Position numbers and translations under genes: made by a program. Below the pieces are notes generated by a model. It did no database searches. It had not been told where the DNA came from and was given only the letters and a program-made list of their open reading frames with translations. From the NCBI GenBank assembly GCA_951812955.1, contig OX638340.1, forward strand, positions 384,001 through 448,000: a DNA stretch of 64,000 bases. Reading direction: 5' to 3'. Source of the stretch: an uncultured Gemmatimonadota bacterium. GTDB lineage: Bacteria > JAAXHH01. Numbering within the stretch: the stretch's first letter is position 1; every line of letters begins with the position of its first letter. This document shows, piece after piece, positions 1 through 64,000 of the stretch.

Positions 1-71
1 TTCATAGGAATTCACCATCAATCCTGGCGCCCCTACATGTTTCTCAAGAACGACCGGCCGGAAGAAATACT

Positions 72-818
72 ATGGCCTACCAGGTAAGGCTCGAACACTT
101 CGAAGGGCCGCTGGACCTGTTGCTGTACCTGATCAGGGAACACGAGGTGGATATCTACGACATCCCCATCTCGCTGGTCACGCAGCAGTACCTTCAGTAC
201 CTCGAGCTGCTCAAATTACTCGATCTCGAAGTGGGCAGCGAGTACCTGCTCATGGCGGCGACGCTGTTGCGCATCAAGTCGAAGATGCTCCTGCCCCGCA
301 GGTCCGAAGAGGAGGAAGACGAGGCCGTCGACCCCCGGGAAGAACTCGTGCAGCGATTGCTGGAATACCGGCAGTTCAAGGAAGCGGCCGGTGTGCTAAA
401 CGCGCATCAGGACCGTAGTGCCGATGTGTTCTACCATCCGCCGGCGGAGAACGTGGACGAAGACCTGAACGGAGTGGAAACGCTCGATACCCGTCTGGTC
501 GGCAACCTGAATCTCTGGGACCTGCTCCAGGCTTTCAAATTCACGCTCGACCGTGCAAGAGACGATTTCGACCGCACGGTAGAGCGGGAGACCTTATCGA
601 TCGAGGACCGAATGGACGATATCCTGGACAATCTGAAGAAACAGAAGAACCTCTTTTTCAGTTCGCTGTTCCAGGAAGACCTCTCCCGCTCCTTTCTGAT
701 CGTTACATTCCTGGCCCTGCTGGAACTGATCCGGCAGAACAGGGTGGTTTTCGAGCAGACCGATACGCTTGGGGAGATCTGGCTGACCCTGTCCGATTCG
801 GTTAATCCATCGACGTGA
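72..818 (+). CDS. scpA: Segregation and condensation protein A (kleisin ScpA)
   Basis: 248 aa. N-terminal LDLLLYLI...VDIYDIPI...QYLQYL pattern typical of ScpA. ScpB follows 14 bp downstream. Confidence 0.85.
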   Translation: MAYQVRLEHFEGPLDLLLYLIREHEVDIYDIPISLVTQQYLQYLELLKLLDLEVGSEYLLMAATLLRIKSKMLLPRRSEEEEDEAVDPREELVQRLLEYRQFKEAAGVLNAHQDRSADVFYHPPAENVDEDLNGVETLDTRLVGNLNLWDLLQAFKFTLDRARDDFDRTVERETLSIEDRMDDILDNLKKQKNLFFSSLFQEDLSRSFLIVTFLALLELIRQNRVVFEQTDTLGEIWLTLSDSVNPST

Positions 819-831
819 GGAAACAGTCCGG

Positions 832-1506
832 ATGCAGAAGAAACTGATCATGGACCAGGCGCAGCTCGACGAATACCGCGCGATCACGGAAGCCGTGCTT
901 TTCGCGAGTGACGCGCCGCTTAGCCTGAATGAACTCAGCCGCATCATGGACGATGTGGGCGAGGAAATGATCGGAAATTGCATCGAAGCCCTGAACGAGC
1001 GGTATGCGCAGGGCGGCCACGGTTTCGAAATCCGGCTCGTGGCCAACGGTTACCAGTTCAGCAGCAAGGTGGCTTACGCAAAGTGGATACGCCGGCTCTA
1101 CCGGGGCAGGATTCCATCCCGCCTGACACAGGCGGCCCTGGAATGTCTGTCGATCGTCGCGTATAAGCAACCCATCAGCCGATCCGAGGTGGAGGCGATA
1201 AGGGGTGTGAATGTCGACGGCGTATTGCGTACGCTGCTGGACCGCAACCTCATTCGTATCGCTGGCCGTGGGGAAGGCGTCGGCCGGCCGATTCTCTATG
1301 CGACAACGAGTGATTTTCTCAGGTATTTCGGGCTGAACAAGCTTTCGGACCTGCCCAAGCTGGACGAATTGAACGAATTGTTGAAGGAACAGGATATCGT
1401 GCTGGACGAAGATGACGAAGAGCCCGACCCGTCGCTGTTCCCGGGACCTGGGATAACGGCTGGCGAAACGGATGGGAAGATTGTATCCAGAGATGAGACT
1501 GAATAG
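832..1506 (+). CDS. scpB: Segregation and condensation protein B
   Basis: 224 aa. Tandem winged-helix ScpB pattern (SRSEVEAIRGVNVDGVLRTLLDRNLIRIAGR...GRPILYATT). Adjacent to scpA. Confidence 0.85.
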   Translation: MQKKLIMDQAQLDEYRAITEAVLFASDAPLSLNELSRIMDDVGEEMIGNCIEALNERYAQGGHGFEIRLVANGYQFSSKVAYAKWIRRLYRGRIPSRLTQAALECLSIVAYKQPISRSEVEAIRGVNVDGVLRTLLDRNLIRIAGRGEGVGRPILYATTSDFLRYFGLNKLSDLPKLDELNELLKEQDIVLDEDDEEPDPSLFPGPGITAGETDGKIVSRDETE

Positions 1507-2206
1507 ATACATGGCCCGGGCGGGCGTCGCCTCCCGGAGACACAGCGAATCGATGATCGTGGCCGGCCGGGTTAAACTGAACGGAGAGAAGGTAGTTTCC
1601 CTGGCCACGCGGGTTCAGCCCGATTCCGATGTCGTGACAGTCGATGACAGGCCGTTGAAGGCGTCGGAAACCCGGAGATGTTATCTGCTCAACAAGCCGG
1701 CGGGATACCTGACCACTTTGCGCGATCCTTTCAACCGGCCGACAGTCGCCTCGTTGATCCGGGACATCCCGGAGCGCGTCTTTCCCGTTGGCCGGCTGGA
1801 CCGCGACACGGAGGGTCTTCTGCTCTTAACCAACGACGGTTCTTTGAGTTACAGGCTGATGCATCCCCGATTCGGTTTTGAAAAGGAATACCACGTACTG
1901 GTAAAGGGCGTGCCGGGTGAAGGCACGCTGCGAAGGCTGAGAGAAGGTATCGAGATCGACGGCCGGACCACGGCGAGTGCGGGCGTGGCGGTGCTTCGGT
2001 GCACGAAGCACTGCACCTGGCTCTCGATCGTGCTGCATGAGGGACGCAAGCGTCAGGTTCGAAGAATGTTCGACCGTGTGGGGCATCCCGTGAAGCGGTT
2101 GATCAGGGTGCGCCTGGGCGGACTGGCCGACCGGGATCTGCCGGCCGGGAAATGGCGCGTGCTTACGCCAGGAGAAATCGAGGATCTGGAGCCGGTGGCC
2201 GTATGA
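1493..2206 (+). CDS. rluB: rRNA pseudouridine synthase (RsuA/RluB family) with N-terminal S4 domain
   Basis: MRLNRYMARAGVASRR S4-like start. Catalytic motif GRLDRDTEGLLLLTNDG. I chose the internal ATG at 1493 because the conserved N-terminus begins there; the track ORF starts at 1472. Confidence 0.8.
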   Translation: MRLNRYMARAGVASRRHSESMIVAGRVKLNGEKVVSLATRVQPDSDVVTVDDRPLKASETRRCYLLNKPAGYLTTLRDPFNRPTVASLIRDIPERVFPVGRLDRDTEGLLLLTNDGSLSYRLMHPRFGFEKEYHVLVKGVPGEGTLRRLREGIEIDGRTTASAGVAVLRCTKHCTWLSIVLHEGRKRQVRRMFDRVGHPVKRLIRVRLGGLADRDLPAGKWRVLTPGEIEDLEPVAV

Positions 2207-2289
2207 CCGGTTGAAAGACTGTTTTTGTTCGGGCGGACCTGCCCCGGCGTGACGGCGGTCCGTGTTTTAATTCATCAAGGAGGATTGAC

Positions 2290-4233
2290 ATGCCAGAGGA
2301 CACACCGAAGACATCCGAGGTCGAGGAGACCGAGGAGTCTTCTTCACCCGTCCAGTCCGCGGAGGCGGCTAAAGAGGTATCCACGGAACCACCTGTGCCG
2401 GAAGCGGAGGCCGATGCGGCAGCGGAGTCACCCGTCGAATCGGAGACTGCCGTCGCGACTGAGACTGCCGTCGAAACGGAGCCCGTTCCCCCGAAGCGGC
2501 CCTTCAGGCTGCCCAAGTGGGTGGATGAGCAGGACCTGAATCAACAAGAACTCGAAGAATACGAGCAGATGTTCCAGATGTACGACGAGACCCTGAAGGA
2601 TATCGTGGAAGGCGAGATCGTTCCCGGCCACGTAATCGCTGTTGAGAACGGTGAAGTCATTATCGACGTAGGGTTCAAGTCGGAAGGCGCGATCTCGCTG
2701 TCCGAGTTCACCGACCCGGACGAGCTCGAAGTCGGCCAGAACATCGAGGTCTTCCTGGAGGATATCGAAGCCCAGGAAGGGCAGGTCGTACTGTCGAAAC
2801 AAAAAGCCGATTTCATGAAGGTGTGGGACAAGATCAAGGACGCCCACGAAGAAGGCGCCGTGGTGGAAGGTCAGATTCTGAGGCGCATCAAGGGCGGCCT
2901 GGTGGTCGATCTGTTCGGTGTGGACGCCTTCCTGCCCGGTTCCCAGGTGGCCCTGAAGCAGACGCCGAACCTGGACCAGTTTATCGGAGAAAAGCTTCCG
3001 TTCAAGATCATCAAGCTGAACAAGAGCCGCAGGAATATCGTAGTGTCGCGCCGCGTGGTGCTCGAGGTGGAGAAGGAGCGCCAGAAACAGGCCATCATCG
3101 CCGAACTGGACCGCGGACAGGTACGCAAGGGTGTGGTCAAAAACATCACGGATTTCGGCGCTTTCGTGGATTTGGGCGGCATCGACGGACTGCTGCACAT
3201 CACGGATATCTCGTGGGGACGCATCGGCCACCCTTCCGAACTGGTGACGATCGGCAGCGAGATTACCGTGGCCATCCTGGAATTCGACCGTGAACGGGAG
3301 CGCATCTCGCTCGGCCTCAAGCAGCTCGAGCCTTACCCGTGGGCGAACGTCGAGGAGAAATATCCTGTTGGTTCGAGAATCACCGGGCGGGTCGTCAGCA
3401 TCACCGACTACGGCGCCTTCGTGGAGCTCGAACGGGGCGTCGAGGGACTGATACACATCTCGGAAATGTCATGGACGAAGCACGTGACCCATCCGTCGAA
3501 GATGGTAACAGTCAACGAGAACGTGGACGCCGTCGTCCTCAAGGTGGATCAGCAGAACGAGAAGATCTCCCTGGGCATGAAACAGACCCAGCCGGACCCG
3601 TGGCAGTCACTCAACGACCGGTACACCGTGAATACCATGATCCGGGGGCGCGTGCGCAACATCACCGCGTTCGGCGCTTTCGTGGAAATCGAGGAGGGCA
3701 TCGACGGGTTGGTCCATATCTCCGACATGTCCTGGACGCGACGCATCAAACACCCGAGTGAAGTCGTCAAGAAGGGTGAGGAGATCGACGTCATGGTCCT
3801 CAACATCGATCCCGATGCCCGGCGCGTATCCCTCGGCATCAAGCAGGTCACCGAGGATCCCTGGCTTTCGCTTGCCGAGGTATACCCGGTAAACACCGAG
3901 ACGACGGGCGTCATCATCCGCCTGCTCGAACGGGGTGTGGTCGTGGAGCTTTCGCACGAAGTGGAGGGATTCGTCCCCATTTCGCAGCTCAATCATCCGG
4001 AAATCAAGCGACCGGGCGACGCTTTCAAGGAAGGCGAGGAGATTCCGCTTAAGGTCATCGAATTCGATGGGAAGAACCGCCGGGTCGTGCTGAGTGTCAA
4101 GGCTTACTTCCGCGATCGGGAGCGGGCCGAAATCGACGACTATCTGAGCAAACACCCCGTTGCGAGCACCGTGATCGGCGATGTGGTGGCGGTGGAAGAA
4201 AGCGCCGTGAGCTCGGAAGAGACGGACGGTTGA
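2290..4233 (+). CDS. rpsA: 30S ribosomal protein S1 with a ~80-aa acidic N-terminal extension
   Basis: 647 aa with six S1-domain repeats (GxV.GxVxxItdfGaFVdl...GLlHISe). RBS aaggagga lies upstream of the ATG. Confidence 0.9.
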   Translation: MPEDTPKTSEVEETEESSSPVQSAEAAKEVSTEPPVPEAEADAAAESPVESETAVATETAVETEPVPPKRPFRLPKWVDEQDLNQQELEEYEQMFQMYDETLKDIVEGEIVPGHVIAVENGEVIIDVGFKSEGAISLSEFTDPDELEVGQNIEVFLEDIEAQEGQVVLSKQKADFMKVWDKIKDAHEEGAVVEGQILRRIKGGLVVDLFGVDAFLPGSQVALKQTPNLDQFIGEKLPFKIIKLNKSRRNIVVSRRVVLEVEKERQKQAIIAELDRGQVRKGVVKNITDFGAFVDLGGIDGLLHITDISWGRIGHPSELVTIGSEITVAILEFDRERERISLGLKQLEPYPWANVEEKYPVGSRITGRVVSITDYGAFVELERGVEGLIHISEMSWTKHVTHPSKMVTVNENVDAVVLKVDQQNEKISLGMKQTQPDPWQSLNDRYTVNTMIRGRVRNITAFGAFVEIEEGIDGLVHISDMSWTRRIKHPSEVVKKGEEIDVMVLNIDPDARRVSLGIKQVTEDPWLSLAEVYPVNTETTGVIIRLLERGVVVELSHEVEGFVPISQLNHPEIKRPGDAFKEGEEIPLKVIEFDGKNRRVVLSVKAYFRDRERAEIDDYLSKHPVASTVIGDVVAVEESAVSSEETDG

Positions 4234-4243
4234 TCGCCGGCGC

Positions 4244-5731
4244 ATGACCCACGGGACAGAGGTTTCAGTGGCTCATCCGGCCGTGGCCTTGGCGGATGCT
4301 TCTCCGACGGTGGCCCTGCATACGCTCGGCTGCCGTCTGAATCAGTACGAGACCGAGGCCATTCGCGAACAGTTTGTTTCCCGGGGCTTTCGCGTCGTGC
4401 CCTTCAACGGTCCCGCGGATGTCTACGTCGTCAATACCTGCACGGTGACGAACCAGGCCGACGCGCGGGCCCGGCAGACGCTTCGCCGGGCCGTGCGTCG
4501 CCGGTCCGAGTCCATCGTCGTAGCGACGGGCTGTTACGCCCAGACTCATCCAGAACAGCTTCTGGCAATCGAAGGCGTTGACCTCGTCCTCGGCAACGCG
4601 GAGAAGGGCGGGCTCGTCGACCGCGTGCTGAGTTTGCGCGCGGACGATCCGCCTGTTTCCCAGGTGACGCGGCGGGCGGAGATGTCGCGATTCGACGAGC
4701 GTCTCGACGTTTTCGCCTTCGAGGACCGAACACGGGCTATGCTGAAGCTCCAGGATGGTTGCGACCAGTTCTGCTCGTTCTGCATCATACCCTGGGCCCG
4801 CGGCCGTCACCGCAGCCTGCCTCCGGACACCGCGCTGCGCCAGGTCCATTCCCTGATAGACAGAGGTTACGCCGAAATCGTACTCACTGGCGTTCACCTC
4901 GGTGAATACGGTACCGATCTGCCCACGCCCGTCACGCTAAATTCGGTCGTCCGTCAGATCCTGGAGCAGACCGGACTGCCCCGCCTGAGGTTGAGTTCTA
5001 TCTGGCCCACGGCGGTGAACCGGGAATTGATCGATCTGCTCGGGAACCACGCGCCGAGACTGTGCCGTTACACGCACCTGGCCGTGCAACATGGCGACGA
5101 CAGCCTGCTGCACGCCATGCGCAGGACGTATACGGCCGGTCAGGCCGAGGACGTGGTCTGCCGGCTCGTGGACGCGGTGCCCGATATCTGTATCGGCGCT
5201 GACATCATGGTCGGGTTCCCGGGGGAGACCGACGCCTCCTTCCAACGTATGTACGACTGGTTGGACCACCTTCCCTTCGCCTATTTCCACGTGTTTTCCT
5301 ATTCCAGGCGGGACCATACCCGGGCGGCACGCATGCCGGACCAGGTGCCCCCTTCGACGGCACGGGAACGCAGCCAGTTGCTTCGGACGTTGAGCGATCG
5401 GAAATCAGCGGCCTACCACAGCCGTTTCAGGGGCAGGGTCCTGCCCGTACTGGTCGAGGATGAATACAGTGGACCGCCTGGTCCGCCTGGTCCGCCTGGC
5501 CCGGACGGCCAGGTCGGCGCGCACAGTCCGGACGACCTGTCTGGCCCGCACAGTCCGACTGGCCCGCACGATCGGGGCATGACGGGGAGAACGGACCACG
5601 GTCTCAGATGCTGGTTCGATGGGCGGGCAGAGCAGGTGAACACCTTCGTCGAAATGGAAGTGTTGTCGACCGACGCCCGGGGTGCGGCCGGCAGGCTTAC
5701 GGAACCCGTCGACAACCCTGAAATGGATTGA
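4244..5731 (+). CDS. mtaB: Radical-SAM methylthiotransferase (MtaB/MiaB family) with a low-complexity insertion in the TRAM domain
   Basis: MTTase N-domain (LGCRLNQYETE). Radical-SAM core CxxxCxxC (DGCDQFCSFCIIPWARG). The C-terminal TRAM region is interrupted by GPPGPPGPPGPDGQVGAHSPDDLSGPHSPTGPH. Confidence 0.8.
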   Translation: MTHGTEVSVAHPAVALADASPTVALHTLGCRLNQYETEAIREQFVSRGFRVVPFNGPADVYVVNTCTVTNQADARARQTLRRAVRRRSESIVVATGCYAQTHPEQLLAIEGVDLVLGNAEKGGLVDRVLSLRADDPPVSQVTRRAEMSRFDERLDVFAFEDRTRAMLKLQDGCDQFCSFCIIPWARGRHRSLPPDTALRQVHSLIDRGYAEIVLTGVHLGEYGTDLPTPVTLNSVVRQILEQTGLPRLRLSSIWPTAVNRELIDLLGNHAPRLCRYTHLAVQHGDDSLLHAMRRTYTAGQAEDVVCRLVDAVPDICIGADIMVGFPGETDASFQRMYDWLDHLPFAYFHVFSYSRRDHTRAARMPDQVPPSTARERSQLLRTLSDRKSAAYHSRFRGRVLPVLVEDEYSGPPGPPGPPGPDGQVGAHSPDDLSGPHSPTGPHDRGMTGRTDHGLRCWFDGRAEQVNTFVEMEVLSTDARGAAGRLTEPVDNPEMD

Positions 5732-5758
5732 CAGGGCTCCTCATCGCCCGTTATATTG
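5728..5758 (+). promoter_or_regulatory. Putative sigma70 promoter for tRNA-Arg (TTGACA-N17-TTATAT)
   Basis: TTGACA at 5728-5733, a 17-nt spacer, TTATAT at 5751-5756. The tRNA begins ~18 nt downstream. Confidence 0.45.
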
Positions 5759-5773
5759 CCGCATGAAAAGCTT

Positions 5774-5847
5774 GCGCCAGTAGCTCAGCTGGATAGAGCG
5801 ACGGCCTCCGGAGCCGTAGGTCAGAGGTTCGAATCCTCTCTGGCGTA
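5774..5847 (+). tRNA. tRNA-Arg (anticodon CCG)
   Basis: Cloverleaf folded by hand. Acceptor GCGCCAG/CTGGCGT; D arm GCTC-AGCTGGATA-GAGC; anticodon stem ACGGC/GCCGT with loop CTCCGGA (anticodon CCG); T arm AGAGG-TTCGAAT-CCTCT; discriminator A. No encoded CCA. Confidence 0.85.
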
Positions 5848-5896
5848 TAACCCCCGCGGATCAGCCTTCTCTGGCGTATATCCCCGCGGATCAGCC
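5838..5896. repeat. Tandem direct repeat (29 + 28 bp) duplicating the tRNA 3' end (att-like)
   Basis: ctctggcgtataacccccgcggatcagcc (5838-5866, begins inside the tRNA) and ctctggcgtatatccccgcggatcagcc (5869-5896). Confidence 0.8.
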
Positions 5897-6640
5897 CCGC
5901 CCTCCTGCCTGGTCATCATCGTCTTCTTCGCCAAGGTAAAGTTCGTTTTTCAGCAGATAACTTACCGTGGATGCATACCAACGGGTTTCCCTTGAAACCG
6001 CCGATGCACGTTTGGTGGGCACCTTCTGCTCATTGAGTTCATCCGCGATCTTGCGCAGGCTCCTGCCCTCGGCCCGCCAGTGCTTCACCTGCCTGATGAT
6101 CTCCTGCTCCCTTGAGTTGGGCACCAGCTGATTGCCGGACAGGTCGTATCCGTAAGGGATCGCGCCGTAAACGAACCGGTTGTTCTTTTTTTTCCGTATC
6201 CAGTTCTTCGTCCGCTCGGCGGGCAGGTCGCGGGCCAAACCGGCCAGCACGTTGAGCGTGCTCAGCACCACCTTCCCCTGTTCCTGATCGGTGCGGATGG
6301 ACATGCCATCGAGATCCAGCACGTGGCATATGATGCCTGCGCCGGACCAGGCCCCGAGGCAACCCGACATTTCGGCCGCTGACCTGAACAGCCGGTCGAG
6401 TCGCCAGATAACGATATGCTGGATGCCCTTCGATTCAACCGTGTTGGCCAGGTCCCGGCCACCCAGCCGATCCTCGAGCGGGATGAACGCCTCGACTCGG
6501 ATGTCGGGAATCACCAGCATGATGTCGAGGTCGTTTTCCGCGCAGTAGGACCTGAGCCGCTTCTCCTGGTCGGCCCTTCGAAAGGGATGCTTCCGGGTCT
6601 CCATCGGACCGACCCTGATATAGCATACCGCCTTTTTCAT
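5891..6640 (-). CDS. Truncated, degenerate serine recombinase (resolvase domain plus recombinase domain; catalytic Ser replaced by Gly)
   Basis: 249 aa. N-terminal MKKAVCYIRVGPME aligns to the serine-recombinase YxRVSTxxQ motif, but here it reads RVG-P. Resolvase-type LDRLFRS and recombinase-domain GAIPYGYDL are present; the zinc ribbon and coiled coil are missing. The stop codon lies inside att-like repeat B. Confidence 0.6.
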   Translation of the reverse strand: MKKAVCYIRVGPMETRKHPFRRADQEKRLRSYCAENDLDIMLVIPDIRVEAFIPLEDRLGGRDLANTVESKGIQHIVIWRLDRLFRSAAEMSGCLGAWSGAGIICHVLDLDGMSIRTDQEQGKVVLSTLNVLAGLARDLPAERTKNWIRKKKNNRFVYGAIPYGYDLSGNQLVPNSREQEIIRQVKHWRAEGRSLRKIADELNEQKVPTKRASAVSRETRWYASTVSYLLKNELYLGEEDDDDQAGGRG

Positions 6641-6887
6641 CTGGCGTCTCCCGGACCGTCTGGACCATGCCTTTTTGATGTCTCTTTAATTACTAAACAT
6701 ATTTTGTGTCTTTTCCCGATCCAAGGACTTTTTCGAAGCCGGCAGTGAAGGGGTCGGGAATCGACGTAAAACTTTTTGCTTGCTTGGTTTAATATGCCCC
6801 CATATATTAGAGCGGTGCTGCAGAAGTGGGCGAAGTAGTGCCCGCTTTTTTTTATGTGTTTTTCGTGCTGAAACTCGAAAATGCGCG

Positions 6888-7370
6888 ATGGAAACTGACC
6901 GTGATTCAATCCTTCGGAACGTCTCGTCACTCGCCAGGCCGATCGTCGACGAAGCCGGGTTCGAATGGGTGGAAATGGAACTGGCGGGTAGGCAGGGCAG
7001 TTTCGTCCTCAGGCTGCTGATCGATAAGCCGGGTGGCGTCACGATAGACGACTGTGTGGCAATCAATCGCGAATTGTCCAGCCTGCTCGATCAGGAAGAT
7101 CCCATTCCATCCCGCTATACGCTCGAAGTCTCTTCACCTGGCCTGGACCGGCCGTTCAAGACGGAAAGAGACTACCGGAAAGCCGTCGGTAAACGGGTAA
7201 AGGTCGTAACCGTGGACGACGACGGCGGGCAGGTCACCCGGATAGGGTGGCTCGAAGGCATTGAGGACGGCACGGTTGAAATCGTCTGTGGCGACGTAAA
7301 ACATCGTATTTCCGTCGCAAGCATCAGGAAAGCCCACCGGGAACTGGATCATGGATGGGAGAACGGTTAG
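6888..7370 (+). CDS. rimP: Ribosome maturation factor RimP
   Basis: METDRDSILRNVSSLARPIVDEAGFEWVEMEL...LEVSSPGLDRP is the RimP signature. The internal ATG at 6888 was chosen; the upstream part of the track ORF lies in AT-rich non-coding sequence. Confidence 0.85.
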   Translation: METDRDSILRNVSSLARPIVDEAGFEWVEMELAGRQGSFVLRLLIDKPGGVTIDDCVAINRELSSLLDQEDPIPSRYTLEVSSPGLDRPFKTERDYRKAVGKRVKVVTVDDDGGQVTRIGWLEGIEDGTVEIVCGDVKHRISVASIRKAHRELDHGWENG

Positions 7371-7388
7371 GAGAGGGAGTCACTGGTA

Positions 7389-8648
7389 ATGAATTACGAG
7401 GTCATCGAGGCGCTGGCACAGATCATCCGTGAAAAGAACGTGGAGCGCGAAGTGGTCTGGGACACGGTGAAGACCGGCCTGATCACGGCGGCGAAGAAGC
7501 GATTCGGCACGGGCGACGACAACGTCGATGTGCGGATCGACGAAAAACTGGGAACGATCGAGATGGCTGCGGTCTGGGAGGTTGTGGACGAGGTGGAGGA
7601 TCCCGAGACGCAGATCAGCCTCTTAACGGCGAAGGGAATGGATCCGGAGGCGGAAATCGGGGGAAGAGTCGAACAGGCCCTGGCCTTCGAAGAGTTCGGC
7701 CGCAACGCGATACAGGCGGTGAAACAGGTCGTCGTGCAGCGCGTCCGGGAGGCGGAGCGGGAAAACGTCTATGAGATGTACAAAGACCGGGTCAACGAAA
7801 TCATAATCGGCAGCGTCCAGCAGGTGGACAGGGGCAATATCATCGTCAAGATAGAGCGCACCGAGGCGTTGCTTCCGTGGCGCGAGCAGATTCGGCGGGA
7901 AAGGTACCGGCAGGGTGAGACCATACGCGCCTATATTCTGGACGTGCAGAACGACATAAAGGGTCCCCAGGTCATTCTTTCGCGAAGCTGCGAGGCTTTC
8001 CTCGAACTCCTGTTCAGGATGGAAGTGCCGGAAATACACGAGGGCATTGTGGAAATCAAGGCATCTGCCCGGGAGCCCGGCGACCGGTCCAAGATCGCCG
8101 TCCTCTCACACGATGACCGGGTCGACGCGGTCGGGGCGTGCGTGGGTATGAAAGGCACCAGGGTACAGGCGGTCGTCCGAGAACTCAACAACGAACGTAT
8201 CGACATCGTGCCCTGGAGTAACGATCCGTCCTCCTTCGTGACCCAGGCGCTGCGTCCCGCCGAAGTAGCACAGGTCCAGATCCTGGACATCGAGAAAAAG
8301 GACATGCGCGTGGTCGTCGAGGATGACCAACTCTCGCTGGCCATAGGGAAGGCGGGCCAGAATGCCCGGCTCGCAGTAAAACTCACCGGATGGAATATCG
8401 ATCTGATCAAGCGTTCGGACCTCGAGAAGCAGCTCATCTCCGAGACATTCGGCTCGGATGACTCCGAATCGGAAGAAGCCGGATCGATTGCCGAAGTCGA
8501 CGGCATCTCGGAGAAGCTGGCTCAGAAGCTGGAAGACGCCGGCTACACGACGGTGGAGTCCCTTCAGCAAGCGACGGCCGACGAACTTCAGGCCATTTCA
8601 GGGATCGGCGGCGTGACGGCCGTCAAGATCATGACCGCGGTGCAGTAA
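7389..8648 (+). CDS. nusA: Transcription termination/antitermination factor NusA
   Basis: 419 aa with S1, KH and C-terminal HhH regions (VKIMTAVQ end). Conserved rimP-nusA-infB context. Confidence 0.9.
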   Translation: MNYEVIEALAQIIREKNVEREVVWDTVKTGLITAAKKRFGTGDDNVDVRIDEKLGTIEMAAVWEVVDEVEDPETQISLLTAKGMDPEAEIGGRVEQALAFEEFGRNAIQAVKQVVVQRVREAERENVYEMYKDRVNEIIIGSVQQVDRGNIIVKIERTEALLPWREQIRRERYRQGETIRAYILDVQNDIKGPQVILSRSCEAFLELLFRMEVPEIHEGIVEIKASAREPGDRSKIAVLSHDDRVDAVGACVGMKGTRVQAVVRELNNERIDIVPWSNDPSSFVTQALRPAEVAQVQILDIEKKDMRVVVEDDQLSLAIGKAGQNARLAVKLTGWNIDLIKRSDLEKQLISETFGSDDSESEEAGSIAEVDGISEKLAQKLEDAGYTTVESLQQATADELQAISGIGGVTAVKIMTAVQ

Positions 8649-8667
8649 ACGTAAAGGACCTGCAGTC

Positions 8668-8985
8668 TTGCAGAAAAGCGATAATCCATCCGTAACCGGT
8701 CTGCTGGGCCTTGCCGTACGCGCCGGACAGGTAAAGGGCGGCGCCGAAGCGGTTAAGAAGTCTATTCATGGCGGCAAGTCCCGGCTTGTCATCCTGGCCG
8801 CGGATGCCTCCGAGGGAACGAAACGCTCGTTCAGGAGACTGGCGGGTACACGGGGCGTACCCGTGCTCGAATGTCATACCAGTCTGGAACTGGGCGCGTG
8901 TCTGAATCGGGCGCCCAAAGCGGTGATTTCCATATCAGACCGGCATTTCGCGAGCGGAATGCTGAAGAAGGCATCTCCAGCATGA
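8668..8985 (+). CDS. ylxQ: L7Ae-family RNA-binding protein (YlxQ-like)
   Basis: 105 aa, GLAVRAGQVKGG...GKSRLVILAADAS pattern. Sits between nusA and infB. No ylxR/DUF448 gene is present. Confidence 0.7.
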   Translation: MQKSDNPSVTGLLGLAVRAGQVKGGAEAVKKSIHGGKSRLVILAADASEGTKRSFRRLAGTRGVPVLECHTSLELGACLNRAPKAVISISDRHFASGMLKKASPA

Positions 8986-9031
8986 GCCCCGGCCGGAACG
9001 ACCGGCACGTACAGAGGAAACTTTTACGCAT

Positions 9032-11299
9032 ATGGCGTCTAAAAGAATATACGAAGTAGCCAAACAGTACAATATATCCAGCAACGCGCTCGTCCAGATG
9101 CTTCGTGACCTGGACCACACGGTGAAGAGCCATATGAGCATCATGGACGAGAAGATGGTCCTCGATGTCAATATGCGGTTCGAGCAGGAGAAACTGGCGG
9201 CGCGTAAGGAACAGGACCGCAAGAAGAAAATGGCCGCGTCGGAGACGTCCACCAAGCAGAAGGCGGTGAAGGACGCCCCGCGCGGGAGCAAGCCGAAGAC
9301 CGAAGCGGAACCGGCGGCCAAGAAGAAGGAACAGTCCTCCACGGCCAAGGTGGCAAAGGGGGATGGAGACGCCCGCGGGCGGCGACGCCGATCCAAGAAG
9401 AAGAAGGCGAAGGTCGACCAGAAGGAAGTGGAAGCCAGCGTGCGCCGGACCATCGCGCAGATGGACAGCACCCGGACCCGCCGCCGCCGCCGCAGGGGCG
9501 AAAGGGAAGAAGACGAACCCGGCGACGAAGCGCAGCCCGTCATACGGGTTCCGGAGTTTATTTCCGCTGGTGAACTGGCCGAGCACCTTTCCGTTTCACC
9601 AACGGAAATCGTCTCGAAATGCCTGCAACTCGGACTGATGATTACGATCAACCAGCGGCTGGACATGGATACCCTGATGACCGTCGCTTCCGAGTTTGGT
9701 TTCGACGTTGAGAAGCAGTCCGAATACGGTCTGGAGTATATCGAAGAAGTCGAGGAAGAAGAGGAAGATGAAGGCGCCCTGGAGCCCCGCCCCCCCGTAG
9801 TTACTATCATGGGGCACGTGGACCACGGCAAGACTTCGCTCCTCGATTACATCCGGGAAAGTAACGTGATCGCCGGAGAGGCCGGGGGCATAACCCAGCA
9901 TATCGGCGCCTACGAAGTCGAACTCGAAAGCGGGCAGATCACGTTTCTGGACACGCCGGGACACGAGGCGTTTTCCGCCATGCGCGCCCGGGGAACGCAG
10001 GTGACCGACATCGTCATACTCGTGGTGGCGGCCGACGAAGAAGTCATGCCCCAGACCATCGAGGCCATCGATCACGCCAAGGCCGCCGAAGTCCCCATCA
10101 TCATCGCGCTGAACAAGATGGATCTCGAAACGGCTCGCCCCGACCGCATCAAGGAACAGCTGAGCCAGCGCGGACTTCTCGTGGAGGACTGGGGCGGCGA
10201 CGTCATTGCCTGCGAAGTATCGGCCATATCCGGACAGGGCATGGACCACATCCTGGAAATGGTGCTGCTTCAGTCCGAGATGCTCGATTTGAAGGCGAAC
10301 CCCAACAGGCGGGCGCAGGGCGTAGTCGTGGAAGCCGAACTGGACAAGGGCCGTGGCACGCTCGCCACCGTCCTCATCCAGCAGGGCACGCTACGGGTCG
10401 GTGACCCGTTCGTGGCTGGCCAGTTCAGCGGTCGCGTCAGGGCACTGCTCAACGAAAGAGGCTCGCGGGTTGAATCGGCGGGTCCATCGGCGCCCGTTCA
10501 GATCATGGGATTCTCGGGCATGCCCCAGGTCGGCGACTCCTACGCGGTCGTTGAATCGGAGTCCCTGGCGCGGGAAATCGGTTCCCGGCGCCGCCAGATG
10601 CGCAGGGAGCACGAGTTCCGTCAGTCCAAGCCCGTTACCCTCGAAGACATTTACGACCAGATCAAGGAAGGCGAGATCCAGGAACTCCCCGTCATCGTCA
10701 AGGGCGACGTGGGAGGTTCCGTGGAGGCATTGAGCGATTCGTTGCTGCGCCTTGAGAACGACGAAGTTAAAATCAGGATCATCCATACGGGCATCGGGGC
10801 CATCAATGAATCCGACGTCCTGCTCGCTACGGCTTCGAACGCCATCATTATCGGATTTCACGTGCGGCCCAACGCCCAGGCGAGAGCCTTGGCCGAGCGC
10901 GAGAAAGTCGACATTCGTCTATATGATATCATCTACCGGGTCATTCAGGACGTTACCGATGCCCTGGAAGGCATGTTGAAACCGGATATCGAAGAAGACG
11001 TGGTGGGCGTAGTGGAAGTGAGAGAGATTTTCAAGGCGCCGCGCGTTGGAACGATCGCAGGCTGCTACGTCCAGTCCGGCAACGTGACCCGAAACGCCAA
11101 CATCCGTCTCATTCGCGACGGGATCGTAGTCTATGAGAGCACGGTCGGATCGTTGCGAAGGTTCAAAGAGGATGTTCGCGAGGTGCAGTCCGGGTTCGAA
11201 TGCGGACTGACCGTCGACGGGTTTCAGGATGTCAAGCAGGACGATACCATCGAGGTTTACGAGACGCGGGAAGTCGCAAGGCAACTCGAGACGCGTTAA
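9032..11299 (+). CDS. infB: Translation initiation factor IF-2
   Basis: 755 aa. Basic low-complexity N-terminus. GTPase motifs ([26 protein letters not shown]). C-terminal beta-barrels. Confidence 0.95.
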
Positions 11300-11306
11300 A
11301 CAAATC

Positions 11307-11588
11307 ATGATCGTAGGGCTGTGCCGAATCGACTTGTTTCTACCCGAAAGCCGCTCGCTGAAGGCCAAGAGACAGGTGATCAAGGGACTTAAGGACCGGA
11401 TCCGAAATCGATTCAACGTGTCCGTCGCCGAAGTGGAACACCAGTCACTCTGGCAACGGGCTACCCTCGGACTCGCGATGGTTTCCGAAGAGAGAGGATA
11501 CATCGACCGGACCCTGCAGCAGGTTCTGAATCTTGTTCAGGCGGAACCCAGGCTGCTGGTACTGGATCATGCTTTCGAGTGGTACTAG
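11307..11588 (+). CDS. DUF503 protein (YlxP-like)
   Basis: MIVGLCRIDLFLPESRSLKAKRQV... is typical of DUF503 between infB and rbfA. Internal ATG at 11307 chosen. Confidence 0.7.
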   Translation: MIVGLCRIDLFLPESRSLKAKRQVIKGLKDRIRNRFNVSVAEVEHQSLWQRATLGLAMVSEERGYIDRTLQQVLNLVQAEPRLLVLDHAFEWY

Positions 11589-11597
11589 GAGCGATAA

Positions 11598-12002
11598 ATG
11601 GCCCACCGGCGAACGGAACGGGTGGCTGATCTGGTCAAACAGGAGGTCAGCCAGATCATTCAGCAAGAGATGAAGGACCCCCGTATCGGATTCGTGACGG
11701 TGACGTCCGTGGAGGTATCCGTCGACCTGAGGCACGCGCGGGTCTATTTCAGCGTACTCGGATCGCAGGCGGATCAGAAAGCGAGTCTGGAGGGACTCGA
11801 AAGGGCAACGGGATTCATCAGGTCGCAGCTCGGCCGGAGGATCAAACTGAGGCACATTCCGGAACTGCTCTTTCGATACGACGAGTCCTTCGACTACGCA
11901 CAACGCATTTCGAATGTCATGCGGAGCATTGAAACGACGGAAAACGAAACCGATCGCCAGGCGGACCAGGTTCCGGCGGACAAAGGAGACGACGAAGGTT
12001 GA
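11598..12002 (+). CDS. rbfA: Ribosome-binding factor A
   Basis: RTERVADLVKQEVSQII...DPRIGFVTVTSVEVSVDLRHARVYFSVLG is the RbfA signature. Confidence 0.9.
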   Translation: MAHRRTERVADLVKQEVSQIIQQEMKDPRIGFVTVTSVEVSVDLRHARVYFSVLGSQADQKASLEGLERATGFIRSQLGRRIKLRHIPELLFRYDESFDYAQRISNVMRSIETTENETDRQADQVPADKGDDEG

Positions 12003-12931
12003 TGCCGGTCCTTCGCTCCGTTGAGGAAGCCGCAAGCCGCTTTCCCAGGGCCGTGATAGCCGTCGGAAACTTCGACGGGGTCCACAGGGGACACGGCGCG
12101 ATTATCGAGTGTGCTATCGATCGGTCGCTGGCCTTGAGTGCACCTTGCCTGGTCGTCACTTTCGATCCGCATCCGCAACTGGTCGTCGGCAGAAAGCCGT
12201 CTTTGCCGATACTGACGCCGACGGACCAGAAACTGGAGTTACTGTCGAAATATGAGATCGATGCTGTGCTCGTTATTCCCTTCACGGGCGGGTTTGCCCG
12301 GATCGAGCCGGAAGCCTTCGTCAAAACGACGTACGTCGACGCGCTGGATATAAGGGAGATCATCGTAGGCTACAGCCATAATTTCGGTAGATACGGACGG
12401 GGAGACCGGATGTTGCTGCAGCGGCTTAGCGCGCAATACGGTTTCGGAATCCAGGTCGTAATGCCTATACAGATGGAAGGGAGCCCGGTAAACAGCAGCC
12501 ATATCCGAGCCGTCCTTTCCGCGGGAGAAATCAACGACGCCGAACTTCTGCTCGGCCACCCTTACGCGATCACGGGCAACGTGGTCCGAGGTGACGGACG
12601 GGGAAGCACGTTGCGGTTTCCCACCGCTAACCTGGAGACACACGATCCGGACGCCCTGATTCCTAAACGGGGGGTTTATGCGGTACGGGTCGGCCTGGGC
12701 GAAAGGATGCTCAACGGCGTGATGAACATCGGCGTACGGCCCACGTTCGGCCAGGACGTCGAACACTGCGAGGTACATATACTGGATTTTGAAGGGGACC
12801 TCTATAACCAGTCCATCCGGGTGGAATTCGTCGAGCGTATCCGGGACGAGAAAAGGTTCGCGACCGTCGAAGCGCTCAAAGACCAGATTTCAAAGGACGT
12901 ATATACGACGTACAACATGTTGAAAGCGTGA
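11999..12931 (+). CDS. ribF: Bifunctional riboflavin kinase / FMN adenylyltransferase
   Basis: AVGNFDGVHRGH nucleotidyltransferase motif; C-terminal kinase PTANL...GVY and HILDF motifs. ATGA overlap with rbfA. Confidence 0.9.
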   Translation: MMPVLRSVEEAASRFPRAVIAVGNFDGVHRGHGAIIECAIDRSLALSAPCLVVTFDPHPQLVVGRKPSLPILTPTDQKLELLSKYEIDAVLVIPFTGGFARIEPEAFVKTTYVDALDIREIIVGYSHNFGRYGRGDRMLLQRLSAQYGFGIQVVMPIQMEGSPVNSSHIRAVLSAGEINDAELLLGHPYAITGNVVRGDGRGSTLRFPTANLETHDPDALIPKRGVYAVRVGLGERMLNGVMNIGVRPTFGQDVEHCEVHILDFEGDLYNQSIRVEFVERIRDEKRFATVEALKDQISKDVYTTYNMLKA

Positions 12932-13004
12932 TCGAAGCAGGCGGTACCCCTTCGGTACCCGCCGGAATCCCGGTCACAGTCAATTCATTTAAGGAGATCG
13001 TTTA

Positions 13005-13274
13005 GTGAGCATAGAGAAAGAACAGAAAGAGCAGATCCTGGGCGAATTCGGCCGGCACGAGAAGGATACCGGGTCTTCCGAAGCGCAAATCGCCCTTATG
13101 TCCGCAAGGATTACCGAACTGACGGAACATTTCAAGGTCCATAAGAAGGACCATCATTCGTTGCGAGGACTACTCAAGATCGTAGGCCGCCGCCGCCGTT
13201 TGCTTTCGTACCTGCGCAGGCACGACATCGAACGGTATCGTACATTGATCAAGTCACTGGGAATACGCGGATAG
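13005..13274 (+). CDS. rpsO: 30S ribosomal protein S15
   Basis: 89 aa; [20 protein letters not shown] conserved. Confidence 0.95.
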
Positions 13275-13287
13275 GCGGCCCGGTTAA

Positions 13288-13307
13288 GGACGGCAAAAGC
13301 GCCGTCC
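13288..13307 (+). promoter_or_regulatory. Hairpin in the rpsO-pnp spacer (attenuator/processing-site type)
   Basis: GGACGGC-aaaagc-GCCGTCC, a 7-bp stem, no strong U-tract. A hairpin at the equivalent rpsO-pnp position is described in E. coli. Confidence 0.4.
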
Positions 13308-13337
13308 GTATAAGCTTCAAGGAGAAAAACCCGTATT

Positions 13338-15422
13338 ATGGCACATCGTGTAGAGCTAGAACTGGCTGGAAGAACGCTGTCTCTCGAAACCGGCAAGGTC
13401 GCCAAGCAGGCGGATTCGTCGGTCTGGGTTCAGTATGGGGAGAGCGTCATTCTCGCCAATGTCGTATCAGAGTACAAGTATGTGGAAGGCAGAGATTACC
13501 TTCCGTTGATGGTTGATTATCGTGAGCGGATGTACGCGGCGGGACGTATTCCCGGCGCAAGGCTTCGGAGAGAAGGGCCTCCGTCAGAAAAGGAAATCCT
13601 GAGCGGGCGCCAGGTCGATCACGCTATACGGCCTTTGTTTCCCAAGGATTATTTCTACGAGACGCAGGTATCCATCCTCGTGCTTTCCACGGACATGGAA
13701 AACGATCATGACGTGCTGGGCGTAATCGGCGCCGCCGCCGCCCTGCATATCTCGGACATTCCCTTCAAGGCGCCGCTGGCCGCTGTCCGCATGGGGCGTG
13801 TGGACGACGAGTTTGTGGTCAATCCGATGTATAGCGACCTGGAGGAGAGTGACCTGGATTTCGTGGTGACCGGCACGCCGGATCACATCATGTCGCTCGA
13901 AGGCAGCGCGCACGAGATCTCGGAAGAAGACCTGACAGACGCGATTTTGCTCTGTCATGAGAACATCAAGGCGATCATCGGCAAAATCGAGGAACTGCGC
14001 CAGATGACCGGTGCGCCCGAACGGCGGTCGTATGATTCGCCCAAGACGGATTCCGTGCTCACCGACAAAGTGCGCGAGATTGCCCTTCCTCTGGTGCAAG
14101 AGGGCAACCGGACCCGGGAGAAGCAGGCCCGGGGCGACTGTTTCAGCCGGGCCGCCGACCTTGCGGTCGAGCAACTGGCGGAGGAGTACCCGGACAACGA
14201 GAATATCATCCGGGACCTGGTGCGGGACGTACAGAGCACCGATATGCACGACATGATCAAGAACGAAGGCGTGCGTGTCGACGGACGGGGCATGGACGAT
14301 ATACGTCCCATCTGGTCGGAAGTCGGGGTGTTGCCCCGGACCCACGGTTCGGCGCTCTTCACCCGGGGTGAAACGCAAAGCCTGACCGTGACGACACTGG
14401 GATCCAAGATGGACGAGATGAAGCAGGACGATCTCGAAGGCGATTCCCTTAAGTCCTTCATGTTGCATTACAATTTCCCGGCGTTCAGCGTCGGTGAAGT
14501 TCGCATGGCCCGGGGACCCCGGCCGAGGGATATCGGACACGGTTCGCTGGCGGAGCACGCCATCGCGCCGGTGATCCCGTCGGAGGATGCATTCCCCTAT
14601 ACCATCCGCATCGTTTCTGAGATACTTGAATCCAACAGTTCTTCGTCCATGGCCACCGTCTGCGGCGCGACCCTGTCCCTGATGGACGCGGGCGTGCCCA
14701 TTAAAAGCGCCGTTGCCGGGGTGAATATCGGCCTGATTCCGGATGATCCCAAGCCACAGTACCTGGTGGATATCCAGGGCGTGGAGGATCACCTGGGCGG
14801 AATGGATTTCAAGGTCGCCGGCACGCGGGAAGGGATCACTTCTGTGCAGCTCGACGTCAAGGTCATGGAAGTCAACGAGGAGATCCTCCGCGAGTCCTTC
14901 GCCCGTGCGAAGAAGGCGCGGCTGTTCATCCTGGACAAGATGGCCGAGACCATTGCCGAATCACGTACGGAAATGTCCGAGTACGCGCCGCGCATCCTGA
15001 CCGTACAGGTCAAGCAGGATCAGATCGGTTCCGTGATCGGTCCCGGAGGCAAGGTGATACGCGGCATCCAGGAGGAAACGGGCGCGCAGATCAATATCGA
15101 TAACGACGGTGTAGTAACGATCGCCGCCGTCGACGCGGCTGCCGGTGAAAAGGCGAAGCAGATTATCGAAAGCATGACGGAGGAGCCCGAGATCGGGAAG
15201 GTCTACCAGGGTACGGTGAAACGTATCGTCGATTTCGGTGCCTTTGTCGAGATCCTACCGGGCAAAGACGGCCTGGTGCATATTTCGGAATGGGAGAACC
15301 ACAGGACCAATTCCATGCGGGATGTGACCAACGAAGGCGACGAGGTGACTGTCAAGATCATCAATATCGATGATCAAGGCAAAGTCAAGCTGAGTCGAAA
15401 ACAAGTGCTCGCCGCGAACTAA
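13338..15422 (+). CDS. pnp: Polyribonucleotide nucleotidyltransferase (PNPase)
   Basis: 694 aa. Two RNase PH domains, KH (GPGGKVIRGIQEETG), C-terminal S1 domain. Confidence 0.95.
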   Translation: MAHRVELELAGRTLSLETGKVAKQADSSVWVQYGESVILANVVSEYKYVEGRDYLPLMVDYRERMYAAGRIPGARLRREGPPSEKEILSGRQVDHAIRPLFPKDYFYETQVSILVLSTDMENDHDVLGVIGAAAALHISDIPFKAPLAAVRMGRVDDEFVVNPMYSDLEESDLDFVVTGTPDHIMSLEGSAHEISEEDLTDAILLCHENIKAIIGKIEELRQMTGAPERRSYDSPKTDSVLTDKVREIALPLVQEGNRTREKQARGDCFSRAADLAVEQLAEEYPDNENIIRDLVRDVQSTDMHDMIKNEGVRVDGRGMDDIRPIWSEVGVLPRTHGSALFTRGETQSLTVTTLGSKMDEMKQDDLEGDSLKSFMLHYNFPAFSVGEVRMARGPRPRDIGHGSLAEHAIAPVIPSEDAFPYTIRIVSEILESNSSSSMATVCGATLSLMDAGVPIKSAVAGVNIGLIPDDPKPQYLVDIQGVEDHLGGMDFKVAGTREGITSVQLDVKVMEVNEEILRESFARAKKARLFILDKMAETIAESRTEMSEYAPRILTVQVKQDQIGSVIGPGGKVIRGIQEETGAQINIDNDGVVTIAAVDAAAGEKAKQIIESMTEEPEIGKVYQGTVKRIVDFGAFVEILPGKDGLVHISEWENHRTNSMRDVTNEGDEVTVKIINIDDQGKVKLSRKQVLAAN

Positions 15423-15507
15423 CCTCGGCGAACGATCCGAACGTCGTCGCCATGGGTAATCGCCCATCCGGGCGCCATGGCGGCGATCTATCCTGTACGG
15501 CCCCCTC

Positions 15508-16770
15508 TTGCCAGAATCTACCGAAGGTTACAGAAAGACCGTACTCCCTAACGGCATCCGGGTGGTAACGGTGCGCATGCCGCACGTCCGGTCGGTAACG
15601 ATGGGCGTATGGGTGTGGTCCGGTACGCGGTTCGAACCTTCCGGATCCCCCGGGATCGCACACTTTCTCGAACACGCGGTATTTAAGGGTACCGAAAAGC
15701 GCAACGCATACCAGATCGCGCTGAGCATCGAGAGCCTGGGCGGATACCTCAACGCGTTCACCGGCCGGGAACTCAACTGCTACGTTGCCCGCGTGATGGA
15801 CAGTCACCTGCCCGTGGCCGTGGACGTTATCGGCGATCTGCTCCAGTCCTCGCGGTTCGATCCCCGGGAGATAGAGAAAGAAAAGACGGTGGTCATCGAG
15901 GAGATTCACGGGCTCGAAGACAATCCGGAAGACCTGGTCAACGAACTCTACGCCAACCTGGTCTGGCAGCCCCATCCTCTGAGCCGCCCGATCCTCGGCA
16001 ACACGGCCTCCGTCTCGTCCTTCACGCGGAGCGATCTGGTAGCCTATCTGGCGGACCGTTATCGCAACGACCGGATTCACATCATAGCGGCGGGTTGCGT
16101 GGATCACGACGGCCTGGTCGATCTCATACGGGACCAGTACGATTTCCCCGGTGATAGCCGGGAAGCCGGCCCGGATGACCAACCGGATTCCAACGGGGCG
16201 CGCAAGCGCGTACTGAGCAAGGACGTGTCCCAGGTGCATCTCTGTCTGGGTGGCATCGGACTGCCCTATTCCCATCCGTCGAAATACGCCCTGTTCCTAT
16301 TGAACGCCGTCCTGGGCGGAGGAATGACATCGCGGCTGTTCCAGAAAGTCCGCGAGGAGGCAGGACTGGCATATTCTATTTACTCGGATCTGGAGTTCTG
16401 CCGGGATACCGGCCAGATCTGCATCAGCGCGGGCGTGGACCCGAAGGATGCGCAGCGCACGATCGACTTGATCCGCCATGAGTGCCGGGTGCTGTGCGAG
16501 CAACCCGTTCCGGAGGATGAACTCCGCGACACGCGGTCTCAATTGGTCGGCGGCCTGTACCTCTCGCTGGAAGAAACCGGCAGCGTGATGAACCGCCTCG
16601 CCAGGGCGGAAATTTACGAAAACGCATATGCCTCGGTGGACGAGACCGTCCGGAAGCTGGAAGAAGTGACCGCTTCGGACATTTCCGATATGGCCAATAT
16701 CCTGTTCACGCCGGAAAACACGTACCTGACGGCCGTCGGGCCCGTATCCGACGGCGATATCACGCTTTGA
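15508..16770 (+). CDS. M16-family zinc peptidase (PqqL/insulinase-like)
   Basis: HFLEHAVFKGT inverted zinc motif (HxxEH). Confidence 0.85.
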   Translation: MPESTEGYRKTVLPNGIRVVTVRMPHVRSVTMGVWVWSGTRFEPSGSPGIAHFLEHAVFKGTEKRNAYQIALSIESLGGYLNAFTGRELNCYVARVMDSHLPVAVDVIGDLLQSSRFDPREIEKEKTVVIEEIHGLEDNPEDLVNELYANLVWQPHPLSRPILGNTASVSSFTRSDLVAYLADRYRNDRIHIIAAGCVDHDGLVDLIRDQYDFPGDSREAGPDDQPDSNGARKRVLSKDVSQVHLCLGGIGLPYSHPSKYALFLLNAVLGGGMTSRLFQKVREEAGLAYSIYSDLEFCRDTGQICISAGVDPKDAQRTIDLIRHECRVLCEQPVPEDELRDTRSQLVGGLYLSLEETGSVMNRLARAEIYENAYASVDETVRKLEEVTASDISDMANILFTPENTYLTAVGPVSDGDITL

Positions 16771-16777
16771 GCGGCCT

Positions 16778-17230
16778 ATGAGCACGCCCGTCGTCATACC
16801 CATTACGTCGACACGTCCCGGCCGGTCCCATCCCATGCCGCGCCGGATGACCCCCGGGTCGACCGGGTTGGATCTGTACGCCTGTGTCGACGAGCCGTTG
16901 GAAATCCCGCCGAAGCAACTCGAGCTCATCGGGACGGGATACGCCATCGCGCTGCCTCCTGGATACGAAGGACAGGTGCGTCCCCGAAGCGGGCTGGCGC
17001 TGAAACACAAGATCGGCGTGCTCAACAGTCCGGGCACGATCGATTCGGACTACCGCGGGGAAATAAAGGTGATTCTGTTCAATTTCGGCGATCAGCCATA
17101 CCGGGTTCTTGACCGGGAGCGGATCGCCCAACTCGTAATCGGCGCCGTGCCTTCCGTAGTCTTCGAAGAGGTAGAGTGCCTGGACGATACGGACCGAGGC
17201 GCGGGCGGATACGGCCACACGGGACGATAA
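16778..17230 (+). CDS. dut: dUTP diphosphatase
   Basis: GLDLYA...GVLNSPGTIDSDYRGEIKVILFNFG motifs. Confidence 0.9.
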   Translation: MSTPVVIPITSTRPGRSHPMPRRMTPGSTGLDLYACVDEPLEIPPKQLELIGTGYAIALPPGYEGQVRPRSGLALKHKIGVLNSPGTIDSDYRGEIKVILFNFGDQPYRVLDRERIAQLVIGAVPSVVFEEVECLDDTDRGAGGYGHTGR

Positions 17231-17232
17231 CC

Positions 17233-17571
17233 ATGCTGCTTCGACTGATCCTTACGACCCTGGCCATACTCCTGGTTACCAAAGTGTACGGCGGCATCCA
17301 GGTCGATTCCGTCACCACCGCGGTCATCGCGGCCGTCGTACTGGGCCTCATCAACATGATCGTGCGGCCCGTCATCGTACTCCTTACCCTGCCCATCAGC
17401 ATGCTCACCCTGGGCCTGTTTCTGCTGGTCATCAACGCCGGGATGCTTTCCCTGGCCGCGTGGCTGGTCAACGGATTCGAGGTAGGCGGTTTCTGGGATG
17501 CCCTGATCGCGTCGTTCATTATTTCGGTCGTCGTGGCCCTGTTGAACGGGTTGGTCAGGAGCAGGAGCTGA
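17233..17571 (+). CDS. DUF360 (phage holin 4-like) small membrane protein
   Basis: 112 aa with four hydrophobic segments. ATG at 17233 immediately follows the dut stop. Confidence 0.6.
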   Translation: MLLRLILTTLAILLVTKVYGGIQVDSVTTAVIAAVVLGLINMIVRPVIVLLTLPISMLTLGLFLLVINAGMLSLAAWLVNGFEVGGFWDALIASFIISVVVALLNGLVRSRS

Positions 17572-17682
17572 AATCCCGGCGGCGCGTTCTCGGAACCGGC
17601 ATGCGGCGCCTGTTCGCACGGGCGCTTCAAACGTTACGATATTAACGGTTTTTCAAACATAGTTGCATACCAGGCAGGATAC

Positions 17683-19131
17683 ATGATCCAGATCAAAGAA
17701 ATCGACCTCCGCATCCAGAACATGCGCACCCGCATGCCCTTCAAATTTGGCATATCGACCATGACGGCCGTGCCGCACCTGGTGCTTCGCATGGAACTGG
17801 AAGTGAACGGACGCACCGGCAGCGGATATTCCGCGGATCACCTGCCGCCGAAGTGGTTCACGAAGAACCCGGAGACGTCCCTCGAGGACGAAGTAGGGGA
17901 CATGATCTCCGTTATCCGCCACGCAAGCGACGCCGCGCTGGCCCTGGGACCCGCGCCCGATCTGTTCACCCTCTGGCTCGAACTCTACCAGGCCCAGAAG
18001 ATCTGGGGCAACGGGAGAGGTTTTGCGCCACTCCTGTGGGGCCTGGGAAACAGCCTGGTGGAAAGGGCCATGATCGAGGCTTTCTGCCGCATACAGGGCA
18101 CGGATTTCGGTAAAGCCGTGCGATCAAACGCCTTCGGCATTCGTTTCGATGCGTTCAATAGCCGTTTGAAGGGCCTGGCGCCCGCCGATGTGTTGCCCGG
18201 CTCCCCGATCACAGTCACCAACGTGCGCCATACCGTAGGGCTGGGAGACCCCCTGACCACGCAGGATATACCGCCGGAGGAGCTTTGCAACGACGGGCTG
18301 CCCCAGTCGCTGGACGAAGTCATCGACACCTATGGCATAACGTACTTCAAGATCAAGCTGTTCGGGGATGTAGCACGGGATATAGATCGCCTGAAGCAGA
18401 CGGCCAGTATCATCGACGGGCGATTGAACCAGTATGCGTTCACGCTGGACGGCAATGAAAACTACGGAGACATGGAAACGTTCCGGTCCTTCTGGGAATC
18501 ACTGCGGGCCGACCGTAATCTGGCAGGATTCCTCGGGCGGCTAATCTGCATCGAGCAGCCATTGCATCGCGATATAGCGCTGGATAAAGCACTCAGTGAG
18601 CATTTCGAGGCATGGCCTGACAGGCCACCATTCATTATCGACGAATCCGATGGGGACATCGGCGACCTGGAACGGGCCGTCGATATCGGTTACGCGGGTA
18701 CAAGTTACAAGAACTGTAAAGGAGTGTTCAAAGGGCTGTCCAACGCAGCTTATCTCGAGTACCTGGCAAGACAGCATCCGGACCGCCGGTACGTACTGAC
18801 GAGCGAAGACCTGTCCAACATCGGGCCGATCGCTCTTGCGCAGGACCTCGCAGTATTGGCCACATTAGGGGTTGACCACACAGAGCGGAACAGCCACCAT
18901 TACTTCAGAGGATTGACGACCTGGCCCCGCAAGATCCAGGAACAGATGCGATTATGTCATCCGGATCTGTTCAGTGTGCACGAAGAAGGTTTCACATGCA
19001 TGCACATCGAACAGGGTCGGATCAGTCTGGAGAGCGTAACGAAAAGTCCCTTCGGGGTAGGATTCGAATTCGACAGTTCAAAGCTTACCCCGCTGGATGA
19101 CTGGGAATATGCTACGCTGGATGTTGAATAA
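17683..19131 (+). CDS. Enolase-superfamily (MR/MLE-like) protein, substrate unknown
   Basis: Capping-domain pattern IKEIDLRIQNMRTRMPFKFGISTMTAVPHLVLRMELEVNGRTGSG. Barrel motifs KIKLFGD (KxK), LDGNENYG, IEQPL, IDESDG as metal ligands. Unusually long at 482 aa. Confidence 0.6.
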   Translation: MIQIKEIDLRIQNMRTRMPFKFGISTMTAVPHLVLRMELEVNGRTGSGYSADHLPPKWFTKNPETSLEDEVGDMISVIRHASDAALALGPAPDLFTLWLELYQAQKIWGNGRGFAPLLWGLGNSLVERAMIEAFCRIQGTDFGKAVRSNAFGIRFDAFNSRLKGLAPADVLPGSPITVTNVRHTVGLGDPLTTQDIPPEELCNDGLPQSLDEVIDTYGITYFKIKLFGDVARDIDRLKQTASIIDGRLNQYAFTLDGNENYGDMETFRSFWESLRADRNLAGFLGRLICIEQPLHRDIALDKALSEHFEAWPDRPPFIIDESDGDIGDLERAVDIGYAGTSYKNCKGVFKGLSNAAYLEYLARQHPDRRYVLTSEDLSNIGPIALAQDLAVLATLGVDHTERNSHHYFRGLTTWPRKIQEQMRLCHPDLFSVHEEGFTCMHIEQGRISLESVTKSPFGVGFEFDSSKLTPLDDWEYATLDVE

Positions 19132-19189
19132 CAAGCGTGTGAGTGATGTTCGACATTTTGGAATTTTCATCGCGCGGAGAATTTACACC

Positions 19190-19780
19190 GAACCGGACGT
19201 ACAAATAGAAAGTAAATTGTACGCTTTCTGGAGCAAAACATACAGACAGAGTATTCATTGTACATTTGAAGCAGACCGATGTACAAATCATATAACAATT
19301 GTACAAATATACAGAAACGCTATGAAAGCACGCGAAATGAGCCTTCGGGCAGAGATCGATAAGAAAATCCGGCCGGTCACGATGAGCTCGCGGCATCAAT
19401 TAGTACGTTTCGGAACCGAAAATCGGGATTTCGAGGGTAGTTTCGACCCACCCCCTGACCCTCCAGGGACCGGATCAGAGCACATATAGATTTACATAAT
19501 ATCTATTATGCGAAGTAGGGATTTAGAGGGGTATACGAGGGATTTTGGGTCCGGAGACTATAAATCAGCTCAGAATAGACTTTCGAGAGGTAATGTACAA
19601 AAGAAAGATTATTTGTACGAACGCGGTAAATCTGAATACAAAAGAGGTAATGTTTGTACGAATGGGTGAATAGCATGTACAGAGATAGATAGAATAGTAC
19701 AGTGATACTAGTACAAATATAAAGATGGTTGTACAAGTTTGTTGAGATATCGTACTAAGAATAGATGTATTGTACGCAGG
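19190..19780. repeat. Phased array of ~15 TTGTACAA-like palindromic motifs in an AT-rich ORF-free island
   Basis: GTAC cores at 19198, 19220, 19261, 19283, 19302, 19402, 19597, 19615, 19658, 19679, 19700, 19713, 19732, 19755 and 19773. Perfect TTGTACAA at 19298-19305 and 19728-19735. Spacings are mostly 18-23 bp or 41-43 bp. Confidence 0.7.
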
Positions 19781-19926
19781 GTTATCTTAATAAAAATCTT
19801 AATTTGTATTTTTCGTGGCATGACAAATTAAAATCGAAAGATGTAAATGAAACAAACCTCGTTTCTTCAGAATGCAACCTCCCGTTCAATCCAGCATTCC
19901 AATCACCAATTTCCAGAGTAAATTCC

Positions 19927-20919
19927 TTGCGGTCACAACGACTGGTCAACACTGATTTCCGAAAGATAATACTGGAAGAGTATGAGATTCCTTCCGTGCC
20001 GGATGACAGTGTACTCGTACAAAACGAATATACTGCTGTCAGCGTAGGCACTGAAGTCTACAATTATATACATGGGTGTGAACCGGGCGGTGAGCCTCGA
20101 TTCCCCAGGAACACGGGCTATTGCAACGCAGGTGTAGCGCTGAAGGTTGGTAGGGACGTGCAGGGGATTGTACCGGGGGATCGTGTCGCCGGCCAGGGAA
20201 ACCACGCAAGTCATTCCATAATGTCGGGCTTGATCAGCAAGGTGCCGGCGAACGTATCGTCCAGGGCGGCGGCGTTCATGGTGATGTGTGCGACCTCATT
20301 GCATGGTCACCGCGTTGCCCGTCCCGAGCTGGGCGAGGCCGTCGTAGTGACCGGCATGGGCATCGTCGGTCAATTGGCTGCATCCTTTGCCCGGCTGAGC
20401 GGCGCTGTACCCGTCATTGGCGTGGATTTGGACGACTTTCGCCTTCAAAAAGCCCGTGAACGCGGGGTCGACGTGTGTATCAACCCGGAAAAGGAACCTG
20501 ATGTGGCTGAGGCGGTGCGCCGGTACTGTGCGGCAGACGGTGCTGACTTGGTCATCGAAGCGACCGGGGTACCCTCCGTGTATCCAATGGCACTGACCCT
20601 GCCGAGACTCGGCGGCCGTTTGCTCGCCCTCGGTTCGCCGCGCGGATCGGTGGAAGTGAGCTTTTTCGCCGAGGTCCATCTGCGCGAGGTCACGATCCTG
20701 GGCGCCCACCAGCCCAAAACACCTGATGAGGCTGACCTGTACTATCCCTGGAGCAAGCGAAGGGACCGCGACCTGGTCCTCCGGCTCATGGGTGAAGGAA
20801 AACTGCCGATCGAAGACCTGATTACTCACGAAGCAAATCCCGCCGATTGCCAGTCCGTTTACGACATGCTTGCGGATCGTCCCAGGGATGTGCTTGGGGT
20901 GGTGTTCAGGTGGGTGTGA
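19927..20919 (+). CDS. MDR-superfamily (Zn-ADH-like) oxidoreductase
   Basis: ILEEYEIPSVPDDSVLVQNEYTAVSVGTE catalytic-domain start. Rossmann GxGxxG (VTGMGIVGQLAA). Start uncertain: TTG 19927, or the track ATG 19765 within AT-rich sequence. Confidence 0.7.
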   Translation: MRSQRLVNTDFRKIILEEYEIPSVPDDSVLVQNEYTAVSVGTEVYNYIHGCEPGGEPRFPRNTGYCNAGVALKVGRDVQGIVPGDRVAGQGNHASHSIMSGLISKVPANVSSRAAAFMVMCATSLHGHRVARPELGEAVVVTGMGIVGQLAASFARLSGAVPVIGVDLDDFRLQKARERGVDVCINPEKEPDVAEAVRRYCAADGADLVIEATGVPSVYPMALTLPRLGGRLLALGSPRGSVEVSFFAEVHLREVTILGAHQPKTPDEADLYYPWSKRRDRDLVLRLMGEGKLPIEDLITHEANPADCQSVYDMLADRPRDVLGVVFRWV

Positions 20920-20937
20920 TCCCATACGATTTTCTCC

Positions 20938-20972
20938 TTGACTTGAACCCTGATTTTGCCGTTATGTTAACG
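20938..20972 (+). promoter_or_regulatory. Putative promoter (TTGACT...TTATGT) overlapped by the inverted repeat CCGTTA-N3-TAACGG
   Basis: TTGACT at 20938-20943. Inverted repeat at 20958-20972 covers the -10 candidate. Upstream of the moaD-like operon. Confidence 0.3.
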
Positions 20973-21065
20973 GTCGGGTTTCACCATTGTACCGGTGAAT
21001 CCCGGTATGCGTAACCATTTGCAAGACAAGCATTTACCAATTGTATGAAATCGAGAGGAAGTTCC

Positions 21066-21308
21066 ATGACCGTATCCATCAAGCTCTTTGCCACCCTGCG
21101 GAAATTCCTGCCCGAAAACGCGGTCAACAAAACCGCGACGCTTGAACTCGGAGACCAGGCCACGGCGAGCGATATCATCAAGCAATTGGACATCCCCGAT
21201 GGCCACATACACCTGATTCTGATCGACGGCAAGCACTCGGCTGAAGACACCCCCCTTACCGACGGCGCGGTGGTCAGCTTTTTTCCACCGATTGCCGGCG
21301 GGGCGTAG
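21066..21308 (+). CDS. MoaD/ThiS-family sulfur-carrier-like protein (C-terminus ...PPIAGG-A)
   Basis: 80 aa, beta-grasp pattern (SIKLFATLRKFLP...TLEL...ATASDII...HIHLILIDGKH). GG plus one extra Ala. RBS gaggaag. Confidence 0.7.
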   Translation: MTVSIKLFATLRKFLPENAVNKTATLELGDQATASDIIKQLDIPDGHIHLILIDGKHSAEDTPLTDGAVVSFFPPIAGGA

Positions 21309-21313
21309 GGTCG

Positions 21314-21607
21314 GTGTCCCACCATACCTTCTACGGATTCAAGCTGGAAGACGCCGTACGGGGACTGAAACGGGCGCTGCGGGACGAACAGATCCCCGTC
21401 GTATCGATCAGCGAGGATGAAAACAAGGTAGTCTTCGCAGTTCGGATCTCATCTGAAACAGGCAAAATCAGCCTGGTCGCCCATACCACCAATGCCCATC
21501 CCCTGGCCAGGCTCGGTGATATACCCGCGATCGAAGTCGCGGTCGACGATCATCTCCCCGATGTTAGGTCCGTGCTCACCATGGCATTTCTGAGAGGCGG
21601 AGGCTGA
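21314..21607 (+). CDS. Small PII-like (GlnB-superfamily-like) protein, unknown function
   Basis: 97 aa. FYGFKLEDAVRGLKRALRDEQIPVVSISE resembles the PII/DUF190 beta-alpha-beta start. 5-bp gaps to both neighbours. Confidence 0.35.
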   Translation: MSHHTFYGFKLEDAVRGLKRALRDEQIPVVSISEDENKVVFAVRISSETGKISLVAHTTNAHPLARLGDIPAIEVAVDDHLPDVRSVLTMAFLRGGG

Positions 21608-21611
21608 CAAT

Positions 21612-23153
21612 ATGCGCGTCCGATTCCAGGCTCCCCTGGGTTTTTCGGTTTTACTGTGCATTTCCCTTCTCCTGGCAATAACGCTTCCGTTATCGGCCCA
21701 GGTCTCCGGAAACGGCAATCCGGCGGGGCGGATCGCCGTGGCCACGTCCGTCCTGAATCAGCTTTCCGATCTCGACGCCGGATTCCTGATCCCCAAAACC
21801 TTCGAGAAGGTCAGCGAGGCTTACGAACGGTATACCGGTGTAGTCCGGGAAGGCGAATCGATCCGCGATATCGAGCGGGCCTATTCGGAATTCGACGCCG
21901 CCGTGATCCAGGCGCGGGAACGACTGACGCGCGTGAACGAGATGTTGATGGTACCGCTGGGAAAACGGGCTGCGGCGCGGCGGGCGAATGCACCCGCGAT
22001 GGTTCCGGATGCCTACGAGGCGGCCGAAAAACGCCTCGAACGGGCTATTTCCAGGCTGGAAGACGACCGGGTCTCCGACGCCTTCTCGCTGGGACAGGAA
22101 GCGGCCGGTCTCTACGATGACGCCAGGTCGTCGGTGATCGAGATGTCGCTCATCGGGACGGCCAGGATCGGACTGTCGGAAGCAGAGAAGAAGGACTGGG
22201 ACCGGCTCGCTCCGGCCTCATTCGAACAAGCCCGCCGGTTGATGGACGAAGTGACCGGCGCCCTGGACCGCGGAGAACTCCTTACCGCCGCGCTGCGTAA
22301 CAAGGCCCAGGCCGCCGATTACGCGGTAAGACGGGCGATCGGGCTCGCGGCGAGGATCGACTCGCTAAGGCGCGATCCCGGGAACTGGGAGCGCATGTTG
22401 TTGTCGCGGCAGGATCTCGCACGGCAGGCGGCCGACGTGGCGGGGATCGCCGCCGATTTTCTGGCGGATGAACCACAGGCGATTATAAAGGAAAGCCTGC
22501 GTACGCTTTCCGCGAAACAGGACTCGCTCGTCCTCCTGCTCCAGCGGGCCGATGCTAACGCCGCAGCATCCAGCGCGGAAGCCGATTCCCTGCGTCAGGC
22601 GATCGAGCAGCAGCAGATCCGCCTGTCGTCCATGGTGGAGGAGTTCCAGCTGGACCTTCAGCGAAGAAAGGAAGCGCTGGACCGGGAACGCCGCGAACTC
22701 AGGGAATACCTGTACGAAAAGACCCAGCTGGATGCGGCTGCGCAGGCCAGGGAGCGTTTTGCGGACAGCGAATCGATCGTGACGCGTGAGTCCGGCCGTC
22801 TCATCCTGCGGCTTATAGGGATTTCGTTCCGGGCTGGAAGAACGGAACTACCCGCGGACGCCCACGGACTGCTCGCGAGGCTCGGGGAATTTCTCGCGCT
22901 ATATCCCCAGACCCGTGTTGCCGTGGAGGGACATACCGATGCCACGGGAAAAGAAGACAAGAACATCGAACTTTCCAAAGCGCGCGCCGAAGCGGTCATG
23001 GGGTCTCTTGCGGACCAGTCCGGTGTCTCGACCGAACGCATGACGTCCTCGGGACTTGGCAGTGCTCAGCCCATCGCCAGCAACAATACGCGTAGTGGCA
23101 GGGAGCAGAACCGAAGGATCGACGTAGTGCTGACCTTCAGTAGAGATCCCTAA
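21612..23153 (+). CDS. OmpA-family protein with signal peptide and long coiled-coil N-region
   Basis: Signal peptide MRVRFQAPLGFSVLLCISLLLAITLPLSAQ. ~400 aa of heptad-rich sequence. C-terminal OmpA domain (FRAGRTELP...HTDATGKEDKNIELSKARAEAV...NRRIDVVL). Confidence 0.8.
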   Translation: MRVRFQAPLGFSVLLCISLLLAITLPLSAQVSGNGNPAGRIAVATSVLNQLSDLDAGFLIPKTFEKVSEAYERYTGVVREGESIRDIERAYSEFDAAVIQARERLTRVNEMLMVPLGKRAAARRANAPAMVPDAYEAAEKRLERAISRLEDDRVSDAFSLGQEAAGLYDDARSSVIEMSLIGTARIGLSEAEKKDWDRLAPASFEQARRLMDEVTGALDRGELLTAALRNKAQAADYAVRRAIGLAARIDSLRRDPGNWERMLLSRQDLARQAADVAGIAADFLADEPQAIIKESLRTLSAKQDSLVLLLQRADANAAASSAEADSLRQAIEQQQIRLSSMVEEFQLDLQRRKEALDRERRELREYLYEKTQLDAAAQARERFADSESIVTRESGRLILRLIGISFRAGRTELPADAHGLLARLGEFLALYPQTRVAVEGHTDATGKEDKNIELSKARAEAVMGSLADQSGVSTERMTSSGLGSAQPIASNNTRSGREQNRRIDVVLTFSRDP

Positions 23154-23177
23154 CACACCTGCGAGGAGAACGCGAAA

Positions 23178-23843
23178 TTGAGCAAAGAAACAGGCAACGA
23201 ACCCTTCGAAGAGATGAGAAGGCTGCTTTTCTCATCGGTAATCGCCGATGCGCTGGATGCCTGCGGATATCGTGACCAGATCCTGCGACACGACATCCGG
23301 CCCCTGTATCCCGATGCGGTCGTGGTGGGCCGGGCGCTGACCGTACTTTCGGTCGACGTATACGAGATTCCCGAAGAGCCCTACAAGCTCGAGTTGGAAG
23401 CCGTGGATGCCCTGAAGCCGGGCGATGTGCTCGTCGCGCAGACCAACGGTACGACGCGAAGCAGTCTCTGGGGCGAGCTGCTTTCAACGGCCGCGGAAGT
23501 CCGCGGTGCGCGTGGCGCCGTGATCGATGGCTTTACGCGGGATACACAGGCCATTTGCGCCATGGGGTTCCCGGTTTTCGTCCGCGGCATCGCGCCATAC
23601 GATTCGAAGGGACGAAGCGACGTGATCGCATACGATGTGCCCATTGAGTGCGGCGGCGTCAAGGTGTGTCCGGGAGATCTCGTCTTCGGAGATTACGACG
23701 GGGTTGTGGCGATTCCCCGGGCCGCCGAAGAGCAGGTATTGAAAGCGGCGTTCGAAAAGGCTGCCGGAGAAAAAGAAGTGAAGGAAGCGCTGGAAAACGG
23801 CATGTCCGCCACCGCTGCCTTTCAAAAATACGGCATTCTCTGA
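23178..23843 (+). CDS. RraA-family protein (RraA/HMG-CHA aldolase-like)
   Basis: 221 aa. RraA-fold signature VLVAQTNGTTRSSLWGELLSTAAEVRGARGAVIDGFTRD. Confidence 0.75.
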   Translation: MSKETGNEPFEEMRRLLFSSVIADALDACGYRDQILRHDIRPLYPDAVVVGRALTVLSVDVYEIPEEPYKLELEAVDALKPGDVLVAQTNGTTRSSLWGELLSTAAEVRGARGAVIDGFTRDTQAICAMGFPVFVRGIAPYDSKGRSDVIAYDVPIECGGVKVCPGDLVFGDYDGVVAIPRAAEEQVLKAAFEKAAGEKEVKEALENGMSATAAFQKYGIL

Positions 23844-24748
23844 TGAAACCCCTGGTCGAATGCGTGCCCAATTTCAGCGAAGGGCGCGATTCCGGGATTG
23901 TCGAGGCTATCGCAGCCAGTATTGCGGCCTCCGATGGGGTCCACCTTGCCGGTATGGAAATGGACGCGGACCACAACCGCTCCGTGATCACCTTCATGGG
24001 CTCGCCCGAGGACGCGGCGGCGGCCGCCTATGAAGCCTGCAAGACAGCACGTTCGTTGATCGACCTGAGGCGTCACCGGGGCGTTCATCCACGCATCGGC
24101 GCTACGGACGTCCTGCCATTTGTCCCCCTTTCCGCCTGTTCCCTTTCCGAATGTATATCCCTCGCGCGGATCGTTGGTCGGCGGATCGGACAAACCCTCG
24201 ATATCCCGGTGTTCTTCTACGGCGACGCATCCACGGATTCGCGGCGCGGTACGCTTCACGCGATCCGCCGGGGAGGTTTCGAACGGCTGGTCCGGGAGAT
24301 GGGAACGGATCCGGATCTCTCACCCGACGTGGGACCCGATGTGGTCCATGTTTCCGCCGGCGCCACGGCGGTAGGCGTCCGCGATATTCTTGTCGCCTTC
24401 AACGTAAACCTGGATACCGATGACGTGCACGCCGCCCAGGCGATCGCGCGGGAGATCCGGGAGAAGAACGACGGTCTGCCCGGCGTCCGGGCACTGGGAC
24501 TCTTGCTGCCTTTTAAGGGCCGCGCACAGGTATCCATGAACCTGACCGACTATCGCAAGACGGATATGGCCCAGGCTTTCCGCGTGGTCGCTCGCCTCGC
24601 GGAAGCCCGGGGCGTAGGCGTCCTTGAGAGCGAGCTGATCGGACTCGCGCCCCGCGCGGCCATGGGCGGCGCGGAACCGGATGAATTACGTATTCGGCCC
24701 CTCGAGCCGTCCCGGTATCTTGAATACCACACGAGCCAATTCGACTGA
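23843..24748 (+). CDS. Glutamate formimidoyltransferase-like (formiminotransferase domain) protein
   Basis: MKPLVECVPNFSEGR N-terminus is the FTCD formiminotransferase hallmark. TGATG overlap with the preceding gene. Confidence 0.75.
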   Translation: MKPLVECVPNFSEGRDSGIVEAIAASIAASDGVHLAGMEMDADHNRSVITFMGSPEDAAAAAYEACKTARSLIDLRRHRGVHPRIGATDVLPFVPLSACSLSECISLARIVGRRIGQTLDIPVFFYGDASTDSRRGTLHAIRRGGFERLVREMGTDPDLSPDVGPDVVHVSAGATAVGVRDILVAFNVNLDTDDVHAAQAIAREIREKNDGLPGVRALGLLLPFKGRAQVSMNLTDYRKTDMAQAFRVVARLAEARGVGVLESELIGLAPRAAMGGAEPDELRIRPLEPSRYLEYHTSQFD

Positions 24749-24791
24749 CGGCCTTCCTCATTCCAGGTACCTTGACGGCGTACCGACGTCT

Positions 24792-24842
24792 CTAAATTAC
24801 TTGACTACCTCCCTCCCCCTTCATATCATGTTGACTAAATTA
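24792..24842 (+). promoter_or_regulatory. Putative promoter (TTGACT-N17-TATCAT) flanked by two CTAAATTA elements (candidate Rrf2 operator)
   Basis: CTAAATTA at 24792-24799 and 24835-24842. TTGACT at 24801-24806. TATCAT at 24824-24829. The Rrf2 gene starts at 24875. Confidence 0.35.
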
Positions 24843-24874
24843 GTAAACTAACGCCTGATGGCGAGGGAGGACGC

Positions 24875-25315
24875 ATGCGGGTATCGGCCAAGGCGGAGTA
24901 TGCTTGCAGGGCCGTGCTGGAGTTGACAAGGTACCATGAGAAGGCGGAAGTCATCCATATCGGCGACATTGCCGTCCGCCAGTCCATACCGGAGAAGTAC
25001 CTCGTTCAGATCCTGCTGCAGTTGCAGCGCGCCGGGCTGGTCAAGAGCAAACGCGGGGCGACAGGCGGATATGCGCTCGCCCGCGCACCGGGAGAGATCT
25101 CGCTGGGTGATGTGATCCGGGCGATGGACGGCGCGCTGATCGCCGTCGAGAGCCTGTCCGACGATACGAATGTGTCCGATCAAATGAGCGGCCAGCATGT
25201 ATTGAAGAACGTCTGGATGGATGTGCAGGATAGACTCGGCGAAATCATGGACGGGATCACTTTCGATGAAATCTCGCGACAGGCGCAAAAAAGCCTTTCC
25301 ATGTACTACATATAA
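24875..25315 (+). CDS. Rrf2-family transcriptional regulator (CymR/IscR-like)
   Basis: 146 aa; wHTH AKAEYACRAVLELTR...GDIAVRQSIPEKYLVQILLQLQRAGLVKSKRGATGGYALAR. Confidence 0.85.
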   Translation: MRVSAKAEYACRAVLELTRYHEKAEVIHIGDIAVRQSIPEKYLVQILLQLQRAGLVKSKRGATGGYALARAPGEISLGDVIRAMDGALIAVESLSDDTNVSDQMSGQHVLKNVWMDVQDRLGEIMDGITFDEISRQAQKSLSMYYI

Positions 25316-25325
25316 GGGATAGAAC

Positions 25326-26273
25326 TTGGCGTCCGGAACTGGAATAATCGACAGCGCACTCGATCTGATCGGGCATACCCCGCTCATTCGCCTTGGACGA
25401 ATAAATGAAAGTCCAGGCGTCCAAGTACTCGGCAAGCTCGAATCGGAAAACCCGGGCGGCAGCGTGAAGGACCGCGTTGGCCTGAGCATGATCCTGGACG
25501 CCGAACGAAGAGGCCTGCTCAGCCCGGGCGGTACGATCGTGGAGCCTACGAGCGGAAACACCGGGCTCGGCCTGAGCATGGTGGCCGCGGTGAAGGGCTA
25601 CAAGGTCATACTTGTCATGCCGGACAACATGAGTTCGGAGCGGCGGGTATTGCTGACCTCCTACGGTGCTGAACTGGTCCTGACGCCGGGTATGCTCGGC
25701 ATGGCCGGCGCTGTGCAGAAGGCGGAGGAGATTCTTCGGGAACATCCCGGTTATTTCATGCCCCAGCAGTTCAAGAATCCCGCCAACGTGGAGATACACC
25801 GCAAGACCACCGCGGAGGAGATCTGGGAAGCGACCGGCGGGAAAATCGACGCCTTTGTGGCAGCCGTGGGCACGGGGGGTACGTTGACGGGCGTGGGACA
25901 GTTTCTGAAGGAAAAGGACGAACGAATCCGCGTCATCGCGGTGGAACCATCATTGTCCCCGGTGATATCGGGCAAGCCAGTGGAGAGCCTGGTGCATGCC
26001 ATCCAGGGGATCGGCGCCGGGTTCATACCGGACATCCTGGATACGTCGATTATCGATGAAGTGATACTGATCGACGACGAGGACGCGTACCAGTCGGCCC
26101 GCCGTCTGGGCATGGAGGAAGGGCTCCTGGTGGGCATTTCGGCCGGCGCCAACGTATGCGCCAGCCTGAAGGTGGCAGAGAATATGGGAGAAGGGACGAT
26201 CGTGACCATCCTGTGCGATACCGGCGAAAGATACCTGAGCATCCGGGAATACTTTGAAGGACAGGGAGATTAA
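25326..26273 (+). CDS. cysK: Cysteine synthase family (CysK/CysM-like) PLP-dependent sulfhydrylase
   Basis: PLP lysine motif NPGGSVKDR, TSGNTG loop, GTGGT glycine loop. Whether it is CysK or CysM is ambiguous. Confidence 0.85.
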   Translation: MASGTGIIDSALDLIGHTPLIRLGRINESPGVQVLGKLESENPGGSVKDRVGLSMILDAERRGLLSPGGTIVEPTSGNTGLGLSMVAAVKGYKVILVMPDNMSSERRVLLTSYGAELVLTPGMLGMAGAVQKAEEILREHPGYFMPQQFKNPANVEIHRKTTAEEIWEATGGKIDAFVAAVGTGGTLTGVGQFLKEKDERIRVIAVEPSLSPVISGKPVESLVHAIQGIGAGFIPDILDTSIIDEVILIDDEDAYQSARRLGMEEGLLVGISAGANVCASLKVAENMGEGTIVTILCDTGERYLSIREYFEGQGD

Positions 26274-26289
26274 CAGGAGGAACCGTTTG

Positions 26290-26661
26290 ATGTCCGTTAC
26301 CGTACGAATTCCAACCCCGCTGCGCAAGTTGACCGGCAACCAGTCCGTAATCGAAATCGACGGCGATACCGTCGAATCGCTGATCGGGAACATGGAAGCA
26401 TCCTACCCCGGAATCAAGGATCGCATCTGCGACGAGTCCGGGAAAGTGCGGCGGTTCATCAACATCTACATCAACGAAGAAGATATCCGGTTTCTGGATG
26501 GCACCGGTACCACGGTGAAAACAGGAGACCGGATCTCCATCGTCCCCGCCATCGCCGGCGGTCTGGGCGACCTGGGCGGTCCAGGTGGTCAAGGCGGTCC
26601 CGTCAGTTCCGCCAATCCTGACGGTCCCGTCTGTCCTGTCGGTTCGCGGGACATTGGCTGA
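26290..26661 (+). CDS. MoaD/ThiS/CysO-like sulfur-carrier protein with a 33-aa Gly/Pro-rich extension after the GG motif
   Basis: MSVTVRIPTPLRKLTG...IEIDGDTVESLIGNME...ISIVPAIAGG followed by LGDLGGPGGQGGPVSSANPDGPVCPVGSRDIG. RBS caggagga. 17 bp after cysK. Stop overlaps the ThrB start (TGATG). Confidence 0.75.
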   Translation: MSVTVRIPTPLRKLTGNQSVIEIDGDTVESLIGNMEASYPGIKDRICDESGKVRRFINIYINEEDIRFLDGTGTTVKTGDRISIVPAIAGGLGDLGGPGGQGGPVSSANPDGPVCPVGSRDIG

Positions 26662-27566
26662 TGTCCTCCGTGCGGGTGCGCGTACCCGCGACGACCGGCA
26701 ACCTGGGTTCCGGCTACGACTGCGCCGGCATGGCCCTCGGCCTGTATAACACCATCGAGTTCGCCGAAACGGAATCCGGACTGGACGTGACCATGGAGGG
26801 CGAAGGCGCCGACGCGGTACCGCTCGATGAAGGCAACCTGTGCATCGTCTCCGCACGGGCCGTCTTCGATGCCGCGGACTGGCGACCCCCCGGTCTCCTG
26901 GCACGCATGCGCCACGCGATTCCTGTGTCACGGGGCCTGGGCAGCAGCGGAGTCGCCATCGTGGCGGGCGCCGTTGCGGCCAATGAACTCGCGGGAAGGC
27001 CGCTGGACAAGTCCGAACTCCTACGCATCTGTTCCGAACTGGAAGGCCATCCGGACAACGTCGTACCTTCCCTGCTCGGTGGCCTCTCCGTGAGCGGCGA
27101 GCGGTCGGGAGCGATCGTATACCAGACCTTCAGGGTTCCCGACGACATCAAGGCCATCGTGGCCATTCCCGAATTTACGCTCGACACGAAGGTTGCCCGC
27201 GGCGTCCTGCCTGAATCCGTATCCATGGAGGACGCGGTCTACAATCTTTGTAGCGTGGGACTGCTCATCGGCGGCATGATTACGGGTAATTACGCCTTGC
27301 TCAGGGAGGGCATGGCCGATCGCCTGCACCAGCCCTACCGGCAGCACCTGGTTCCTGGCCTGGCGGAGGTCACCGGAGACGCCCTGGATGCCGGTGCCCA
27401 CGGCGCAGCCCTCAGCGGCGCCGGACCGACGGCCATCGCCCTGGCGACGGAAGATCACGAGGGGATCGGGCAAGCCATGGTCGAAGCCTTCGCCCGGCAC
27501 GGCGTTTCCGGACAGTTCCGGATCCTCCCGATAGACAACGACGGATGCCAGGTGCTGCAGGACTGA
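26661..27566 (+). CDS. thrB: Homoserine kinase-like GHMP kinase
   Basis: VPATTGNLGSGYDCAGMAL (ThrB motif 1) and PVSRGLGSSGVAIVAGAVAAN (GHMP motif 2). Confidence 0.8.
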   Translation: MSSVRVRVPATTGNLGSGYDCAGMALGLYNTIEFAETESGLDVTMEGEGADAVPLDEGNLCIVSARAVFDAADWRPPGLLARMRHAIPVSRGLGSSGVAIVAGAVAANELAGRPLDKSELLRICSELEGHPDNVVPSLLGGLSVSGERSGAIVYQTFRVPDDIKAIVAIPEFTLDTKVARGVLPESVSMEDAVYNLCSVGLLIGGMITGNYALLREGMADRLHQPYRQHLVPGLAEVTGDALDAGAHGAALSGAGPTAIALATEDHEGIGQAMVEAFARHGVSGQFRILPIDNDGCQVLQD

Positions 27567-27611
27567 ATCCGCGCGAACCAGGCACACAACAACCTTACAG
27601 GTACCAACGTC

Positions 27612-28796
27612 ATGGGCGCACTCAAGGACATTCGCGTCATCGACCTCACCCGGGTGCTCGCGGGTCCATTCACGACCATGACCCTGGGCGACCTGGGCGC
27701 CGATATCATCAAGGTCGAACCCTTCGGCGGGGACGAGGCGCGGGGATTCGGTCCCTTCAAAGAGGGCGTAAGCGGCTACTTCGAGAATGTCAACCGGGGC
27801 AAGCAGAGCATCGCCATCGATCTGAAGCATCCTGACGGACGCTACCTGCTCCTCGAATTGATCGCGAAGTCGGACGTGCTGGTGGAGAACTTCAGGCCGG
27901 GCGTGATGAAGAAACTCGGACTGGACTACGAGACTTTGCAGGAGCGGTTCCCGGGGCTGATCTACGCGGCCTGTTCCGGATTCGGACAGACCGGACCCTA
28001 CGCCCGGCGCGGGGCCTACGACATGATCATCCAGGGTATGGGCGGTATCGTCAGCATAACGGGCGAACCTGACCGCCCTCCTGTACGGGTGGGCGTATCC
28101 ATCGGGGATATCGCCGCCGCGCTATATTCCTGTATCGGCATTCTCACGGCACTATTCACCAGGACGCAGACGGGCAGGGGACAGATGGTGGACATCGGCA
28201 TGCTGGACTGCCAGGTCGCTCTCCTCGAGAACGCCATCGCCCGTTACGACATGACGGGCACCGTTCCGGAACCGCTCGGGGCCAGGCATCCATCCATCAC
28301 GCCCTTTCAGGCTGTCGAGACCCGGGACGGATGGATCATGATCGCGGCGGGGAACAACGTGCTCTGGCGCCGGCTGTGCGAAGTCGTTGAACGTGAGGAC
28401 CTGGCCGACGACGCACGCTTCAGGGACAACAACCTGCGCACCGAAAACAACGCCGACCTGCACACGATCCTGAGCGATGTATTCCGAGAAAGTACGACGG
28501 AAGACTGGCTGAGACGATTGGATGCAGCTGAGATACCTTGCGGGCCCATCCAGAATGTCCGGCAGGTCGTGGAAGATCCCCAGGTACTTGCCCGCGACAT
28601 GATCGTGAATCTCCTGCACCCTATCGCCGGCTCCCTGCGTGTAGCCGGTTCTCCAATAAAACTCTCAGAAACCCCGCCGGAAGTCACCCGGCACGCCCCC
28701 GCCCTGGGTGAACATACCGATCAGGTGCTGAAGTCGCTGCTCCAGGCGACCGGGGACGACCTGGCGCGCTGGCGCGAATCGGGTGCAATTCGTTAG
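27612..28796 (+). CDS. Family III CoA-transferase (CaiB/BaiF/formyl-CoA transferase-like)
   Basis: IRVIDLTRVLAGPFTTMTLGDLGADIIKVEP N-terminus; catalytic Asp in ...GAYDMIIQGMGG. Confidence 0.85.
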   Translation: MGALKDIRVIDLTRVLAGPFTTMTLGDLGADIIKVEPFGGDEARGFGPFKEGVSGYFENVNRGKQSIAIDLKHPDGRYLLLELIAKSDVLVENFRPGVMKKLGLDYETLQERFPGLIYAACSGFGQTGPYARRGAYDMIIQGMGGIVSITGEPDRPPVRVGVSIGDIAAALYSCIGILTALFTRTQTGRGQMVDIGMLDCQVALLENAIARYDMTGTVPEPLGARHPSITPFQAVETRDGWIMIAAGNNVLWRRLCEVVEREDLADDARFRDNNLRTENNADLHTILSDVFRESTTEDWLRRLDAAEIPCGPIQNVRQVVEDPQVLARDMIVNLLHPIAGSLRVAGSPIKLSETPPEVTRHAPALGEHTDQVLKSLLQATGDDLARWRESGAIR

Positions 28797-28958
28797 AAAG
28801 AGGGTACTATGCGATAGCGGAGCTGGGATTTAACGGGAACTCGAAAGAAAGAACATCCTCAACATGCTCATTACGAAAGTTACCGGTATTTTCCCTAAGT
28901 AGTGTTTAATCCCTCGGTTTCGTATCCATACTTAAATCACACGTCAAATCCACTGTCC

Positions 28959-28989
28959 CAATAAAAAGCCCTCCGGAGACCGAAGGGCT
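28959..28989 (-). terminator. Rho-independent terminator for the minus-strand ilv-leu operon
   Basis: On the minus strand AGCCCTTCGG-tct-CCGGAGGGCT followed by TTTTTATT; ~90 nt downstream of the leuB stop. Confidence 0.6.
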
Positions 28990-29079
28990 GATTCATGCTG
29001 CGCGTACCAATTCGATTTTAAACAATCAGATTATCGAAGTTGCGTTCCAGCAATTGTGCGTCACGCCAGTTAACGTGGG

Positions 29080-30132
29080 TCAGCCAACCGCCTCCGCAAC
29101 CATGTCGCCGATCTCGCTGGTGCCGTAGCCCATCCGGCCGGCGTCCATGCTCTTCATCTTGTTACTTACGACGTCGATGATGGCCCGCTCCACGAAGTCG
29201 GCGGCCTGCGCTTCACCCAGCTGGGCAAGCATCATCTGGCAGGAGGCGATGGCCGCGATCGGATTGATGACGTTCTGGTCCGTGTATTTCGGCGCCGAAC
29301 CCCCGATGGGCTCGAACATGGAAGTTCCCTCGGGATTGATGTTGCCCCCCGCGGCGATGCCCATGCCGCCCTGGATCATGGCGCCCAGGTCGGTGATGAT
29401 ATCGCCGAACATGTTGGTCGTCACGATGACGTCGAACCATTCGGGGTTTTTGACCATCCACATGCAGGTCGCGTCCACGTGGGCGTAGTCGGCGGTGATG
29501 CCCGGATATTCCTCGGCGACTTCGTAGAACACCCGCTCCCAGAGATCGTGGGCGTAGGTCAGCACGTTGGTCTTGGCGCAGAGGGTCACCTTGTTCTGCC
29601 GGTCTCGGGCCTTCGCCGTCTCGAAAGCGAATCGGACGCAACGCTCCACGCCCTTGCGGGTATTGATAGACTCCTGCACCGCGACCTCGTCGGTCGTACC
29701 CTTCTTGTACACGCCGCCGGCGCCGACGTACAGGTCCTCCGTGTTCTCACGGACCACGACGAAGTCGATATCCTCGGGCCCCTTGTCCTTGAGCGGACAG
29801 TCCACGCCCGGATACAGCTTGACGGGACGCAGGTTGATATAGAGGTCCAGTTCGAACCGGATGGTCAGGAGGATGCCCTTCTCCAGCAGTCCCGGCGGGC
29901 AGTCCGGGTGACCGATGGCGCCGAGGTAAATGGCGTCGTAGTGGCCCAGTTCCTGCAGCCCCTCTCGCGGAAGAATCTCTCCCGTCCTCAGGTACCTCTC
30001 TCCGCCGAAATCGTATTCCGTGAGTTCATATTCGAATGAAAACTTCTTCGAGGCCGCCTCGAGCACTTTCAGCCCCTCGCGCACGACCTCCGGACCGGTA
30101 CCGTCGCCCGGAATGACCGCGATATTGTACAA
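29080..30132 (-). CDS. leuB: 3-isopropylmalate dehydrogenase
   Basis: 350 aa isocitrate/isopropylmalate DH family (IAVIPGDGTGPEV...). leuA is immediately upstream in the same operon. Confidence 0.8.
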   Translation of the reverse strand: MYNIAVIPGDGTGPEVVREGLKVLEAASKKFSFEYELTEYDFGGERYLRTGEILPREGLQELGHYDAIYLGAIGHPDCPPGLLEKGILLTIRFELDLYINLRPVKLYPGVDCPLKDKGPEDIDFVVVRENTEDLYVGAGGVYKKGTTDEVAVQESINTRKGVERCVRFAFETAKARDRQNKVTLCAKTNVLTYAHDLWERVFYEVAEEYPGITADYAHVDATCMWMVKNPEWFDVIVTTNMFGDIITDLGAMIQGGMGIAAGGNINPEGTSMFEPIGGSAPKYTDQNVINPIAAIASCQMMLAQLGEAQAADFVERAIIDVVSNKMKSMDAGRMGYGTSEIGDMVAEAVG

Positions 30133-30167
30133 GTGTTCCTCCTGCGTAATGGGAATGTAGGGTAAGG

Positions 30168-31694
30168 TTACTCGACGATCAGCCCGCCGTGCCGGGCGAC
30201 GAGTTGATTGAGGGAATGCAGGTAAGCCTGGATGCTTGCTTTCACCACGTCGGTATCCGAGGCGTGGCTGTTGAAGGACTGGTCGTGGAAACCCACGCTG
30301 AGCTGGACGTGGTGGGCGCCGTCCCGACCGTTCGACGAGGTCTGGATATCCTTGACGTAGGTCGGCAGCTTGGTGATCCGGTCGACGGCGTTCAGGGCGG
30401 CCAGAATCTGGTTGTCGCCCACGCCCCCTTCTTCGATCGTCTCGCCGCTTACGTGAAGCCTTACGCTCGCATCGGCCTGTCCGGAATGCGAAGAAGTCAC
30501 CCTGAAGTCCTCGAGCAGGTACTGTTCGGGCACTTCCACGGGCATGTCGGTGACGATCCGGTGGAGGTCCTCGTCCGCCACTTCTTTTTGCCGGTCCGCC
30601 ACGTTCAGAAAGCGTACATGGACCTTTTCGAATTCATCTTTCTGGTTTTCGTCGTATGTATAACCCAGCAATTCGAGCCGATGCCGCAGGGCATGCCTGC
30701 CGGATCTTGCCGTCAACACGATGTCGCTCTTCTCGATGCCCACGTCAGACGGGCTCATGATCTCGTAGTTTTCCCTGTGCTTGAGGAATCCATCCTGGTG
30801 TATTCCCGAGGAATGGGCGAAGGCGTTGCTGCCCACGATGGCCTTGTTGCGCTGCACGGGCATGTGCATCAGGTCGCGCACCAGCAGGCTCGTGGTATAG
30901 ATCTGCGTGGTCTCAATGCCGGTGCGCGCGTCGTAGAAATCTCCGCGCATCTTGACCGCCATGACGATCTCTTCCAGGGAAGCGTTGCCTGCCCGTTCGC
31001 CCACGCCGTTTATGGTGCATTCAATCTGGGTTGCGCCTGCCTTGATCGCAGCCAGGGAATTGGCGGTAGCCATCCCCAGGTCGTTGTGGCAGTGCACGCT
31101 GACCTTGGCTTTTCCGATGTTCGGCACGGTGGCGATGAGCCGGGAGATCAGGTTGCCCCACTGCTCCGGCACGGCGTATCCGACCGTATCTGGTATATTC
31201 ACCACTGTTGCGCCGGCGTCGATGACCGCCTCAACGGTCTCGCACAGGTAGTCGAAATCGCTCCGGGAGGCATCCTCGGTCGAGTACTCGATGTCTTCGC
31301 AAAGGTCCTTGGCAAACTTTACGGCGTCCACGCCCATGTCCATGATCTGCTGGCGGGACTTGCGGAATTTGTGCTTCAGGTGGGTGTCCGACGTGCCCAG
31401 AACGATGTGTATCCGGGGGCGTTTGGCCGGTTTTACGGCCTCGGCCACGGCCACGATGTCCGATTCCACCGCCCGTGCGAGGGCTGTGATTACCGGGCCT
31501 TCGACCTGCTCGGCGATGTTCTTAACCGCGGCGAAGTCGCCGGGCGAAGACGCGGCGAAACCGGCTTCGATCACGTCAACGCCGAGTTCGGCGAGCTGGT
31601 GCGCGACCTGGATCTTCTCGTCCCGGTTCAGCGAAGCGCCGGGGACCTGTTCACCGTCACGCAGGGTGGTGTCGAAGATGTCCACTTTTCGCAT
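30168..31694 (-). CDS. leuA: 2-isopropylmalate synthase
   Basis: 508 aa; MRKVDIFDTTLRDGEQ N-terminus, HCHNDLG motif, C-terminal LeuA dimerisation domain. Confidence 0.9.
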   Translation of the reverse strand: MRKVDIFDTTLRDGEQVPGASLNRDEKIQVAHQLAELGVDVIEAGFAASSPGDFAAVKNIAEQVEGPVITALARAVESDIVAVAEAVKPAKRPRIHIVLGTSDTHLKHKFRKSRQQIMDMGVDAVKFAKDLCEDIEYSTEDASRSDFDYLCETVEAVIDAGATVVNIPDTVGYAVPEQWGNLISRLIATVPNIGKAKVSVHCHNDLGMATANSLAAIKAGATQIECTINGVGERAGNASLEEIVMAVKMRGDFYDARTGIETTQIYTTSLLVRDLMHMPVQRNKAIVGSNAFAHSSGIHQDGFLKHRENYEIMSPSDVGIEKSDIVLTARSGRHALRHRLELLGYTYDENQKDEFEKVHVRFLNVADRQKEVADEDLHRIVTDMPVEVPEQYLLEDFRVTSSHSGQADASVRLHVSGETIEEGGVGDNQILAALNAVDRITKLPTYVKDIQTSSNGRDGAHHVQLSVGFHDQSFNSHASDTDVVKASIQAYLHSLNQLVARHGGLIVE

Positions 31695-31812
31695 CGCCGC
31701 GTGCTCCTGTTAACGGTCTGCGCCCGGTCGGCCTGGATGCCTGACCGGTTTACTTCGAGGCTGGGACGCACTGCCTTGATCGTTACGCTGCTTCTGTTTG
31801 AGGCAGTGACGC

Positions 31813-32808
31813 TTACTTCTTCTCTTCGATCCAGCTCATCATGCTGCGCAATTGACGTCCGACCTCCACGATCTTCTTCTCCGACGCATTGCGTCTGAGC
31901 GCGTGCATGACCGGGGCGTTGGCCTGGTTCTCGAGCATCCATTCCCGGGCGAAGGCGCCGGACTGGATCTCGGCGAGAATGCGTTTCATCTCGGCGCGGG
32001 TCTCTTCGTTTACGATCCGCGGACCGCGGGTCAGGTCGCCGAATTCGGCCGTGTTGCTGACGGAATAGCGCATGCCTTCTATGCCGCCCTCGTACATCAG
32101 GTCCACGATGAGCTTCAGTTCGTGGAGACACTCGAAGTAGGCGATTTCGGGTTGGTACCCGGCCTCGACCAGGGTCTCGAAACCGGCCATGACGAGTTCG
32201 GACGTTCCGCCGCAGAGCACGGACTGTTCACCGAACAGGTCGGTCTCGGTTTCTTCCCGGAAGGTCGTTTCGATGACGCCGCCGCGGGTGCCGCCGATGC
32301 CCTTGGCATAGGCCAGGCCGATATCCCGGGCTTTGCCCGTGTGGTTCTGGTTGACCGCGAGCAGGCAGGGTACGCCGCCGCCTTCCTCGAACACCCGGCG
32401 CACGAGATGCCCCGGCCCCTTGGGCGCGACCATGAAGACGTCCACGTTATCGGGCGGGACGACCTGGTTGAAATGGATGTTGAACCCGTGGGCGAAGGCG
32501 AGGGCGTTGCCCTCTACCAGGTTCGGCGCCACGTAATCGTTGAATAGACGCGACTGGAGTTCGTCGTTGACCAGCATCATGATAATGTCGGCTTCGGCGG
32601 CCGCTTGTTCCACGGTACGGGGCTCGAATCCGTCCTTGACGGCCTGATCCCACGAGCCACCCTTACGCAGTCCCACGATGACGTCCAGTCCGGAATCGCG
32701 TAGGGAAAGTGCGTGGGCGTGTCCCTGGCTGCCGTAACCGACAACCGCGATGGTCTTGCCGTCCAATATGCCCAGGTCGGCGTCCTGATCGTAATACAGT
32801 CGAGCCAT
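31813..32808 (-). CDS. ilvC: Ketol-acid reductoisomerase
   Basis: 331 aa; [17 protein letters not shown] Rossmann motif. RBS GAAGGAGAA. Confidence 0.95.
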
Positions 32809-32820
32809 TGGTTCTCCTTC

Positions 32821-32952
32821 GTGCCGGACCGGCGTTCAGGCGAGGTCGGCGGTGATCATTTGGCGTGCCAGACCGGCGTTCAGGCCGGGTCGGCGGTGAT
32901 CATTTGGCGTGCCGGTCCGGCGTTCAGGCCAGGTCGGCGGTGATCTTCTTGC
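32821..32952. repeat. 3 x 44-bp tandem repeat; copy 3 is the ilvN 3' coding end
   Basis: gtgccggaccggcgttcaggcgaggtcggcggtgatcatttggc / gtgccagaccggcgttcaggccgggtcggcggtgatcatttggc / gtgccggtccggcgttcaggccaggtcggcggtgatcttcttgc. Confidence 0.85.
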
Positions 32953-33484
32953 GTTCCTTCTCCCAGACGGGAAGCGGGGCTTCCGGCGACGGGGTATCCT
33001 TGCTCTGGGATTCACGGGCGAGCGCCACCCGGCCGGTCCGGGCGATTTCCCGCACGCCGAAGGGCCGCACCATGTTGATGATGGCGTCGATCTTGTCCTC
33101 GTTGCCCGTAGCCTCCAGCATGATCGTCTTCTGGTTTATATCGACGATCTTCGCCTTGAAGATGTCAGCGATCTGAACGAGTTCCTGCCGCGTGGACTGA
33201 CTGGCGTTTACCTTGATCAGGGCGAGTTCCCTGTTGATGAAATTCTCGCCGGTCAGATCTACGACCCGGATCACGTCCACCAGCCGGTTCAACTGCTTGA
33301 TGATCTGTTCGATGATCGCCTCGTCACCCTGGGTGACGATGGTCATGCGGGCCGTGCCGGGTTCCGCCGCTTCGCCGACGGCAATGCTGTCGATGTTGAA
33401 ACCCCGTCCGCTGAACAGCCCGGAAATACGGGCGAGGACCCCAAAACGGTTCTCGACCACCATGGATATGGTATGGCGTGCCAT
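32924..33484 (-). CDS. ilvN: Acetolactate synthase small (regulatory) subunit
   Basis: 186 aa; ACT domain ISMVVENRFGVLARISGLFSGRGFNIDSIAVG. Confidence 0.9.
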   Translation of the reverse strand: MARHTISMVVENRFGVLARISGLFSGRGFNIDSIAVGEAAEPGTARMTIVTQGDEAIIEQIIKQLNRLVDVIRVVDLTGENFINRELALIKVNASQSTRQELVQIADIFKAKIVDINQKTIMLEATGNEDKIDAIINMVRPFGVREIARTGRVALARESQSKDTPSPEAPLPVWEKERKKITADLA

Positions 33485-33560
33485 GGTACAGTAGACTCCC
33501 TGCCGGTATATCCTCCCGGCCTTTTACCGCCGGTAAATTCTCCCGGCCAGTTTTCCTCGC

Positions 33561-35333
33561 CTATTCCTCTATCATCTCGTGGGACGCCGCCCCCGCGGGG
33601 ATCATGGGATACACGTTGTCTTCTTCGGCGATCACCAGATCGAGCATCACGGGACGGTCCTTGACCTTGCTGGCCTCGAGCCAGGCGCCTTCAACGTCTT
33701 CATCCTTGAAGACCCGAATTCCCACGGCGCCGTAGGCCTCCGCCAGCTTCACGAAATCCGGGTTGGACTCGCGCAGGTCAACCTCCGAGTAGCGCCGCGC
33801 ATAGAACATGTCCTGCCACTGCCGCACCATGCCGAGAAATCCGTTGTTCAGCAGCACGATCTTGATCGGCAGCCTGCAGGCCACGGCCGTGGCCATTTCC
33901 TGGATATTCATCTGTATGCTGCCGTCGCCGGAAAACACGATGACCTCGCGATCCGGGAAAGCGAACTGGGCGCCGATCGCGGCGGGCAGTCCGAATCCCA
34001 TCGTACCGAGTCCGCCGGAGGTGACCATCGATCGGGGATTCGAGAAGCCGTACCACTGGGCCGCCCACATCTGGTGCTGGCCGACGTCGGTGACCACGAA
34101 GGCTTCGCCCTTCGTAAGCTGGCCGATCCGCTCGATGGCATACTGTGCACACAGCGGCAGATGGTCCGTGCCCTTCTCGACCGTCTCCCGGTCAACGCCC
34201 TCCAGGCCTTCCTCGTGTACACCGATCGTGTTCGCGTAGGTCAGCGGGTGGTCGCGTTTCCATTCGTCGATCAGCTGGAGCCACTCTTCCGTATCTGCAC
34301 GTTCAACCAGGGGAACCAACTGCTGCAGCACGTTCTTCACGTCGCCCACGATGGGCAGGTCCACCCGCACGTTCTTGTTGAGAGACGACGGGTCGATGTC
34401 GATGTGGATTTTCTTTGAATTGGGAGAAAATTCTTCCAGATTGCCGGTCACCCGGTCGTCGAAACGCGCGCCGATGCAGACCAGCAGGTCGCACATCATG
34501 ACGGCGGTGTTCGCGTACCACGTGCCGTGCATGCCGAGCATCTTCAGCGAAAGCGGATCGTTTTCGGGGAATGCGCCGAGTCCCATCAGCGTAGTCGTCA
34601 CCGGGGCGTTGAGCTTGCGGGCCAGCGCACGGACTTCCTCCGACGCCTCGGAGATGATCGCTCCACCGCCAACGTAGATCACCGGTCTGCTGGCCGAGGT
34701 GAGCATCTCCGCTGCCTTGCGGATCTGCCTCGGATGTCCCTCGGTGCGGGGCTTGTACCCGCGTATATCCGGTCTTTCGGGGTATGCGAACTCGGCGGTC
34801 CCGACTTGCACGTCCTTCGGTACGTCGATCAGGACGGGGCCGGGCCTTCCCGTGGTCGCGATATGAAATGCCTCGGCGAATACCTGCGCGATGTCTTCAG
34901 TTTCCTTGATGAGGAAGTTATGCTTCGTGATCGGCCGGGTGATGCCCACGGTGTCCGATTCCTGGAAGGCATCGTTTCCGATCAGGTGCACCGGTACCTG
35001 GCCCGTGATCACGATCATCGGGATCGAATCCATGTACGCGGTCGCGATGCCGGTTACCGTATTGGTGGCGCCCGGACCCGAAGAGACGAGCACCACGCCG
35101 GGTTTGCCGGTGGCCCGCGCATATCCGTCGGCCATATGGGTCGCGCCCTGCTCGTGCCGGACGAGGATATGCTTGAGCTCGGTGGTGCGCTGAATTACGT
35201 CATAGGTCGGGATCACAACGCCGCCGGGATAACCGAAAACGACATCGACGCCTTCCTGCTTCAGACACTCTATGACTATTTCCGCACCCGACAATTCCAT
35301 CGAACGTCTCCTTGTAAAACAGGCGTATTCCAC
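33561..35333 (-). CDS. ilvB: Acetolactate synthase large subunit
   Basis: 590 aa ThDP enzyme (GYPGG, GPGATN, GDGS motifs). Confidence 0.95.
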
Positions 35334-35610
35334 CCCGGACGTGATCTACCGTTCACGAAACCGGCTGTGATTTCGTCGTGTAGATAACCCAACTTGTGCT
35401 TCGTAAAATATGCCGAAGACGCCTGTTGTCAAGTTAAAACTCCAGATAAACCCCTTGACGAAACGTACCGTTTCCGTTATATGTTCTAGGCTTTGCGCCA
35501 GCGGTCGGATCCGCTGTCCGTTCGGCGTTTAGCCAGCACGATACACAGCGGTTTAAGGCGGTTTCTAACCGGCGAATTACTCGACGAAACTTCGCAGGAG
35601 GTCCGGGTCG

Positions 35611-36282
35611 ATGGCAAGAACGAGACGGCGCATCAGCCGTCGTGAAATGAAGGAAGACCGATTCATTCTCTGGCTGTACGAGTTGAGCAGCGAGATCGAC
35701 AAGCACTGGAAAACGCTCACGGCGGCTGCCGTCGCTGTGGTCGTCTGCGTGGCCGGCTGGTATTACTGGACAAACAAGCAGACCGATGACATAGTCGAGG
35801 CGGGACGGATACTCGCGCCGGGGCAGACGGCGATGCAGAATAATCGCTATGAAGACGCCATTCCCATGTTCGAGCGGGTCGTGAACGAATTCGGCGGGAC
35901 CGCTCTTGCCCTCGAGGCCACGATCGAACTGGCCAACGCTTGTTTCCAAGCCGGCGACGTTGAGAAGGCACGCACCTACTATCAAAAATACCTCGACGAA
36001 TACGGCAGTCAGAACGCGTATTTCTGGATGGCCGCACGCTCCGGCCTGGCCGCCTGTGACGAAGAGGAAGAGAAGTACGAGGAAGCGGCCAACCAGTATC
36101 TCGCCCTGGTGGACGAAGATCCGGACAGCTATCTCGCCCCCGGTTTTCTCCTGGATGCCGCTCGATGTTTCAGCGCCGCTGAACAGAAGGACCAGGCAAG
36201 GGCCCTGTACGACCGTGTGGTTGATACCTACGAATCCACGCCTTACGCCCGGGAAGCCCGGATCGCGTTGACCGCGCTCTAA
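35611..36282 (+). CDS. Membrane-anchored TPR-like protein (YfgM/YbgF-like)
   Basis: 223 aa. One N-terminal TM segment, then TPR-like helical repeats. Confidence 0.6.
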   Translation: MARTRRRISRREMKEDRFILWLYELSSEIDKHWKTLTAAAVAVVVCVAGWYYWTNKQTDDIVEAGRILAPGQTAMQNNRYEDAIPMFERVVNEFGGTALALEATIELANACFQAGDVEKARTYYQKYLDEYGSQNAYFWMAARSGLAACDEEEEKYEEAANQYLALVDEDPDSYLAPGFLLDAARCFSAAEQKDQARALYDRVVDTYESTPYAREARIALTAL

Positions 36283-36385
36283 TCGACCGCATTCCAGTTG
36301 ACTGCGTCCTAGTTGCCCGCGTTCCAGCGGAGATCGCGTGGTCCGAACGCACCCCTCGCGTTGACTGCGCGCTAACGGAGATCGC

Positions 36386-37525
36386 GTGAAGGTTACCAAC
36401 TTCGCCCCCGGCCCCACACCGGTTCCGGATCGAGTCGTCCGAAAGATGTCGGAACCGGTCCTCACCCACCGATCCAGTGAATTCAGCGGCCTGCTGAGAC
36501 AAGTCACGTCGGGACTGCAGCACGTTTTCCAGACAGAGAACGATGTGCTCGTACTTACGGCCTCCGGCAGCGGCGCCATGGAAGCCGCCGTCGTCAACCT
36601 GCTGTCGCCGGGAGACCGCGTACTGGCGATCAGCGGAGGCAAATTCGGTAGTAGATGGGTCGAACTGTGCGAGACCTTCGGCCTGGACGCCCTGACCTTA
36701 GACGTGGCGTGGGGAAAGGCCGCCGATCCGGATGAAATCGACCGGATCCTGGCTGAGCGGGGACCCTTCGAGGCCGTGCTGGCCACCCATAGCGAAACAT
36801 CGACCGGCGTGCTGCACGACATCGAGGCCCTGGGGAATGTCGTTCGCGGTCACGGCTGCTATTTTGTCGTGGACGCAATCAGTGGACTCGGGGCCAACGA
36901 GCTGAAGACGGACGAATGGCACGTCGACGTGGCCCTGACGGGATCGCAGAAAGCGCTCATGGTCCCGCCCGGCCTCGCCTTTATCAGCGTCAGCGAACGG
37001 GCATGGAAGGGTATAGAGAGAAACACTCTCCCGTCCTATTATCTCAATCTGAAACGGGCCAGAGATTCCTTCTCTAAGGGGCTCACGCCCTATACGCCCG
37101 CCGTTTCGCTGCTCATGGGACTGGCCGAGTCACTGAGGATGATGAAGGAACTCGGACTGGAAGATATCTACCGGATTCACGAAAGAAACGCCCTGGTGAC
37201 CCGTGCGGGCGTCGCTGCGCTCGGGCTGAGGGTTTTCGCCCAGCGCCCTTCCAACGTACTGACTTCCGTATCCATGCCGCCCGGCATCGACGGCTCCGAG
37301 CTGCTGAAGACGATCAAACAGGATTGCGGCGTGACTATCGCCAACGGAATGGAGCACTTCAGGGGCAAATACATCCGCATCGCCCACCTGGGCTACGACA
37401 TCGCCCCTTCGGACATGCTGGTTGCGCTATCGGCACTCGAGCACGGCCTGAGCCGCCACGGGTACGCGTTCGAATCCGGCGCGGGTATCGCCGCGGCACA
37501 GCGGGTGATCCTCGAGACGGGGTAA
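36386..37525 (+). CDS. Class V aminotransferase (serine-pyruvate / phosphoserine aminotransferase-like)
   Basis: 379 aa. FAPGPTPVP start. PLP-lysine region VDVALTGSQKALMVPPGL. Confidence 0.8.
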   Translation: MKVTNFAPGPTPVPDRVVRKMSEPVLTHRSSEFSGLLRQVTSGLQHVFQTENDVLVLTASGSGAMEAAVVNLLSPGDRVLAISGGKFGSRWVELCETFGLDALTLDVAWGKAADPDEIDRILAERGPFEAVLATHSETSTGVLHDIEALGNVVRGHGCYFVVDAISGLGANELKTDEWHVDVALTGSQKALMVPPGLAFISVSERAWKGIERNTLPSYYLNLKRARDSFSKGLTPYTPAVSLLMGLAESLRMMKELGLEDIYRIHERNALVTRAGVAALGLRVFAQRPSNVLTSVSMPPGIDGSELLKTIKQDCGVTIANGMEHFRGKYIRIAHLGYDIAPSDMLVALSALEHGLSRHGYAFESGAGIAAAQRVILETG

Positions 37526-37628
37526 GGGTCGGTCGGCCCACGGGCATCTCGGCCGCGCAGCGGGCAGCGGGTGATCCTCGAGCAGGCCGCATCGTAGGAA
37601 GCCAAGTTTCGCAATACCGCAATACCTT

Positions 37629-39155
37629 TTACTTTTTCAGTTCGCGGATCTCGATATTGCCGTCGCTCGTCTCCAGCCAGATCCGGGTGCCGCCGCCGTT
37701 AAGCGCATACGTAGCGCTGATCTCTCCTTCTTCCGCGTCTTCCTCGTAGCGCTCCGCTTCCAGATCGGATCGGATCTTGTATCGCAGTGAATTTCTGACG
37801 TTACTCCGGTTGGAATGGATCACCTTCTTCTTCACTTCGACAGATTTCCTCTGTTTACTTGATAACTCCTGCCGGGCTTCCTGTAATACCTGCTGGGCTT
37901 CCTGCAATTCCCGTTGCATCTCTCGCAGGAACCGTTGCGCCTCTTCGGCTGACATCTGTAACGCCTGGTTCGCGCTCTGCGTCAGCTTTTCAATGATCTC
38001 GTTCAACTTCTCCTCGTCGATCTCCGTATCCGACAGATCGAGGTCGATCGTTGGAATCTCGGGTAATTCGGGCAGGTCGGCAGTTGTGACTACACGTGCG
38101 CGAACGGTTTTGCCGGAGGGATCAACAAACACCCCGAATCCCTCGTCCACGTGGATCCGCGCTTCGATGGTCGCCTTCGCTCCCGGATCCACGTAGAGTA
38201 CAATGTCGCCGCCGGCCGAAATAAGCGAACTGCCCTCTGAACCCTCCGGCGTGATTTCGGCCAGGACGTCGCCGCCTGCGGTCCTCGCGTCGATCGTCCC
38301 CGTTACGTTCAACAGCTCCAATTCGCCACCGGCGGTTTTCGCCTGGACGGCACCCTTCGCGTTTTGCAATTCGATATCTCCGCCGGCTGTCGTGATACGG
38401 GCGTTCGCCGAAAGCTCGTCGATCTCTATATCGCCTCCGGACGTCCTGATACGGGCCTCGCCACCTACAAACTCAATGGTGATGTCTCCGCCGGAAGTCT
38501 GGGCTTCCAGCGAATTGCCGACGCGGCCGATCCGGATATCTCCGCCGGAAGTCTGGACATCCAGGTCGGACGATGCCTCTTCGACCCGGATATCACCCCC
38601 GGACGTCTGCAGATGAACGTCGCCACCAATAGTGCCAACGTGGATGTCGCCTCCCGATGTGGTCAACTCCACTTCACCGCCGATATCCCGAAGCGTTACG
38701 TCGCCGCCCGACGTATGACTCTTCACGTCGCCCTTCAGATCGCCGACGACCTCGATATCGCCACCACCGGTGCGCAGGTCCAGGTCGAACTCCTCGGGCA
38801 GATCGATCTTGAAACGCAGCCCCTGTCTTCTGTTGAATGACCGTCTGGGAAAACGCGGGTCGTAATCGACACGCAGTATGCCCCCGTCGTAGCGTATTCT
38901 GAGGTCACTTTCTATGTTTGGCGGGATGCCCTGGACGGTCACGACCGCTTCATCCTTCCTCCACGTGGAGATGGTGATGTCGCCCGCCCGGGTGTTCAGA
39001 TCGAGCCGCTCGCCCCTTTCCACCTGGAAGGTCTCAGACCGGCTGCTGCCGGCGGCCCTGTTCTGATCCTCCGTGAGTGCCAGGGCTTGTTGCGCCAGGG
39101 CTTGCTGCGAAAAAATCAAAATGCCGAATGTGCAGACCAGAAACCTCATAATCAC
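37629..39155 (-). CDS. Secreted DUF4097-repeat (putative adhesin / beta-helix) protein with C-terminal coiled coil
   Basis: Signal peptide. More than 12 tandem T(S/A)GGDI repeats. Last gene of the ECF sigma operon. Confidence 0.75.
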   Translation of the reverse strand: MIMRFLVCTFGILIFSQQALAQQALALTEDQNRAAGSSRSETFQVERGERLDLNTRAGDITISTWRKDEAVVTVQGIPPNIESDLRIRYDGGILRVDYDPRFPRRSFNRRQGLRFKIDLPEEFDLDLRTGGGDIEVVGDLKGDVKSHTSGGDVTLRDIGGEVELTTSGGDIHVGTIGGDVHLQTSGGDIRVEEASSDLDVQTSGGDIRIGRVGNSLEAQTSGGDITIEFVGGEARIRTSGGDIEIDELSANARITTAGGDIELQNAKGAVQAKTAGGELELLNVTGTIDARTAGGDVLAEITPEGSEGSSLISAGGDIVLYVDPGAKATIEARIHVDEGFGVFVDPSGKTVRARVVTTADLPELPEIPTIDLDLSDTEIDEEKLNEIIEKLTQSANQALQMSAEEAQRFLREMQRELQEAQQVLQEARQELSSKQRKSVEVKKKVIHSNRSNVRNSLRYKIRSDLEAERYEEDAEEGEISATYALNGGGTRIWLETSDGNIEIRELKK

Positions 39156-39179
39156 TACTCCTTTGTCGGCCGCGTTCCG

Positions 39180-40175
39180 TTAAGGTGCGGGCAGGTTGCT
39201 AAGCACGGTCCTCGCCCTGGTGCGGATATAGGCGTTTTCGTCGGAAACCATCCGGGCCCTTAGTACCCTTTCCAGGTCTTCGTCGATCGAGGTCGGCACC
39301 TGCTCCTGCAGCCGGTTGATCGCGTTGATTCTGAGGGCCGGATTCTCGTCGAAGACCAGTGTGTGGATCATGGCGTCTCTGATCCCCTCGTCAAAAGGAT
39401 ACCGGGAGAGGGCGTTGAACGCCTCGCCCCTGACCCCGGCATTCGAGTCCGTTTTCAAGGCGGTGACGAGGGCATCCTTGATCTCATGCTCCGAATGCAG
39501 GATTTCGGAATCGCTCACGGCGTTCACCGCCCGCAGCCGGACGCCGGGATTCTGTTCATTAAGTACGGCAAAGGTGAGTACACGTTGTATGCCGGGATCG
39601 TCGAGCGTTCCTCTGATCTGCACGGGCCGGACGGCTTCGAACTGGAATTCCAACATGCCATCGGGGGCGCCGGAATCCACGAACCGAACGTTTGAAATGG
39701 CCACGTCGTCATTGGTCAACAGGTCCGTCTGATCCATGCCCGGCGTCGCGAATCCAATGGAACGGTCTCCCTGGAAGGCCAGGTAGTAACCGGCAACCAG
39801 GCCGATGAACAACAGCAGTGCTCCCCCGAGGACGGAGCGGTAGGAAGGAAAGGTGTTTATCGTAACCCTTTGCAAGCCGTCTACTATGCGACCTGCCCAC
39901 CCGCTTGGGATGTGGAGACCCGGGCGGCCGAGTGTCACGTTGGACCAAAATCGGTTTCGAGCTTCATTCAGGTCTGCCGCACCAGGCCTGGCAGGGGCGG
40001 CTTCCCCCATGACCAGTCTGAATTCATCCAGACGGGCGCGGTACGCCCGGCATTGATCACATGATTCGAGATGGACGTCCAACCGCCGCTGATCTGCATC
40101 GGACAATTCACCGTATTGGGAGAGTTCCAGCCATTCTTCCCATTTCGTGTGAGACCGGCTCCTGTCTTCTTTCAT
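39180..40175 (-). CDS. Anti-sigma factor: N-terminal zinc-finger (HxxxCxxC) domain, TM segment, C-terminal HEAT repeats
   Basis: LDVHLESCDQCRAYRARL ZAS-like motif. Hydrophobic segment. HEAT-like repeats in the C-half. Its ATG overlaps the sigma-factor stop (ATGA); the internal ATG at 40175 was chosen. Confidence 0.7.
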   Translation of the reverse strand: MKEDRSRSHTKWEEWLELSQYGELSDADQRRLDVHLESCDQCRAYRARLDEFRLVMGEAAPARPGAADLNEARNRFWSNVTLGRPGLHIPSGWAGRIVDGLQRVTINTFPSYRSVLGGALLLFIGLVAGYYLAFQGDRSIGFATPGMDQTDLLTNDDVAISNVRFVDSGAPDGMLEFQFEAVRPVQIRGTLDDPGIQRVLTFAVLNEQNPGVRLRAVNAVSDSEILHSEHEIKDALVTALKTDSNAGVRGEAFNALSRYPFDEGIRDAMIHTLVFDENPALRINAINRLQEQVPTSIDEDLERVLRARMVSDENAYIRTRARTVLSNLPAP

Positions 40176-40831
40176 TTTCGTATGTCCTCGAGTTGACTGC
40201 GCAGTCTTCGGGTGGCATCGAAAAGGTATTTCTTTACCGTGCCTTCGGCACATTCCATGATTCCCGCTATCTCCCTCAGTTTGAATCCTTCGTGGTGGCG
40301 CAACACAAACACCGTTCGCAGACGGGGAGAAAGTGTACCGACGGCGGACCGGATCCGCGAAGCGATTTCGCTGTTGATGACTGCCGCGTCCGGCCGTTCG
40401 GGGGTAACGGGCGTAACACCGTAAGTGACCGTAGCCTGGTTTTCGTCGAACTTGTCTTCGATAGGGATGAACCGCCTGGTCCGGTTCCGCGACCGATGCG
40501 TGAGGCAGACATTGGTGACGATCCGGTACAGGTAGGTGGAAAACCGGCTGCGGAATTCGAAATCGGGCAGTGCCTTGAATACACGCATGAAGACTTCCTG
40601 GTATACATCCTTTGCGTCGTCCAGGTCGCCCACGAAGGACACGGCCATGGACAGCACTTTCTCGTCGTATCTGTATACGAGTTCTTCCAGGGCCCGCATG
40701 TCGCCTCCCCGGGCCTTGAGAATCAGCCTGCGCTCCTCCAGGTCCGTGCGATTTCCTGCCGAATCGTTATCCATGTGCTCTTCCCGATCATCCGGTGCGA
40801 TTCGGCCGTCGAGTTTACGGGCAGTTTCCAC
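40172..40831 (-). CDS. ECF-subfamily RNA polymerase sigma factor (sigma-24 type)
   Basis: Region 2 (LVYRYDEKVLSMAVSFVGDLDDAKDVYQEVFMRVFKAL) and region 4 (LSPRLRTVFVLRHHEGFKLREIAGIM). Confidence 0.85.
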   Translation of the reverse strand: METARKLDGRIAPDDREEHMDNDSAGNRTDLEERRLILKARGGDMRALEELVYRYDEKVLSMAVSFVGDLDDAKDVYQEVFMRVFKALPDFEFRSRFSTYLYRIVTNVCLTHRSRNRTRRFIPIEDKFDENQATVTYGVTPVTPERPDAAVINSEIASRIRSAVGTLSPRLRTVFVLRHHEGFKLREIAGIMECAEGTVKKYLFDATRRLRSQLEDIRK

Positions 40832-41508
40832 GTGGTTACCTGGTCACGTCGTGGTGCATGTGCGTGTAACTAAACTTCGAGAAACTTGCTGTCTCCGATC
40901 GGGCGCTTGGTGACCATGTGCGGGCACCTGATGATGACCTTTCTCGAGCCCTTGTGACTTTACGCTGGCGCGTGGCGCCTGGAATCCATATGCGGGATGC
41001 GGGCGCTTTATGTTCATGAGACCGTGTCTACATCGAATTGGTTGTGGACTAACGCGTTTTTTTAAAAGGAGACCGCGGGAGTATGCGGCGTATACACGAT
41101 CAACACGGTGCGCAATGCAGTCTTTAGGTGATTCAACGCACGGGAACGAGGAAAGTCGAGGGAATTACGGTTGAGGCATGTGGCGATGTGACGATACTGG
41201 CGTGTGGCGAGGTCTGTCCGGCGGACCGGATTCGAGTTCATGATCGTCAGTAAAGGCAGGAATGAGCTGGAAGGTGTTTGAAGGAGCGGGAAGGAGCTGG
41301 ACGAGCATATAACCAAAGGAATCAAAGACTTACGAATCCCAAGAAGGCAGGACGCCAGCGGCAGAGCAAGGATCTGCCGACTGGTCGGAATCGATCGACA
41401 TGATCGGAATCCGTTGTGTCAATAGCCGGAGGGTGGCCATTCAATCCGGTCGGTGGAACCGCACGAATTTTACGCAACCGGAAACAGGCCGCTCGATACG
41501 ACAGGCGT

Positions 41509-41703
41509 TCAGCCGTCCTTCGAGGTAGACGAACCTGACGTATTCTGATTCTCTTCGGCGGGCTCTTTCTTCTGTGCTTTCTTGAATTCGGTGATCCCCT
41601 GGCCCAATCCCTTGGCCAGTTCAGGGAGCTTCTTCGCGCCAAATAGGACCATGACGATTACAAGAATAATAATCAGTTCGGTCGTGCCGAAACTACCGAG
41701 CAT
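41509..41703 (-). CDS. tatA: Twin-arginine translocase subunit TatA/E
   Basis: 64 aa; [53 protein letters not shown]. Confidence 0.9.
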
Positions 41704-41922
41704 TTAAATCACCTCCTCAGAACGCAGGATACCTTTATTGCCCTGGTTTGTCAAGCGGCAATAAAAGGACTTCCATTCTGCCGCTTAGCTGCCAACGACC
41801 CGGCGCAGTCGCATGGGCATGCCGTTTAGAATACTTGCATAGAAGCAATTTGCGTGTTTACTTATTCCCTGACCACAAATTTTGAAGTCGCTGCCGGTTG
41901 ATTTTATACGTTCAAGGAGGAC

Positions 41923-42165
41923 ATGGTGACTGTACGCATTGTATACTGCGCTGATTGAAGCTATGAACAAGACGCCGCCGGGTTGGCGGTGAAATTACTT
42001 GAGTATTACAAACACGATATCGAGCAGTTGCAGCTTGTGCCTTCCGGGGGCGGCAGGTTCGAAGTCACCGTGGATGATTCGCTGATCTTCTCCAAACTGG
42101 GAACCGACCGGTTTCCCGAATACGGGGAGGTCAAGGACGCCATCGAGGCATCGATCGCGGGTTGA
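41923..42165 (+). CDS. SelW/Rdx-family selenoprotein (in-frame TGA = Sec at 41956-41958; CxxU motif)
   Basis: My translation across the TGA: MVTVRIVYCADUSYEQDAAGLAVKLLEYYKHDIEQLQLVPSGGGRFEVTVDDSLIFSKLGTDRFPEYGEVKDAIEASIAG. RBS caaggagga. The track shows only the C-terminal 60 aa (41983..42165). Confidence 0.7.
41973..41991 (+). promoter_or_regulatory. SECIS-like hairpin 15 nt downstream of the in-frame UGA
   Basis: CGCCGCC-GGGUU-GGCGGUG: 7-bp stem including one G-U pair, G/U-containing apical loop. Confidence 0.5.
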
Positions 42166-42273
42166 ACCGCAATCGACCGCCGCGGCGTCTATTAAGGATC
42201 CATAATCCAGGTCCGGACGCTTTTCCCGGCCCGGGCGCTTTTCCAGTCTATTGGTCTGAGGACAGAGGTTAGT

Positions 42274-42615
42274 ATGAATATCTACGTTGCGCTGGAAGAC
42301 GAGATCGCCGTGCTTCGCATCGAGGGCAGATTGTGGGAAGAAGGAGACAGCGTTGAGCTGGATCGGATGATCGACGATACCCTTGACCGGGGATGCACGC
42401 GGTTCGTTGCCGATTTGACCGGCGTGCCCATCATGAACAGTTCCGGGTTGGGTTCGCTGATCGCGGCCATGAAGAAAATACGTTCCAGGTCCGGGGAGAT
42501 GGTGCTCACCGGCGTCAACGACCGCCTGGATCAACTGTTCCGGATCACCCGGCTGTACACGGTCTTCAAGAAGTATGACGATGTGGACGCCGCCGTGGAA
42601 AACATGCATGCCTGA
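42274..42615 (+). CDS. STAS-domain anti-sigma-factor antagonist (SpoIIAA/RsbV-like)
   Basis: 113 aa; phosphorylatable Ser region DLTGVPIMNSSGLGSLIAA. Confidence 0.8.
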   Translation: MNIYVALEDEIAVLRIEGRLWEEGDSVELDRMIDDTLDRGCTRFVADLTGVPIMNSSGLGSLIAAMKKIRSRSGEMVLTGVNDRLDQLFRITRLYTVFKKYDDVDAAVENMHA

Positions 42616-45112
42616 CTACCAGCCCCTGGACCTCACGCCGAGTTGCAACGCGCCCCGAAGCATTTACGATTCCATAACGGATCCTCCGCTCGGATCACAG
42701 GAATTCTATGGTCTTCCCTTTCAAATCGGCGACGGCGCCGGAGATTCCGACTGTTTCGTCGGCTTCGGTGACCAGATCGGCTGCTCGTCCTCTCCCGCAG
42801 CGATTCCCGTCGAAAGTTCCGCCGTCAACGTGATCTTCGCCCACGCGGTGATCCGTTCGGAAATCGAGGCCGGCGGTCCGATCGCCCTTCCCGTGGCCAC
42901 TTACCGGTTCATCTGGGACGACGGGCATGACGAGTCCGTTACGATCCGCGAGCGGTTCGAGATCGGCTACATGCCGCTGCCCTGGGGACAATACCCCTTC
43001 CTGTGCGTGCCCGATCAGAAGCCGGTTATTTACAACCGGTCCGGCGGCGATTGGAACGATGCCGGCCGCCGGCAGACCGAAGCCGAGCAGGGTTGGCCAC
43101 AGGGGTACTACCTCTGGGCATGGCGCAATCCCCGGCCCGACCAGGATATCCGTTCCATCGAAATCACGCCGCAGGGCCCACCTTTCGTCGTGGCCGCCAT
43201 CACGCTCGGCCATGTCGACGAAGATCCAATTTGCCGGTGGGCTGCCAGGGACGTCCAGGTCGAACTGAAAAACCCGAAGCGCGCGGAGAAACCCTTCGAC
43301 CTCGAAGTCGAAGTCGACCGCGGCTACGCCACATACGCCTATCCACTGCCCGGGCAGGTCGACCAGGCCTTCATGAACGACACCCACCGCGGATGGGGCC
43401 AGGCGGACAGCAACCGCTCCAGTCCCGCCCATGTTGGCGTGGCTGGCACGCCGTCGGCCACGGTGACCGTAAAACAGGACGGGAAGGCGGTCGGGTCGGC
43501 TAACTGGGGCGAGCTGGAAGCGAAAGAGGTAGTCGATACGCCCGCGGTTCGATTCGAGGTCATCGACACGGGACGAAACTGGGTACACACCACGGTCCTG
43601 GACGACGAGACCGGCCACCCCGTGCCCTGCCGTGTGCATTTTCGATCTGCCAAGGGTGTGCCGTACGCGCCCCACGGCCACCACGCCCACGTGAATTCGA
43701 ACCTGGATACCTGGCACGTGGACGTGGGCGGCGACGTCAGGCTGGGACAGATGTCCTATGCGTACATCGACGGCAGGTGCCAGGGCTGGCTGCCCCGGGG
43801 CGAGGTGCACGTGGACGTGGCCCGGGGATTCGAATATGAGCCGATTCGCGAGTGCGTCACCATCGATCCCGGGCAACGCGAGCTTACCCTCAGGCTGAAG
43901 CGGTGGACCGATCTGAACGCGGAACGGTATTTCAGCGGCGACACCCACGTGCATTTCCTCTCCACCCAGGGCGCTCACCTGGAGGCCCAGGGGGAAGACC
44001 TGAACGTGGTCAATCTCCTGCTGTCCCAATGGGGAGGCCTTTTCACGAACACGGAGGAGTTCACCGGATCGGCGAGCGCGTCGCCGGACGGAGATACGAT
44101 CGTTTACGCCTCGCAGGAAAACCGGCAGCACATCCTGGGCCACCTTTCGCTCCTCGGCCTCAAAGAACCGGTCATGCCCTGGTGTTCGGACGGACCCGGT
44201 GAAGCGGAACTGGGAGGCAACCTGGAAACGACCCTGTCGTACTGGGCCGACGCCTGCCATGCGCAGGGCGGGACGGTCGTGATTCCCCATATCCCCAATC
44301 CAAACTGCGAACCGGCGGTTCTCATCGCCACGGACCGCGCCGACGCCGTGGAGATGCTGGTGCACAGCGAGTACAATCACCTCGAATACTACCGGTACCT
44401 GAACTGCGGCTACCGTCTGCCGCTCACGGGCGGGACGGACAAGATGTCCAGCGACGTGCCCGTGGGGATCTACCGGACCTATGCCTACATCCCGCCGGAC
44501 GAGCCCTTTACCTACGACAACTGGTGCAAGGCGCTGCGCGGCGGCAACACCTTCCTGAGCGCGGGACCCATCATCCGGTTCACGGTGAACGGCCGGCCGA
44601 TCGGCGATACGGTAAATCTACCCGGCAACGGCGGGACGGTGGAGATCGAGGCGTCGGCGGATTCGACCCTGCCGATCCATACCCTGGAAATCGTGCAGCA
44701 GGGCAAGGTCGTCGCCGCTACGGAAGAGATGAAAGGCGTCCGCCGGTTATCGCTCAAGACCTCCCTGAAGATTGAAAGCCACACGTGGCTGGCGGCCCGG
44801 TGCGCCGGACCGAACTACTCCAGCGTACCGCACCACGACGGCTGGCGCCGCGGCATCATGGCCCATACGTCGCCGGTATACGTGGCCTGCGGCGGCCCCT
44901 ACTGGCTGTTCGACCTGGAAAACGCCCAGTACATGCTGAGCCTGATCGAAGGGGGCCTTTCCTACATCAAGCGTCGAAGTTGGCAACACAAGCCGGAAAC
45001 GACCACCCACCACCACGGCGGCGACGACCACGAAGCCTTTCTCGAAGCCCCATACCTGCAGGCGCGGGAAGCCATCCACCGCCGCATGCACGAACTGAAC
45101 ATCCCGCATTGA
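42608..45112 (+). CDS. Large PHP-domain (CehA/McbA-like) metallohydrolase with an N-terminal domain of unknown function
   Basis: FSGDTHVHF, VIPHIPNP and LPLTGGTDKMS resemble PHP-domain metal-binding motifs. Start (ATG 42608) overlaps the STAS 3' end by 8 nt. Confidence 0.55.
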   Translation: MPDYQPLDLTPSCNAPRSIYDSITDPPLGSQEFYGLPFQIGDGAGDSDCFVGFGDQIGCSSSPAAIPVESSAVNVIFAHAVIRSEIEAGGPIALPVATYRFIWDDGHDESVTIRERFEIGYMPLPWGQYPFLCVPDQKPVIYNRSGGDWNDAGRRQTEAEQGWPQGYYLWAWRNPRPDQDIRSIEITPQGPPFVVAAITLGHVDEDPICRWAARDVQVELKNPKRAEKPFDLEVEVDRGYATYAYPLPGQVDQAFMNDTHRGWGQADSNRSSPAHVGVAGTPSATVTVKQDGKAVGSANWGELEAKEVVDTPAVRFEVIDTGRNWVHTTVLDDETGHPVPCRVHFRSAKGVPYAPHGHHAHVNSNLDTWHVDVGGDVRLGQMSYAYIDGRCQGWLPRGEVHVDVARGFEYEPIRECVTIDPGQRELTLRLKRWTDLNAERYFSGDTHVHFLSTQGAHLEAQGEDLNVVNLLLSQWGGLFTNTEEFTGSASASPDGDTIVYASQENRQHILGHLSLLGLKEPVMPWCSDGPGEAELGGNLETTLSYWADACHAQGGTVVIPHIPNPNCEPAVLIATDRADAVEMLVHSEYNHLEYYRYLNCGYRLPLTGGTDKMSSDVPVGIYRTYAYIPPDEPFTYDNWCKALRGGNTFLSAGPIIRFTVNGRPIGDTVNLPGNGGTVEIEASADSTLPIHTLEIVQQGKVVAATEEMKGVRRLSLKTSLKIESHTWLAARCAGPNYSSVPHHDGWRRGIMAHTSPVYVACGGPYWLFDLENAQYMLSLIEGGLSYIKRRSWQHKPETTTHHHGGDDHEAFLEAPYLQAREAIHRRMHELNIPH

Positions 45113-45161
45113 GCATCCGTGCGGGCATGTCGTCCCGTTAAACCGAACCGGAGAATGACAC

Positions 45162-46748
45162 ATGCAGGGACCCCGTGTCGACCGGGTCATATTCTGGGTC
45201 GCGCTGCCGCTGATCGCGGGCGTCTCGGTACCGCTGGTGCTGTTTCCCGTCGAGGGAGAAGCCCTCCTGAGCGCGGCTTTCGGCTGGCTGACACGGGTCC
45301 TGGGATGGGCCTATCTCTGGTTCACGATCGCCGCCTTCGCGATCCTGGTCTATTACGCCCTGGGCAAGTACGGTCATGTGCGTTTCGGGGGGCCCGACGC
45401 CAAACCCGAATTCTCCCTGGTCAGCTGGATCGCCATGATCTTCTGCGCCGGCATCGGCGCCAGCGTCCTGTACTGGGGCACCATCGAGTGGGTCTACTAT
45501 TACACGAACCCGCCCTTCGGCCTCGAACCGCGCTCCACCGAGGCCACCGAGTGGGCGGCGACCTACGGGCTGTTTCACTGGGGATTCACGGCATGGGCCA
45601 TTTACTGTATCCCGACGCTTCCCCTGGCCTACCTGTTCTGGAACCGCGGGCGGCCCATCCTGCGCATGTCCGCGGCCTGTGAAGGCGTCATCGGCGAACG
45701 CGCCACACGGGGCTTTCCGGGCAAGGTCATCGACATGTTCTTCATGTTCGGCCTGCTCGGCGGGGTTGGAACGTCCATCGGACTGAGCACGCCCATGATT
45801 TCGGCCGGCCTGTCGGAACTGCTGGGTGTGGAAAGAGGATTCTGGCTCGACGCGGCGGTGGTGATCACTTTGGGGGTGATCTTCGGCGTCAGCGTCTATA
45901 CGGGGCTGCAGCGCGGCATCCGTGTCCTGAGCGGGGTCAACCTCTGGCTCACCATCGGGGTGCTGACCTTCGTCTTCCTGTTCGGTCCCACGCTGTTCAT
46001 CATCGACACGTTCACCAACAGCATCGGCCTGCTGGTGCAGAACTTCATCAAGATGAGCTTTTACCTCGAACCCGTCGCCAAGGCGGAATCTATTATCTCG
46101 GCGGCGGCGGAAGGGAGATCGGGACTGTCTTCCGCGGATACGTTCTCTGAACAGTGGACCATCTTCTATTGGGCGTGGTGGATCGCCTTCGCGCCCTTCA
46201 TGGGTCTCTTCGTCGCCCGGATCTCCCGGGGCCGCACGATCCGCGAGTTGATCGGCGCTGAATTAGTAGGCGGATCTCTGGGCTGCTGGCTGTTCTTCGC
46301 GGTGCTCGGCAACACGAGCCTGTTTCTGCAGCTTGAAGGATCCCAGGACCTCACCGGCCTGGTTGCCCGCAACATGACCCCGGAGGCGATCATCACGACC
46401 GTGGTAGCCGTGGGGGACCGGGTGATCCCTTTCGCCGTGCCCCTCCTGATGGTTTTCGTAACCCTTGCGATCATCTTCGCCGCCACCACGCTGGACTCGG
46501 CGTCTTACATCCTGGCGTCAGTGGCTACGAAGGAACAGGCCGAGGTACGGGAACCCGCGCGCTGGCACCGCTGCTTCTGGGCCGTCGTACTCAGTTCCGT
46601 TGCCCTGTCATTGATGTTCGTTGGAGGTACGGAAAGCCTGCGGGCGGTCCAGTCGGCGTCCCTGATCGTCGCGCTTCCCCTCATCGCCGTGCTGGTCCTG
46701 ATGACGATGTCCTTCATCCGGTGGCTGAGGCAGGACCACGGATCGTGA
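45162..46748 (+). CDS. BCCT-family (betaine/carnitine/choline) transporter
   Basis: 528 aa, ~12 TM segments. BCCT signature W-rich segment GTIEWVYYYTNPPFGL...WGFTAWAIYCIPTLPLAYLFW. Confidence 0.85.
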   Translation: MQGPRVDRVIFWVALPLIAGVSVPLVLFPVEGEALLSAAFGWLTRVLGWAYLWFTIAAFAILVYYALGKYGHVRFGGPDAKPEFSLVSWIAMIFCAGIGASVLYWGTIEWVYYYTNPPFGLEPRSTEATEWAATYGLFHWGFTAWAIYCIPTLPLAYLFWNRGRPILRMSAACEGVIGERATRGFPGKVIDMFFMFGLLGGVGTSIGLSTPMISAGLSELLGVERGFWLDAAVVITLGVIFGVSVYTGLQRGIRVLSGVNLWLTIGVLTFVFLFGPTLFIIDTFTNSIGLLVQNFIKMSFYLEPVAKAESIISAAAEGRSGLSSADTFSEQWTIFYWAWWIAFAPFMGLFVARISRGRTIRELIGAELVGGSLGCWLFFAVLGNTSLFLQLEGSQDLTGLVARNMTPEAIITTVVAVGDRVIPFAVPLLMVFVTLAIIFAATTLDSASYILASVATKEQAEVREPARWHRCFWAVVLSSVALSLMFVGGTESLRAVQSASLIVALPLIAVLVLMTMSFIRWLRQDHGS

Positions 46749-46890
46749 AGTCTTCCCAATATGCCGCAAATGTCGCGGTAGCATAACAAAGCCCGGACTG
46801 CTCAGGAGAGCGATCCGGGCTTCGCTTTCAGGACGGATCAACGCCTGCCTTCATTGATCCCCCGCTCAGTGTTCCTCCTCCGTTCGCCTC

Positions 46891-49860
46891 CTACTGAAAC
46901 TGGTACGTCAGCCCCAGCTTGAAACGCCTTCCTTTCGGATCGTGCGTCAGTGCGTCGAAGGCCAGTTCCTGGTTCACATAGGGCGGCGGCGCGTCGGTCA
47001 GGTTAAACATCGACAGGGTGGCGACCACACCCGCATTGGGTATCCGCCACTGAAAATTCATATCGAAGGTCAGGAACGAGTCGATCTGGGTCCAGTCTTC
47101 GCCCGCGGGCCCCGTATCGAACCACCAGTCCCCATTCTCGTATGAGGAGATGTAATGTCCCCTGGCGATGGCGCTGTAGTCGCTCCAGTGGTATCCGGCG
47201 GACGCGTTCAGTCGCAGGGGAGGCAATGGCGGCGCCAGGGGATTCGTCGCGTTGAGGAACCCCACGGCCTCATTCTCGCCGACCAGCTCCACGCCGTTGT
47301 GCATGAGAGGCTCTATGGTATAGTCCAGGGTGTAACTGCCATCCAGGTGAACGTCGATCGCGCCACTGCCCATTACCTGTCGCGCACCGATATGCCAGTC
47401 GATCCCCGAGGTCTTGAGGCCGGGCCAGTTGATATGGTTGATCCTGATCCGTTCCATGTCACCCGGAGCGCAACTCCCGTCGTTTCGATTGCCGGGACAG
47501 TAAATGCGGTCCTGCACCGCGGCTCGGGTTGACGGATCCACGTAGGCCGCCGCCAGGGCGGCATCGGGAATGACACCGATGGGATTGTTGAAGTCGAAAT
47601 TCCAGTAATCCACCGCTGCTTCGAAACCGGTGTCGTTTTCTACGATCACGCCGATGTTATAGGTAAACGCTTCTTCCGGTTCGAGGTCTTCCACGCCCCG
47701 GTTTTCAATGGCCTTCCAGGCGCCTGTCGGTCCGACGTAAGCCGTGTAGATGACTACGTCTGTATTCAGATCGTCCACTGAGGGTGTTCGGAAGGTAGTC
47801 TGAACCGTACCCCGCAGAGCCAGGTTATCGTTTAACTGCGCCCGCAGGGAGACTTTCGGGTCCAGGCTGTTTGCGAACCCGTAATCCTCGAAATGCAGCG
47901 CCGCCTGGGTATCCAGCCAATCGCTGTACTTAAGCGCCAGTTCGGCAAAAACTGCGTGGGTCGTCTGATTGGCTTCATATGGATGGATACCCGATGTGAA
48001 GGTAAAGGACCCAGTCTGAATATCACAGCTCGTATCCCCCGGTATGCGGCAGGGATTCCGGGAGAGGTCGCCGGGCGCATTGGGCACGGCGGAGACATCG
48101 ACGCGGCGCAACTGGTACCCCGCGGCGTAGCTGGCGACGTCTTCCTTCAGCACACCGCTCAACAGACCGTCCAGCACCAGCAGGCTGGCCTCGCTGGTTG
48201 TGGCGACTTTTTCGTTTATCCAACCGAGCAGCTCGGGACTGTGCGCGAGGTCGGCGCGGTAATTCGGATTGGCGCTGTCCGTATAGGGTGCGTCCGGTTG
48301 CGCGGAAAACTGGATGCCATTGCTGAAGGGATTGAAGTAGGAGCAGTTCCCGGATCCTGCGATGACGCCGCTGGGGATAGTTCCGAGGGCAAGGCCGGAA
48401 GGCGCGCTGGGAACCGGGACGACCCCGACGCCGCAGTTCGCCCCTCCGTATCCACGGAAAGCCAGGAACTTCCGGTACGCGTATTCCGCGGGTTGGCGCA
48501 CCGTGCCCTTCGTATCCGAATAAGATATACCGAGATCGTAGCTGATGTTGGACTCGCCTATCGGTCCGGTAAGCGATCCGGCCAGGCGGCGGGTAACGGA
48601 CTCCCTGCTCTGGACGCGTCCGGGGCCGGCATTTCCGACCAGGCGGCCGAAGAAGTACCAGGGCTGGTCGCCGGTAAGGTCCAGCACATCTCCGCTAGCG
48701 TTCGTATAGGTGGGGTTCTCCGCTACGAAGGCCACGCGGCCGGGATGATCGACAGGTACCTGCTGCACGCCGTCATAGAAGGCGATGGGAGGAAACGAAG
48801 GGGTCGTCTCCCACTCGGGTACCCGTGCGTCATGGTAGAGCGCTTCCACGTGATACGTCGTTTCGCCCAATGAACCGTTCAACTCGGCGAATCCCCGGGT
48901 GTGCTGGAGTTTTTCGATGATGCTGTCCCAGGGCTGATAGCGGAAGCGGCACGTACTGGCGCCCACCTGGTAACCGCCCAGGCCTTCACAACCCGGATCG
49001 ACGAATCGAGGTTCGCCGGAAAGTACGGCCTCGTCTGTTATATTCCCGTCCGGTATGATGAATGCGCCGGGGTTGCCGTACCAGGACCAGCCCCATCCGT
49101 AGTTCGGAAAGGGACGCAGCGCCCAGTCCCGCTCTTCGGCGCGCAAATTCTGGCGGCGCTTGTGTTCCAGGGATACCACCAGGTGGGAATCGCCGACTTT
49201 GCCGCCCCAGATGCCGCCCAGCATGGCGTCTCCGGCGGAGTCGAAATAGTCATAGGACACGTCCAGCTCGAAACCTTCGAAACCGCTTCGCGTGATGAAG
49301 TTGGCGACGCCCGCGATCGCATCCGATCCATATACGGCGCCCGCGCCTTCCTTCAGGATATCCAGCCGTTCGATGGAGATGGACGGGAAAGCGTTCACGT
49401 CGACAAACCGGCCCCCGACGAGCCGGCCCGCGACGTAGGTCTGCCTGCGGCCATTGAGCAGCACCAGGCTGCGCGAAGCGCCGAGGCCGCGGAGGTTGAT
49501 GTTCGCCACGGTTTCGGGGATGTCTCCCGACTGCGCGTTGTACCAGCTGTTGGCCTCGCCGATGACGCCGCTGCTCGCACTCAGGTTCTTGAACAGGTCG
49601 ACCATGGATGGCGCACCCTGTTCAGCCAACGACGATCGGTCGATGCGGGCGACTGCATAGGGGAGTTCGATCGGGGATTCCCGGACCGCGGTACCGGTCA
49701 CGACGATCGCCTCCGCCTCGATCACGGGCAGCAGGAAGAGGGAATCCAGCTCCGCTTCCTCCTGTTGGTCCGCGTACGTGTTGGAGTAAGGCGGCATTCC
49801 GGCCAGACAAAGCCAGCCGAAGGCAATCAATGCCAATGAACGCATATCCATGTTGTACAT
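46891..49860 (-). CDS. TonB-dependent outer-membrane receptor
   Basis: 989 aa. Signal peptide, plug domain, barrel ending in terminal F (RFKLGLTYQF). Confidence 0.85.
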   Translation of the reverse strand: MYNMDMRSLALIAFGWLCLAGMPPYSNTYADQQEEAELDSLFLLPVIEAEAIVVTGTAVRESPIELPYAVARIDRSSLAEQGAPSMVDLFKNLSASSGVIGEANSWYNAQSGDIPETVANINLRGLGASRSLVLLNGRRQTYVAGRLVGGRFVDVNAFPSISIERLDILKEGAGAVYGSDAIAGVANFITRSGFEGFELDVSYDYFDSAGDAMLGGIWGGKVGDSHLVVSLEHKRRQNLRAEERDWALRPFPNYGWGWSWYGNPGAFIIPDGNITDEAVLSGEPRFVDPGCEGLGGYQVGASTCRFRYQPWDSIIEKLQHTRGFAELNGSLGETTYHVEALYHDARVPEWETTPSFPPIAFYDGVQQVPVDHPGRVAFVAENPTYTNASGDVLDLTGDQPWYFFGRLVGNAGPGRVQSRESVTRRLAGSLTGPIGESNISYDLGISYSDTKGTVRQPAEYAYRKFLAFRGYGGANCGVGVVPVPSAPSGLALGTIPSGVIAGSGNCSYFNPFSNGIQFSAQPDAPYTDSANPNYRADLAHSPELLGWINEKVATTSEASLLVLDGLLSGVLKEDVASYAAGYQLRRVDVSAVPNAPGDLSRNPCRIPGDTSCDIQTGSFTFTSGIHPYEANQTTHAVFAELALKYSDWLDTQAALHFEDYGFANSLDPKVSLRAQLNDNLALRGTVQTTFRTPSVDDLNTDVVIYTAYVGPTGAWKAIENRGVEDLEPEEAFTYNIGVIVENDTGFEAAVDYWNFDFNNPIGVIPDAALAAAYVDPSTRAAVQDRIYCPGNRNDGSCAPGDMERIRINHINWPGLKTSGIDWHIGARQVMGSGAIDVHLDGSYTLDYTIEPLMHNGVELVGENEAVGFLNATNPLAPPLPPLRLNASAGYHWSDYSAIARGHYISSYENGDWWFDTGPAGEDWTQIDSFLTFDMNFQWRIPNAGVVATLSMFNLTDAPPPYVNQELAFDALTHDPKGRRFKLGLTYQFQ

Positions 49861-50114
49861 GATAGTCCGCCAATCTGTGTAAGTTTTTTATGATTTCATG
49901 GTTTCGGAATTAGAAACAATGTATACATAACAATCTCCATTATGTCAAGGGAATTAAGGACTTATACTTGCGTTACAAAAGCTCACAATACACTGTGCAA
50001 TAACTTGAAACTGTAAATGGCAAATCGTAATTCCCGGCGGCCTTACTGGACGATGCCCGCATTTCGCACCGCGTCTCGTCGCACCATTGCTGCACATGAT
50101 CCGGTGCCTGCACA

Positions 50115-51008
50115 TCATTGCCTGATCAGATTAAGGCACCAGAACAGCGGTGGCAAGGCGAACACATCGCTACGTCCTTCCACGTACCGCTTGTGCTGAT
50201 CGTCCGGAGAATCGTTACAGACGACTTCCCAGAACCCATGGACATTAAACTCAGATTCCACACGGTCCGGATCGAAGGACGTAATCATGGGTTCACCCAG
50301 TTTGCCCACATAGTTCTTCAAACTGATCGCAAGCGGGCGTTTTTCCTCAGGGATGCTGCCGTCTTCTGCCAGGTAATCGAAGACGATCTCGGAACCGGGG
50401 CAGGCAATGCCGGCCACGTGTTTCAGCGTGTCTTGAATCGCTTCCCGTGAAAGGTAATAGGTCACGCCCAGCCAGTTGAAGAAAGACTTCTTACCCGGGT
50501 CGAATCCATGGGCGGTCAACTTGTCTCCGAGATCGTCTTTTTCAAAGTCGAAAGGAATGTGCCGCACACAGTCTGGAAACGCCAGTCCGGCCGCGCGGGC
50601 CCGCTCCCTTTTGAGGGCGATCGTAGATGCGAGATCGATTTCATAGATGGTTACGCCGAGTCGTGGATGACGCAGCGCGAAGGTATCATAGCCTGAGCCG
50701 AGTATGACGTATTGTCTTACGCCCTTTTCGATCGACGCCAGCAGGCGATCTTCTGTAAATCGAGCCCGCGTGAGGGGTTGTGTGGTGATCGGCATGAGCC
50801 TGCGCAGCAGGACCTTTGATACAATCATGTCGCGCAGTCTTGAACCGAGGATCCGTTGCCACCGCTTGCTCAGAAAACGGAACGCGAAGGGATCGTTGAA
50901 AATGTAGGGTGGTTTGTGCCGGAGGAGATGCCGCGCACGGCTTACCGCCACGAGTTCGGCCGTTCGGCTGCCATGTATCTGAACCTGACCGGGGGGCTGT
51001 TCAGACAT
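50115..51008 (-). CDS. Class I SAM-dependent methyltransferase (leucine carboxyl / TIGR00027 O-methyltransferase-like)
   Basis: VAVSRARHL...YVILGSGYDTFALR...IYEIDLASTIALKR motifs. Confidence 0.75.
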   Translation of the reverse strand: MSEQPPGQVQIHGSRTAELVAVSRARHLLRHKPPYIFNDPFAFRFLSKRWQRILGSRLRDMIVSKVLLRRLMPITTQPLTRARFTEDRLLASIEKGVRQYVILGSGYDTFALRHPRLGVTIYEIDLASTIALKRERARAAGLAFPDCVRHIPFDFEKDDLGDKLTAHGFDPGKKSFFNWLGVTYYLSREAIQDTLKHVAGIACPGSEIVFDYLAEDGSIPEEKRPLAISLKNYVGKLGEPMITSFDPDRVESEFNVHGFWEVVCNDSPDDQHKRYVEGRSDVFALPPLFWCLNLIRQ

Positions 51009-51040
51009 AGTTAGGTATTGGGTTACCTTGATTACCCGGT

Positions 51041-51382
51041 TCAGGTTCCGAAGGCTTCGATAGCGCCTTCCAACGTATCGTGGACGGCGAACACGGTGGT
51101 CAACTTCGTCATCTGGAGAAGGCTGCTGACGCTGCGTGTCACCCGCGCGAGCTTGAGGTCCCCGCCGACCTTTTGCATGCGGGTGTATGCGCGGATGAGG
51201 AGACCCAGGCCCGAACTGTCGATCCAGTGCACCTTGCTCAGATCGAAGATGATCTTCCTGGAGCCATTGTCGGCCAGTTTGTTGATACGCTCGCTCAGGG
51301 CGTCGGTGTCCCTTCCCTCGGCCATGCGGCCACTCAATTCCAGCACCGTGACGTCACCGTGCTTTAATTCTCTGACTTTCAC
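51041..51382 (-). CDS. STAS-domain anti-sigma-factor antagonist
   Basis: 113 aa; DLSKVHWIDSSGLGLLIRA. Confidence 0.8.
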   Translation of the reverse strand: MKVRELKHGDVTVLELSGRMAEGRDTDALSERINKLADNGSRKIIFDLSKVHWIDSSGLGLLIRAYTRMQKVGGDLKLARVTRSVSSLLQMTKLTTVFAVHDTLEGAIEAFGT

Positions 51383-51857
51383 TGATTCCTGCCTCTCTCA
51401 AGCGGGACCGGGGCGGAAACCTGCTGATTTCCCCGCAATCATCCCGCGATTTGAACGCTATCCCAACGACGCTTCGGCCATTCCGGGAAGGACGTTCCGT
51501 TCGTTGACCGTCGACCGGTCATTCCATGGTGTCGTGTGTCGCAAAATCCCCGAACCCGTTTAAATCCGCACGCCCATCCGCACATGCACAGGGGCAGTTG
51601 CAGGCGAAATTAGAGGGATCAAGAATGATATACCTTGACTTGGCGGGGTACTGGCGCCGGAAGAACGTCCCGCAACTCCGGAATGGGTAATCAAACCGAG
51701 CGGCATAAACGAGAACTTCCACCGGATGCCACCCCAAGGGGTGAATCCGGTCTTGTCTTGATGAAATGCGCGTTGAATAATATACTGTTCAAGTTCACCT
51801 GTCAAGTCGATTTTATGGGCTGATTCCTGATTCCTCACTCGATTGGACCGACTTGAA

Positions 51858-52553
51858 ATGAAACCGGACCGACGACCCCACATCCTGCTTAATTACGCCA
51901 TGAGCCTGGACGGCAAGATCTCCACGGAGCATCGCGATCCGGTTCTATTCACGAGCAAGATAGACCGCGGGCTAATGGACGAGATCAGGGCGGACGTCGA
52001 CGCCGTACTCATCGGCGCCGGTACGCTTCGCGCAGAGGAGCCACCGGTCAGGATACGGTCAGCCAGGCGGAGGGATGAGCGCGTGCGAACCGGTAAATCG
52101 CCCCATCCCGTCTCGGTGATTCTGTCCCGCACCATGCTGCTGCCCGTCGAAGGAAGGTATTGGAAAGACGACAAGGTTGAACGGATCATCGCGACCACGA
52201 ACCAGGCGCCGGATGAGCGGATATTACCCTTTAAAGCGAAGGCGGAGGTCATCCGGTCAGGCCGGTACGCCGTGGACCTTGGTGAATTATGCCGTCTGCT
52301 GTATGACCGCGGCATATCCCGGCTACTCGTGGAAGGCGGAGGTGAGGTCAATATGGCATTCTGGGAAGCCGGGCTGGTGGACGAGGTGTACCTGACCCTG
52401 TGTCCCGTGGTGATCGGTGGGCGGAACGCGCCGACAGCGGCAGACGGTACGGGTTTCACCGTAGACTGTATCCGTAAACTCAGACTGATCGAATCCAGAC
52501 GGGTCGGGCAGGAGTTGTTTCTGCGATACCGGATGGTGCGAACCAGGTCGTAG
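51858..52553 (+). CDS. RibD C-terminal-domain reductase (DHFR-fold; diaminopyrimidinone/ribosylaminouracil reductase-like)
   Basis: PHILLNYAMSLDGKIS...DAVLIGAGTLRAE...RLLVEGGGEVN motifs. Confidence 0.75.
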   Translation: MKPDRRPHILLNYAMSLDGKISTEHRDPVLFTSKIDRGLMDEIRADVDAVLIGAGTLRAEEPPVRIRSARRRDERVRTGKSPHPVSVILSRTMLLPVEGRYWKDDKVERIIATTNQAPDERILPFKAKAEVIRSGRYAVDLGELCRLLYDRGISRLLVEGGGEVNMAFWEAGLVDEVYLTLCPVVIGGRNAPTAADGTGFTVDCIRKLRLIESRRVGQELFLRYRMVRTRS

Positions 52554-52595
52554 TGGGCGGTGTACCTTCCCGTGCCGGTTTCCAGACCGATAAAA

Positions 52596-53063
52596 TCACC
52601 GCAGCGTATGCACCCTGATCAAGACGGATCCGTCCTGCACTTTCAGCGTGGACTCGGCCAGGAACAGAGGGACTTCGACAGGGCCGCCGTCTGCGGTCTC
52701 GGGTTCCAGCGTCACGTCCAGCCTCGCAGGTTTCAAGCCCTCCCACGTTCCCCAGTAGATGTCGATGAAGAGACCGATGCCAAGGGTGAGCAGGATGTCG
52801 GCGATGACAACAGAAGGCAATTTGACCTTCTGCAGGACGATCCACTTCGTTTCGTAACCCGGTTTGGAGATTTCTACCAGGTGGGATTCATTCCGCGGAA
52901 GTTCGATCGTAAACGGATTCGTGTCCCGGTCGATGCGATCCGGGATCTTGATTCGGGCATCTGCCGGCGTAACGTTGATTTCCACTTTCTGCGTGTCGCC
53001 CAGGAACACCCGTCCGCATCCCGTCAAGAATACCAGTAAAAAGCATAACATCAAACGCCGCAT
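52596..53063 (-). CDS. Lipoprotein (lipobox LTGC) with a PEGA-like domain
   Basis: MRRLMLCFLLVFLTGC signal peptide plus lipobox. RBS GGAGG 6 nt upstream of ATG 53063. Confidence 0.6.
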   Translation of the reverse strand: MRRLMLCFLLVFLTGCGRVFLGDTQKVEINVTPADARIKIPDRIDRDTNPFTIELPRNESHLVEISKPGYETKWIVLQKVKLPSVVIADILLTLGIGLFIDIYWGTWEGLKPARLDVTLEPETADGGPVEVPLFLAESTLKVQDGSVLIRVHTLR

Positions 53064-53127
53064 CGATTTCCTCCGATTACTAAGTTTGGTAAAACATGCC
53101 ATTCATCCGTAGGGATGCGCACGTCCA

Positions 53128-53215
53128 GACCAGAACGAATGCGCACATCACGTCCAGTACGGATGCTTCATCATGATCGGAACGGTTACGCACATCACGT
53201 CCAGTTCGTGTACGG
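53128..53215. repeat. ~25-29-bp degenerate tandem repeat x3 (gcgcaca(t)cacgtccagt(a/t)cg)
   Basis: gcgcacgtccagaccagaacgaat / gcgcacatcacgtccagtacggatgc / gcacatcacgtccagttcgtgtacgg. Between the lipoprotein start and the aldo/keto reductase stop. Confidence 0.6.
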
Positions 53216-54160
53216 CGGAAGCGGCCAGTCCGCTTCCCGGCCGATGGCTAAAGCTCGCATCCGTTCGTCGGCGGTAAGGGGCGGTACGCAGTCCGCTCCG
53301 GCATTTTCCTCGAGCTGCGCGCGATTCTTCGCACCGGGTATCACCGAGGTCACGCCCGGGGTATCCAGCACGAACCGGAGCGCGGCCTGCACCATGGTGC
53401 GTTTACCTCCCGCAACCAGAAAAGACAGTTCCGACAGTTTTCTCAGCGCGGAATGGATTCGGGGATTGTCGAAACGCTCGTGCCGGCGGTCCTGCGTATC
53501 GAGCCGGGACAATGAATCGAAGTACTTGCCGGTCAGCGCGCCTTGCGCAAGGGGCACGCGAATTAGCGTACCCAGGTTTTCCTCTGCCGCGAACCGCAAT
53601 CCCGCATTTCCCACCGGATTGACGATGCTGTAGCCGATCTGCGCCATCGCGAGGTCGCCCAGCGCCATCAGGGACCGCATGACTTCCGTCTCGTACGTCG
53701 AGATGCCGAAACACCGGATCTTGCCTTCTTCGACCAGCCGCGTTAACGCCTCCACGATCGCAGGCATGTCGGCCTCGTCCGGCTCTCCGTGCAACTGGTA
53801 GACGTCGATGTATTCGGTCTGAAGCCGTTCCAGGCTTCCCTCGCAATTCCGTGCGATGTAACGCTGTATCGACTCGTCCGGATCGTCCGTCCTGGGGGCC
53901 ACCTTGGTTGCGATTACGTAGCGTTCGCGTCTGCCCCGGAGTGCTCGGCCGATGATCCGCTCGCTATGGCCGGCTCCATACCCGTTGGCCGTGTCCAGCA
54001 GGTTGATTCCAAGCGATTCCGCGTGCTGTATGGTGGCGATGGACTCATCGTCGTCGATGCCCGACCAGTTCGCTCCGCCGGCCATGCCGGCCATGGGCCA
54101 GCAGCCCAGGCCGATACACGACACCTCGATTCCCGTCTTTCCCAGAACTCGGTACTCCAA
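53195..54160 (-). CDS. Aldo/keto reductase
   Basis: 321 aa; LGCWPMAG...IDTANGYGAGHSERIIG signature. Confidence 0.85.
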   Translation of the reverse strand: MEYRVLGKTGIEVSCIGLGCWPMAGMAGGANWSGIDDDESIATIQHAESLGINLLDTANGYGAGHSERIIGRALRGRRERYVIATKVAPRTDDPDESIQRYIARNCEGSLERLQTEYIDVYQLHGEPDEADMPAIVEALTRLVEEGKIRCFGISTYETEVMRSLMALGDLAMAQIGYSIVNPVGNAGLRFAAEENLGTLIRVPLAQGALTGKYFDSLSRLDTQDRRHERFDNPRIHSALRKLSELSFLVAGGKRTMVQAALRFVLDTPGVTSVIPGAKNRAQLEENAGADCVPPLTADERMRALAIGREADWPLPPYTNWT

Positions 54161-54314
54161 TGATCTAACGTCCCTCCTGCAACCAGAGTTTCATTACTGG
54201 CCGAACAGCCGGGGCCGACGGACGAAATTTCAATGGTGGCCGAACAACCGCGGCCGCCAGACGAAGACACGCAGCCAGACAGAAACGCGCAGCCAACCGA
54301 TCAACCCCGGCTGA

Positions 54315-56654
54315 TCAACGCGGCATGATCGTAAGCCGATGCCCCGCAATGCCTTCCACCGCTTCTCGACTGAACGCCAGCGGAAGATATTCGTCCTCCG
54401 CCCAGGTTTCCAGCAGGCTGCCGTAGTATGGGCTTTCCGGCTGACCCGACTGACCCGGCGTGATGATGAAGACCGAGCGGTCCCAGTCGTCGGTGTCCAG
54501 GATATGGCGGAAGCTCACCGACGTGGCGGCGATGGTGCCGTAGCCACCGGACCGCTCCACGGCGGGCAATGAGAAGGCGTCCGTCACGAGATGGGTGAAT
54601 GGGCTTCTCTGCAGCCGACCGTACCGCCACTGGTCCCAGTTCTCCCCCAGTTCCCCTTTCAACCGGTCCACGGTCTTGCGCAGGCCTGCTTCGATGAGCG
54701 GCTGTCGTTCCTCAGTTGGAGTCTCCGGATCGAATGCGGCCGATTCGGCTTCGCCCCGCCAGCGGTACCACACTGCCGCGCCGGCGCTGTCCCGGTCCAG
54801 CACGCCATTCCAGCCTGCGACCAGTCCGCGGGCCCGTTCGACTTCGGCGTCGTCCGACACCCAGCCTCGGAACGACGGGATATCTGCCTCTGCGCGCAGC
54901 GAATAGGCGTCCAACTGGATACGCTTGTGGTCGTCGACGGTGTACTTGCGGTTGGATTGCAGCAGTTGCTTCATGCGTTCTATCCGGGAGTATTCGACGC
55001 CTCGCGAGGAGTGGAACATGACCGGCCGGCCCTCGTAGTCCGGCGGGTGGGAATCGTTGTTCGCGGACCCTACCCAGCCGCGCTGGGGGTTGTACTCCCG
55101 GGGCAAGTCTTCCCTAAACCCCTGCCACTCGTATCGCCCGTCACCCGGGACCGGCAGCCGGCCATTCCATCCGTCTCGGTCCGGCGTAAGGGCCGAGACC
55201 TGGAAGGCGATATTGCCCTCCACGTCGCCGAATACCAGGTTGTGGGTAGGCACCTTCCAGAACATGGCGCGTTCGAAAAAGTCCTCCGCGCTCTCCGCCT
55301 GGGCCATGCGGAAGCATCCCAGGTAGGGGGCCGTGCCCGGTTCGTGGGTGATGGAACGCACGGCGTAGGCCACGCCGTTGTCCGGGTCCTCGTAGAACAC
55401 CGGTCCGTGCCGGCTATACTTGAGCACGACCTCGCGGGGCTCTTCGCCCTTCACCGGGATCTCCTCCCGAATGACGCGGAGAGGTTCCCAGCCGTCCTGC
55501 CACCGCACCATGTCGGGCTGGTCCGGGTGCAGCGCTTCCACGTACACGTCGTTCACGTCGACCCCCGCGAAGGTGAATCCCCAGGCGACCCGGTCGTTGT
55601 GTCCGGCGTTCACGCCCACGAAGGGCGGCTCGCTCGCTCCGATCATGTTCCAGCCCGGGGCGTTCAGATGGGCATAGTATCTCAGCGACGGATTCTCGAG
55701 CCGGCGGTGGGGATCGTTGACGACCATGACCTGGCCCGTGATGGACAGGGCGCCGCTTACGGCCCAGTTGTTGCTGCCGATCTCGAGCAACTGCTCTTCC
55801 GTGGGCGCTTCGGCCTGGCGGTCCGCGGGTACAAGACCTGTATACGGCTCGACGAGTTCAAGCTGCGGAAGCCGTCCGGGCACCAGGGGATCACCCTCCC
55901 CTTTTCGCATCGCGGCCACGATATCCTCATGGACGAGGGTCACGTCCAGTCCTTCTGGCACCACGAGGTCATCCCACGGCAATGGCGCCGCCCGGCGATT
56001 GGCCTCCTCGACGCCGAGTTCCGCCACGGACCGGGCCAGCCGGATCTCGTCCCCGGCGTCGTTTCCCGCGCTTGGGAAGAAGAGTCCGGTCCAGCGCCGC
56101 ACCACGGTCTCTTTGGTCCACCGGCCGGGCTGAATGCCCGTCAGCTTGAACTCCACCGGCAGGTTGTCGGCATGCGCGTCTATAAACGCGTTGACGCCGT
56201 TTGCGTAGGCGGTGAAGATCCGCTCGCCCTCGGCGTGGTAGCTTGTCCATTCGCGCTCGTCAAAGGGGCCGCGGTACATCATGAGCCGCGTGCGGGCATC
56301 ATAGTCGAAGGCCTCGGGACCAAAGATCTCCGCGAGACGTCCCTCCCGCCACCGGCGCCACAGCTCCATCTGCCACAGGCGGTCCTGGGCCATCACGTAA
56401 CCCTGGGCGAAGAAGAGGTCGTCCGTGTTCTGCGCGTAGATGTGCGGAATGCCGTGCTGATCGCGGATCACTTCCACCGGCTCGTTCAGACCATCCAGCG
56501 CCAGTTCGCCCTCGATCTGGGAGAGGGATTCGCGGGCCAAGGACAGAAGCTGCTCGTCGGAATCAGCCATTTCGACCTCCTCGCCGCATCCCGTGATCAT
56601 CAGGGGAACAACGAAAAGCACCGCGCAAAAGTAGATGAAGTGAGAAATCGTCAT
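54315..56654 (-). CDS. Penicillin-acylase family (S45) Ntn-hydrolase, possibly acyl-homoserine-lactone or beta-lactam acylase
   Basis: 779 aa. Signal peptide. Self-cleavage / nucleophile motif GSNNWAVSG. Confidence 0.85.
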   Translation of the reverse strand: MTISHFIYFCAVLFVVPLMITGCGEEVEMADSDEQLLSLARESLSQIEGELALDGLNEPVEVIRDQHGIPHIYAQNTDDLFFAQGYVMAQDRLWQMELWRRWREGRLAEIFGPEAFDYDARTRLMMYRGPFDEREWTSYHAEGERIFTAYANGVNAFIDAHADNLPVEFKLTGIQPGRWTKETVVRRWTGLFFPSAGNDAGDEIRLARSVAELGVEEANRRAAPLPWDDLVVPEGLDVTLVHEDIVAAMRKGEGDPLVPGRLPQLELVEPYTGLVPADRQAEAPTEEQLLEIGSNNWAVSGALSITGQVMVVNDPHRRLENPSLRYYAHLNAPGWNMIGASEPPFVGVNAGHNDRVAWGFTFAGVDVNDVYVEALHPDQPDMVRWQDGWEPLRVIREEIPVKGEEPREVVLKYSRHGPVFYEDPDNGVAYAVRSITHEPGTAPYLGCFRMAQAESAEDFFERAMFWKVPTHNLVFGDVEGNIAFQVSALTPDRDGWNGRLPVPGDGRYEWQGFREDLPREYNPQRGWVGSANNDSHPPDYEGRPVMFHSSRGVEYSRIERMKQLLQSNRKYTVDDHKRIQLDAYSLRAEADIPSFRGWVSDDAEVERARGLVAGWNGVLDRDSAGAAVWYRWRGEAESAAFDPETPTEERQPLIEAGLRKTVDRLKGELGENWDQWRYGRLQRSPFTHLVTDAFSLPAVERSGGYGTIAATSVSFRHILDTDDWDRSVFIITPGQSGQPESPYYGSLLETWAEDEYLPLAFSREAVEGIAGHRLTIMPR

Positions 56655-56811
56655 GAATGGCTCCTCCTGCTATCCACTTTCGGATTGCTCGTTTCAACAC
56701 ACTTGAATCAAGTCGTATCACCAGGCTGCTCACCGTCGGTGAAACGGCCGTTACGGTAGACAAACATCCTACCACGAGGACGCATGGTTGTCAAGCAACC
56801 CGGGGCCTTGA

Positions 56812-57768
56812 TCAATCGCGCAGCTCCGCCCGGATGCGGTCGGCCAGCCTCATCGTCTCCACAGCCTCCTCCAGCCCCGCCGCGGGCAGATCCACGGGCC
56901 GGTCCTCCTTGATGCAGTCGATGAGGAAGCGGGCCTGTTCGGCCGTTCCGGCGGATTCCACCGTGTCGAGCACTTCTTCTTTGCCGTCCCGCTGTACCAC
57001 TGCTCTCTTCACGCCTTCCAGGTAGGCCGAACAGTCCCTGCCGTGGATTTCATAGCGCTCCAGGCGGGCGTCCGTCGTGAAATTGGCTGTGAGCTGGGCC
57101 ACGCACCCATTTTCGAATCGTAAGAGCGCCGCGTAGACGTCGACATATCGAGAATGAGCCCTGCGGGCGACGGCATGGACTTCGGCGATGGGAGAACTGC
57201 CCGCCAGGGACCGGGTCAGGTCGATGGCGTGGATCGGCGTCTCGTAGATGAAGTTGTCCAGCAGATGGTCTGGGAAGGGCCGTTCACGCAGGCGCGTCAT
57301 GCTCTTGTGAAATTCCGCCACGATCTGGGTGACGGGTCCCCGCTCCTCGATCATGCCTCGGGCCTTGCAGATCAGGGAATGGAACCGGCGGTTCCAGCCG
57401 ACCAGCACCTTCGCTCCGGATGCGTTGGCGGCGTCGCGGAGCCCCTCGGCTTCCGCGCCCGACAGGCCGGGCGGCTTTTCAATGAGCGCGTGCACACCGG
57501 CCTGTATGACGGGCAGCGCGCATTGGCCGTTCAGGTGGGCCGGCGTCGCGACTACCGCCAGGTCCAGATCTTCCATCGACAGCATGTCCTCGATATCTTC
57601 GTATCGCCGCGGGACTGCGTTTTCCTCAGCCACCCGGTCGCGCAGTTCCTTCACCGGATCGCACACGGCCACGAACCGCAGGTCGTCGAAGGTCTTCATG
57701 GTCTCGAGATGACCGCGACCCCGCCCTCCGCATCCGATCAGGGCGGCTTTTAAGACTGTTTCCGGCAT
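56812..57768 (-). CDS. Gfo/Idh/MocA-family NAD(P)-dependent oxidoreductase
   Basis: LKAALIGCGGRGRGH Rossmann start. ATG 57768 with GGAG upstream preferred over the track TTG start at 57831. Confidence 0.75.
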   Translation of the reverse strand: MPETVLKAALIGCGGRGRGHLETMKTFDDLRFVAVCDPVKELRDRVAEENAVPRRYEDIEDMLSMEDLDLAVVATPAHLNGQCALPVIQAGVHALIEKPPGLSGAEAEGLRDAANASGAKVLVGWNRRFHSLICKARGMIEERGPVTQIVAEFHKSMTRLRERPFPDHLLDNFIYETPIHAIDLTRSLAGSSPIAEVHAVARRAHSRYVDVYAALLRFENGCVAQLTANFTTDARLERYEIHGRDCSAYLEGVKRAVVQRDGKEEVLDTVESAGTAEQARFLIDCIKEDRPVDLPAAGLEEAVETMRLADRIRAELRD

Positions 57769-57847
57769 TTGGGTTGCTCCGGTTGCGGTGGTGAGCATCC
57801 TCTGCGAAGCGTATATTACTATAAGTTGCAATCACCACGGTATATTG

Positions 57848-57911
57848 CTTGACGCGTGCAATGCTAGACGCGTGCAATGATTGACGCATGCTTTGCTTGA
57901 CGCGTGCAATG
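57848..57911. repeat. 4 x 16-bp tandem direct repeat cTTGACGCGTGCAATG in the divergent intergenic region
   Basis: cttgacgcgtgcaatg / ctagacgcgtgcaatg / attgacgcatgctttg / cttgacgcgtgcaatg. Each unit contains the ACGCGT palindrome and a TTGAC(G) -35-like hexamer. Confidence 0.8.
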
Positions 57912-57964
57912 TATCGCCATTTCTTCTGCAAGTAAACCCACCATTATCGAACGGTGATTCCTGC

Positions 57965-58702
57965 ATGCTGGATCTCGACTTTTTCAGGCAAAACGGATAC
58001 GTCAACCTCGGCCGGGTTTTCGTTGGCGAGGAATTGAACCGTTTTGTCGAACTGTACGACCAGGACCGGTCGAATCGGGGTTGCTTCTGGCATCCCATTT
58101 CCAATCACGGCCACCAGACCCTGAACTGCGAGCCCCTGATCTCCTCGCCGGAGATCGACGGACTGATCCGCCACCCCAAGTTAATCAAACCGATCGAGAC
58201 CATTTTCCAGGGCCCCAGCTGTCTCGGTGAAGTCTGCCTGCGCCACATGGTCCCGCGCGACGGCGAACCGGAGGAGATCTGGCACCGGGACCGGCCGCAT
58301 GCGAAGGACCGGCCCTACCGGTGCGGCTTCCTGCAGATGATGCTCTACCTGACCGACGTGCACGAGGGCACGCACTGCTTTTCAATCTCTCCCGAGCCCT
58401 GCGACGGTCCTGTGCTCGATACAAAAGAGCAGCTCGACCAGCGGGGCGCGGTCCATCTGCACGGACCGGCCGGTACCGTCATTCTCTTCAACCTTTCCGT
58501 GCTGCACGCCGCAACGGTTCGGATCACCCCGCACGAACGCAAGACCGTCCAGATCTACTACGGCCATCGCGATGGTCCTGTGCTGAGCGACTGTACTTTG
58601 ATTCCCACTAGTTTCTGGCGGGACCATCCCGACCCCGAGGTGCGGGGTTTCTACGGCCTGATGACCAGCCGTTCCAGGCAATATGCCGAGGCCTTTGGCT
58701 GA
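57965..58702 (+). CDS. PhyH-family Fe(II)/2-oxoglutarate dioxygenase
   Basis: HxD...H pattern (WHRDRPHAKD...HEGTHC...VLHAA). Alternative start at 57881 would lie inside repeat unit 3. Confidence 0.7.
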   Translation: MLDLDFFRQNGYVNLGRVFVGEELNRFVELYDQDRSNRGCFWHPISNHGHQTLNCEPLISSPEIDGLIRHPKLIKPIETIFQGPSCLGEVCLRHMVPRDGEPEEIWHRDRPHAKDRPYRCGFLQMMLYLTDVHEGTHCFSISPEPCDGPVLDTKEQLDQRGAVHLHGPAGTVILFNLSVLHAATVRITPHERKTVQIYYGHRDGPVLSDCTLIPTSFWRDHPDPEVRGFYGLMTSRSRQYAEAFG

Positions 58703-58777
58703 GTCATGGGTAGAATCAATGGCCAGGATGGGACCGTCTGTTGAGGTTGGTACAAACTGGCACAAATTGGAGAGCGA

Positions 58778-59833
58778 ATGTCGAATAAACGTCCTCAGGT
58801 ACTCATCGCATGCAGCGAACGCGTCCGAAATGGATACATGCCGCCAAAGGAACTGGCCCGTCTCGAGGAGTTTGCCGATTGGACATGGTTCCACTGCGAG
58901 GGCGGCGGGATCTACGATACCAGTTCGGATCCCGAGACCACGGTGCAACTGGCGAAGGAAATGGCCGGGGTGGACGCGCTCGTCGTCTGCCACGGCGCGC
59001 CGAGGGTTGGCGCCGAAGTCCTGGATGCCGCGCCGCGGCTCCGTTTTGTCGGCGAACTGGAAGGAGACCGTTTCGCCGCGCGGCTTGACCTGGAATCGAT
59101 GTGGTCCCGTGGCATCAGCACGATAGATACGACCAACGGCTCCACCTATCCGGTAGCGGAATGGGCCCTGGGGCTGACGCTGATCTCCATGCGCAATGCC
59201 GGGGCACTCTTTCGTAGGATCATCGAACGCAATACGCAGGATCGTGATCTCATTCAGCCCATGGCGGGCATCCTTACCGGCAAAAGAGTGGGATTGATCG
59301 GCGGCGGGCACATGGGACGGCGGCTGATGAAGCTGCTACGACCCTTCGATGTGGAATTGTGGGTCCATGATCCGTACCTGCCGCAGGAATTGCCCGAAGC
59401 GCTGGGATTCCTGCAGACCTCGCTGGACAATGTGCTTTCCAAGTGCAACGCGATCATCTGCGTGGCGCCCCTCACGCCGAAGACCCAGGGCATGATCGGG
59501 CAGCGCGAACTGGACCTCATCCCTTCTGGCTCGGTGTTCGTGAATGTTTCGCGGGGGCCGATCGTCGACTCGGCAGCCCTGATCGAGCGCCTCAAGCGCA
59601 ATGATATCGCCGCGGGGCTGGACGTTTTCGATCCGGAGCCCATCCCCGAAGACAGCGAAATCATCGGCCTGCCCAATGTTTTCCTGACACCCCACTTCTC
59701 CGGACGCACGGGTGAAGAATACCCCCACTTCTTCGGCTTCATGGTCGATGAACTGGAACGGTTCTTCTCCGGTCACGAGACCTGGTTCAACCTGACGCCG
59801 CGATCGAAAGCCAACCGCGAGGGACAATCGTGA
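58778..59833 (+). CDS. D-isomer-specific 2-hydroxyacid dehydrogenase (NAD-binding)
   Basis: GLIGGGHMGRRL Rossmann motif; catalytic R/E/H region (VSRGPIVD...TPHFSG). Confidence 0.8.
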   Translation: MSNKRPQVLIACSERVRNGYMPPKELARLEEFADWTWFHCEGGGIYDTSSDPETTVQLAKEMAGVDALVVCHGAPRVGAEVLDAAPRLRFVGELEGDRFAARLDLESMWSRGISTIDTTNGSTYPVAEWALGLTLISMRNAGALFRRIIERNTQDRDLIQPMAGILTGKRVGLIGGGHMGRRLMKLLRPFDVELWVHDPYLPQELPEALGFLQTSLDNVLSKCNAIICVAPLTPKTQGMIGQRELDLIPSGSVFVNVSRGPIVDSAALIERLKRNDIAAGLDVFDPEPIPEDSEIIGLPNVFLTPHFSGRTGEEYPHFFGFMVDELERFFSGHETWFNLTPRSKANREGQS

Positions 59834-61269
59834 CACGACCCAATCTGCTCTACATTTTCACTGACCAGCAGCGTGCCGACACGCTGGCCTGCTACGGCAA
59901 TCACCAGATTGAAACCCCTGCGCTCAACAGACTGGCCGAGGACAGTTTCGTCTTCGAAAACGCCTACGTGAGCCAGCCCGTATGCAGTCCGGCCCGGGCA
60001 ACCATGCTTACCGGCCTCTGGCCCCACACGGCGGGCGTCCCGTCCTGCAACGTACCGCTGGCCTGCGACAAGCCGACCATCGCCGAGATGCTTCCGGCGG
60101 AATACGATACGGCCTTCATGGGGAAGTGGCACCTGGGAGACGAGATCTTCCCCCAGCACGGCTTTAAGACCTGGGTGGGTACGGAAGACCAATATCGAAG
60201 CGGATACTCGGAAACGGATCGGTTGGCCGAAGTCAGCGACTATCATCACTTCCTCGTGGATAAGGGGCACACGCCCGACATCGAGCTGCTGGGACAAAGG
60301 GTTTTTTCGAGACACTATGCGGCGTCCCTGCCCGAGGAATCCACCAAGGCATGGTACCTGGGCGAACGGGCGGCCGACTACATCAATAATCAGGGCGACG
60401 ACCCCTTCACCCTGTGCGTCAGCTACCTGGAACCCCATCCTCCGCACACCGGTCCGTTGAACGACTTCTACAACCCGGACAGCCTGCCGACCGGGCCGGC
60501 CTTCATGCGGCAGCCACCCTTCGACGCACCGCTTCTCGTCCGTTTGATGGCGGCCTTCTACATGCAGTCGGAGAACTACGGACTGGATCTGCGGACCGAG
60601 GCGGGCTGGCGGGCCTTGATGGCACGGTACTGGGGCAACGTTACCCTGGTGGACCGTTCGGTGGGGAGGATTTTGAAAGCCCTCGAAGAAAGCGGCAAGG
60701 CCGATGACACCATCGTCGTGTTCACTTCGGACCACGGAGAGTTGATGGGCGATCATGGCATCCTAGGCAAGACGCTCATGTACGAGGAGTCCATCAAGGT
60801 GCCGATGTTGCTGCGCGCGCCCATGCTGGATCACGAATCGCGACAAATCGGCGGCCGGTTCAGCCATATCGACCTCGTGCCCACCCTGATGGAGTTATTG
60901 GGCCTCGAGCGACCGGACAGGTTGCAAGGTCGAAGCCGCGTGCCCGTGCTGCAGGGGCACGAGAACCTGGATAATGATGATGTGTTCGTCGAGTGGAGCG
61001 GAGAGGACGGCCATGCGCGGGCCGGACTTGGGGAAGCCGAACCGAACCAGAGCATGGTGCATCAGAACCGGACGATCGTGACCGCGGAGGGATGGAAACT
61101 CAACCTGTACGGAAAAGGGCAGGGAGAGCTGTACGATTTGAACAACGATCCCTGTGAATTGGTGAACCTGTTTCATCGGGGTGAGCAGGCGGGACGGATC
61201 GGAGATCTGACGCAGCGGATTCGGGCGTGGCAGGAGGAGACTGGGGATGGGGTGGAGTTGGGGGTATAG
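59830..61269 (+). CDS. Sulfatase (formylglycine-dependent arylsulfatase family)
   Basis: NLLYIFTDQQRAD and CSPARATMLTG (C-x-P-x-R formylglycine motif). GTG start overlapping the upstream stop (GTGA). Confidence 0.85.
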   Translation: MTRPNLLYIFTDQQRADTLACYGNHQIETPALNRLAEDSFVFENAYVSQPVCSPARATMLTGLWPHTAGVPSCNVPLACDKPTIAEMLPAEYDTAFMGKWHLGDEIFPQHGFKTWVGTEDQYRSGYSETDRLAEVSDYHHFLVDKGHTPDIELLGQRVFSRHYAASLPEESTKAWYLGERAADYINNQGDDPFTLCVSYLEPHPPHTGPLNDFYNPDSLPTGPAFMRQPPFDAPLLVRLMAAFYMQSENYGLDLRTEAGWRALMARYWGNVTLVDRSVGRILKALEESGKADDTIVVFTSDHGELMGDHGILGKTLMYEESIKVPMLLRAPMLDHESRQIGGRFSHIDLVPTLMELLGLERPDRLQGRSRVPVLQGHENLDNDDVFVEWSGEDGHARAGLGEAEPNQSMVHQNRTIVTAEGWKLNLYGKGQGELYDLNNDPCELVNLFHRGEQAGRIGDLTQRIRAWQEETGDGVELGV

Positions 61270-61346
61270 CGATACTAGCGTCAATCTCATCTCAGTAAGC
61301 ACACTCACTGAAAGATGATCCGGAACGATACAAGGAAATCCAGAAC

Positions 61347-62153
61347 ATGGCCATGACCGACGAAGAACGCTTCCGATTCGACTTGACCGGATTTTTAGTG
61401 CGCCCGGCCATTCTCACGGCGGACGAAGTAAAAGAAATCCGAGAGCAGATCTACCTGATCAAGCACGATCCGGAGTCGCTCCCGCCCGAACATCGAGACG
61501 TCCCCGGTGGACCGTCGAGCATTCTAATCGATCATCCCGCTGTCATCGACGTCATCTCGGAGATCATCAGTCCCGATTTTCGGCTGGAGAACTGCAGTTG
61601 TGTCTGGCGCAATAAGGGGGAAGAACACGGGGAACTTCACGGCGGGGGTCCCAACCAGATCGATCCCATTTTTGGCTACCGCGTGCAGCGGGAACGCATC
61701 TATGCTGGTATGGTCCGGGTGATTTTCGAGTTTACGGATATAAAAATGGAGGACCAGAGCACGCACTTCGTGGTAGGCAGCCACAAGGCCAACTTCCCCA
61801 TGCATCCAGATCACAAGTCGTTGGAGCCTGGGAAACGGAGTGATTTCCTGATGACTTATGCCTGTCCCGCAGGCAGCGCTGTGTTCTTCACCGAGAACCT
61901 GTGTCACGCCGGCCCCAAGTGGAACCGGGACGAGCCCAGGGTTACCGTCCTCAACGCCTATTCCCACCTGGCCACCCACTGGCACCGGTTGAAAACTCCG
62001 CCAGAGGTCATTGCTGGGCTGCCTCGCGAGAAGCAGGTCTACTTCCGCGAAACGTGGATCGCCGATTTTCGATCGAATCCTGCCACGATCAATACAGCGG
62101 AACGCTTCCTGGGCAACGACGAACCGCCCATAGACTCGGATAACGAACCCTAG
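61347..62153 (+). CDS. PhyH-family Fe(II)/2-oxoglutarate dioxygenase
   Basis: 268 aa; DLTGFLVRPAILTADEV start; HxD/E...H candidates. Confidence 0.7.
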   Translation: MAMTDEERFRFDLTGFLVRPAILTADEVKEIREQIYLIKHDPESLPPEHRDVPGGPSSILIDHPAVIDVISEIISPDFRLENCSCVWRNKGEEHGELHGGGPNQIDPIFGYRVQRERIYAGMVRVIFEFTDIKMEDQSTHFVVGSHKANFPMHPDHKSLEPGKRSDFLMTYACPAGSAVFFTENLCHAGPKWNRDEPRVTVLNAYSHLATHWHRLKTPPEVIAGLPREKQVYFRETWIADFRSNPATINTAERFLGNDEPPIDSDNEP

Positions 62154-62211
62154 AATCAATCCTTGAAAGTATGGGGCCGGTTGGGTTGGATGCCTGGTCC
62201 GCTACAGCACG

Positions 62212-63429
62212 CTAGGGCCTTACGATGCTGCCATCCGCCCTCCGGTCCTCCGCGGCATAGCGCGGCATAGCCGCATCCTCTGCGTCCAGCAACCTGGCCG
62301 CTGCGTCCTCGTCGATGTCCAGCCCCAATCCCGGATTGTCGTTCGCGTAGAGATGCCCGTCCGCCAGCACGCACGCCCCGGGGAACGCCGCGTATTCCGA
62401 TTCGCTGAAGGTGTTCTCTTCCTGGATCCCGAAGCTCCAGCTTGACATGTCGAGATGAACGGCCGCGGCCTGGTTGACCGGGTCGTTGTCTCCCCCTTCC
62501 TGCCAGGCCGTGTTGATGCCGAAGGATTCGCACAGGTTCGCGATCTTCCGGCACGGGGTGATGCCGCCCGCCTTGGAAACCCGTACCCGGACGTAATCGA
62601 TCAGGCGCTCGGTGATGAGGGGCGTCCATTCGTGGGGATTCACGAAGAGTTCGCCCATGGCCTGCGGCGTCGTGCATTGCTCCCGAATCAGGCGGTACCA
62701 CTGGACCTGCTCGGGGGACAGGACGTCCTCCAGAAAGAACAGGCGGTAGGGTTCGAGGCGCTTGGACAGGGCGACAGCGGACTGGGGCCGCAGGTGCTCG
62801 TGGACGTCATGGGTCAGTTTGGGGCCGAATCCGAGCTTCGAGCGCAGATACTCGAACATGTTCGGAATGGCCTCGATGTAGGCCTCGTCGTCGAAGACCT
62901 GGTCTGCGGGCCAGGCGTTGGCGGGGCGAGGTGCGTCTTCCGATGGAATGAACCCCCCGCCGCCGTAACCACCCAGCTGGCAGCGGACCACAGGAAACCC
63001 TTCATCAAGGTAGCCCTGTATGGCTTCCAGCAGGGTTTCGGGGGTACCACCGCCCGCGTGGGCGTAGCAGGGGACGGCGCTCCGGCAAGCGCCGCCCAGG
63101 AGCTGGTAGACGGGCATCCCCGCCTCCTTGCCCTTGATGTCCCACAGCGCCATGTCGATGCCGCTCAGAGCCGTGTTGGTGATGGCCCCGTTCCGCCAGT
63201 ACCCGCTCGTGTAGAAGGTCTGCCAGATGTCCTCGATGCGGCTGACGTCGCGGCCGATGAGTTTCGGGGCCAGCATGGACTCGATGGCCTCGATGACGGC
63301 GCCCTGGTGGTAGTGGTCGCTCGCCGATCCGATGCCGTGCAGTCCGGGCTGGTTCGTGGTGATCTTGACGATGCCCCAGGTTCCGTTCGATCGCGTCCGG
63401 ATACACTTCACCCCGGTGATGGTGGTCAC
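62212..63429 (-). CDS. Enolase-superfamily D-mannonate dehydratase-like (ManD/RspA subgroup)
   Basis: KITTNQPGLHGIGSA...RIEDIWQTFYTSGYWRNG...DMALWDIKGKEAGMPVYQLLGG closely follows the ManD-subgroup consensus. Confidence 0.8.
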   Translation of the reverse strand: MTTITGVKCIRTRSNGTWGIVKITTNQPGLHGIGSASDHYHQGAVIEAIESMLAPKLIGRDVSRIEDIWQTFYTSGYWRNGAITNTALSGIDMALWDIKGKEAGMPVYQLLGGACRSAVPCYAHAGGGTPETLLEAIQGYLDEGFPVVRCQLGGYGGGGFIPSEDAPRPANAWPADQVFDDEAYIEAIPNMFEYLRSKLGFGPKLTHDVHEHLRPQSAVALSKRLEPYRLFFLEDVLSPEQVQWYRLIREQCTTPQAMGELFVNPHEWTPLITERLIDYVRVRVSKAGGITPCRKIANLCESFGINTAWQEGGDNDPVNQAAAVHLDMSSWSFGIQEENTFSESEYAAFPGACVLADGHLYANDNPGLGLDIDEDAAARLLDAEDAAMPRYAAEDRRADGSIVRP

Positions 63430-63522
63430 GTTCCGCTCCTTGGATTGCGGTGTAGTTGCAGTCGCACGGCTTGTGTTGAATCTGTGTTGGACCAGTGTTT
63501 CGGATGCTACGGGCTACGGTGT

Positions 63523-64000
63523 CTAATCGGCCGTTACCCGCTCGCCGTCCATGAGAAAGGGCTCCGCGTTGCTCCAGTTTCGTGTCCCGTCCTCTGTGAG
63601 GATCGGTTCCGCCGAGTACTGGGTCAGGTATACGCGACGCCAGCCGTCTGAGGTATTCGTACTGCTTCTGTGGAAGGAGACGCTGGAGAATACCAGGATA
63701 CTTCCGGCCGGCGCGACCACCGGTATGCCGGGATCATCGCCGTAATAGCCTATCTTGTCGTTGGATTCATCCAGGATGCTGTGTTCCTGCCGGTGCCGGG
63801 TCCCCGCACGGGAGAAGGGCAGGACATAGACCGTGCCGTTTTCCTCGTTCACGTCGTCCAGGGCGGCCCAGCAGCTCATGTAGGGCCGGTGGTCGAATCC
63901 CACGTAGCCCGAATCCTGGTGCCAGCCGAACTTCATGCCGACTTCGGGTCCCTTCACCACGAACTGCTCATGGAACAGGTAGGCGGTGGGTCCCAGGGTG
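63523..64000 (-). CDS. PhyH-family dioxygenase, 3' part only (gene continues beyond the window end)
   Basis: WHQDSGY...H pattern. The ORF is open at the window edge. Confidence 0.6.
   Translation of the reverse strand, partial: TLGPTAYLFHEQFVVKGPEVGMKFGWHQDSGYVGFDHRPYMSCWAALDDVNEENGTVYVLPFSRAGTRHRQEHSILDESNDKIGYYGDDPGIPVVAPAGSILVFSSVSFHRSSTNTSDGWRRVYLTQYSAEPILTEDGTRNWSNAEPFLMDGERVTAD

What the first reader, a model, noticed from the sequence alone, without database searches (positions are those of the whole stretch)
26560..26661. Sulfur-carrier homolog carries a 33-residue Gly/Pro-rich tail after its GG motif
MoaD/ThiS/CysO proteins normally end at GG, or carry a few extra residues that a JAMM protease removes. 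Here the reading frame continues for 33 residues (LGDLGGPGGQGGPVSSANPDGPVCPVGSRDIG) before the TGA that overlaps the thrB ATG. The tail DNA contains a hairpin (CCGTCAG-N11-CTGACGG at about 26607-26632). A second carrier paralog at 21066-21308 ends GG-A. A long tail would block thiocarboxylation until processed. This suggests regulated maturation, or a translational-coupling/attenuation role for the hairpin.
Basis: partly seen in the sequence, partly recalled or inferred. Interest (0 to 1): 0.55.

Follow-up and report, generated by a model that had tools for sequence, protein, structure and literature searches.

The report
Hypervariable 9-base-repeat tail on sulfur carrier
A CysO-type sulfur-carrier protein really does carry a 32-residue glycine-rich tail after its GG motif, but the tail is a fast-evolving 9-base tandem repeat that varies from 5 to 56 residues among close relatives, so it looks like a tolerated, probably clipped-off appendage rather than a regulatory device.

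Summary
ORF 26290-26661 encodes a CysO-like beta-grasp carrier that ends in AIAGG at residue 91. It is followed by 32 residues (not 33), and its TGA shares a base with the thrB ATG.

The tail is neither a frameshift nor unique to this sequence. All 98 distinct tails from the closest relatives (Gemmatimonadota MAGs) stay in frame and end xDx[G/N/D]. Lengths run from 5 to 56 aa, and 91 of 98 equal 5+3k.

The DNA is a degenerate 9-nt tandem array (unit about CCNGNCGGT). Autocorrelation is 0.57-0.69 at lag 9 against about 0.25 at other lags. Strains with 98-99% identical flanks differ only by 9-nt-multiple indels inside the tail.

AlphaFold2 gives the tail a pLDDT of about 41, which suggests disorder. 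The reported hairpin is perfect only in this window, folds no better than shuffles (z = -0.84), and its MFE context changes among relatives.

A second, equally variable 9-nt array sits in a loop of MtaB in the same clade.

Best reading: a near-neutral coding minisatellite sits in the short pro-peptide and thrB-coupling spacer. It is presumably removed before thiocarboxylation, but no JAMM protease or E1 lies in the 64 kb. I rate it a new variant of a known kind, of moderate interest.

The parts
24875..25315 (+). Rrf2-family (CymR/IscR-like) regulator, first gene of the conserved block
   Evidence: Pfam Rrf2 E = 7.6e-34. TIGR00738 scores 115 bits and the CymR model is below its cut-off. The position is the same in L081-L090.
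25326..26273 (+). CysK-type (O-acetylserine sulfhydrylase A-like) PLP enzyme; stop TAA at 26271-26273
   Evidence: TIGR01139 cysK scores 427 bits against a cut-off of 351. The best PDB relatives are CysK/OASS-A entries (2EGU, 2Q3B). No M. tuberculosis CysM is among the top 60.
26275..26280 (+). AGGAGG Shine-Dalgarno sequence of the carrier gene, 9 nt before the ATG
   Evidence: Read directly from the sequence.
26290..26562 (+). Carrier core, aa 1-91, a CysO-like beta-grasp ending ...VPAIAGG (GG codons 26557-26562)
   Evidence: Pfam ThiS covers aa 5-91. phmmer against M. tuberculosis CysO 3DWG_C gives E = 9.6e-25 and the match ends at GG. AF2 pLDDT is 84-91. Foldseek against 3DWG_C gives target-normalised TM 0.91, rmsd 1.5 A and 49% identity.
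26563..26658 (+). 32-codon tail: a degenerate 9-nt tandem array of 10.7 units (consensus about CCNGNCGGT) encoding LGD LGG PGG QGG PVS SAN PDG PVC PVG SRD IG
   Evidence: TRF finds period 9. Autocorrelation is 0.59 at lag 9 and 0.54 at lag 18, against 0.13-0.34 at other lags. The 9-nt stacking is shown. pLDDT is about 41. GC3 is 0.56 against 0.74-0.78 in flanking genes, and GGT makes up 41% of Gly codons pooled over eight clade tails against 15% in the window's flanking genes.
26600..26624 (+). Inverted repeat CCGTCAG-N11-CTGACGG formed by two neighbouring repeat units; judged incidental
   Evidence: It is present in the window MFE structure, but the region scores z = -0.84. The 3' arm is C[T/A]GGCGG in L081, L001, L089 and L090. 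Loop length and MFE context differ among them.
26644..26661 (+). Conserved tail end TCG CGG GAC ATT GGC TGA (S-R-D-I-G-stop). It holds the thrB translation-initiation region: a GGAC motif (weak SD, or complementary to GTCC of ATG TCC) and the stop/start overlap TGATG
   Evidence: 98 of 101 distinct tails end xDx[G/N/D]. The same junction is found in L001-L005, L081, L082, L089 and L090. The assignment of a function to GGAC is inference.
26661..27566 (+). thrB (homoserine kinase); its ATG overlaps the carrier stop
   Evidence: TIGR00191 scores 267 bits over profile positions 1-303. This is the first start codon after a stop in its frame.
21066..21308 (+). Second ThiS/Ub-Mut7C-like carrier paralog, ending GG-A
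   Evidence: Translation. Pfam ThiS E = 1.5e-10 and Ub-Mut7C E = 4.4e-9. Relatives call an 80-aa gene at the same place.

Best explanation
The gene encodes a CysO-family beta-grasp sulfur carrier. Its primary product carries a lineage-specific C-terminal extension.

Ancestral state, still seen in relatives:
- A 2-aa tail (outgroup Gemmatimonadota) or a 5-aa tail (L-R-D-N/R-G within the clade).
- The tail codons double as the translation-initiation region of the downstream, overlapping thrB (TGATG).

What happened in this clade:
- A 9-nt unit (about GGT-CCN-GNC, read as X-Gly-Gly or Pro-Gly-X tripeptides) became a tandem array between the Leu after GG and the conserved xDxG end.
- The array grows and shrinks by replication slippage in whole units (0-17 units observed) and then decays by point mutation.
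- Unit indels preserve the frame. Frameshifts would also wreck termination-reinitiation at thrB. So the array persists as translated, disordered, near-neutral sequence.

Inferred from family chemistry, not shown here: the extension, whatever its length, must be clipped after GG by a JAMM/MPN-type or other peptidase encoded elsewhere. Only then can an E1-like enzyme adenylate and thiocarboxylate the carrier. Because the tail is discarded, its sequence and length would be free to drift.

The 7-bp hairpin is a by-product of two quasi-palindromic repeat units.
For: Family and fold:
- ThiS profile matches end to end, finishing at GG.
- Best solved relative is M. tuberculosis CysO, E = 1e-24, and it ends at GG.
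- The AF2 core is confident, and Foldseek gives target-normalised TM 0.91 to 3DWG_C.

Clade-wide, hypervariable tail:
- The 37 nearest clusters have tails of 11-47 aa. Members inside eight of those clusters range from 5 to 56 aa.
- 98 of 101 distinct tails end xDx[G/N/D], and 91 of those 98 have length 5+3k.

9-nt array:
- Autocorrelation at lag 9 is 0.57-0.69 in six tails; control genes are flat.
- All tails stack in 9-nt register.

Slippage dynamics:
- Window versus L081 and L001 shows 95-99% nt identity and zero gaps over 2127 flanking nt.
- The tail differs by indels that are multiples of 9 nt (two 9-nt insertions in L081, a 72-nt block in L001). It has 4 mismatches in 96 nt, 3 of them non-synonymous.

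Dispensable length: the 5-aa form LRD[NR]G is common on 3.7-4.2 Mb contigs.

Disorder: pLDDT is about 41.

Ancestral coupling: outgroup Gemmatimonadota with the same Rrf2-cysK-carrier-thrB block have tails SY or KQ and an overlapping or abutting thrB start.

JAMM link in the family:
- Relatives with 7-aa tails have Prok-JAB immediately downstream.
- More distant Gemmatimonadota loci (L045, L060; 92-aa carriers) have Prok-JAB in the cluster.
- Precedents are CxnE (GG plus a decapeptide, with JAMM CxnF) and QbsE (GG-CF, with QbsD) (PMC5925218).

Parallel case: MtaB in the same genomes has a 0-42-aa insert in one loop, with lengths 5+3k in 25 of 28 sequences. It is absent in outgroups.
Against: - No JAMM/MPN protease and no ThiF/MoeZ E1 occur among about 55 ORFs of the 64 kb window or within 10 kb in L081 and L082.
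- A search seeded with a Gemmatimonadota JAB found no hit on the contigs that carry tailed carriers. That test has little power, because only 120 hits are listed.
- Cleavage is therefore entirely inferred.
- The neighbouring PLP enzyme is CysK-like, not the CysO-dependent CysM type. So the carrier's acceptor enzyme is unknown.
- Tail lengths centre on 26-32 aa rather than collapsing to the minimum. This is compatible with drift but does not exclude weak selection for a tail.
- Lag-9 arrays are not clearly enriched in clade DNA beyond the two cases: about 1.2 per 100 kb against 0.76 per 100 kb in unrelated loci.
Confidence: 0.7

Rival explanations
1. The tail is not removed. In this thrB-linked lineage the beta-grasp protein no longer works through a C-terminal thiocarboxylate. 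It might act as a regulatory or scaffold partner of CysK or ThrB, or in some other Ubl-like role, and the disordered tail is simply tolerated.
For: No JAMM or E1 is in the window or the neighbourhood. The adjacent enzyme is a sulfide-using CysK type rather than a CysM type. The gene is locked to thrB rather than to JAB, unlike the other relatives examined.
Against: The core is under strong constraint. GG and 35 other columns are invariant across 54 sequences, and identity to M. tuberculosis CysO is 49-55% over the whole domain. E1 and JAMM genes are often encoded elsewhere in genomes; MoeZ is unlinked in the chuangxinmycin producer (PMC5925218). The second carrier also needs trimming (GG-A).
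Confidence: 0.15
2. One reading: the tail is a specific regulatory pro-peptide (regulated maturation), and/or its mRNA hairpin attenuates or couples thrB translation.
For: The tail blocks the GG terminus by family chemistry. The hairpin appears in the window's MFE fold. The TGATG overlap is conserved.
Against: Tail sequence and length are not conserved: 5-56 aa across 98 distinct versions. Fold energy is z = -0.84 and 35 of 200 shuffles fold at least as well. The perfect stem is window-specific, and the structures differ in four close relatives. Other subclades lack the PVS-PAN-PGG-PVC module altogether. There is no Rfam match and no U-run after the stem.
Confidence: 0.07
3. The Gly-X-Y periodic tail is a selected structural module, such as a collagen-like or polyproline-II helix used for oligomerisation or host interaction, or a tunable length 'rheostat'.
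For: Gly triplet periodicity is significant in 13 of 36 tails. Lengths are quantised in tripeptides. Two long tails give weak Collagen hits of 13-17 bits. One MtaB ortholog has a precomputed Collagen Pfam hit.
Against: All hits fall below the Pfam cut-off of 27.2 bits, and the window tail gives none. The longest uninterrupted G-x-x run is 7 triplets or fewer. The window tail itself is not significantly periodic (p = 0.22). AF2 pLDDT is about 41. Minimal 5-aa forms are common. The DNA-level 9-nt register explains the quantisation without invoking protein structure. Both host proteins are cytosolic housekeeping enzymes.
Confidence: 0.05
4. Artefact: a sequencing or assembly frameshift or a lost stop codon; or a nascent carrier-ThrB fusion that uses the tail as a linker.
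For: P0311 (386 aa) reads from the tail into ThrB after a -1 shift.
Against: About 100 independent in-frame versions come from many assemblies, including complete chromosomes. The exact window protein recurs (P0249). P0311 carries a second frameshift inside thrB, so it looks like an error-prone contig.
Confidence: 0.02

Closest known systems
CysO (M. tuberculosis Rv1335) and actinomycete CysO-type sulfur carriers (PDB 3DWG/3DWM, 4N6E)
   Same: They share the beta-grasp fold. Identity is 49% by Foldseek and roughly half in the phmmer alignment, across the whole domain. Both have the ...PA[IV]AGG end, and the gene lies next to a cysteine-synthase-family PLP enzyme.
   Different: CysO ends at GG. 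Here GG is followed by 32 residues. The neighbouring enzyme is CysK-like, not CysM-like. No mec (JAMM) or moeZ gene is nearby. The gene is translationally overlapped with thrB.
Precursor sulfur carriers trimmed by JAMM proteases: QbsE/QbsD (GG-CF), HcyS/HcyD (GG-A), CxnE/CxnF (GG plus the decapeptide SEAARAEESR)
   Same: All carry an extension after GG that has to be removed before adenylation. Relatives of this carrier with 7-aa tails have Prok-JAB immediately downstream (PMC5925218; HcyS is from my own knowledge).
   Different: Those extensions are 1-10 residues and the protease gene is adjacent. Here the extension is 5-56 residues, is built from a 9-nt VNTR, is hypervariable within a species-level cluster, and has no protease gene in 64 kb.
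Eukaryotic ubiquitin-like precursors (ubiquitin fusions, SUMO, NEDD8, Atg8) processed to expose the C-terminal Gly
   Same: The logic is the same: a beta-grasp protein, an internal GG, and a C-terminal pro-sequence removed by a dedicated protease (my own knowledge).
   Different: It is a different branch of the superfamily, and those pro-sequences are not tandem-repeat arrays.
GC-rich 9-bp coding tandem repeats: mycobacterial PGRS (CGGCGGCAA, giving Gly-Gly-Ala/Asn) and the Bacillus anthracis BclA collagen-like (GPT)n region
   Same: These have a 9-bp unit, Gly-rich tripeptide repeats, and strain-to-strain length polymorphism through unit gain and loss (my own knowledge; the behaviour here is shown).
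   Different: Those arrays make up the body of surface proteins and have presumed functions. Here the array is a short appendix on a cytosolic 91-aa carrier, with a second one in a loop of MtaB.

Membership tests
ThiS/MoaD sulfur-carrier superfamily (PF02597) | Profile match over the whole domain | tested here: met
   PF02597 E = 2.9e-15, aa 5-91, profile positions 1-76 of 76. TIGR01687 moaD_arch scores 49.5 bits, exactly at its cut-off.
ThiS/MoaD sulfur-carrier superfamily (PF02597) | Beta-grasp fold | tested here: met
   The AF2 core has pLDDT 84-91. Foldseek against 3DWG_C gives E = 4.7e-11, target-normalised TM 0.91 and rmsd 1.5 A.
ThiS/MoaD sulfur-carrier superfamily (PF02597) | Gly-Gly at the C-terminus of the active protein | tested here: inconclusive
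   GG is invariant (G90, G91) but internal in the translation product, with 32 residues after it. Whether it becomes terminal depends on processing, which cannot be tested here.
CysO-type cysteine-biosynthesis carrier (CysO-CysM-Mec-MoeZ system) | Closest similarity to characterised CysO | tested here: met
   The best PDB sequence hit is 3DWG_C / 3DWM at E = 9.6e-25. These are also the best structural hits.
CysO-type cysteine-biosynthesis carrier (CysO-CysM-Mec-MoeZ system) | Partner CysM-type (O-phosphoserine, CysO-thiocarboxylate-dependent) sulfhydrylase | tested here: not met
   The adjacent PLP enzyme passes the cysK model (427 bits against a cut-off of 351). It fails the cysM models (317 against 394, and 309 against 413). 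The top 60 PDB relatives are named cysteine synthase, OASS or close paralogs; none is M. tuberculosis CysM.
CysO-type cysteine-biosynthesis carrier (CysO-CysM-Mec-MoeZ system) | JAMM hydrolase (Mec) and E1 (MoeZ) encoded in the genome | not testable with these tools
   None is found in the 64 kb window or within 10 kb in L081 and L082.
JAMM-processed precursor carriers (QbsE/HcyS/CxnE type) | Extra residues after GG | tested here: met
   32 residues here and 5-56 in the clade.
JAMM-processed precursor carriers (QbsE/HcyS/CxnE type) | Cognate JAMM gene in the same cluster | tested here: not met
   It is absent here and in L081-L084, L087, L089 and L090. It is present in more distant relatives L085/L086, L045 and L060.
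JAMM-processed precursor carriers (QbsE/HcyS/CxnE type) | Demonstrated cleavage after GG | not testable with these tools
   This needs mass spectrometry or an in vitro assay.
Coding minisatellite / VNTR | Head-to-tail repeat with a fixed period | tested here: met
   Autocorrelation at lag 9 and lag 18 is 0.54-0.69 in 6 of 6 tails, against 0.13-0.40 at other lags. TRF finds period 9. The window has only two such arrays in 64 kb, and codon shuffles give none.
Coding minisatellite / VNTR | Copy-number polymorphism among near-identical genomes, in whole units | tested here: met
   Indels that are multiples of 9 nt (two of 9 nt, one of 72 nt) sit between sequences whose flanks are 95-99% identical and gap-free. 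91 of 98 tail lengths equal 5+3k.
Collagen triple-helix repeat (PF01391) | Profile match above the gathering score; long uninterrupted Gly-X-Y run | tested here: not met
   The window tail gives no hit. The best hits among other tails score 13-17 bits against a cut-off of 27.2. The longest G-x-x run is 7 triplets or fewer.
Attenuator or structured regulatory RNA | Structure more stable than chance and conserved or covarying among relatives | tested here: not met
   z = -0.84. There is no Rfam match at E <= 1. MFE structures differ among five close relatives.

The most novel reading that the evidence does not exclude
The 9-nt-quantised Gly-X-Y arrays may be more than tolerated junk. They could be a clade-specific class of selected, tunable in-frame minisatellites placed at permissive sites of housekeeping proteins (here the carrier pro-peptide and the MtaB TRAM loop). 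The carrier array length could set how fast the pro-carrier is matured, or how efficiently thrB is re-initiated. That would make it a heritable, rapidly mutable rheostat linking sulfur-carrier activation to homoserine phosphorylation in symbiotic Gemmatimonadota.
Probability: 0.08. Interest if true: 0.6.

Novelty: new variant of a known kind. Interest (0 to 1): 0.4.

Why it matters
Sulfur carriers with short post-GG extensions trimmed by JAMM proteases are known. An extension of up to 56 residues, encoded by a hypervariable 9-nt minisatellite and conserved as a feature across a whole clade, has not to my knowledge been described.

If the tail is clipped, it shows that the trimming step tolerates pro-peptides of almost any length. 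That is useful for understanding JAMM/Ubl-protease substrate rules and for engineering carriers.

If the tail is not clipped, the lineage would contain a CysO homolog that cannot be thiocarboxylated in the canonical way.

The paired MtaB case also gives a clean natural example of coding VNTRs settling at structurally permissive sites, and a potential strain-typing marker for these uncultured bacteria.

Tried and rejected
- An exact look-up of the window protein's contig returned nothing, although the identical protein P0249 is in the cluster table.
- I tried to show a JAMM in the same genomes by matching 'longest_contig' values between carrier hits and hits to a Gemmatimonadota JAB. No match was found, but the test also fails to recover known JAB-linked carriers, so I treat it as uninformative.
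- An Rfam scan of 24700-27700 at E <= 1 found nothing.
- The collagen-like reading is rejected. Pfam hits are sub-threshold and Gly-X-Y runs are short.
- A genome-wide enrichment of 9-nt arrays is not supported by the DNA at hand. Excluding the tail itself, there are about 1.2 per 100 kb in clade loci against 0.76 per 100 kb in 791 kb of unrelated loci. The extra array in L004 is an unrelated Thr/Pro lipoprotein linker.
- An apparent compensatory change in the hairpin in L001 (A-U to U-A) was considered. I judged it more simply explained by homogenisation between the direct-repeat units CCCGTC[A/T]GT, and the MFE folds disagree among relatives.
- The carrier-ThrB fusion P0311 is rejected as a likely assembly error because it has a second frameshift.

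Full report
**Observation**

The ORF at 26290-26661 (+) starts 9 nt after an AGGAGG and encodes 123 aa.
- Pfam ThiS (PF02597) matches aa 5-91 over the entire profile, and the match ends at ...VPAIAGG.
- After the GG codons (26557-26562) the frame stays open for 32 codons: LGDLGGPGGQGGPVSSANPDGPVCPVGSRDIG.
- The TGA at 26659-26661 shares its last base with the ATG of thrB (26661-27566; TIGR00191, 267 bits).
- The inverted repeat CCGTCAG-N11-CTGACGG is real but lies at 26600-26624.
- The second carrier (21066-21308) ends GG-A.

So the description holds, with small corrections.

**What the protein is**

- The best solved relative by sequence is M. tuberculosis CysO (3DWG_C, E = 9.6e-25), aligned from residue 1 to the terminal GG of CysO.
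- An AlphaFold2 model built on 54 homologs has a confident beta-grasp core (pLDDT 84-91) and a tail with pLDDT of about 41.
- Foldseek returns 3DWG_C, 4N6E_B and 3DWM_A first (target-normalised TM 0.91, rmsd 1.1-1.5 A).
- The gene sits in a block Rrf2 - cysK-like - carrier - thrB - CoA-transferase.
- The PLP enzyme passes the cysK model, fails the cysM models, and resembles OASS-A structures.

**Relatives**

The 37 nearest 90%-identity clusters have cores about 88-96% identical to the window over the aligned domain. All carry tails of 11-47 aa. The next tier (about 68-80% identical) has 0-10 aa, most often 7.

Genomic loci:
- Nine relatives from MAGs, most of them labelled Gemmatimonadetes or Gemmatimonadota, share the same four-gene block and the same TGATG junction. 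Their tails are 5, 11, 26, 35, 38, 38, 39, 44 and 56 aa. Isolate names such as APA_bin_41 and IRC1_bin_16 suggest sponge metagenomes; that is my inference.
- Outgroup Gemmatimonadota with the same block have tails SY or KQ.
- Poribacteria-like relatives with the 7-aa tail SSDDETN have a Prok-JAB gene overlapping the carrier's end.
- Other Gemmatimonadota loci have PALP - Prok-JAB - TPR - carrier.

Opening eight clusters gave 101 distinct tails. Of these, 98 end xDx[G/N/D]. The three exceptions are a truncated protein, a frameshifted contig and one variant (LRERR). Lengths run from 5 to 56 aa, and 91 of 98 equal 5+3k. The 5-aa form LRD[N/R]G is frequent on 3.7-4.2 Mb contigs.

**Anatomy of the tail DNA**

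- In all six tails examined, nucleotide autocorrelation peaks sharply at lag 9 (0.57-0.69) and lag 18 (0.54-0.67). All other lags, including 3 and 6, stay at 0.13-0.40. The carrier core, cysK and thrB are flat.
- Written in rows of nine, every tail is a ladder of variants of one unit. The window reads CTGGGCGAC, CTGGGCGGT, CCAGGTGGT, CAAGGCGGT, CCCGTCAGT, TCCGCCAAT, CCTGACGGT, CCCGTCTGT, CCTGTCGGT, TCGCGGGAC, ATTGGC.
- Window, L081 and L001 are 95-99% identical with no gaps across 2127 nt of cysK, core and thrB. Inside the tail they differ by indels that are multiples of 9 nt (two 9-nt insertions in L081, a 72-nt block in L001). Window and L081 also differ by 4 substitutions in 96 nt, three of them non-synonymous.
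- Codon use in the tail is atypical. GC3 is 0.56 in the window tail against 0.74-0.78 in its neighbours. GGT makes up 41% of Gly codons pooled over eight clade tails, against 15% in the window's flanking genes. This is what a recently amplified unit would give.
- Composition across the 41 clade tails analysed is G 35%, L 13%, P 10%, D 9.5%, S 8%, R 7%. There is no Lys and almost no Glu or aromatics.

**The hairpin**

- The two arms are adjacent-but-one repeat units whose consensus is quasi-palindromic.
- The 126-nt region folds at -57.1 kcal/mol against -53.8 +/- 3.9 for shuffles (z = -0.84; 35 of 200 shuffles fold at least as well).
- The perfect stem depends on a window-specific GAC codon. 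Four close relatives have GGC at that position.
- One relative has a 9-nt larger loop, and the MFE structures of the five sequences disagree.
- Other subclades lack these units entirely. There is no Rfam match.

I therefore treat the hairpin as incidental.

**The conserved end**

- The last codons ([R/G/Q]-D-x-G, here CGG GAC ATT GGC) and the TGATG overlap are the only conserved part of the tail.
- They lie where the ribosome-binding region of thrB must be. The GGAC motif is a weak SD and is also complementary to GTCC of ATG-TCC.
- The carrier gene itself has a strong AGGAGG, but thrB does not.
- It is therefore a reasonable inference, not shown here, that thrB depends on termination-reinitiation by ribosomes that have read the carrier to its end. 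That would select against any frameshift in the array.

**A parallel case**

- The only other lag-9 array in the 64 kb is at 5451-5541. It lies inside MtaB (4244-5731; UPF0004 plus Radical_SAM) and encodes ...YSGPPGPPGPPGPDGQVG....
- 25 of 28 loop lengths equal 5+3k.
- The outgroup on the contig of L084 has the bare 5-aa loop.

The same process has therefore acted at two structurally permissive sites. This argues for a mutational, near-neutral origin rather than a carrier-specific device. A general excess of such arrays in clade DNA is not demonstrated.

**Mechanism**

Shown:
- a CysO-like fold with an invariant but internal GG;
- a clade-wide, in-frame, disordered, 9-nt-quantised hypervariable tail;
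- a conserved overlap with thrB;
- a non-conserved hairpin.

Inferred from established family chemistry (E1 adenylation of the C-terminal Gly carboxylate; JAMM trimming of QbsE, HcyS and CxnE; PMC5925218):
- the tail must be removed for carrier function;
- being discarded, it is free to drift.

Not resolved: no JAMM or E1 gene is in the window or near the gene in relatives. The indirect search had no power. The alternative that this lineage's protein is never trimmed and has another role therefore keeps appreciable probability.

**Verdict**

It is a new variant of a known kind (precursor sulfur carriers). What makes it notable is the length of the extension, its minisatellite origin and its extreme polymorphism.

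Noticed in passing
window 5451-5541 (inside ORF 4244-5731, +): A second 9-nt coding tandem array lies in the MtaB-like radical-SAM methylthiotransferase (..YSGPPGPPGPPGPDGQVGAHSPDD..). Orthologs of the same clade have loop lengths of 5-47 aa here (5+3k in 25 of 28). The outgroup has the bare 5-aa loop. One ortholog carries a precomputed Pfam Collagen hit.
   Followed up: yes
window 21066-21607 (+): A second ThiS/Ub-Mut7C-like carrier ends GG-A. It is followed 6 nt later by a conserved 97-aa ORF (21314-21607) with no Pfam or NCBIfam hit, and then by an OmpA-domain protein. The trio is syntenic in all the Gemmatimonadota relatives whose upstream gene tables were listed (L081-L084, L087).
   Followed up: partly
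window 25326-27566: The carrier is wedged between a CysK-type (not CysM-type) sulfhydrylase and thrB, under an Rrf2/CymR-like regulator. A link between the carrier and O-phosphohomoserine or homocysteine synthesis (compare Streptomyces metO next to a thrC-like gene, mentioned in PMC12172450) is conceivable but untested.
   Followed up: partly
P0242, P0248, P0253, P0312 (relatives of the carrier): Some relatives carry an in-frame 6-nt duplication in the first beta-strand (MSVTVRVRIPT instead of MSVTVRIPT).
   Followed up: no
P0311 (cluster of P0015): This 386-aa product reads from the carrier tail into ThrB after a -1 shift, which shows that a single-base slip in the array fuses the two proteins. 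A second frameshift inside thrB suggests an error-prone contig.
   Followed up: partly
window 32820-32945: A 44-nt unit repeated 2.9 times (92% matches) lies between ilvC (31813-32808, -) and the acetolactate synthase small subunit (32924-33484, -), overlapping the latter's 3' end.
   Followed up: no
window 57846-57911 and 53113-53204: There are two intergenic tandem repeats: a 16-nt unit x4.1 (TGCTTGACGCGTGCAA, partly palindromic) between divergent genes, and a 24-nt unit x3.9.
   Followed up: no
window 5837-6640: A 249-aa serine recombinase ORF (Resolvase plus Recombinase domains, - strand) lies directly after MtaB, next to a 30-nt x2 repeat at 5837-5896. It may be a remnant of a mobile element.
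   Followed up: no
window 42575-45112 (+), 18001-20000 and 40001-42000: An 845-aa ORF has no Pfam hit. Two stretches have lower G+C (0.49 and 0.54, against about 0.60 elsewhere).
   Followed up: no

Follow-up and report, generated by a model that had tools for sequence, protein, structure and literature searches.

We consider it likely that the repeat found between ilvN and ilvC in the window (the whole 64-kb stretch of DNA analysed here) is a lineage-specific, hypervariable 44-bp minisatellite (VNTR), which extends from the 3' end of ilvN into the ilvN-ilvC spacer and evolves in a near-neutral manner. The first-pass annotation had proposed that the repeat could be either a slippage or duplication scar or a cis-regulatory module that tunes ilvC translation relative to ilvBN. 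The former view is now well supported by a copy number of 1-4 that varies even among near-identical strains, by private substitutions common to the units of a genome, and by two neighbouring junctions of the operon that behave alike.

The 44-nt array at the ilvN-ilvC junction

The gene cluster runs in the order ilvB-ilvN-ilvC-leuA-leuB, all on the minus strand, and NCBIfam equivalog matches bear out the earlier identification of ilvN and ilvC (Table 1). On the minus strand, positions 32822-32953 consist of three head-to-tail 44-nt units, both by direct reading and by TRF (period 44, 2.9 copies, 92% matches, score 224). This array is the strongest tandem repeat of the 64-kb window, the runner-up having a TRF score of 106, and a 31-nt unit pattern was matched three times in the window and not once in 100 shuffles. 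The three tandem 44-bp units that had been reported between the two genes are thus confirmed, but their description as copies of the last 44 nt of ilvN was wrong: 30 nt come from ilvN, whose last nine codons and stop codon form the first 30 nt of unit 1, and the other 14 nt are spacer, including a small GC hairpin.

Unit 1, the coding copy, is made up of CGC AAG AAG ATC ACC GCC GAC CTG GCC TGA followed by ACGCCGGACCGGCA; it encodes the IlvN C-terminus RKKITADLA, with the TGA stop at 32926-32924, and the sequence immediately 5' of it on the minus strand is ...GAGAAGGAA. The three units can be told apart from one another at 3-6 differing positions. The AAG-to-ATG change ascribed earlier to the two extra copies is present in both of them (units 2 and 3), not as an isolated event but as one of three clustered substitutions that convert CGCAAGAAG into CGCCAAATG. 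Unit 3 is followed on its 3' side by CGAAGGAGAACCA and then by the ilvC ATG at 32808.

Table 1 Positions, strands and supporting evidence for features of the ilvN-ilvC junction and the adjoining spacers.
Feature	Position in the window	Strand	Sequence, evidence or remark
ilvN (acetolactate synthase small subunit, 186 aa)	32924..33484	-	NCBIfam NF008864, 227 bits; TIGR00119, 200 bits
ilvC (ketol-acid reductoisomerase, 331 aa)	31813..32808	-	NCBIfam NF004017, 553 bits
ilvC Shine-Dalgarno (SD) sequence GAAGGAG	32814..32820	-	anti-SD duplex -9.3 kcal/mol
Repeat unit 1 (coding copy)	32910..32953	-	CGCAAGAAGATCACCGCCGACCTGGCCTGAACGCCGGACCGGCA; sequence, TRF, unit parsing
Repeat unit 2 (non-coding)	32866..32909	-	CGCCAAATGATCACCGCCGACCCGGCCTGAACGCCGGTCTGGCA; head CGCCAAATG; CCG replaces the CTG Leu codon
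Repeat unit 3 (non-coding)	32822..32865	-	CGCCAAATGATCACCGCCGACCTCGCCTGAACGCCGGTCCGGCA; head CGCCAAATG; CTC replaces CTG
Mini-ORF 1, MITADPA + TGA	32880..32903	-	ATGATCACCGCCGACCCGGCCTGA; start 20 nt past the ilvN stop
Mini-ORF 2, MITADLA + TGA	32836..32859	-	ATGATCACCGCCGACCTCGCCTGA; stop 27 nt before the ilvC ATG
ilvB-ilvN spacer array, two ~27-nt units	33495..33548	-	GGCCGGGAGRATWTACCGGC...; 5-bp hairpin each; last unit adjoins the ilvN SD (AGGGAG)
ilvC-leuA spacer	31695..31812	-	118 nt here; 23-169 nt in relatives

The family profile of ilvN stops near residue 161, and the PVWEKERKKITADLA tail beyond it is a clade-specific extension, conserved in the 21 relatives described below (L001-L021), whose last nine codons are the part copied by the 44-bp repeat. 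This C-terminal extension of IlvN measures about 25 residues (approximately 162-186; window 32924-32998) and is kept down to relatives with 79% identity. Every extra unit lies 3' of the ilvN stop codon, leaving the sequence of the IlvN protein unaltered; the lengths of IlvN and IlvC are invariant, with IlvC measuring 331 aa in 21/21 relatives. Read-through of the ilvN TGA into an extended protein was considered and rejected, as a further in-frame TGA follows eight codons on.

Copy number among relatives and history of the array

Relatives were collected by an IlvN scan of one genome per species, which yielded 21 close relatives at 79-100% protein identity. These are labelled in the records as Gemmatimonadota/Gemmatimonadetes or Candidatus Latescibacterota MAGs, their isolate names suggest an origin in sponge or coral metagenomes, and several of them are single-contig chromosomes of 3.7-3.97 Mb. 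Among these 21 related genomes and nine metagenome contigs, the ilvN-ilvC junction carried 1, 2, 3 or 4 units: four in L001 and L006, three in L002 and L004, and two in L003 and L005, the counts for L002, L004, L005 and L006 being those of single-contig chromosome assemblies. In L007, L008 and L010-L015 the coding unit was accompanied by one more or less degenerate unit, with a 10-nt insertion in one linker of most of these genomes (not L012). Only the coding unit was present in L009 and L016-L019, whose spacers measure 27-37 nt and whose ilvC SD and start context match those of the multi-unit genomes. The spacers of L020 and L021, the most distant of the 21 relatives, were unrelated; that of L021 has a small, unrelated direct repeat of its own at about 545-587 (CCGAYCAAACTG twice). 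A comparison of spacers in relatives had been proposed in the first-pass annotation, for which absence of the repeat from close relatives, with no difference in expression, would speak against a regulatory role; at the level of sequence, the repeat is indeed absent from L009 and L016-L019.

Variation was also seen between strains. In short-read assemblies, which can collapse tandem repeats, contigs encoding the exact IlvN of the window had two (L109), three (L111) or four units (L110, L112 and L113), and a metagenome scan added another four-unit contig (L086) and a broken contig (L085). The flanks of the three-unit L111 and the four-unit L086 differed at 12/3200 positions (99.6% identity). Given the single-contig chromosomes, counts of two to four units are real states. 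Three independent short-read metagenome contigs (L085, L114 and L115) end inside or at the 44-bp array, so that the repeat fragments assemblies of this lineage.

In an NJ tree built from 1,490 nt of ilvN and ilvC coding flanks, the single-unit L016-L019 fell outside a crown clade in which all genomes but L009 have at least two units. Most crown-clade genomes, among them the window, L001, L002, L003, L005, L006 and L010, have an extra unit marked by CCG in place of the Leu codon. Together, the single-unit outgroups and the common CCG variant make one founding duplication, at the root of the crown clade, the simplest history. We infer from the unit sequences and the tree that a single tandem duplication of the last nine ilvN codons, the TGA and the small GC hairpin founded the array in an ancestor, and that replication slippage or unequal recombination between similar units would then have added or removed copies and sometimes homogenised them with the coding copy, a turnover which the palindromes may favour.

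Several arrays carry marks of such rearrangement. In L006, units 2 and 4 are identical with a degenerate unit 3 between them, which indicates an 88-bp higher-order duplication; L007 and L008 have two linker types in reversed order; L012 shows an internal partial deletion; and L009 has lost its extra unit and returned to one. Moreover, private changes are common to all units of a genome, with GCA in 3/3 units of L004, AAGCAG in both units of L003 and AGGAAG in every unit of L005 and L006. This within-genome sharing of private substitutions, which includes the coding copy, is concerted evolution.

The origin of the first duplication was also considered. In single-unit genomes the best 14-mer self-matches reached 9-10/14, at offsets of 41-56 nt and not 44, a level equalled by mononucleotide shuffles in 36-77% of trials. 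Seeding by microhomology between the purine-rich Lys-Lys codons and an ilvC SD some 44 nt away is thus at chance level and unsupported. A general phenomenon of ilvN ends was rejected as well, since direct repeats of 20 nt or longer were absent from the ilvN-ilvC junctions of 15 distant lineages (46-60% IlvN identity).

Neighbouring junctions, hairpins and candidate functions

Local repeats were also present at the two junctions that flank ilvN-ilvC in the operon. Each unit of the ilvB-ilvN spacer consists of a hairpin (GGCCGGGAGRATWTACCGGC) and an A-rich linker, in an array that TRF did not report. Two units are found in the window, three in the L001 group and one in many relatives (range 0-3), and four genomes (L009, L011, L012 and L014) lack them and have a 14-nt spacer. 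In the sequences of L001-L017 this site is at about 2900-3000. The hairpin measures 5-8 bp, has a predicted energy of -7 to -16 kcal/mol and sits 1 nt 5' of the ilvN SD. A compensatory double change (GCCGG/CCGGC to GCCAG/CTGGC) preserves the stem in L005 and L010; pairing was judged by folding each sequence singly rather than by counting covariation, since the register of the MAFFT alignment is off by one in several rows. The ilvC-leuA spacer of relatives carries independent tandem duplications (L003, L005, L008, L014 and L015), such as three perfect 35-nt units running from the ilvC stop in L003 and a duplicated leuA SD block (GCGCAGACCGTAAACAGGAGCATGC) in L005. Local tandem duplication at three successive junctions points to a mutational property of GC-rich, CCGG-palindromic spacers rather than to a module dedicated to ilvC. 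At about 590-770 in L003, at or just past the 3' end of ilvB, we also observed an array with a period of about 12-14 nt (GTAAGACAGCCGAA-like) that was not seen in the other relatives.

At the ilvN-ilvC junction, each unit ends in 11 nt that fold into a triloop hairpin with a 4-bp stem (GCCG-NNN-CGGC, about -5 kcal/mol). The hairpin of unit 3 (GCCG-GTC-CGGC) ends 3-4 nt 5' of the ilvC SD, as it also does in the single-unit outgroups, and in L007 and L009 a hairpin is kept via a different 5' arm. The combination of hairpin plus SD therefore looks like a maintained design of the ilvB-ilvN and ilvN-ilvC junctions. As the SD-adjacent hairpin is kept in relatives, a portion of each unit may act as functional RNA; the 44-nt duplication simply multiplies the hairpin along with the ilvN tail. 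The core of the ilvC SD (AAGGAGAA) is invariant in 18 aligned close relatives, irrespective of copy number, and with its SD and start context fixed past the last unit, ilvC is expected to initiate independently.

These observations bear on an alternative that we regard as unlikely, in which the array is a copy-number-tunable intercistronic module, retained by selection, whose number of units sets ilvC expression relative to ilvBN. Possible routes would be mRNA processing or stability, through the added GC hairpins, or an uncoupling of ilvC translation from that of ilvN. Retention of the array speaks for such a module: at least two units are kept in 15/16 crown-clade species and in every strain-level contig despite fast change in copy number, and if copy number drifted neutrally, with one unit as an absorbing state, the array should have been lost more often, so that retention may hint at weak selection or at a bias towards expansion. 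As a counter to this argument, the units of L007-L015 are by now divergent and probably frozen. Spacer sequence of the L008-L015 subclade, minus the SD, diverges at 0.116 per site, under the rate of 0.194 at four-fold degenerate sites, a slower divergence that would fit selection on the module and that could equally reflect ordinary intergenic constraint or conversion by the coding copy, which is itself under selection. The retention of a hairpin immediately 5' to the SD at two junctions, accompanied by a compensatory change at ilvB-ilvN, would also suit a module of this kind, as would the predicted ability of palindromes of different units to pair in an 11-bp long-range stem.

Folding and sequence signals argue in the opposite direction. 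The minimum free energy (MFE) of the 201-nt junction in the window was no better than that of shuffles (z = 0.03), and spacer folding across the 21 relatives was inconsistent (z from -2.4 to +1.7). The spacer contained no sigma-70-like promoter, the sole promoter-like site being upstream of ilvB; no intrinsic terminator was found on the minus strand of 31600-35600, and the Rfam 15 covariance models gave no match at E<=1 on either strand of 31500-35700. The structured spacer or cis-regulatory module envisaged in the first-pass annotation is thus unsupported. Predicted energies for opening the ilvC region from SD to start ranged from 5 to 12 kcal/mol in natural variants, with no trend over one to four units, and an in silico series of one to five of the window's own units shifted this energy by only about 2.5 kcal/mol. 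Further against a tunable module, five species (the outgroups L016-L019 and the crown-clade L009) keep the same ilvC SD with just one unit, the sequences of unit 3 in L006 and of the units in L007-L015 decay freely, and like duplications strike other spacers at unrelated sequences, as a mutational process predicts. We therefore retain the near-neutral minisatellite as the best explanation, the array itself being probably neutral or nearly so to judge from these comparisons.

A broader version, to which we give little credence, would make the operon spacers selected "rheostats", with slippage varying the IlvBN:IlvC, IlvB:IlvN and IlvC:LeuA ratios in a symbiont population while the proteins stay unchanged; each unit would add a GC hairpin and, in the species group of the window, a re-initiation ORF. 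If true, this would extend contingency-locus logic to operon stoichiometry instead of on/off surface antigens. If cistron ratios were tuned by copy number, slippage-prone repeats would be put to a novel use, which nothing found here supports.

The two 7-codon mini-ORFs described earlier, MITADPA and MITADLA, are present by direct reading. They would have arisen when the clustered CGCAAGAAG to CGCCAAATG substitution took place in one extra unit that was then duplicated. That they serve as functional uORFs or "stepping stones", re-initiation at successive ATGs restoring coupling to ilvC across the lengthened spacer, is in our view very improbable. The stops and next starts along ilvN, mini-ORF 1, mini-ORF 2 and ilvC are regularly spaced (20, 20 and 27 nt), the ATG-bearing unit was itself duplicated and is present in the window, L002 and all L001-group contigs, and the idea of short ORFs that hand ribosomes on to a gene downstream is documented in the review PMC12548453. 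Yet the ATG is confined to this nearest species group (the window, the L001 group and L002), and all other multi-unit genomes, L003-L015, have AAG, CAG, TGG or similar at this position; even in the three- and four-unit arrays of the L001 group (L001/L110, L111, L112, L113 and L086) the unit closest to ilvC has AAG, which would break the relay. Neither mini-ORF has an SD: scored against a generic anti-SD sequence, their starts gave duplexes of -4.1 (MITADPA) and -2.7 kcal/mol (MITADLA) versus -9.3 kcal/mol for ilvC, which has a strong SD of its own, and -6.6 to -10.3 kcal/mol across ilvN, ilvC, leuA and leuB. Moreover, the peptides lack the run of Ile, Val or Leu of ilv leader peptides. With neither SD nor conservation, the uORF regulation of ilvC raised by the first-pass annotation was rejected; the mini-ORFs are recent and incidental, probably poorly translated or untranslated, and should not be called genes in annotation.

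Least credible of all is that mis-assembly produced the three units from a true repeat that is shorter or longer, for although assemblers struggle in the array, where the three short-read contigs stop, the window's units are told apart by their 3-6 differences and independent assemblies, single-contig chromosomes included, have 2-4 units at the same site.

Related repeat systems and other features of the window

The closest known kind of element is the bacterial VNTR or minisatellite. Such loci evolve by slipped-strand mispairing, as exemplified by the tandem-repeat loci of M. tuberculosis (PMC12817950) and by variation in the 16S-23S spacer of C. difficile (PMC3090617). The ilvN-ilvC array resembles them in its head-to-tail units of tens of bases (period 44), in its intergenic position with a copy number that differs between close strains and species (1-4), and in the homogenisation of units within a genome seen in the private changes of L003-L006. 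It differs in the make-up of its 44-bp unit, which combines a hairpin with the 3' end and stop codon of an essential biosynthetic gene, and in its host, an uncultured lineage labelled Gemmatimonadota or Latescibacterota.

The nearest special case is that of MIRUs, which also place tandem units with short ORFs between operon genes. MIRUs are tandem units of 40-100 bp in operon spacers, with variable copy number and co-oriented short ORFs; they are dispersed and apparently mobile, and a -4 nt overlap couples the ORF within them to the start codon downstream (PMC12548453, citing Supply et al. 1997). The 44-bp array likewise sits in an intergenic spacer inside an operon, but its unit copies local sequence and occupies one locus only, as far as the 64-kb window and the metagenome scan extend, and its mini-ORFs lie 20-27 nt from neighbouring stops and starts, show no -4 nt coupling and are missing in most relatives.

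Dispersal was assessed directly. The 64-kb window held no further copies of the unit; the palindrome GCCGGNCCGGC had two matches there, both inside the array, and CGCCGGNNYGGCA had four, three of them in the array. Scanning the metagenome with a 19-base core returned 28 matches, two of which were related, both at ilvN-ilvC junctions, and the other 26/28 were single chance matches in unrelated contexts. A dispersed element such as a MIRU, REP or MITE was accordingly rejected, unit and palindrome being confined to one locus in the window and the metagenome scan.

REP/BIME sequences form a high-copy dispersed palindrome family of enterobacterial intercistronic regions, often in alternating orientation. 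They share with the array GC-rich palindromes between cistrons and the potential for mRNA hairpins; in contrast, the palindrome GCCGGNCCGGC is found only in the array within the 64 kb, in direct copies. The ilv/leu attenuators, such as the leaders of E. coli ilvGMEDA and ilvBN, lie upstream of the first gene and combine runs of regulatory amino acids with terminator/antiterminator hairpins. Short ORFs in a branched-chain amino-acid operon are common to both, whereas the mini-ORFs described here are operon-internal, contain one Ile and at most one Leu, have no terminator downstream and are not conserved.

The biological import of the array, as found, is little. Its interest is mainly evolutionary, as a clear case of a tandem duplication that took in the last codons and stop of a gene, undergoes concerted evolution with the coding copy and yields start codons and tiny ORFs de novo. 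The array and the two neighbouring junction arrays could also serve as a VNTR marker for strain typing in this uncultured lineage.

Some additional features were observed in the window. The ilvB ORF as listed, with 590 aa from a GTG at 35333, probably includes 11 codons too many (window 35298-35333): in relatives the call is 579 aa, the family profile begins near residue 12 and an AAGGAG lies 7 nt before 35300. About 100 nt upstream, a promoter-like TTGACA-16-TATTTT (35405-35432, minus strand) would leave a leader of about 100 nt, and directly upstream of this promoter region lies a 462-aa ORF (35434-36822, minus strand) with no NCBIfam match at E<=0.001. Modest TRF repeats were reported at 53113-53204, 5470-5557 and 5837-5896 (as listed, period 24 x3.9 with 65% matches; periods 9 and 27; period 30 x2). 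Finally, a tandem array of four 16-bp units (TGCTTGACGCGTGCAA-like) at 57846-57911, scored 97 by TRF, lies between two apparently divergent ORFs (56812-57831, minus strand; 57881-58702, plus strand), and these units might be repeated operator or promoter elements.

Follow-up and report, generated by a model that had tools for sequence, protein, structure and literature searches.

The list of open reading frames made for the 64-kb window, that is, for the whole stretch of DNA analysed here, holds only a 60-aa fragment beginning at TTG 41983 for a plus-strand frame that continues further in the 5′ direction. This had been pointed out in the preliminary description, in which the frame was extended to ATG 41923 and the product was proposed to be a selenoprotein. 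Translation of 41923-42165 (+) gives MVTVRIVYCAD*SYEQDAAGLAVKLLEYYKHDIEQLQLVPSGGGRFEVTVDDSLIFSKLGTDRFPEYGEVKDAIEASIAG*, where the internal stop is the TGA at 41956-41958. The question raised by the locus is whether this triplet precedes a short gene as an ordinary stop or encodes selenocysteine (Sec) within a longer one. The analyses described below make it very probable that the frame is a real gene for a SelW-like (Rdx-family), Sec-encoding selenoprotein, shortened by gene finders because its TGA codes for selenocysteine.

The coding sequence is placed at 41926..42165 (+), giving a product of 79 aa from a conserved GTG to the stop TGA at 42163-42165; if ATG 41923 served as the start, the product would have 80 aa. 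A Shine-Dalgarno sequence is present, as had been noted, but not 7 nt upstream of the ATG: its core AGGAGG (41915..41920, +) is separated from ATG 41923 by 2 nt and from GTG 41926 by 5 nt. Among the relatives, cgttcaaggagga is kept and the sequence further 5′ of it is not, with conservation dropping sharply 5′ of the ribosome-binding site. At the position of 41926 all 23 relatives compared have a start codon (GTG in 21/23, ATG or TTG in the others), but at that of 41923 only 12/23 have ATG, the remainder having ACG, AGG, CTG or ATC. Because of the spacing of AGGAGG and the retention of a start codon in all relatives, the real start is probably GTG 41926 rather than ATG 41923; the extension of the frame stands, with this change of its first codon.

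The in-frame TGA is located, as first read, in the redox motif C-A-D-U (TGC GCT GAT TGA, 41947..41958, +). With U read as C, the product covers positions 1-73 of the 74 in the Pfam Rdx model PF10262, with a score of 74.4 bits (cut-off 22.6), and reaches 64.1 bits with the NCBIfam model TIGR02174 (CXXU_selWTH), whose cut-off is 34.2. The proposed membership in the Rdx/SelW family is hereby borne out, and only with read-through of the TGA does the match extend over its full length. NCBI keeps dedicated models for SelW-like CxxU proteins; the score against the narrower equivalog NF041051 (SelTWH_Campy) is 79.2 against a cut-off of 88, which places the protein outside that sub-model. The 60-aa fragment also passes the Pfam threshold by itself, with 48.6 bits. 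This would suit the rival view that the true gene is an ORF of 58-60 aa located after the TGA, starting at TTG 41983 or GTG 41989, with the 11 upstream codons as an untranslated leader. However, the fragment covers model positions 20-73 only and lacks positions 1-19, which comprise the first β-strand and the CxxC/U active site, while the 20 residues 5′ of the fragment add 26 bits to the Rdx match and complete the domain.

The best PDB matches found with phmmer are bacterial proteins from structural genomics named “selenoprotein W-related”: Atu0228 (2fa8, E = 7e-10), 2obk, 3dex, 2p0g, 2oka and 2ojl, with E-values from 7e-10 to 1e-4; mouse SelW ranks next. In the alignments with 2fa8, 2obk and 3dex YCADU stands opposite YCTQC, so that the TGA (41956..41958, +), the presumed Sec codon, falls on the second Cys of CxxC. 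Homologs with Cys exactly at the U position, one of the checks proposed at the outset, thus exist among the solved bacterial structures, where six were counted. These Cys-containing proteins share the family and the position of the motif with the window protein, at an identity of about 30%, and differ from it in their CxxC (CTQC), in longer C-terminal tails (~103-108 aa) and in having no need of a recoding element. For the fold, an AlphaFold model of the homolog P0002, used in place of the window protein and 79% identical to it in a BLASTP local alignment, was considered (mean pLDDT 78.9). Its elements follow the order E-H-E-E-E-H, with the CxxC/U motif between a strand at 10-17 and a helix at 23-36, i.e. 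at the junction of strand 1 and helix 1. Foldseek searches with this model returned the SelW-related crystal structures (TM 0.77-0.80, E ~1e-7), then mouse SelW, then thioredoxins. The predicted fold of the product is accordingly the thioredoxin-like β1-α1-β2-β3-β4-α2. Mouse SelW (2npb) likewise has CxxU at the β1/α1 junction of this arrangement, although the relationship is distant (phmmer E = 0.11, Foldseek TM 0.62).

A protein search identified 23 database relatives. In 20 of them the product comprises 45-60 aa and begins after the TGA, including one named by NCBI “SelT/SelW/SelH family protein [Gemmatimonadetes bacterium]”; the other three are full length. A scan of species-representative genomes gave 23 loci, from Niallia sp. 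Krafla_26 and from 22 metagenome-assembled genomes (MAGs) labelled Gemmatimonadota, Gemmatimonadetes, Latescibacterota or just “bacterium”. Together with three metagenome contigs these make 26 relatives, or 27 sequences with the window. The MAG loci are 83-88% identical to the window at the nucleotide level and therefore represent distinct species, not duplicates; the exceptions are L002 (OY762445.1), with 96%, and L003, with 95%. OY762445.1 has a length of 3.9 Mb, and its ~96% identity to the window extends over 20 kb.

The TGA occupies the position of the presumed Sec codon in 26/26 relatives (27/27 sequences including the window), across a range of protein identity from 44%, the value for Niallia, to 98%. 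All 25 close relatives have C-A-D-U in their protein sequence, and Niallia has C-T-M-U. The last of these, L023 (NZ_CP130945.1, 584234-604449), is a cultured Bacillaceae isolate, in which the hairpin of the SelW-like gene stands in the same register as that of the window. Such conservation decides the case of a pseudogene, in which a SelW-like gene would have been disabled by a mutation of Cys to stop. A single base change, from TGC or TGT to TGA, would have been enough, but the same TGA recurs in every relative across the whole range of identity, and the sequence on both sides of it bears the signs of purifying selection, with no other lesions. Judged by conservation, this explanation is effectively refuted, and its probability appears negligible.

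In codons 3-11, upstream of the TGA, the third position varies in nine of nine codons, and the first and the second in three of nine each. On account of this codon-position periodicity, the frame 5′ of the TGA is considered to be translated, and it is kept in all relatives, contrary to one of the outcomes that would have spoken against a selenoprotein. The orthologs present a TGA with coding constraint on both sides, as expected of a bacterial selenoprotein gene. The same data bear on the short gene starting after the TGA. Gene callers did produce such products for 20 of the 23 database relatives, yet the annotated starts disagree among themselves. TTG 41983 is replaced by CTG in 8/23 genomes, lies inside the loop of a hairpin and is not preceded by a Shine-Dalgarno sequence, which also speaks against a domain starting at 41983. 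The upstream periodicity and the kept AGGAGG at the right distance from GTG 41926 point in the same direction, and a short gene behind an untranslated leader is considered extremely unlikely.

Downstream of the TGA the preliminary description had reported a hairpin with a 7-bp stem and a GGGUU loop, and this was found at 41973..41991 (+) as CGCCGCC-GGGUU-GGCGGUG. The stem includes one G-U pair, the 5-nt loop occupies 41980-41984, and the invariant core consists of 6 bp (41974-41979 with 41985-41990). The spacer between the UGA and the hairpin is 14 nt, the loop begins 21 nt after the UGA, and the free energy of the hairpin alone is -12.1 kcal/mol. According to a 2026 review (PMC13188914), the consensus for bacterial SECIS elements comprises a loop of 3-9 nt on a stem of 4-16 bp, G in the first two loop positions, a distance of 16-37 nt between the UGA and the loop, and ΔG ≤ -7.5 kcal/mol; the window hairpin agrees with the consensus in every respect. 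Like the SECIS of the E. coli fdhF type (bSECIS), it is situated within the ORF right after the UGA, with a small, G-first apical loop at the 16-37 nt spacing, whereas its 6-7-bp perfect stem is simple, has no bulged U and matches no Rfam model. Eukaryotic SECIS elements differ from it in their location in the 3′ UTR, in structure and in decoding factors.

Taken by itself, the hairpin is weak evidence for recoding. The fold energy of the 61-nt segment is not exceptional (z = -1.65), and among the 1,828 TGA trinucleotides of the window 5.7% precede some consensus hairpin and 0.9% one that is equally strong. When all these sites were scanned for a read-through ORF combined with a consensus hairpin, 23 candidates were obtained, of which only the SelW-like gene has a redox motif; the other 22 resemble off-frame GC-rich ORFs. 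An Rfam search of 41850-42250 at E ≤ 10 gave no SECIS family, only a spurious match of a miRNA model on the minus strand across the stop codon of the gene. Rfam covers the heterogeneous bacterial SECIS elements poorly, and for that reason the negative outcome counts for little. The region of the stop codon and the intergenic spacer, in turn, lacks conservation, and its fold is no more stable than that of shuffled sequence (z = -0.45).

It could also be argued that the hairpin is a by-product of the conserved D-A-A-G-L-A residues written in GC-rich codons, or a terminator of the minus strand, and not a functional SECIS. Homologs with Cys show (R)A(A/G)W(L/M)A at the place of the hairpin too, and a consensus scan marks 41989-41975 of the minus strand as resembling a terminator. 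Moreover, covariation in the stem is nearly absent: four of the seven pairs never vary, and only the outermost one exchanges C-G, U-A and A-U, being unpaired in 6 of 18 distinct sequences. As the stem is too invariant to offer support from covariation, the synonymous positions were relied on. The four-fold degenerate codons of the hairpin are GCC in 26/26, GCC in 25/25, GGG in 24/26 and GCG in 26/26 sequences, while equivalent codons elsewhere in the gene reach third-position entropies of up to 1.8 bits (Mann-Whitney p = 0.007); Ala10, for example, is GCT in 12 and GCC in 14 sequences, and Pro40, Gly42 and Gly43 each use all four codons. The stem codons are retained even in three relatives with AT-rich codon usage, and the loop holds GGG, a minor Gly codon among the genes of the window (16%).

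The sequence of Niallia offers a further argument, since its residues differ (K-A-A-R-V-A-E) and yet a stem, CCGCC/GGCGG, is preserved, here closed by the loop CGUGU. Between the UGA and the loop there are exactly 21 nt in 27/27 sequences, Niallia included. There is also no minus-strand gene directly to the right that would need a terminator at this place. The synonymous constraint is the persuasive evidence, drawn from sequence comparison, and shows that the hairpin is constrained at the RNA level; a mere by-product of codon choice or a terminator is regarded as very unlikely. The combination of the 26 additional Rdx bits, the TGA retained in every relative and the constraint on synonymous sites in the stem goes far beyond chance.

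Selenocysteine insertion would require dedicated machinery, and its components were sought near the gene. ARAGORN detected no tRNA-Sec in the 64-kb window or in the 23 flanking loci; the single tRNA of the window is a tRNA-Arg, according to both ARAGORN and a whole-window Rfam search at gathering thresholds, and the 23 loci hold no tRNA. Neither the Pfam scans of 42 window ORFs nor the NCBIfam scans of six proteins (five window ORFs and the product with U changed to C) revealed SelA, SelB or SelD, and in tblastn searches of the window and all loci with the E. coli SelA, SelB and SelD (NC_000913.3) only the GTPase domain of IF-2 was matched. These searches extended over the 64-kb window, less than 2% of a genome of ~3.9 Mb, and over up to 20 kb per related genome; because less than 2% of the genome was covered, missing selA, selB, selD and tRNA-Sec genes are uninformative. 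A literature search on the use of Sec in Latescibacterota or Gemmatimonadota gave nothing relevant.

The missing machinery might nevertheless be taken to favour a standard amino acid at the UGA, namely Trp, Gly or Cys, inserted through reassignment of the code or through near-cognate suppression helped by the hairpin. The three full-length database proteins in fact show W at the position of the UGA. This W is an artefact of gene calling: the underlying DNA has TGA, and the proteins in question (P0001-P0003, loci L026-L028) are ENA predictions from short contigs called with a code in which TGA is Trp. In P0001 the true TGA stop is translated as W as well, which adds a false C-terminal tail. In the window, the stops of 34 Pfam-supported genes are TGA in 18 cases, TAA in nine and TAG in seven, and the SelW-like gene itself ends in TGA. 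As TGA outnumbers the other stops of the window, its reassignment is excluded, and the standard code applies. The position of the UGA is, furthermore, that of the catalytic Cys of the family, where exchange between Sec and Cys is documented (PMC1088965), and the hairpin fits a consensus of the SelB type. Insertion of a standard amino acid is accordingly held to be very unlikely, and Sec remains the preferred reading of the codon.

Under selenocysteine decoding, translation would begin at GTG 41926 (or ATG 41923) and reach the UGA at 41956-41958, where the ribosome would insert Sec instead of terminating. The mRNA hairpin at 41973-41991 would present its G-rich apical loop 21 nt past the UGA, and, by analogy with known bacterial Sec decoding, the complex of SelB, GTP and Sec-tRNA(Sec) would bind this loop and deliver Sec at the UGA. 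Elongation would then run on to the true stop TGA at 42163-42165. In the finished protein the Cys9/Sec12 pair presumably cycles between the selenol/thiol and the selenenylsulfide forms, as in a thiol-dependent oxidoreductase acting on some physiological substrate; for CxxU SelW-like proteins, such a pair has been proposed to act as a redox centre that forms a selenenylsulfide (PMC1088965).

Bacterial SelW-like selenoproteins are known from metagenomes of the Sargasso Sea and of GOS (PMC1088965, PMC2398784), and in 2005 the SelW-like CxxU proteins with a bacterial SECIS, represented by 48 genes, were the most abundant selenoprotein family of the Sargasso Sea data set (PMC1088965). The window gene corresponds to this group (PF10262/TIGR02174) in its single domain of about 80 aa with CxxU near the N-terminus, in the use of UGA for Sec followed by a stem-loop within the coding sequence with G in the apical loop, and in the routine mis-annotation as a shortened ORF. 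No essential difference was found; the particular features are the clade, which consists of MAGs labelled Gemmatimonadota or Latescibacterota, and the conserved setting of tatA on one side and selW, STAS and metallohydrolase on the other.

The genes next to selW are tatA (41509-41703, -), a STAS anti-sigma-factor antagonist (42274-42615, +) and an 845-aa ORF of the CehA/McbA metallohydrolase type (42575-45112, +), in which residues 451-770 match NF038032 at 153.6 bits. The identities first given to these three neighbours were correct, but the neighbourhood is not unusual in any meaningful sense. The conserved order comprises, on the left, a TPP enzyme, a 462-aa protein of unknown family, DUF4097, a zf-HC2/HEAT anti-sigma factor, an ECF sigma factor and tatA (-), and on the right, on the plus strand, selW, the STAS antagonist, the 845-aa metallohydrolase and a BCCT transporter. 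By the count made here this order is held in 20/22 MAG species, and the pair selW-STAS in 22/22. L012 and L015 are without the ECF sigma, anti-sigma and DUF4097 genes; L019 is without the metallohydrolase and apparently also without the sigma, anti-sigma and DUF4097 genes.

The spacer between selW and STAS measures 108 nt in the window and only ~30-40 nt in several relatives, which makes co-transcription of the two genes plausible. Between 42208 and 42244 the spacer contains two tandem copies of a unit of ~18 nt, CCGGNCCGGRCGCTTTTCC. The unit is carried downstream of selW by L001, L002, L003 (three copies) and L005 (one copy), and is missing in L004 and L006-L011, where the spacer has the length of ~30-40 nt; its distribution resembles that of a small repeat in expansion. 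In the list, the 845-aa ORF shares 41 nt with the end of the STAS gene, and its N-terminal part of ~450 residues has no Pfam or NCBIfam match, in a setting of conserved synteny.

Several features were recorded on the left side of tatA. The 462-aa ORF (35434-36822, -) matches nothing in Pfam or NCBIfam; with 52-90% identity among relatives, below the 91-99% of the flanking TPP enzyme, it is a fast-evolving protein. The region 37629-40831 (-) is a module of the ECF sigma factor, the anti-sigma factor (zf-HC2 and HEAT repeats) and the DUF4097 “toastrack” protein. As 82 nt are shared by the listed ORFs of the sigma and anti-sigma factors, the start of the anti-sigma gene probably lies further downstream than listed. 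No supported gene lies in the interval of ~680 nt (40832-41508) that separates tatA from the ECF sigma gene; its GC content is lower (0.54), and it gave nothing in Rfam. It is poorly conserved apart from two islands, ~40991-41067 and ~41131-41189, recognisable in several species, which could be regulatory sites or a small RNA.

No sign of a functional tie between the neighbourhood and the selenoprotein was seen in the window or the related MAG loci. It has been considered that selW, STAS and the metallohydrolase, beside the ECF sigma and anti-sigma genes, might form a unit in which the Sec-containing redox protein feeds an oxidative-stress signal into a partner-switching pathway; this is an improbable suggestion; if true, it would be the first time that a physiological role is defined for a SelW-like protein of bacteria.

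The SelW-like gene is clear but biologically ordinary, and it is mis-annotated in public records. The knowledge of selenoproteins is unchanged by it, as the abundance of SelW-like CxxU selenoproteins in bacteria has been recognised since 2005. Its practical value concerns annotation: in 22/22 related species genomes and in the NCBI and ENA sets the gene is either shortened to 55-60 aa, with loss of the active site, or given a spurious Trp. The gene also adds a clean and deeply conserved example of a bacterial SECIS with a fixed 21-nt spacing, and Niallia sp. Krafla_26 provides a cultured organism in which Sec insertion into the SelW-like family is open to testing. For the bacteria themselves, whose isolate names hint at marine-invertebrate hosts, the finding implies Sec decoding in a clade of uncultured lineages labelled Gemmatimonadota or Latescibacterota.
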